Positions 1 to 20,000 of a stretch of DNA of 20,000 bases are shown piece after piece. The stretch is from an uncultured virus (IMG/VR IMGVR_UViG_3300037258_000725) (taxonomy: Duplodnaviria; Heunggongvirae; Uroviricota; Caudoviricetes): the IMG/VR virus record IMGVR_UViG_3300037258_000725; one strand, written 5' to 3'. The notes under the pieces were generated by a model that saw only the letters and a list, made by a program, of their open reading frames with translations, ran no database searches and was not told where the DNA came from. The number at the start of each line of letters is the position of its first letter. Within the stretch, counting starts at the first letter, position 1. The translations under genes and the position numbers were made by a program.

Positions 1-33
1 ACCCGGTTTCCCCCTGGTTGGCGGCCCAGGGAG

Positions 34-1242
34 TCAGGTGGTGGCGAGCTCCAGCAGGGGGCCCAGCTTGGCCAGCAGGGCCTCATGCTTGCTCCGGAGA
101 ACCTCCCTGGCCCGCCGCTCCTCCTGGAGCTCACCCCGGAGCCGCTCGACCTCAGCGGTGTCCCCGGTGCCCTGGGCCAGGAACGCGCCCAGGAGGTCAT
201 GAGCCTGGCTGGCCGCGGCCACAGTGATCCGGCCATCCTCGATGACCAGCTTGGCGGGCACATGGTGCGGGGCATGCTGGTGCGGCTGTGGCCGTGCCAG
301 GGGTGGCGGAGTGGGGGGCCGGAACATCGGGCCCGAAGGTGCAGCCTCAGCCCTGAGGGCCACAGCCGGGGCTGCGGCGGGTACTGGGGGCACGGCCGGG
401 GCCGGGGGCTCAGGGGCATCAGCCACCTGGGCAACGGCATCGGTGAGCTCACCAGCGGCCAGGGCTTCCCTGGCCTGGCGGGCACGCTCACGGCCAGCAT
501 TGGCCACGGTCCTGCGTTCGGGCGGGGAGGTCAGGGAGTGAGTGAACCTGAGGTGCTTGGAGAACCCGTTCAGGTCAATGGCCGGGTAGCCGCACTCCCC
601 GCTGGGGGTCTCCAGCGGACACAGATACTCAGCCTTCTCCAGGAACTGCTGAGGATGCTCTTTGCGCTCATGCTTGTAGCGGGAGTGCGGGTCCGCGAAC
701 GGAGGATGAGAGCAGTAGTGGCAGGGATGGATGCCTGGGGTCTCCCTGGAATCCAGGGCCTGCCTGGCCGTCAGGCCCGCTGGAGCCGACGAACGGGCGG
801 GCCTGGGTGTGGCTGCCCCTGCCGACCGGACGGCCCGCTGGTAGGTGTCTGGCCGGATGTTGCTCCACTCGGCCGGGAACCACCACTTTGCGCCAATCCC
901 GGCCGTGCCGATGTTGACCGCATTGCCGGTGGAGGTGAGCCACCCAGCCACTGAGTTGCGGAAGTACTGGGCCCCCGAGCGCTCTTTGTACTTCATCTCA
1001 ATGGCGGACTTCATGGAGCCGGTCCACACATACCCGGGCACACCGTTATGGTCTTGCCCGGTAAATTCATCCCGGCCCACAGGGGTGGTGCGCCGCCGCT
1101 CGATGAGCAGGCGCCACACCTCCCATGCCTCATACCCGAACTTGTAATCGTTGAGGCCAGGGGGCGCAGGACCATCGTTGACCGAGGTGATGGTGGCCAT
1201 TTCCCTGACTGATGCGGTCAGTGTTGCTTGTGCTGGTGACAT
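34..1242 (-). CDS. Hypothetical protein with two tandem C2H2 zinc fingers, Pro/Ala linker and C-terminal coiled coil
   Basis: 402-aa ORF with AGGGGG RBS; CHYC-x13-H-x4-H (aa 174-196) and C-x8-C-x12-H-x4-H (aa 208-235); coiled-coil-like EVERLRGELQEERRAREVLR. Confidence 0.8.
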   Translation of the reverse strand: MSPAQATLTASVREMATITSVNDGPAPPGLNDYKFGYEAWEVWRLLIERRRTTPVGRDEFTGQDHNGVPGYVWTGSMKSAIEMKYKERSGAQYFRNSVAGWLTSTGNAVNIGTAGIGAKWWFPAEWSNIRPDTYQRAVRSAGAATPRPARSSAPAGLTARQALDSRETPGIHPCHYCSHPPFADPHSRYKHERKEHPQQFLEKAEYLCPLETPSGECGYPAIDLNGFSKHLRFTHSLTSPPERRTVANAGRERARQAREALAAGELTDAVAQVADAPEPPAPAVPPVPAAAPAVALRAEAAPSGPMFRPPTPPPLARPQPHQHAPHHVPAKLVIEDGRITVAAASQAHDLLGAFLAQGTGDTAEVERLRGELQEERRAREVLRSKHEALLAKLGPLLELATT

Positions 1243-1301
1243 GCGAGACTGCCCCCTGGCGTTGAGAGTGGTGCTTATCGAGAAGGAGTGGAGCTCAGGC
1301 C

Positions 1302-1646
1302 TCAGGCCACGTTCGCTTCATAGAGCGCAACCACATCCCGGGGGATGCGGCCCCGCTCAGCCACATGGCGGCCATTCAGGGCGTGCTGGCCCGCTGGGGA
1401 CCTGATCCAGTCACGGATGCTGGCCGTCTCAGCCCTTGGGGTCCTGCGGCCGGCACCCCTCCTGGCGGTCTTCCGGGTGGCCCGGGCGACATTGGTCCAC
1501 CTCACCTGAGCGGCGGTGAACTCCTCGTCATGCTTCCCGCACAAGTCCACCTCGTACTCAGTGCCATCGATGGAGAATCGGCGGGTGAACTCTGCCTCAG
1601 TCCCATCGTCATCGCATGTTAGGAGGACATGAACCTTTTGAACCAT
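1302..1646 (-). CDS. lsr2: Lsr2 family nucleoid-associated protein / xenogeneic silencer
   Basis: MVQKVHVLLTCDDDG..FSIDGTEYEVDL N-terminal oligomerisation domain; IRDW...ERGRIP AT-hook-like C-terminus. Confidence 0.95.
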   Translation of the reverse strand: MVQKVHVLLTCDDDGTEAEFTRRFSIDGTEYEVDLCGKHDEEFTAAQVRWTNVARATRKTARRGAGRRTPRAETASIRDWIRSPAGQHALNGRHVAERGRIPRDVVALYEANVA

Positions 1647-1685
1647 GTGTGATCCCTGTGATTGCGGCTATTCAAGACGGTGCCG

Positions 1686-1713
1686 ATCCTACACTCGCAT
1701 TCCAGACCGTCAA
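1686..1713 (-). promoter_or_regulatory. Predicted housekeeping-sigma promoter for lsr2 and the C2H2 gene
   Basis: Minus strand TTGACG (1713-1708), 16-nt spacer, TAGGAT (1691-1686), in a locally AT-richer intergenic stretch 40 nt upstream of lsr2. Confidence 0.65.
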
Positions 1714-1760
1714 GCCATCTTGTAATATCCACCCTACTTGACCTGACCTGGGAGGTTGCG

Positions 1761-1979
1761 ATGGCTACTGATGACCCAATCAGGGTTGGCGGCATGGGTG
1801 AGTGCTGCGTGACTGCTATTTACTCAGCCAAACCCGGCCGTGAGAACGACATGATCACCTGCACTGCCCACGATGGCATGGGTGAGCCTGTCCTCAGGTA
1901 CCGGAATGGGGCCTGGGAACGCCTCACAGAGCGCCTGGAGAACGGCGGGACGTTACGGAGGGGCCCAGCCAGGGGCTAG
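1761..1979 (+). CDS. Small hypothetical protein (72 aa), only plus-strand gene
   Basis: GGAGG RBS at about 1751-1755 then ATG 1761 (MATDDPIRVGG...); fills an otherwise empty gap; possible metal ligands CC...C..H. Confidence 0.7.
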   Translation: MATDDPIRVGGMGECCVTAIYSAKPGRENDMITCTAHDGMGEPVLRYRNGAWERLTERLENGGTLRRGPARG

Positions 1980-2515
1980 AACGCCAGCCTGCCCTGGACC
2001 GGCTGAGGCCGTGAGCCCCTGGGCTGAGGCAGCGCCACCCCATGCTCATAGTCCTGGACCGGGATGCCAACCTTCCGGGCATAGCTGGCACAGTCCCAGG
2101 TGCCGCCCTGGTTGACCGCACCCTTCCGGTAGAAGGCATGCCCCTCTTTGATCAGGCCCCGCCGCTTGCTGACCATGGCCTTGTTGCGGTAGTTCCCCTG
2201 GGCCCGGCAGATGGTGCCACCTCGGTAGCTCCTGGGCCGTGGCCCATGGCGGCACTCAGGACGGCAGGGAGCTCCCCAGTCGGCTGGGTGCCGGTCCTGC
2301 TCAACACAGAAGCCCTGGGCTTTCCTGGACTCCACCCACTCCCGGGCGAATCGGTCAACCCCATTCTCGTTGCGGTTATCCCCATGAACTACCACAAGGC
2401 TTTGGTAGTTGGCCAGAAGGTCATCTAATACTGACCAGACATGCTCTTTCAGCCTATAGTGACGGCTACCTGTCACTAACACCCATGTTGGCTCAGGCTG
2501 AGCACTGCCGATCAC
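1976..2515 (-). CDS. SLOG superfamily protein (YspA-like/DUF2493 type) with Cys/His insertion
   Basis: VLVTGSR, VVVHGD..GVDRFAREW, HPADW, GNYRNKAMV and GGTWDCASYARKVGIPV motifs; GTG start with AGGAGG RBS. Confidence 0.85.
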   Translation of the reverse strand: MIGSAQPEPTWVLVTGSRHYRLKEHVWSVLDDLLANYQSLVVVHGDNRNENGVDRFAREWVESRKAQGFCVEQDRHPADWGAPCRPECRHGPRPRSYRGGTICRAQGNYRNKAMVSKRRGLIKEGHAFYRKGAVNQGGTWDCASYARKVGIPVQDYEHGVALPQPRGSRPQPVQGRLAF

Positions 2516-2593
2516 GTTTCCTCCTGAGTGGCCCTGTGCACTGGATAGTGCCGCCTATGGCCAGGGCTGGTCAACCACCAACGCACCATGTGG

Positions 2594-2962
2594 TCACAGG
2601 TCTTCGGCCGCGGTTGCCCAGTCAGCGGGTAGCTGGGCATCGCAGCCAGTCTTCAGGCACAGCCAGCCAACGATCTCCTCATCCCCTGACCCGTCTGACT
2701 TCCTGGCCATGATCCGCTGCACGTTCCGGTGTTTGCATGGGCCAGGGGTCTTGTGGTCCGGGGCCTGGATCACGCCCGATGCATAGAGTGCGGCCAGTGG
2801 CTGGAATCCCTGATTGGCCTGAGCCAGGGCCTTGGCCTGAGCTCGCTTGGCCAGGCCCTTGCTGATGTGCTTGGCTGACTCCCTGATGCAGCCACAGACC
2901 ACGATGATGGCCACGATGACAGCGAACAGGTTATGGCTGGCAGCGGTCAGGAGTGCATTCAT
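2594..2962 (-). CDS. Hypothetical membrane-anchored protein with C-terminal Cys/His motif
   Basis: Start reassigned to ATG 2962 (ATGA overlap with upstream stop, GAGAGGGCGG RBS); hydrophobic LFAVIVAIIVVCG segment; CKH...CLKTGC. Confidence 0.7.
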   Translation of the reverse strand: MNALLTAASHNLFAVIVAIIVVCGCIRESAKHISKGLAKRAQAKALAQANQGFQPLAALYASGVIQAPDHKTPGPCKHRNVQRIMARKSDGSGDEEIVGWLCLKTGCDAQLPADWATAAEDL

Positions 2963-3396
2963 GATCCCGCCCTCTCTGGCACTTCGGTGATGACCCACCC
3001 GTGCCGGCTCAGGATGGCAGCGATCTGGGGCCGCTCATAGGACGGGCCCTTGATGATCTTGCCGTCCTGGTTGATCACCACGCCGCCGATCATCTTGGTC
3101 ATGTTGGAGCGGTGGATCTCGCGCATGATGGCATCCACTGGCAGGCCATAACTGACCATGGTCCCGGCCAGGACGTAGATCATGTCCCCCAGCGCGTCCG
3201 CGATCTCCACCAGGTCCCCGGCCTCAATCGCGGCACCGAGCTCCTTCAGTTCGCTCAGGAACATCGCCTCCCGGAGCTCTGCGGAGGAGAAGGTGTCCGG
3301 GACCTGGAGGGTGGGGTGGTCAGGTACCTGGAGGCCAGCCCGGCCATGGAACTCCAGGAGCATTCCCCCGAGGGTGCGGGCGGTCGGCATGGTCAT
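2959..3396 (-). CDS. MazG-like (all-alpha) nucleoside triphosphate pyrophosphohydrolase, DR2231/PRA-PH-like
   Basis: ELKEL...DLVEIADALGDMIYV acidic metal-binding motif; IHRSNMTK and DGKIIKGPSYERP family motifs. Confidence 0.9.
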   Translation of the reverse strand: MTMPTARTLGGMLLEFHGRAGLQVPDHPTLQVPDTFSSAELREAMFLSELKELGAAIEAGDLVEIADALGDMIYVLAGTMVSYGLPVDAIMREIHRSNMTKMIGGVVINQDGKIIKGPSYERPQIAAILSRHGWVITEVPERAGS

Positions 3397-3881
3397 GAGT
3401 CCTCCCTGAGCAGGTCACTGGAGATCACGCGGTAGTCATAGCAGGGCCAGATGGACCCGCACCCTGCACAGACCGGATTGCCCTCCACCTCGGCCCCGGG
3501 CCGGTGGTGGGCCAGCAGGGCCTCCAGGGCCGATGCGGCACGGCGGGCATGGTGGGCCAGGACTGGCAGCATGGCGGCTGTGGCAACCCTGGCTGGGTGG
3601 TCCAGCACGGCATCACTCAAGGCCCGCAAGGCTGAGCACTGCCGTGCTGTGCCAGCAGGGTCCAGGGGGGCATCGGGCAGCAGGGGGATGCGCATGTGCC
3701 GTTTGAACGCCTCGGTGGCCACCACGGCGTCATAGATCAGGGTGTCCACTTCCCGCTGTTCAGCAGGCAGGGCTGAGTCATCCCATTCCACCAGCCAGGA
3801 GGCTTTGGGGCTGGCCAGGGTGCGGGCCCACCGGGTGAACGCGGTGCGGACCACCTTGCCGCGGTCTTCTTCGCCCATCAT
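3393..3881 (-). CDS. Hypothetical phage protein with C-terminal H..CxxC..WPC motif
   Basis: 162-aa ORF coupled by ATGA overlaps on both sides; WLVEWDD..LPAEQREVD N-domain; HHRP...CAGCGSIWPC C-domain. Confidence 0.75.
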   Translation of the reverse strand: MMGEEDRGKVVRTAFTRWARTLASPKASWLVEWDDSALPAEQREVDTLIYDAVVATEAFKRHMRIPLLPDAPLDPAGTARQCSALRALSDAVLDHPARVATAAMLPVLAHHARRAASALEALLAHHRPGAEVEGNPVCAGCGSIWPCYDYRVISSDLLREDS

Positions 3882-4171
3882 CCACCAGCCTCCTGGGCCT
3901 GCCGGGCTTTGCGCCTGCGTTCCCGCTGGATGCCATAGGCCCGCATCGAGCGGATGAATGACTCATACTTGTGCTCGGAGCCAAACAACGTCCGTGCACA
4001 AAGGCCGCAGAACAGATTCGGGCCAGACCGCCGTGGCCGGAAGCACTCACCGCAGTAGTGGGTACCCTCACTGGGCTTGTGCTTGATCCGGTCAGGGTCT
4101 GTCCGGGGTGTGCCTGGCTGACCGGGGGCCTTGCCAGCATTGCTGGCCGTGCTCATCCTCAGCCGGGGCAT
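3878..4171 (-). CDS. Small basic C2C2 zinc-finger protein
   Basis: CGEC-x10-CGLC; TGATG overlap with upstream gene; start could alternatively be the second Met (MSTASN). Confidence 0.7.
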   Translation of the reverse strand: MPRLRMSTASNAGKAPGQPGTPRTDPDRIKHKPSEGTHYCGECFRPRRSGPNLFCGLCARTLFGSEHKYESFIRSMRAYGIQRERRRKARQAQEAGG

Positions 4172-4551
4172 CAGGCAGCACCCGCCTGGGCCTGGTGGTC
4201 CCCATCGCAGTCCCCCGCCAGGTTCGGGCAGGAGCAGGGCTGGCCGGCTGGGCCAGCGGTCAGGATGTCAGTGTGCGAGAACAGGGACCCGGCCTGGATG
4301 ACCTCCGGGGCTCTCCGGACCCGGGTGACAGTGACCTTGGGGCCCCGGGCCTGGGTGATCTGCTCAACCCAGGCGTCCTGGCTGTCCCGGGTCTGGTCAA
4401 TGGCCTGCTGCCGGCCCACGCCATGGTTGGCTCCCCCGCACACGCATTTGCAGACCCGGCATGTCGCGTCATAGCACCGCTTGGTGCAGGCGATGACCTC
4501 CTCGGCCCCGGAGTCTTCGTCCTTGAGGTGGACGGCGATGAGGGTGCTCAT
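4171..4551 (-). CDS. Cys-rich hypothetical phage protein
   Basis: CTKRCYDATCRVCKCVCGGANHG motif; GAGGAG RBS and ATGA overlap. Confidence 0.8.
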   Translation of the reverse strand: MSTLIAVHLKDEDSGAEEVIACTKRCYDATCRVCKCVCGGANHGVGRQQAIDQTRDSQDAWVEQITQARGPKVTVTRVRRAPEVIQAGSLFSHTDILTAGPAGQPCSCPNLAGDCDGDHQAQAGAA

Positions 4552-4904
4552 GCCATCTCCTCAGCCTCATCGAGAACTTCCTCGATCTTGGTCTCGTCGT
4601 AACCCAGCCAGGCTGGGTCATGGTTGCGGAGGGTGCCAGGGCCCTGGTGCTCATGGGCGTGCTGGGCCACATTGTCCGGAACTGTCCGGCAGATGGCCAT
4701 GGGGTCCCAATGCGTGCTGACCAGGTGCAGGGCCAGGTCTTCCCCGGGCTGGCCCAGGTGCCACTGGACGTGGAGCACCTCCTCAGGCTTGCCACCTGAG
4801 GCCACTTCCCTGGCCAGGGCATGCGCTGAGCGGTAGGGCAGGATGGTCATGGTGAACCAGGGCTGGTCATTCAGCCTGATCAGGTACCGCTCAATCTGGC
4901 TCAC
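4548..4904 (-). CDS. Hypothetical protein
   Basis: 118-aa ORF, GTGA/ATGA coupling to both neighbours. Confidence 0.7.
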   Translation of the reverse strand: MSQIERYLIRLNDQPWFTMTILPYRSAHALAREVASGGKPEEVLHVQWHLGQPGEDLALHLVSTHWDPMAICRTVPDNVAQHAHEHQGPGTLRNHDPAWLGYDETKIEEVLDEAEEMA

Positions 4905-5209
4905 CCTGGGTCACCTTCCGGAGTGCTGAATGCCTTGACCCAGGCATCGGTGATGATCTTGACCCGGGCCCAGAGGGATTCAGGCTTGGCCTGTGGCATG
5001 GCATTCCCGAACCGCTCGATCACCCAGGCATCCCAGTAGAAGCGGTCAGGGCCCACGCTGAAAGGGTTGCGCTGGCCAAAGTAAACCTCCTGGAGTGTGC
5101 CAGTCCCCTTCAGGGCGCTGGCCCATTCCAGGGCGGCAGTAAGGGCCTCAGCCGGTGAGGTGTAGTCATCAGCCGGTGAGGTGTAGCCATCATGCTTGGT
5201 CTCAGGCAT
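4901..5209 (-). CDS. Hypothetical protein with an N-terminal 7-aa duplication
   Basis: 102-aa ORF overlapping both neighbours; GGAG RBS. Confidence 0.7.
   Translation of the reverse strand: MPETKHDGYTSPADDYTSPAEALTAALEWASALKGTGTLQEVYFGQRNPFSVGPDRFYWDAWVIERFGNAMPQAKPESLWARVKIITDAWVKAFSTPEGDPG
5148..5186. repeat. In-frame tandem duplication, 21-bp period
   Basis: TCAGCCGGTGAGGTGTAG at 5148-5165 and 5169-5186; encodes YTSPA twice (GYTSPADDYTSPAE). Confidence 0.95.
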
Positions 5210-5993
5210 TGGTGAGCTCCGTCCAGTAGTGGCCGAACGGTGCGCCCGCCCGGTAGGCGATCAGGCCGAGCAGCACGGCCAGGGAGACCGGCAGCACGGC
5301 CCAGGTCTCGAACCACTCCCCTTCGTGGAACCACAGCGGGATGAGGGGTGGCAGGTGAAAATGATGCATGTACGGGAACAGCCAGGGATCACCCTCGACG
5401 GTCATCGAGTCGCCGATGATGTGAGCGAGCATGCCGACTCCGACCGCGGGCGCGGCCAGGGCGATGTCATAGTGCTTCCACACCATGAGCGTGGCCAGGC
5501 CAGCGGCGATCAGGTCGCGCTGCCAGCCGGGGATCTGCACGAACAGGTCGGCGGGCCGGTGGTGGCCCTTCTTGAGCTCCACGCTGATGATGGCCAGGGC
5601 ACAGGACACCAGCACGGCCAGCATGAACCACAGCCAGGCCCGGCCCAGGAACACCAGCCAGGATGGGCCAGCCCAGCCCTCCCAGCAGGCCACCCCAGCC
5701 TGGGTGGCTGCCGTGAAGATGGCCACGGCCAGCAGGGAGTGGGTGAAGGTGCGGTGCGGGAAGGGCCTGAGGAGCCAGTGGAAGGCCCCGGTCAGGAAGC
5801 CCAGGGACCGGGCCACGGTGGAGCGGGGCTGGTCGATGTCAGACAATGGTCCCGCGCCGAAAGCCAGGCAGGTGCCCGTGGCCAGGATGACGCCGGTCCC
5901 GCCGATGGTGGCGTGAGTGAAGGGCAGCACCGTGGTCGCAACGGCCAGGTAGGCGGCTGCGGCATGGGTGGCGTGGGTGCGGCCTTCACACAT
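5202..5993 (-). CDS. YdjM-like membrane-bound metal-dependent hydrolase
   Basis: GRTH, LSDID, HRTFTHSLL and HIIGDSMT..G.PWLFP motifs plus multiple hydrophobic helices. Confidence 0.88.
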   Translation of the reverse strand: MCEGRTHATHAAAAYLAVATTVLPFTHATIGGTGVILATGTCLAFGAGPLSDIDQPRSTVARSLGFLTGAFHWLLRPFPHRTFTHSLLAVAIFTAATQAGVACWEGWAGPSWLVFLGRAWLWFMLAVLVSCALAIISVELKKGHHRPADLFVQIPGWQRDLIAAGLATLMVWKHYDIALAAPAVGVGMLAHIIGDSMTVEGDPWLFPYMHHFHLPPLIPLWFHEGEWFETWAVLPVSLAVLLGLIAYRAGAPFGHYWTELTNA

Positions 5994-6282
5994 CGCTGGC
6001 CTTCACCACCAGCCTGAGCTTCCCGGCAGCCATCTCCCGGCCCGCTGGTGTCAGCGAGTAGAACCGGCGCGGGCCCGGCTGGCATGCGGGCGGGTTCTCC
6101 TCCGCGCGGCCAGTGACCAGGCCCTGGCGCTCCAGCCGGGCCAGGATGATGAGTGCCCGGCCAGACCTCACCTGGGCGGCCCGGGCCAGCGGGTAGCTGG
6201 ACAGGTTGGTGGCACCAGACAGGAGTGCCAGCAAGACGCGCCGCTCGGCCCGGGATGGCTTGTGCTTCTTCCGGTTCCCCAT
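5986..6282 (-). CDS. PadR-like winged-helix transcriptional regulator
   Basis: LARLERQGLV...GPRRFYSLTPAG signature; GAGGAGG RBS. Confidence 0.85.
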   Translation of the reverse strand: MGNRKKHKPSRAERRVLLALLSGATNLSSYPLARAAQVRSGRALIILARLERQGLVTGRAEENPPACQPGPRRFYSLTPAGREMAAGKLRLVVKASDV

Positions 6283-6295
6283 GGGGAGTGCCTCC

Positions 6296-6649
6296 TCAGG
6301 CTGCCAGGTCGAGGTCGTAGGTCACGGTCATGAACCCGCCGACGCCGGGGTGCCCGGACAGGGTGCTCCGGGTGACCATGGCCCGCTGGCATCGGTTGTG
6401 CCCGAACACGGCTGGCTCAGCCTCACAGCCACAGGGACGGCCAGGCAGCGGGTGGCAGCGGGCCTTGGCGCAGTGCCAGCACTCGCGGTGCCTGACCCAG
6501 CGGGAGAAGCTGCCGAAGTCATACTCCCCCGGTGCGACCACATGCTCGTTGTAAAGCTGGCCGGGCCGGATCATGCCGTCACCTGAGCAGTAGCGGCTGC
6601 ACTCGTGCAGCTTGCGGGCCCGGTGGGTGGTGGTCCGGTAGTAGCTCAC
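6296..6649 (-). CDS. Phage zinc-binding hypothetical protein (117 aa)
   Basis: Start reassigned to GTG 6649 (GTGA overlap); ARKLHECSRYC....IRPGQLY...ECWHC pattern seen in phage Zn-finger proteins. Confidence 0.75.
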   Translation of the reverse strand: MSYYRTTTHRARKLHECSRYCSGDGMIRPGQLYNEHVVAPGEYDFGSFSRWVRHRECWHCAKARCHPLPGRPCGCEAEPAVFGHNRCQRAMVTRSTLSGHPGVGGFMTVTYDLDLAA

Positions 6650-7341
6650 TCCTGGCCACCACCATCCCGGGCGATCAGTTCCTGCTCCAGCCGGGTCAGA
6701 GTGGACTGAACGCCGCCCAGGTCCCGCTTGGCCGTGGTGGTCCAGGCCAGCAATCTGCGGGTGCCCCCCTTGGCCCACTCGCCGGGCGGGACGAACCCAC
6801 GGGACATCCAGGAGTCAAGCCGCCGCACCAGATCCGGGGGCACAGGCTCCCCAGGCCCAGTGTGAGCACGGATGCGGTCCAGCAAGGTGTTCACATCCAT
6901 GCCGATCAGGTCATTGTCCTGCCGGGACTGGTCGGGCCGGTAGGGGCGGCCGGGCAGCCGCTTGCGGGACGGGATGACACGGACGGGCACCTTCATCTGG
7001 CGCTCGTAGGGTGGGGCCATGCGGTCCAGGCCATCCAGGGTGCGCATGGGCACCCGCAGCATCTCCACCCGCATTTCCTCGGGGTGCCACGGCTCGCCGT
7101 CGATGATGTGACGTTCCCCCATGATGTACGCCACGTCACCAGGCTGGAGGTTGGCGATGGGGAGGAGTTCCCACGTCTCGGCAGGGCCCTCTCCCCCCTC
7201 CCTGAGGGCATCCCGGGCCTGGGCCAGGAGCCCGATCAGGCCCTCACTGGCTCCGGCCAGGTCCTGGTCCACCTCTGTGGGTCCATGGCCGGTGAGGGCG
7301 TTCTCCAGGTCCTGGGCCACCATGGCCTGGTGTGGGGTCAT
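6646..7341 (-). CDS. Hypothetical protein (231 aa)
   Basis: Start reassigned to ATG 7341 (ATGA overlap); LQPGD motif suggests a small beta-barrel domain. Confidence 0.7.
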   Translation of the reverse strand: MTPHQAMVAQDLENALTGHGPTEVDQDLAGASEGLIGLLAQARDALREGGEGPAETWELLPIANLQPGDVAYIMGERHIIDGEPWHPEEMRVEMLRVPMRTLDGLDRMAPPYERQMKVPVRVIPSRKRLPGRPYRPDQSRQDNDLIGMDVNTLLDRIRAHTGPGEPVPPDLVRRLDSWMSRGFVPPGEWAKGGTRRLLAWTTTAKRDLGGVQSTLTRLEQELIARDGGGQE

Positions 7342-7760
7342 GATCCGACGCCTTCTGGGTGCGGGATCTTCACGCACGTCATCAGGTCGGGGTAGTTGCT
7401 GGACAGATGCTGCCGCTCCCCATGGACCTGGCAGCGGTAGGTGGCTCCGACCTGGAGCTCATTGAACAGGTCGGAGCTATTGAACTTGCCCCGCCAGAAG
7501 TTGTCCGTGTCCTTGAACACGCCCTGGGGGGTGAAGATCAGGTACTGGTGGCCGTTGTTGCCGGTGGCCTGGTCGTCCAGCCGGGTGATGGTGATGGTCT
7601 CGCTGTAGTTGTTCATCTGCGACGTGACGAAGCTGATAAGTGGGTAGGCGATCAGGGCGATCAGGGCCAGCGCTCCCCCGATCCATGAGCCGGGGTGCAT
7701 GCTGTCGTCGCTGCGGTAGTTGCGCGGGCGCGGCATGTAGTAAGTGCCGGGTCTCGGCAT
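7338..7760 (-). CDS. Membrane-anchored/secreted phage protein (DUF1523-like)
   Basis: One TM helix (WIGGALALIALIAYPLISF) then YLIFT..GVF..TD....GKFNSSDL...L..G.TY...V.G.R...S.YP; GGAGGAG RBS. Confidence 0.75.
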   Translation of the reverse strand: MPRPGTYYMPRPRNYRSDDSMHPGSWIGGALALIALIAYPLISFVTSQMNNYSETITITRLDDQATGNNGHQYLIFTPQGVFKDTDNFWRGKFNSSDLFNELQVGATYRCQVHGERQHLSSNYPDLMTCVKIPHPEGVGS

Positions 7761-7792
7761 GTGGTCTCCTCCGGGTGCGGGTAGTCGTACTA

Positions 7793-7821
7793 ACAGTATG
7801 CCATAAGCAGTATGGCGTCAA
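7793..7821 (-). promoter_or_regulatory. Predicted promoter for the 7760->~2600 accessory operon, with operator-like repeats
   Basis: TTGACG (7821-7816), 17-nt spacer, TACTGT (7798-7793); inverted repeat GCCATA-N5-TATGGC (7800-7816) and direct repeat CAGTATG (7794, 7808). Confidence 0.75.
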
Positions 7822-8322
7822 TCAGGCTGCGATGTCCCTGCGGACCATTTCCTTGCTCAGCCCGAACACCTCACCAATCTCAGCCAGGGAGCATCCCTGG
7901 TCGGCCAGGAACCGCTCCCAGGAGCGCCTGGTGGGCAGGTCACAGCCGGGGGAGCACTGCCTCCGGACAGTGGCGATGGCTGAGGCCTTGCGGGCCCGCT
8001 CCTTGGCTGCCTCGGCCGCGGCGGCCTGCTTGTCAGCCACAGCCTGGAGGGCAGCCTGGTGGGCTGCCAGCCACTGCCGGCCAGCCTCGGTCAGGGCCCA
8101 GATGACGGCCCGGCCGACACGGCGGGAGCCTGGGGTCCAGCCCTTCCGCTCCACCCGCCCAGCGGCCTCGTGGTAGCGCAGGGCCTCGCCGTAGCGGAGC
8201 AGGCTTGCCCCATCCCCGATGGCGGCCCGGAGCTCCGGAGTGGAGGCCTGGCCGGCCCGGGCGAGCTCAGCGAAGATCTGGGTTGCTCTGGTGGTGGCCA
8301 CTCGGCCGTGGGATTCGGTCAT
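7822..8322 (-). CDS. DNA-binding protein: N-terminal winged helix plus C-terminal sigma-70 region 4-like HTH
   Basis: Start reassigned to ATG 8322 (ATGA overlap, AGAGAGGA RBS); WALTEAGRQWL wHTH end; GCSLAEIGEVFGLSKEMVRRDI HTH. Confidence 0.75.
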   Translation of the reverse strand: MTESHGRVATTRATQIFAELARAGQASTPELRAAIGDGASLLRYGEALRYHEAAGRVERKGWTPGSRRVGRAVIWALTEAGRQWLAAHQAALQAVADKQAAAAEAAKERARKASAIATVRRQCSPGCDLPTRRSWERFLADQGCSLAEIGEVFGLSKEMVRRDIAA

Positions 8323-8804
8323 GCCTTGGTTCCTCTCTGGGATCGGCGGGGGTGGGCGGCCCGCCACTTCTCGCCCTCGGCCCGGGCACAGGTGGTGCAG
8401 ATGCAATGCTGGCCATCGCAGCACCGCAGGGCCCCGATGGAGAAGCCGCAGCACCAGCACTGCCTGGAGGGGTCCGGGTTGGGGCACTGGGGGCCATAGG
8501 CCCTGATGTCGATGGAGTGAGTTTCGCCCCGCTCCTCCTTGCGGAGGTGGTCAGCGCACACCTCGTACTCGCCGCCGTTGATGATGGCTGTGGGCATGCC
8601 GCCGGCCTCACCCAGCGGGTCAAGCTCATAGAGCGCATCCACGATCAGGGGCGGGTCCATGCCGCCAGTCAGGTAGCCACCATCGGGCCCGCGCCATGAG
8701 GGGTTTTCGTAGGTCACATGGTCACCAGGCTTGATGCCATTCCGCTCCTCCAGGGCCACGGGGGCGTCTGGGTCGTCGGGGTCGGTGCGGTAGAACTCGG
8801 TCAT
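8319..8804 (-). CDS. Hypothetical protein with acidic N-domain and Cys-rich C-domain
   Basis: ATGA overlap with the methylase stop; CP...CWCC....CCDGQHCICTTC. Confidence 0.7.
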   Translation of the reverse strand: MTEFYRTDPDDPDAPVALEERNGIKPGDHVTYENPSWRGPDGGYLTGGMDPPLIVDALYELDPLGEAGGMPTAIINGGEYEVCADHLRKEERGETHSIDIRAYGPQCPNPDPSRQCWCCGFSIGALRCCDGQHCICTTCARAEGEKWRAAHPRRSQRGTKA

Positions 8805-10705
8805 GCTGCTAGCTCCAGTTGGGTGTTGGTGATCACTTCGACCAGGGCGCTGATGAGCACCTCGGCCACGGGCGGGGTGACGGCATTGCCTAGCTGGCGG
8901 ATCTGTTCCCGCTGGTTGCCCAGCACGATGTAGTCCTCGCCAAAGGCCATGGCCGCGTGGATCTCAGGCACCTTGAGCATCCTGAACAGGATCTCGCTGG
9001 GGTCGATGATGAGGTTCCCGCGCTCATCAATGACCTTGTGCCAGTCCTGGCTGGCCATGCCGAAGCGCTGCAAGCTGGTCACTGCCCCCATGGGCCCGCC
9101 CACTGTCCGGGCCACCCCAGTGCCGTAGTAGGGGATGAGCAGGGACTGGTGCCCGGCCGAAGTCAGGGTCCGCATCGGCTCCCCCACCGGGGTGCACATC
9201 TCCGCTCCGCCCGCGTTGTTGCGCATGAGCAGGGGCGCGGGGATGGCCAGGGCATGGTTGGACCCATCGGCCACGATGGTGGCGGTGGGGTCGGTGACGG
9301 GAATGGAGCGGTTGCGGCCTGAGCGCAGCGGCAGCAGGATCGGCGGGCAGGCCATGCCATGGTGGCCACCTGAGGTGGTCAGGGTGGCCATCGGGTCAGC
9401 CACGGAGTGGCCGGTGTTCCCGTCCCGCATCTCCACCATGAACGGGGGGACCACCAGGGCATCGTTTTCCCGGGTGGTGCGGGCCCGGAATGGCTCGGTG
9501 GCCAGCATGGCCGTGTCATTCCAGGTGCCGCCGGCCGGGGCGATCAGTGGGGGACAGGCCAGGGCATGCTGGCTGGTGGCCATCTGGGTGGGCGCTGGCC
9601 GCCCCACCGGCCAGGTCCGCACCCCAGGGGTCCGCTCATAGGTGTTGCCCGCGGCGGCCAGCAGGATGGGCAGCCAGTGCCGCTGGGCCCCGGCCATGAT
9701 CCGGGCCATGGTCTTGGGGGCCAGCGGCCTGGGCCTGTCCCCGATCCTGGTACCCAGGTCACCCCAGTCGATGGCGGCGATGGCGGGCAGGACGTAGGGC
9801 TCCACCCGCTGGCCCTGGCAGGAGACCTTGGGGCACAGGTAGTCGTACTGCTGGTGGTAGCGGCCCATGGTGGTGCCTGGCTTGCGCCACACCTGGACAG
9901 CCTTGATGTTCTGCTCACAGGCGGGGCACCAGGCAGTTGGCCGCAGCCACTTGTCAAAGTCAGGATTGCGGCCCAGCTTCTCGTGCCAGTACACCAGGTA
10001 GAAGCGGTCCCGGGACTGGGGAGCTCTGGGGGTGCGCTGCGACTGGGCATGCATGGAGTTGAGGGCCACCAGGTGGGTCTTGTAACCCAGCCGCTCGATG
10101 GACCTGCGCCACTCCCCGAAGTGGACCCACTTGCACACATCGGTGACGTTCTCCACCACCCCGCACAGCACGGGCTGGCCCCTGGTCACCATGGCATCCA
10201 GGTACCGGGCCACATCCCACATCAGGGCCCGGGACCGCTCGGCTGCCTCCGGGGGCAGCGGCCCGTCGCCGTCGAACAGGCTGGCCTGGTGGCTGAAGGT
10301 CTGGGTCTTGCCCTGGCCCTGAGACCAGTACGGGCACTCCGGGGATGACCAGAAAATCATGCACGGGGGGATTCTGGTCAGGTCCATTTCCCTGATGTCG
10401 CCGTGCTTGTGCACGGCCTCGGGGAAGTTTCGCTCATGGGTTTCGATGGCCCTGGCCCAGTGGTTGGCCGCGGCCTTGATGAACACCCCGGGCACGGACT
10501 CAGCGCCCTGTGAGGAGCCGCCTCCGCCGCAGAACCAGTCATGGTAGGTGATGTCCCCGGTCAGGTCCCGCTGGGCGGGAGCCACTGTCCAGATGGCCTT
10601 GAGCACCTCTGTGAGGTTGCGGCGGGACAGCCGCTGCCAGGCCATCAGGTCAGCCGGGGTGGCTGGCATCCACTGGCCTGTTATCGGGTCCAGAACTGCG
10701 GGCAT
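8801..10705 (-). CDS. DNA (cytosine-5)-methyltransferase, phage type with long repetitive variable region
   Basis: Motif I DWFCGGGG, catalytic SPEC, ENV, QSRDR, and motif X QLGNAVTPP; AGGAGG RBS. Confidence 0.95.
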   Translation of the reverse strand: MPAVLDPITGQWMPATPADLMAWQRLSRRNLTEVLKAIWTVAPAQRDLTGDITYHDWFCGGGGSSQGAESVPGVFIKAAANHWARAIETHERNFPEAVHKHGDIREMDLTRIPPCMIFWSSPECPYWSQGQGKTQTFSHQASLFDGDGPLPPEAAERSRALMWDVARYLDAMVTRGQPVLCGVVENVTDVCKWVHFGEWRRSIERLGYKTHLVALNSMHAQSQRTPRAPQSRDRFYLVYWHEKLGRNPDFDKWLRPTAWCPACEQNIKAVQVWRKPGTTMGRYHQQYDYLCPKVSCQGQRVEPYVLPAIAAIDWGDLGTRIGDRPRPLAPKTMARIMAGAQRHWLPILLAAAGNTYERTPGVRTWPVGRPAPTQMATSQHALACPPLIAPAGGTWNDTAMLATEPFRARTTRENDALVVPPFMVEMRDGNTGHSVADPMATLTTSGGHHGMACPPILLPLRSGRNRSIPVTDPTATIVADGSNHALAIPAPLLMRNNAGGAEMCTPVGEPMRTLTSAGHQSLLIPYYGTGVARTVGGPMGAVTSLQRFGMASQDWHKVIDERGNLIIDPSEILFRMLKVPEIHAAMAFGEDYIVLGNQREQIRQLGNAVTPPVAEVLISALVEVITNTQLELAA

Positions 10706-10719
10706 AGGTCCCCCTCCTG

Positions 10720-13700
10720 TCAGGCTGCCTGGGCGGCAGGCTCGTCGTGTGGCTGAGCACGCTCATTGGCCAGCCGGGCGAGCTCGGCATTGATCTCCTC
10801 CACCAGTTGCCGGGCGGCGGCGAGCTCGGCGGCCTGGGCGAACTCACCAGACTCAGCCAGGCCCTTGCTGGCGTGCTCGATCTCCCGGCTGGCCCGCTCA
10901 ATGACGTGGCGGGCTTCAGTGACGTGGCCCTCCATGCCGGTGAGCCTGTTCTCCAGCCGGGTGATGAGCTTGCCGGTCCAGATCTCGGTCAGGTTCAGGC
11001 CCCTCAGTTCCCCGAACGGCATCTCATCCAGCACCAGGTCAGCCAGGACGCTGCCCTGCTGGGCCACCCAGAAGTGGGCCTTGACCTGGAATCCGCCCAG
11101 CCAGCCCAGGGGCACGAACCCGTGGGACTGGCCAGCCCGCACCCCAGGCTTGGCGTCGGAGTACTCCTGGTGCAGGACCTGGCGGAAGGCCTCATGGGCC
11201 TCGGCCCGGTCGGTGAACTCCTGGGCCCCGATGATGATGCGGAAGTCTTCCCCGGCCACGGGCTCACGGCGGCCCATGGCTTCCTGAACCCGGGCGATCA
11301 CGCTCTCCTGCCAGGTGATCTCGTCCTGGTTGGCTGTGACCGCATACCGGAATGACTCCAGGGTCCGCTCCCAGGCCCGTTCCGCCCGGTCCAGCCGCAC
11401 GAACTCTGAGTCGGCCACGGCCTTCTCCAGCAGGAGCGGGTTGTCGGTGGCCAGGGCCTGGATCTCGGAGAAGGACAGGGCCACATCCCCGATGTCCTTG
11501 ACTGACCTGGTGTCGAACCTGCCCCGGATCAACTGGCCGATGAAGGTTGCCTTGCGGGCCAGGGCCTGCCACATGTAGGCATCGAAGGAGCGGGAGGTGA
11601 TGTACCGCAGCAGGCGCACCTCAGCGTTGAGGTTCCCCTGCCGGATGGCCCGGCCGATCCGCTGGGCCACATCCGCTGGCCGCCAGGGGGCATCCAGTTC
11701 GTGCAGGGCCACCAGCCGGTCCTGGACATTGACCCCGACGCCCATCTTCTCGGTGGAGCCCACCAGGACGGCCACAGCCCCGGCCCGGCAGGCTGCGAAC
11801 AACTGGGCCTTGGCCCGGTCATTGGTGGCCTCATGCACGAACCTGACCCGGTTGGCCGGCATGCCCCGGAACACCAGTTCGGTCCGCAGCGTGTCGTAGA
11901 CGTTCCACTTCTCCGAGGGGGTGCCCAGGTCACAGAACACGAGTTGGAGGGAGCCTGGCACCAGTGAGTCTGGGTAGACGTGATCCCGGTTGGCCTGCCA
12001 GATCTCGTAGATCTTGCCGGCCGCGGCCTCGATCTTGCTGGGGGTGGTCTGGGGCTGGCCCACCAGTTCCATGCTGATGGCGGCTTTGCGGCCATCCAGG
12101 CAGACGTTGAGCATGTTGTCCTCGTCGGGCTTGACCGCCCGGCTGCGGATCTTCTCGGCCCGCTGCCCGAGCTCCAGCACAAAGTCCACAAGCTCCGGGG
12201 AGGGGTCCACGCTGACGATCTCAGAGTCCCGCTTGCCATCCTCGGGCCGGCAGGCGATCAGGGGGAGCTTCAGGTCCAGGTCCTCGGCCAGCTTCACGTC
12301 AGCGAAGATGAACCACATTTGCATGAGCTCGCTGATGCCGGTGAACTCAGCGAACCTGGCCTTGAGCCGGAACGCGGTGCCGCCCTCGGGGGCGAGCTCA
12401 ACCTTGGTGACCACTTCACCGAACGTGGCCGCCCAGGAGTCGAAGATCAGGACAGCCGCGTCTTCCAGCACATCTGGCCGCAGGTAGCGGCACATGACGT
12501 GGGCCTCAGTGATGGAGTTGGCGATGGGGGTGGCGGTGGCAAAGGTGGCGATCCGCCTGCCCTGCCGCCGCCGCAGCCAGTGCAGCTTCATGTCCAGATC
12601 GGAGGCCCGCTGGGAGCCATCAATGGCCGCGTCGGGGATGGCGGAGGGGGTGCGCAGATTCTTGAACAGGTGGGCCTCATCCACCACCAGGTAGTCACAG
12701 CCCATGCCCTCGAAGCAGATGCCCTTGTCCCGGGGCAGCCGCTTGACCTTCTCGATGAGCCGGTTCTCAGCGTTCCACTTGGTCCGCTCCAGCCGCTTGA
12801 GGGTCAGCCCCTCAGCGTCCTGGGCGTTGTCAATCCACTCCTCCAGCAGGGCGATTTCCCGGTTCAGGTAGTCCTCCTGGGCTTCCCGGGTCATCCCGAT
12901 CCGCTCGAACGCGGACATGGAGATCACCACGGCATCCCAGTCCCCGGTGGCGCACCGGGCGATGAACCGCCGCCGCTTGATGGAGGAGTCCAGGTCTTCC
13001 CGCTGCCCCAGCAGGACCCTGGCCTGGGGGTAGAGGGCCATCCATTCACGCGAGAACTGCTCCAGCATGTGGTTGGGGACCACCACGCAGGCCTTGGAGA
13101 TCAGGCCCAGGCGGCGCATCTCCATCACCCCGGCCACCATTTCCAGGGTCTTGCCCGCTCCCACCTCATGGGCCAGGAGCGCGGTGGGCTCATGCACCAT
13201 CCGGGCAATCGCCGGGTACTGGTGGGTGTGGACCTTGGCTTTCCAGTCCACGTTCATGCCCGGCAGGCTCATCCTGGCCGCGTCGTAGTCGTCGTAGGAG
13301 CGGACCACCAGGCCGTTGAACATGTCGTTGTAGGTCCTGGCCAGCCGGGCTGAGCGGGCCGGGTCTCCCCAGGCCCAGTCAGCGAACCTGGCCTTGATCA
13401 GGTCAGCCTTGGCATTGGCGGCCACGGTCTCATCCAGGTTGAGCACCTGGCGCTCACTGCCGTCAACCATGATGGTGTCGCGGACCTGGATGGGGTGCTG
13501 TTGCAAGATCGCAGCGGCCAGGTCAACGGCATTGCGCCGGCCGGTGCCATAGGTGGAGGTGGCCAGCACTGAGCGATGGTCACCCTTGACGGCCCAGATC
13601 TGGCCGCCCGGGTGCTCAACCTTCAGGTGCTCGTCATCCAGCAGTTCCCTCAGGAAGGCCTGGATGAACGAGACACCGATCCAGGAGGCCCCCATGCGGG

Positions 13701-16059
13701 CATCAATCTCACCTGGGGTCTTGTCCCGGGGGACAACCTCACGCAAGGCTCGCACGTTGACCTCAAAAGCAGGGTCGGTGCGGGCCGCGGCCTCAGCCAC
13801 CTGGAGCTTGCGGCGCACCTTGCCGGACAGGTACTGGGCTGCCGGGACCAGGCTGCCGGTCGGGACCTCATCGGGCCCTGGCTTGGCAGGCTTGCCGGTG
13901 ATGTCACTGAGGTTAACGTCAAGCCCTGACAGTGCTGAGATGTCCGCAGCCGCATGAGCCAGCAGGGCTTCCTGGTCACCTTCTGGGTCAGGTGGCACCT
14001 CATACACCAGGCTGGCCAGCCTGTCCCGGGCGTCTTCTGGGGTGGTGCCCAGCAGGCGGGCGATCTCCTCCAGGTCCACCTGGCCATGGGTGTCCAGGCA
14101 GATGGTCAGCGCGTCATCAGGGGTGTCGGCCCCCAGCCGGGGGGTCCTGGGTGCGGTCACGCGGGTGGTGAAGATCGGGGCCCTGGTGGCGGTCTGGGTC
14201 TCTGGGCTGAAGGTCTCCAGGCCCAGCACCAGCGGGTAGTAGGGGTCCTTGCGGAACCCTCCCTGGGGTGGCCGGATCTGGGCCAGGCGGTCTTCCATCC
14301 TGACCGGCAGGTGGCAGGAGTGGCACTGGGCCAGCAGAACCCCGGCCTGCTGCCACACCGGGTTGCCGGGGGAGCCATCCCTGTTGGGCTTGCCATGGGT
14401 GGTGGCCTTGACGTACTCGCCGCAGGGCTCACACGTCCCGCCGTACCGGCCAGTTCGCCGGTAGCTGAACCTGTTGATGGGCCCGTAGCTGGCGACGTAG
14501 GTGGTGTAGGCCTCACCCAGCATGCCCATCTGGGCCAGGATCTCTGGCGTGTCCTCAGCATCGGCGGCCTCAGCGGCCAGCAGGTCCCGGGCCGCATCCC
14601 GCAGCCGCAGCAGGGCGGCCAGTTCACCAGCCTGCTCGGCGGGCACCTCATAGCGCACTGGCTGGCCGTAGTCGATGATGGTGAACCCGGTCCCTGGGGT
14701 GCCCTGAATGAAGCCGTCCGGGTGCCCGGTCTCGAGACTTTCATCGGGCTCAGGCAGGGCTTCCCGGGCCCTGGCCCAGGTCAGGCCCTCCATCCTGGCC
14801 TCGGCCACGATGTTCTCCAGGGCCTCAGCCAGGGCCTCATTCAGGGCCGCGCGGGTGTCCTTGAACTCCACCGTGAGGTCATCGGCCCGCCACATCCCGT
14901 GGCAGCGGAACTTCCCCAGCACCTGGGCCCGGTGGCGGGTGAACCAGTCGGAGACGATGAGCTCCTGGTCATCCACTTCAATGGCCCTGGCCCGCTCCCA
15001 GTCCTCCCCGGCTGGCTCAGCCCCGCGGTCCCGCCGCCGCAGCACCACCAGGTCAGTGACCACGCTGGTGCCCGCGGCGGCCTGGTGGGCCCCGGAAGGC
15101 AGCCTGACCGCACCCAGGACATCGGCCACCTTGCTGATGGCCCGCCTGGACTCCGGGTTGGCACCGTCCATGGTGTACCGGGAGGTGAGGAACAGCCCGA
15201 TGCCACCAGGCCGCAGCAGGTGCATGGCCTTGAGGATGAAGTGGTTGTGGATGGAGTGCCGGCGGTCTGGGTTGTACCTGGCATCAGGCAGTTGCAGGTC
15301 CCCGAATGGCACATTGGCCACGGCCAGGTCAAAAGACTCCTCAGCGAACTTGCTGTCCGCGAAGCTCTCGCGGCGGATGTCAGCCTGGGGGTAGAGGGCC
15401 TGGGCGATCTGGGCGGTCAGCGGGTCAAGTTCCACCCCGGTCATGCGGGCTCCCGGGGGAGCCAGGCCGATGAAGTTGCCTGACCCGCAGCCTGGCTCGA
15501 TGACCTTGCCTGAGGTGAACCCCAGCAGGGCCGCGGCCTGCCAGATCTGCTGGACGAACGCGGCATCGGTGTAGTGCGCGTTCAGGGTGGAGCGGGCGGC
15601 GGCGCGGCGCTCCTCCTCGCTGGTCAGGTCCAGGAGCTCGGCGGCCACCTTCTGGGCCCAGGCAGGCTGGTTCCTGGTGTCCCACACCTCAGGGATGGCA
15701 CCCCAGCCAGACCAGCGGGCCAGGATGGCCTGCTCTGCGGCGGTGGCGGCCCGGTTCTCATCCTGGATCTCCCGCAAGGTGACCAGCGCGGCCAGGTTGG
15801 CCCCGGCCCGGGCCACTGACCCGGTGGGGGCCAGGTCACCCTGGCCATCTGGCCGGAAGCTGGGCCCGGCAGGCCTGGGGGCCGGCGGTGGCGGCAGTGG
15901 CGGCGGGGTGGCTGGCTTCAGGATGGGGACCTGGAAAGCCGGGATCTGGGGCCCCTGGGCCTGCACCTCGGGGTCGGTGTCGTTCAGGAACGCCAGCAAC
16001 GACCCTTGCAGGGGATTGGTCTGGAGCTTGCCACGGCGGCGCCGGGTGGTGATGGCCAA
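10720..16059 (-). CDS. DarB-like N6-adenine-type methyltransferase / SF2 (SNF2-like) helicase fusion
   Basis: IEPGCGSGNF SAM motif, NVPF catalytic motif, Walker A HEVGAGKT, DEAH, TATP, QRIGRAIRQGN motif VI, C-terminal coiled coil; TTG start with GAGGAG RBS. Confidence 0.92.
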   Translation of the reverse strand: MAITTRRRRGKLQTNPLQGSLLAFLNDTDPEVQAQGPQIPAFQVPILKPATPPPLPPPPAPRPAGPSFRPDGQGDLAPTGSVARAGANLAALVTLREIQDENRAATAAEQAILARWSGWGAIPEVWDTRNQPAWAQKVAAELLDLTSEEERRAAARSTLNAHYTDAAFVQQIWQAAALLGFTSGKVIEPGCGSGNFIGLAPPGARMTGVELDPLTAQIAQALYPQADIRRESFADSKFAEESFDLAVANVPFGDLQLPDARYNPDRRHSIHNHFILKAMHLLRPGGIGLFLTSRYTMDGANPESRRAISKVADVLGAVRLPSGAHQAAAGTSVVTDLVVLRRRDRGAEPAGEDWERARAIEVDDQELIVSDWFTRHRAQVLGKFRCHGMWRADDLTVEFKDTRAALNEALAEALENIVAEARMEGLTWARAREALPEPDESLETGHPDGFIQGTPGTGFTIIDYGQPVRYEVPAEQAGELAALLRLRDAARDLLAAEAADAEDTPEILAQMGMLGEAYTTYVASYGPINRFSYRRTGRYGGTCEPCGEYVKATTHGKPNRDGSPGNPVWQQAGVLLAQCHSCHLPVRMEDRLAQIRPPQGGFRKDPYYPLVLGLETFSPETQTATRAPIFTTRVTAPRTPRLGADTPDDALTICLDTHGQVDLEEIARLLGTTPEDARDRLASLVYEVPPDPEGDQEALLAHAAADISALSGLDVNLSDITGKPAKPGPDEVPTGSLVPAAQYLSGKVRRKLQVAEAAARTDPAFEVNVRALREVVPRDKTPGEIDARMGASWIGVSFIQAFLRELLDDEHLKVEHPGGQIWAVKGDHRSVLATSTYGTGRRNAVDLAAAILQQHPIQVRDTIMVDGSERQVLNLDETVAANAKADLIKARFADWAWGDPARSARLARTYNDMFNGLVVRSYDDYDAARMSLPGMNVDWKAKVHTHQYPAIARMVHEPTALLAHEVGAGKTLEMVAGVMEMRRLGLISKACVVVPNHMLEQFSREWMALYPQARVLLGQREDLDSSIKRRRFIARCATGDWDAVVISMSAFERIGMTREAQEDYLNREIALLEEWIDNAQDAEGLTLKRLERTKWNAENRLIEKVKRLPRDKGICFEGMGCDYLVVDEAHLFKNLRTPSAIPDAAIDGSQRASDLDMKLHWLRRRQGRRIATFATATPIANSITEAHVMCRYLRPDVLEDAAVLIFDSWAATFGEVVTKVELAPEGGTAFRLKARFAEFTGISELMQMWFIFADVKLAEDLDLKLPLIACRPEDGKRDSEIVSVDPSPELVDFVLELGQRAEKIRSRAVKPDEDNMLNVCLDGRKAAISMELVGQPQTTPSKIEAAAGKIYEIWQANRDHVYPDSLVPGSLQLVFCDLGTPSEKWNVYDTLRTELVFRGMPANRVRFVHEATNDRAKAQLFAACRAGAVAVLVGSTEKMGVGVNVQDRLVALHELDAPWRPADVAQRIGRAIRQGNLNAEVRLLRYITSRSFDAYMWQALARKATFIGQLIRGRFDTRSVKDIGDVALSFSEIQALATDNPLLLEKAVADSEFVRLDRAERAWERTLESFRYAVTANQDEITWQESVIARVQEAMGRREPVAGEDFRIIIGAQEFTDRAEAHEAFRQVLHQEYSDAKPGVRAGQSHGFVPLGWLGGFQVKAHFWVAQQGSVLADLVLDEMPFGELRGLNLTEIWTGKLITRLENRLTGMEGHVTEARHVIERASREIEHASKGLAESGEFAQAAELAAARQLVEEINAELARLANERAQPHDEPAAQAA

Positions 16060-16143
16060 CGGATCTCCTCTGGGGTGTTACCCCGGTGGGGCCCTAGCCG
16101 TGACTGCCCTGCCTGGCCGTCACGCTCCGGGTGATCAGCGTGC

Positions 16144-16172
16144 CATTACGTAGTCAATATGACTACGTAATG
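16144..16172. promoter_or_regulatory. Perfect 13-bp inverted repeat (operator or 5' hairpin)
   Basis: CATTACGTAGTCA-ATA-TGACTACGTAATG, AT-rich, immediately downstream of a predicted -10 box. Confidence 0.8.
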
Positions 16173-16177
16173 AAGCA

Positions 16178-16206
16178 ACCCTATCTGAGTATGGTGCAAG
16201 CGGCAA
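16178..16206 (-). promoter_or_regulatory. Predicted promoter of the methyltransferase operon
   Basis: TTGCCG (16206-16201), 17-nt spacer, TAGGGT (16183-16178). Confidence 0.6.
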
Positions 16207-16210
16207 CCTC

Positions 16211-16546
16211 CTATTGCGGTGTGTCTGCCTGGGCCCAGGGGCCCAGCACCTCCAGCCAGGGAGCATGGCAGGTGGCGCATATGAAGCCGTCCGGGGGAGC
16301 CCCGCCGCAGGTCGGGCAGGGGATGTCCAGGTTCGGGTGCAGCAGGACCCAGGCTGGCATCCCGAACGCCCGGACGATCCGGCAGAAGGTCTGGGAGAGG
16401 CCGCGCCGCTGTCCGTGTTCCAGGAACGTGACATTGCTGGCTGCGATCCCGGCCGTTTCCGCAAGCTGTTTGTGAGTCCAGTTCCTCTGTGTGCGGAAAC
16501 GGCGGATGTTGCCCGCGACGATCTCATTCGGGTCGTCGTCTGGCAC
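16211..16546 (-). CDS. XRE-family HTH regulator with C-terminal zinc ribbon
   Basis: NIRRFRTQRNWTHKQLAETAGIAASNVTFLEHG HTH; CPTC-x8-CATC; GTG start with GGGGAGG RBS. Confidence 0.88.
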   Translation of the reverse strand: MPDDDPNEIVAGNIRRFRTQRNWTHKQLAETAGIAASNVTFLEHGQRRGLSQTFCRIVRAFGMPAWVLLHPNLDIPCPTCGGAPPDGFICATCHAPWLEVLGPWAQADTPQ

Positions 16547-16565
16547 GGCCTCCCCCTGGTCATCC

Positions 16566-17750
16566 TCAGGCAGCCTTGGCCTCGGGCTGGGCGACTGCCA
16601 GCGAGTATGGCTGCACGAGGTGACAGTATGTCACCTCGCCCTCACGGTGCGCAGTGAAGACGAAGGCATTGAACGGCTCCACCAGGACACCAATGTGAAT
16701 CCGCTCATCATCGATGGCATGCAGGGCCTTGATCACCAGCAGGGGGTTGAGCTTGAACCTGATCTCAGGCCCATCCTCGCCGTAGTCCGCGCAGATAGCC
16801 TCATCTGCCACGTCCTCGCCGTTCTCCCCGCCCTCAGCCAGGACCAGGATCTCCCCTGGCTGGATGGTGAGCTCCATGCCATCCCCGGGCTTGGTGCAGA
16901 CCAGGGCCGCCCGCTCGGCCGCGCCCAGCAGGTCCACCCGGTCAATGATGGCCGCACCCTGCCGGGGCTTGTTCAGCAAGCTGGAGTAGGGCAGGTACTG
17001 CCCGGCCGTGACCAGCGTGGTGAACTCACGGCCATCACTGCACTGGATGCCCAGGCCCTTGGGCTGGCCCTCGGCGCCGGTCATGATGGTGACCTCCACC
17101 TGGGAATCCTCGGCCAGGGCCCGCACCATGTGGTCCATGATGGTGGCGGGCACCATCACCGAAGGCGGGGCCTGGCTGGTGACGGGGGCGGTGTCCCGCA
17201 CCGCATGCCCAAGCTGGGTGGTGTCGGTGGAAGTGAACAGCATCTCACCGTCCCCGAACTCCATGAACAGGGCGGCATGGATCTCGGTGGCATCCCCGGC
17301 CGCGGTGGCGACCCGGGTCACGGCGCTGCCCAGGTCCCTGGCCATGATGGAGATGGCGGGCCCGGTGATCTCAGGCAGGGACGGGTAGTCATCCTCCCCG
17401 ATCATGGCCAGGGTGAACGTCGCCCCACCGCACACGATCTGGACCCGGGTGCCCAGCCGGGTGAACATCACCGGCTTGCCTGCGGGCAGTTTGCCCAGCA
17501 CCTGGACCAGCTTGGCCCCGGGGATGAACAGGACCCCAGGCTCCGCCACCATGGCGGGCACGGAGGCCCTGGCCGACACTGTGTAGTCGAACGCTGCCAG
17601 CCGCACCTCCTCACCCTCGGCGGTGAGCTTCATGGCATGCATCACTGGCAGGGTGCCAGCCCCCTTGGGCAGGGCCAGGCTGGCCCACTTGCCAGCGGCC
17701 AGCAACTTGGCTGGGTCGGAAACGGTGAACTCGGTCGGGCTCGCGGTCAT
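16566..17750 (-). CDS. dnaN: DNA polymerase III beta sliding clamp homolog
   Basis: 394 aa; LAAFDY, PGVLFIPGAKL, EDDYPSLP, STD, GQYLPY, AAERAALV, LNP..VIKAL features along the three-domain clamp; appears divergent from typical chromosomal DnaN. Confidence 0.88.
   Translation of the reverse strand: MTASPTEFTVSDPAKLLAAGKWASLALPKGAGTLPVMHAMKLTAEGEEVRLAAFDYTVSARASVPAMVAEPGVLFIPGAKLVQVLGKLPAGKPVMFTRLGTRVQIVCGGATFTLAMIGEDDYPSLPEITGPAISIMARDLGSAVTRVATAAGDATEIHAALFMEFGDGEMLFTSTDTTQLGHAVRDTAPVTSQAPPSVMVPATIMDHMVRALAEDSQVEVTIMTGAEGQPKGLGIQCSDGREFTTLVTAGQYLPYSSLLNKPRQGAAIIDRVDLLGAAERAALVCTKPGDGMELTIQPGEILVLAEGGENGEDVADEAICADYGEDGPEIRFKLNPLLVIKALHAIDDERIHIGVLVEPFNAFVFTAHREGEVTYCHLVQPYSLAVAQPEAKAA
16616..16638. 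repeat. Perfect 10-bp inverted repeat inside the dnaN 3' end, 70 bp upstream of the XRE gene
   Basis: CGAGGTGACA-GTA-TGTCACCTCG. Confidence 0.7.
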
Positions 17751-17989
17751 GCGGCTCTCCTTGCGGGTGGTGCCCCGGCCGGCATGCAGCCGGGGCAGTA
17801 CTGGTGCTCAGGGGCTGGGGGACTGCCAAACCAGGCAGCCCCGCAGCCAGGGGCCCGGCACATCCATTCGTCGTGCTCGGGCCCGGTTGGTGGCTCAGCC
17901 ACCTGGATCTTGCTCATCGACTGCCTCGGGTGTGGGTGGCCGGGTCTGCGGTCTGGGGCGGCGCGGGGGGCCGCCAGGGTGGTGGTCAC
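17747..17989 (-). CDS. Small zinc-ribbon hypothetical protein
   Basis: CRAPGC...YCPGC; ATGA overlap with dnaN start; start uncertain (GTG 17989 or internal MSKIQ). Confidence 0.65.
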   Translation of the reverse strand: MTTTLAAPRAAPDRRPGHPHPRQSMSKIQVAEPPTGPEHDEWMCRAPGCGAAWFGSPPAPEHQYCPGCMPAGAPPARRAA

Positions 17990-17993
17990 GGGT

Positions 17994-18197
17994 TTATCCG
18001 CGAGTCCGGTGGCGGGCGGTCAGCCCGAACACCAGCGACACGGAGAACAGGATGAGCAGGGGCACGAACGCCAGGACCGCGTAATAGCCGATCCGGTTCG
18101 CCACCGTGAACGCCACGAGCGTGTCAATCAGGAGCGCGAGGAGGAGCGCGGTCGTGGTGGTGTCCCCGCGCCCCGGGCGGCTAGAACGGGGGCTCAT
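17994..18197 (-). CDS. Small two-helix membrane protein
   Basis: 67 aa with two hydrophobic segments; overlaps the ssb end. Confidence 0.65.
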
Positions 18198-18675
18198 CGG
18201 TGAACTCCCCGCCGCTGGCGTCGGCCGCCCACGGGTCCTCGGCCGGGCGGCTGCTGGCCGGAGCCTGGCCGCCTCCGTTGCCGCCGGACGGCTGGCCGCC
18301 GCCTGTCGAGCGGGAGGACTTGGTGACCTTGGCGGAGGCCCACTTGAGGGAGGGCCCCACCTCGTCTACCTCGATCTCGTAGACGGTCCGCTTCTCGCCC
18401 TCTTTGGTCTCGTAGGACCGCTGGCGCAGCCTGCCCTGGACAACGATCCGCATGCCGCGCTGGAGCGACTCACAGACGTTCTCAGCCATCTGGGCCCAGG
18501 CGTTGCAGGCCAGGAACAGCCCCTCGCCGTCCTTCCACTCCCCGGTGGCGCTGTCCCGGTAGCGGGGGGTGGCGGCCACGCGGAAGTTGGACACGGCCTT
18601 GCCGCTGGGGGTGTACCTCAGTTGCGGGTCATCGACCAGGTTCCCCGCGATGGTGATGCTGGTGTCTCCAGCCAT
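18181..18675 (-). CDS. ssb: Single-stranded DNA-binding protein
   Basis: [37 protein letters not shown], acidic tail DEPPF. Confidence 0.98.
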
Positions 18676-18719
18676 CTCGATCAGTCCCTTCTGTGGGTGT
18701 GGGTGTGTGCACGGCGCAC

Positions 18720-20000
18720 TCAGATGTGTGCCATGTCAACGAAGCGTGAATAGTGCCCCTGGAATGCGGTAGTGATGGTGGCGGTGGGCCCGTTGCGGTG
18801 CTTGGCCACAATGAAGTCTGCTTCGCCAGCCCGGGGGGACTCCCGCTCGTAGGCGTCCTCCCGGTGCAGCAGGAGCACAATGTCCGTGTCCTGCTCGACG
18901 CTGCCGGACTCCCTCAGGTCAGCCAGCAGGGGCCTGTGGTCAGCGCGGGACTCTGGGCCCCGGTTCAGTTGCGCGGCGAAGATCACCGGCACGTCGAGCT
19001 CCTTGGCCAGGAGCTTGAGGCCACGGGACTGGTCTGAGACCTCAACCTGCCGGTTCTCAGACCGGCGCTTGGCTGTGGGGGGTGAGCCCAGCAGTTGCAG
19101 GTAGTCCAGGAAGATCGCAGCCGGGCGCTGGCCGGCCCGGGCAAGCTCCTCGTTCTGGAGCTTGATGCCCGGCACGTCGATGTACGGGTTGTCGATCAGG
19201 TGGAACTGGGCTGAGGCCATCCGGCTCCAGTGCTTCTCGATCCGGGTCCAGTCCACCTCGGTGAGAGCATCCCCGCCCCGGACCAGGTTGTGCAGCGGCA
19301 CATGGGCCTCGGCCGCGATCATCTTGCGGATAAGCTCACCGCGGTGCATCTCCAGGGAGTGGAACTGCACCCCCGCCCGCTGCCTGAACGCCATGTGCCG
19401 GGCCAGGTCCAGGAGCAGGGTGGACTTGCCCAGGGCGGGCCGGGCACCAATGCAGACAAGCTGGCCGCCGCGCAGCCCCCCGCCCAGCAGGGCATCCAGG
19501 TCAGCGAACCCGGTGGCCAGCCCGGTGACTTCCCGGTTGTGGGTCAGGTCGTCATAGACCCGCAGCATCATGTCCATCCAGGCCTCAATGGCCTCACCCT
19601 CGGCATGGTCAGCCAGAAGCTGGTCAAGCTCCATGCGGGTGTGGTGGACAAGCCCCTCAGCCAGGTCGAGCTCCTTGGAGTAGCCCTTGCTCATGCCCCG
19701 GGTGCAGATCTCGATGAGGCCCCGCAAGATGGCCATGCACCGCACGATCCGGGCGTAGTAGACGGCGTTGGCCATGCTGGGCACCGCGGCCAGGCAGGTG
19801 TGCAGGTAGGGCGCTCCCCCGACCTTGGCGATCTCCCCCTGGCTGGTCAGGTAGGCGGACACGGCCACTGGGTCGGTGGGCTTGCCAGCCTCATGCAGGG
19901 CGCCGATGGCCTCAGCGATGACCTGGTGGGCAGGCCGCCAGTAGTCCAGGGGCTTGATCACCTTGGCCACCTCGGAGATGGCCAGCTTGGAGCCCAGCAG
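18720..20000 (-). CDS. dnaB: Replicative DNA helicase DnaB (5' end outside window)
   Basis: Frame open to the window edge ([11 protein letters not shown]...); [11 protein letters not shown]alker [33 protein letters not shown]. Confidence 0.97.

Follow-up and report, generated by a model that had tools for sequence, protein, structure and literature searches.

The window, the whole 20,000-nucleotide stretch of DNA analysed here, carries a replication/early module that belongs to an actinobacterial (pro)phage-like element of a high-GC soil bacterium. The minus strand carries, in order, a DnaB-type helicase, SSB, two small ORFs, a DnaN-like clamp, an HTH regulator, a DarB-like protein and a C5 methyltransferase (Table 1), a layout that matches gp67-gp85 of Arthrobacter phage Zucker and the IMG/VR contig L031. 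A sequence-only reading of the window had proposed that the element may load its own clamp and recruit its methyltransferases to it through short clamp-binding-like peptides, four of which it listed. These genes and all four peptides lie where that reading had placed them and, as it stated, a single gene, that of the HTH regulator, separates the upstream clamp gene from the DarB-like gene.

Table 1. Genes and peptide-bearing features of the window, with the matches or data that identify them
Feature	Position	Strand	Basis
DnaB-type replicative helicase	18720..19970	-	Pfam DnaB_C 8.5e-78, DnaB 5.3e-17; phrog_19
SSB, acidic tip with Pro-Phe end	18181..18675	-	Pfam SSB 9.2e-29; translation
Divergent DnaN-like beta sliding clamp, 394 aa, remodelled partner pocket	16566..17750	-	Pfam, three beta-clamp domains; phrog_947 2e-46
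Small HTH_3 regulator, between clamp and DarB-like gene	16211..16546	-	Pfam HTH_3 7.6e-06
DarB-like N6-adenine methyltransferase fused to SNF2 helicase, 1779 aa	10720..16059	-	phrog_10089 'DarB-like antirestriction' 1167.6 bits
QGSLLAF, in Arg-rich, Pro-rich N-terminal tail of DarB-like protein	15988..16008	-	translation
C5 cytosine DNA methyltransferase, actinophage family	8801..10705	-	Pfam DNA_methylase 7.1e-18; phrog_116 4.9e-50
Catalytic-loop insertion, lineage-specific, with QASLF (10274-10288) then acidic stretch	10238..10306 (limits approximate)	-	alignments; low-pLDDT coil
Cys-rich 126-aa protein with internal QAGSLF (4279-4296)	4171..4551	-	translation
YspA/SLOG-family protein, Pro-rich C-terminal extension ending QGRLAF (1979-1996)	1976..2515	-	Pfam YAcAr 5.5e-11

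The DarB-like gene starts with TTG behind a GGAG-type ribosome site, and its product matches Pfam SNF2-rel_dom, Helicase_C and Methyltransf_11/25; its homologs carry the source name 'N12 class adenine-specific DNA methylase', the closest named relatives being on actinobacterial plasmids (43-48% identity). The model of the C5 methyltransferase resembles M.HaeIII/M.HhaI (E 1e-10), and the enzyme is about 40% identical to methyltransferases encoded by Gordonia, Mycobacterium and Arthrobacter phages. The clamp scores 110.7 bits against TIGR00663, below the cut-off of 137.65, and its best non-self relative is 32-33% identical; the AF2 model (pLDDT 94.5) has a TM of 0.88 to mycobacterial clamps.

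Within the 634-aa C5 methyltransferase frame, QASLF occupies residues 140-144, 16 residues past the catalytic Cys, while QGSLLAF is residues 18-24 of the DarB-like protein and QGRLAF forms the final six residues of the SLOG protein. When the 25 proteins of the window (6510 aa) were compared with 500 shuffles, the strict QL[SD]LF was absent, Q.[SD]LF was observed once versus 0.048 expected, and Q..L.[FL] twice versus 2.3 expected. The union of the four ad hoc patterns behind the sequence-only reading gave 4 matches versus 0.52 expected, for a pattern derived from its own matches. By these counts the window alone is weak evidence. Judged from relatives, three of the four peptides are nevertheless clearly non-random, the exception being QAGSLF: family searches (Pfam and PHROG among them) gave no family for the Cys-rich protein and homolog searches gave no homolog, so that it is a candidate, and unproven, member of the peptide-bearing set.

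Conservation, which the sequence-only reading had put forward as the check on its motifs, is most extensive in the C5 methyltransferase. Strict Q.[SD]LF is present in 88 of the 120 best homologs (114 parsed, 6 unparsed and 3 without), the Q, L and F each reach at least 90% conservation across an alignment of 104 rows, and Q-x-x-L-[FLM] occupies the loop site in 116 of 147 unique metagenome and IMG/VR loci (87 by pattern parsing plus all 29 regex-unparsed rows, read individually). Another peptide stands at this site in 24 of the 147, mostly x-L-P-G-[LM]-E without Gln, and His replaces Gln in 7; such loss counts against a pure clamp-binding motif, which would be expected to retain Gln. The insertion is found in seven cultured actinophage or prophage enzymes (Kita gp64, Floral gp65, prophiT36-2a gp14, Che9c gp65, Dori gp72, Boomer gp72 and Zucker gp77) and is missing from four proteobacterial-phage homologs (RcapNL, Medea1, Vibrio K468a and Ralstonia YO041_1) that are otherwise intact methyltransferases, and thus is not required for C5 catalysis as such. 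AF2, given 104 sequences, draws the loop as coil of pLDDT about 50 inside a confidently folded domain, with values that drop under 50 over model residues 115-122 and 130-133 (the peptide spans 128-132), and the peptide is modelled as flexible and exposed, not buried. The flanks, G-E-x-L-P-D-x-A-A, are likewise conserved in the alignments; linear motifs seldom show this, and it might point to a structured or DNA-facing element. Because the peptide lies inside the catalytic loop, clamp binding and catalysis might be mutually exclusive.

The DarB-like tails tell a similar story on a smaller scale. Q.[STDE]L[FL] is present, at the same place, in all three phage-context copies, those that adjoin this C5 methyltransferase family: QGSLLAF in the window, QHSLF in L031 and QGTLF in L009, with per-tail shuffle probabilities of 0.014, 0.0002 and 0.0025. 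The three tails are otherwise unalignable, and none of 20,000 joint shuffles gave the motif in all of them. Among 37 other long N-terminal tails of database DarB-like homologs the motif did not occur (0.67 expected), and P-L-F-[GD]-E-D occurred in four (0.33 expected). The window peptide also shares a Q-G-S-L-L-x-hydrophobic-L pattern with a loop variant of many C5 methyltransferases.

The nearest homolog of the SLOG protein, P0391 (54% identity), terminates in Q-A-R-L-F, and the C-terminal peptide is missing from the other 10 of 11 homologs (8 from databases and 2 from loci). Both QGRLAF and QGSLLAF have an extra residue before the last Phe (L-A-F) where relatives have L-F; the C5 methyltransferase peptide of the window retains the ordinary S-L-F form. 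When the window is pooled with the related loci (976 unique GC3-filtered ORFs in all), Q.[SDE]L[FL] falls within the last 12 residues eight times versus 0.4 +/- 0.6 in shuffles, an approximately 20-fold enrichment, with the reversed motif and an internal window both giving 0; the hexapeptide form is not enriched at these C-termini (2 observed versus 2.1 expected). Seven of the ten carriers of the penta- or hexapeptide are DNA-modifying enzymes or similar-looking proteins. Three of the seven belong to known families, namely DpdA (PF23859, 3e-86) and two methyltransferases, one of the D12 Dam type and one N6_N4. The other four are NPPF-motif methyltransferase-like proteins; two of these, other than L159 and L160, were scanned against Pfam and gave sub-threshold matches only.

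The recurrence of one peptide class, Q-x-[S/D]-L-F or a near variant followed by acidic residues, in three unrelated proteins and at the C-terminal ends of further DNA-modifying enzymes points to a single common partner, which we infer to be a clamp. We tentatively propose that the peptides dock the methyltransferases on the beta clamp, so that nascent phage DNA would be modified at once. The module would supply a helicase, SSB, its own sliding clamp, a small regulator and two DNA methyltransferases, both of which would protect the element's DNA from restriction. These enzymes and the nearby SLOG protein would each present a clamp-binding-type peptide, in a flexible loop or tail, to the hydrophobic pocket of a beta clamp remaining on freshly replicated DNA, and modification would follow immediately, as it does for DNMT1 through PCNA in animals. 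Conservation of the peptides in relatives suggests, short of proof, that DNA methylation in these phages takes place immediately behind the replication fork. In most relatives the partner clamp would have to be the host's; the element's own remodelled clamp is a further candidate here.

The bacterial clamp-binding consensus is given as QL(S/D)LF (PMC9690074), and the QESLF of M. smegmatis DinB1 is described as a beta-clamp motif and was deleted as such in that actinobacterial host (PMC9346131). Like those of known beta-clamp clients, the window peptides are Q-x-S/D-L-F sequences in flexible tails or loops and are conserved among orthologs, and the host group here, as for DinB1, is Actinobacteria. 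Unlike the known clients, which are polymerases and repair proteins, the carriers are phage DNA methyltransferases and other DNA-modifying enzymes; none of the window peptides has the canonical Leu at position 2, one site lies in a catalytic loop, and binding is predicted. A search of one literature collection found no description of a bacterial or phage methyltransferase with a clamp-binding motif. The parallel with DNMT1-PCNA is one of analogy, not homology. Both involve a C5 cytosine methyltransferase with a clamp-docking peptide (putative here) methylating behind the fork (for DNMT1, PMC9690074). The clamp here is a beta clamp, the motif is of a different class from the PIP box, the DNMT1 peptide is in an N-terminal regulatory region, and the purpose would be restriction protection where that of DNMT1 is epigenetic inheritance.

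It is possible, though rather less probable, that the peptides are conserved for other roles and resemble the clamp-binding motif by convergence. The loop could serve DNA recognition, base flipping or active-site autoinhibition, and the DarB-like tail could be a signal for another partner, such as one for virion packaging; phage P1 DarB is a virion protein whose action is on DNA after injection. The window protein shares domain architecture and PHROG family (phrog_10089) with P1 DarB, and differs in the clamp-type peptide of its tail. Convergence would agree with the position inside the catalytic loop, the conserved flanks, the Gln-less L-P-G-[LM] peptide that substitutes in about a fifth of loci, and the other short motifs of database DarB-like tails. 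It does not readily account for the same peptide class on unrelated proteins and C-termini, for insertion-less homologs that are still intact methyltransferases, or for the absence of any packing for the loop in AF2 despite a deep alignment. We give very little weight to the idea that the peptides poison the host clamp, displacing host polymerases and repair factors. Pocket-binding replication blockers do exist, the toxin SocB being an example mentioned in PMC9690074, and several proteins of one element bear the peptide, but the carriers are large DNA-acting enzymes, the enrichment is on DNA-modifying enzymes, and a small protein would be a simpler dedicated inhibitor. Chance, in the sense of short degenerate motifs chosen post hoc, is a highly improbable account of the whole set: it would fit the window counts, where apart from the post hoc union only Q.[SD]LF exceeds expectation and the strict consensus is missing, and it stands for QAGSLF, but conservation in the C5 methyltransferases, the joint shuffles of the DarB-like tails and the C-terminal enrichment with its empty controls rule it out for the C5, DarB-like and SLOG peptides.

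The element's own clamp as a dedicated tether, loaded on element DNA and bound by peptides adapted to its remodelled pocket, appears unlikely. Clamp and methyltransferase genes do occur together in the window, L031 and Zucker. The window clamp differs from the family consensus at 7/7 key pocket positions, the only one of 100 family members to do so, and the two L-A-F peptides could reflect adaptation to such a pocket. Complex prediction for this clamp with methyltransferase residues 106-152 returned 'weak support', with a median score of 0.48 (runs 0.48, 0.68 and 0.07) versus 0.00 for the best of three controls, the runs sharing at least 27% of contacts and partner pLDDT being at least 35. Among 157 solved complexes 116 passed the mark, as did 2 of 215 mismatched pairs; at scores of 0.60 or less only 18 of the 157 pass, together with both passing mismatches, and since similar complexes have been solved (8dj6, 8djq, 8dk9), the pass may reflect structures already known to the predictor. 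Against a dedicated tether, the motif is not tied to the presence of a clamp gene in the neighbourhood. Such a gene is encoded on the same strand, no more than 10 kb away, in 16 of the 147 methyltransferase loci (directly adjoining in L101, L098 and L089), and the motif is found in 14 of these 16 compared with 102 of the 131 others. Similarly, the methyltransferase family occurs in 117 Gordonia phage records and the motif is present in Gordonia phages, but the 78 phage records that match the clamp include no Gordonia phage. The window methyltransferase has the ordinary S-L-F, and the window shows neither a clamp loader nor a polymerase, so that even the clamp would presumably still have to work with host proteins. 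The conservation check put forward by the sequence-only reading comes out in its favour for the C5 methyltransferase, the phage-context DarB-like tails and the SLOG C-terminus, while its choice of the element's own clamp is not supported; among the findings it named as adverse, a degenerate pocket is partly borne out by the seven changes, and burial of the motif is not what the loop model shows.

Docking on a clamp behind the fork would have functional parallels. Published mobile-element methyltransferases likewise act in step with replication and shield entering DNA from restriction, and a possible role of the sliding clamp as go-between is raised by their authors; in the portion of that account drawn on here the association is with DNA polymerase I and a clamp-binding motif goes unmentioned, and the likeness to the window enzymes is drawn at the level of function. 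T4 gp45, in late transcription, and phage Mu MuC are described as cases in which a phage protein ties a non-replicative process to the clamp, the process being transcription there and DNA modification here.

The Zucker stretch (ON645346) encodes the same module, comprising SSB, helicase, methyltransferase, HTH, sliding clamp, C5 methyltransferase and MazG, with the HTH-clamp pairing of the window recurring as gp73-gp74. Its proteins are only 26-37% identical to those of the window, and the DarB-like gene is not in gp67-gp85. The loop insertion of its C5 methyltransferase holds Q-P-D-F-F and, unlike the window clamp, the Zucker clamp retains the usual C-terminal pocket residues. Related Arthrobacter phages likewise have a clamp gene.

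The four peptides that the sequence-only reading singled out as candidate clamp-binding motifs translate exactly as it had given them. No strict QL[SD]LF is present in the window; QASLF, in the C5 methyltransferase, is its only Q.[SD]LF, QGRLAF, in the SLOG protein, fits the hexapeptide class Q..L.F, and QGSLLAF (DarB-like tail) and QAGSLF (Cys-rich protein) are loose fits only to the clamp-motif classes. The form Q-x-S/D-L-F corresponds to the beta-clamp motif QESLF deleted from M. smegmatis DinB1, as described in the available text of PMC9346131, and the pattern of the window peptides fits the clamp-binding consensus QL(S/D)LF given in the available part of PMC9690074. The motifs appear to be set in exposed, flexible segments, namely a loop in the predicted model of the C5 methyltransferase and, judging from sequence, the DarB-like tail and the SLOG C-terminus.

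Coding in the window (62-70% G+C) lies nearly all on the minus strand, and its gene products were assigned to a 71,842-bp contig. An exact match to 40 bases at the window's edge turned up in neither viral nor metagenome contigs. No tRNA gene was detected in the window, and no structural (virion) genes lie within it. Over its full length, the C5 methyltransferase shares about 40% identity with enzymes of cultured Gordonia, Mycobacterium and Arthrobacter phages and matches 321 phage records; a relative is carried by 100 of 109 candidate IMG/VR stretches, which was counted toward a phage-type reading. A related locus, L031 (the same contig as the IMG/VR locus L094, 159.8 kb), has the window's gene order of DnaB, SSB, DnaN, DarB-like gene and C5 methyltransferase. 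Like the window, the Arthrobacter phage Zucker has SSB, helicase, methyltransferase, HTH, sliding clamp, C5 methyltransferase and MazG (gp85) in the same order. The closest named relatives of the DarB-like protein, at 43-48% identity, are on actinobacterial plasmids, which would speak against a simple phage assignment. Weighing the phage-type homologs and the gene order against these plasmid relatives, we take the window to be the replication/early module of a phage or prophage of actinobacteria, with a phage-plasmid nature of the element as the alternative reading.

Genes and peptides of the window, in transcription order of the genes
Feature	Coordinates	Strand	Remark
DnaB helicase	18720-19970	-	first in transcription order
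SSB	18181-18675	-	after DnaB, then two small ORFs
DnaN-like clamp	16566-17750	-	three Pfam domains
HTH_3 regulator	16211-16546	-	between clamp and DarB-like gene
DarB-like methyltransferase/SNF2 helicase	10720-16059	-	1779 aa
C5 cytosine methyltransferase	8801-10705	-	634 aa
Small genes after C5 methyltransferase			sigma-region-4-like HTH, PadR, YdjM, MazG, YspA/SLOG, Lsr2
ORF with Cys-rich C-terminus	8319-8804	-	161 aa
ORF with sigma region 4-like HTH	7822-8487	-	221 aa
MazG	2959-3396	-	accompanies module
YspA/SLOG protein	1976-2515	-	
Lsr2	1302-1646	-	accompanies module
402-aa ORF	34-1242	-	3' end of operon
QGSLLAF	15988-16008	-	DarB-like tail
QASLF	10274-10288	-	C5 methyltransferase
QAGSLF	4279-4296	-	Cys-rich protein
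QGRLAF	1979-1996	-	SLOG protein

The C5 enzyme has the Pfam domain DNA_methylase (PF00145, 7.1e-18), the catalytic Pro-Cys (as P-E-C) and E-N-V in its translation, and a model of M.HaeIII/M.HhaI fold (Foldseek matches to 1dct and 1fjx at E 1e-10). QASLF lies 16 residues beyond the catalytic Cys, in an insertion that we take to fall between the Pro-Cys motif and the conserved Arg-containing motif after the catalytic loop of known C5 enzymes. Conservation of the peptides among homologs, on which the sequence-only reading would have its proposal judged, holds for this enzyme. Of the best 120 among 3300 homologs, 88 have strict Q.[SD]LF, the rest being mostly near variants, with 3 lacking the motif and 6 unparsed; in a 104-row alignment, conservation reaches at least 90% at each of Q, L and F. 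Among 147 unique methyltransferase loci from metagenomes and IMG/VR, 87 have Q..LF; another 29, unparsed by the regular expression, all read Q-[GYP]-[SD]-L-[FLM], usually as Q-G-S/D-L-L-x-L-L/Y followed by an acidic run, giving a Q-type motif in 116 of 147. A different loop peptide, mainly x-L-P-G-[LM]-E, is found in 24 loci, and His replaces the Gln in 7.

The insertion is present in Kita gp64, Floral gp65, prophiT36-2a gp14, Che9c gp65, Dori gp72, Boomer gp72 and Zucker gp77. It is absent from the homologs of Rhodobacter phage RcapNL, Pseudomonas phage Medea1, Vibrio phage K468a and Ralstonia phage YO041_1, where the catalytic motif runs directly into the next conserved motif. By these alignments the insertion is specific to one methyltransferase lineage, and the core C5 enzyme does not need it, since the four proteobacterial-phage homologs are without one. 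In an AF2 model built from a deep alignment (mean pLDDT 72.3), confidence is high for the fold of the catalytic domain, and the loop is coil with a pLDDT of about 50, falling below 50 across S-L-F-D, so that the peptide is predicted to be exposed rather than buried. Two homologs of the enzyme, P0165 (1025 aa) and P0209 (969 aa), carry a Hint/intein domain (PF13403).

The DarB-like protein matches phrog_10089 at 1167.6 bits and Pfam Methyltransf_11/25, SNF2-rel_dom and Helicase_C, and joins an N6-adenine methyltransferase domain to a downstream SNF2-type helicase in a single chain; P1 DarB is packaged into virions and protects injected DNA. The N-terminal tail of the window protein, Arg/Pro-rich and by sequence unaligned among homologs, is not conserved as a whole, since database and plasmid alignments start near residue 67. 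All three DarB-like genes found beside this C5 methyltransferase family have Q-x-[ST]-L-[FL] in the tail, after an Arg-rich stretch and before acidic residues: QGSLL(AF) in the window, QHSLF in L031 and QGTLF in a further related locus, L009. The shuffle probabilities for the individual tails are 0.014, 0.0002 and 0.0025, respectively, and the motif occurred jointly in all three in 0 of 20000 shuffles. Conservation stops at this phage context, however, as the motif is absent from all 37 long tails among 119 database homologs (0.67 expected). The window tail, Q-G-S-L-L-A-F-L, has the pattern of the Q-G-S-L-L-D-L-L loop variant of many C5 methyltransferases; therefore, both methyltransferases carry the same peptide class.

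Other short motifs occur in DarB-like homologs. P-L-F-[GD]-E-D is found in 4 of the 37 long tails versus 0.33 expected; the plasmid-type proteins P0012, P0018, P0036 and P0071 begin Arg-rich, continue with G-[DE]-P-L-F-[GD]-E-D-W-W and have repeated L-F-E-D-type motifs. Another group, from Micromonospora-type plasmids (P0055, P0078, P0081, P0109 and P0118), has an N-terminal DnaG-primase-like domain (PF08275) and a conserved linker module with Q-L-L-L-D-F, at which position shorter homologs have G-Q-L-L-L-G. We rejected these last two peptides as clamp motifs; they belong to a longer conserved module and are absent from the window.

The SLOG protein has a Pro-rich C-terminal extension of which QGRLAF forms the final residues. 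In its closest homolog, P0391 (54% identity), the C-terminus is Q-A-R-L-F, but the other 10 of 11 homologs, eight from databases and two from related loci, lack such a C-terminal peptide. No homolog of the Cys-rich protein was found in the 160 loci, phages or plasmids, so QAGSLF may be due to chance.

Terminal peptides of this kind recur in the related loci. Among 976 unique stop-bounded, GC3-filtered ORFs from the 160 loci and the window, Q.[SDE]L[FL] falls within the last 12 residues in 8 cases versus 0.4 +/- 0.6 in shuffles; the reversed pentapeptide was found in none (0.4 in shuffles), and the pentapeptide itself in none when an internal window of the ORFs was scanned. The hexapeptide Q..L.[FL] was ruled out as an enriched C-terminal form (2 found, 2.1 in shuffles). 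The ten carriers of terminal peptides include a DpdA-family protein (PF23859, 3e-86), a D12 Dam-type methyltransferase and an N6_N4 methyltransferase. Four further carriers are related N-P-P-F-motif proteins ending in the canonical QLDLF, methyltransferase-like by sub-threshold Pfam matches only in both of the two scanned, and the remaining three have no assigned family. In a crude regular-expression census, 13 of 966 ORFs were amino-methyltransferases and the motif was present in 2 of these 13 versus 8 of the 953 others (Fisher p 0.007), a result that is only indicative because the census misses known methyltransferases.

The window clamp itself is predicted to have a full three-domain fold (AF2 pLDDT 94.5, pTM 0.90), with a TM of 0.88 to the mycobacterial clamps 8dj6, 8djq and 5ah2; some of the matched mycobacterial clamps were solved with ImuB, DnaE1 or DinX peptides. 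Among 1.84 billion representatives, the closest non-self relative shares 32-33% identity with the window clamp, which scores 110.7 bits against TIGR00663, the cellular DnaN equivalog, below the cut-off of 137.65. A degenerate pocket, which the sequence-only reading had said would count against it, is in part what we observe: all seven columns that we assign to the partner-binding pocket by E. coli residue numbering are off consensus (R177T, Y178T, R179Q, P253L, Y338L, M380Q and R383S). The window clamp is the sole member with all seven changed among 100 aligned, of which 42 are unchanged at these columns and the next most deviant has four changes. The nearest relatives of the clamp have odd C-termini too. 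When the clamp protein was compared with genome contigs, the lone match, in L003, was weak and unrelated (38% over 53 residues).

Structure prediction of the window clamp with C5 methyltransferase residues 106-152, in three runs with three controls, gave 'weak support', with a median of 0.48 (runs 0.48, 0.68 and 0.07) and a best control of 0.00. Solved complexes pass the mark in 116 of 157 cases and mismatches in 2 of 215, but at scores of 0.60 or below only 18 of the 157 solved complexes passed, together with both passing mismatches. The runs agreed in 27% or more of their contacts, and the partner pLDDT was 35 or higher. The pass may reflect memory, because clamp-peptide complexes are already solved.

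The observation behind the sequence-only reading is confirmed, and its interpretation is partly supported. We tentatively favor, as quite possible, a reading in which a sliding clamp trailing the fork serves as the docking site for the methyltransferases and probably also for the SLOG protein, so that phage DNA would be modified as soon as it is made. That this clamp is the element's own, as originally proposed, is improbable. Of the 160 loci, 20 (16 of the 147 unique ones) have a same-strand clamp gene no more than 10 kb away, and in three (L101, L098 and L089) it directly adjoins the methyltransferase. Dependence of the methyltransferase motif on such a gene is ruled out, the motif being present in 14 of the 16 loci that have one and in 102 of the 131 that do not. 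Gordonia accounts for 117 phage records with the methyltransferase and for none of the 78 phage records matched by the window clamp in tblastn. In most relatives, the partner clamp would necessarily be the host's. A somewhat unlikely explanation, and the main rival to clamp docking, has the loop insertion acting as a DNA-facing or regulatory element and the tail peptide meant for some other partner; in favor of this are the conservation of the residues flanking the loop peptide, its variants without Gln and its location in the catalytic loop.

Very improbable, in our judgment, is an orthogonal clamp-client pair by which phage DNA would be distinguished from that of the host. Here a private clamp with a uniquely remodelled pocket, loaded onto the element's replicating DNA, would bind the element's own variant peptides (the L-A-F forms), and methylation would be licensed on clamp-marked phage DNA only. 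Because the docking peptide is part of the catalytic loop, the methyltransferase would be turned on or off by clamp binding itself, and the host chromosome would be spared from methylation, which would be relevant in actinomycetes that restrict methylated DNA. The window clamp, with all key pocket positions changed, is a separate curiosity that could reveal rewiring of clamp-client specificity.

Under the favored docking on a sliding clamp, the closest functional analogue is DNMT1-PCNA (available part of PMC9690074). For methylation linked to replication by a mobile element, the nearest precedent in bacteria is M.EcoGIX/M.BceJIII, which associate with polymerase I, with the clamp named as a possible go-between in the available text of PMC7736820. 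In the literature searched, no paper describes a clamp-binding motif on a DNA methyltransferase of bacteria or phages; the proposed clients, DNA methyltransferases of phage, would be a variation on the known clamp-client class. If the peptides do bind a clamp, DNA-modifying enzymes of a large actinobacterial phage group would form a new class of beta-clamp clients, and the replication-coupled DNA modification of animals by DNMT1-PCNA would gain a bacterial-virus counterpart. Docking would also account for the protection of phage DNA before restriction enzymes meet it and for the place of methyltransferase genes in replication modules. The idea is testable in M. smegmatis with Che9c, Dori and Boomer, and with the Arthrobacter phage Zucker, which has its own clamp.

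Several minor features were also observed. The 402-aa ORF matches nothing in Pfam, PHROGs or NCBIfam, and the 160 related loci contain no homolog of it. The two ORFs at 8319-8804 and 7822-8487 overlap by 169 bases as listed, and the real start of the downstream gene is probably later. In L013 (3-1007, plus strand), the DpdA-family protein lies directly upstream of the C5 methyltransferase and has a Q-G-E-L-F end and an acidic tail. In Zucker, the second methyltransferase, gp72 (L175, 4193-5092), lies just upstream of the HTH-clamp pair and has the C-terminus P-S-L-L-D-A-L-D-A-S, a Gln-less form of the helical variant.
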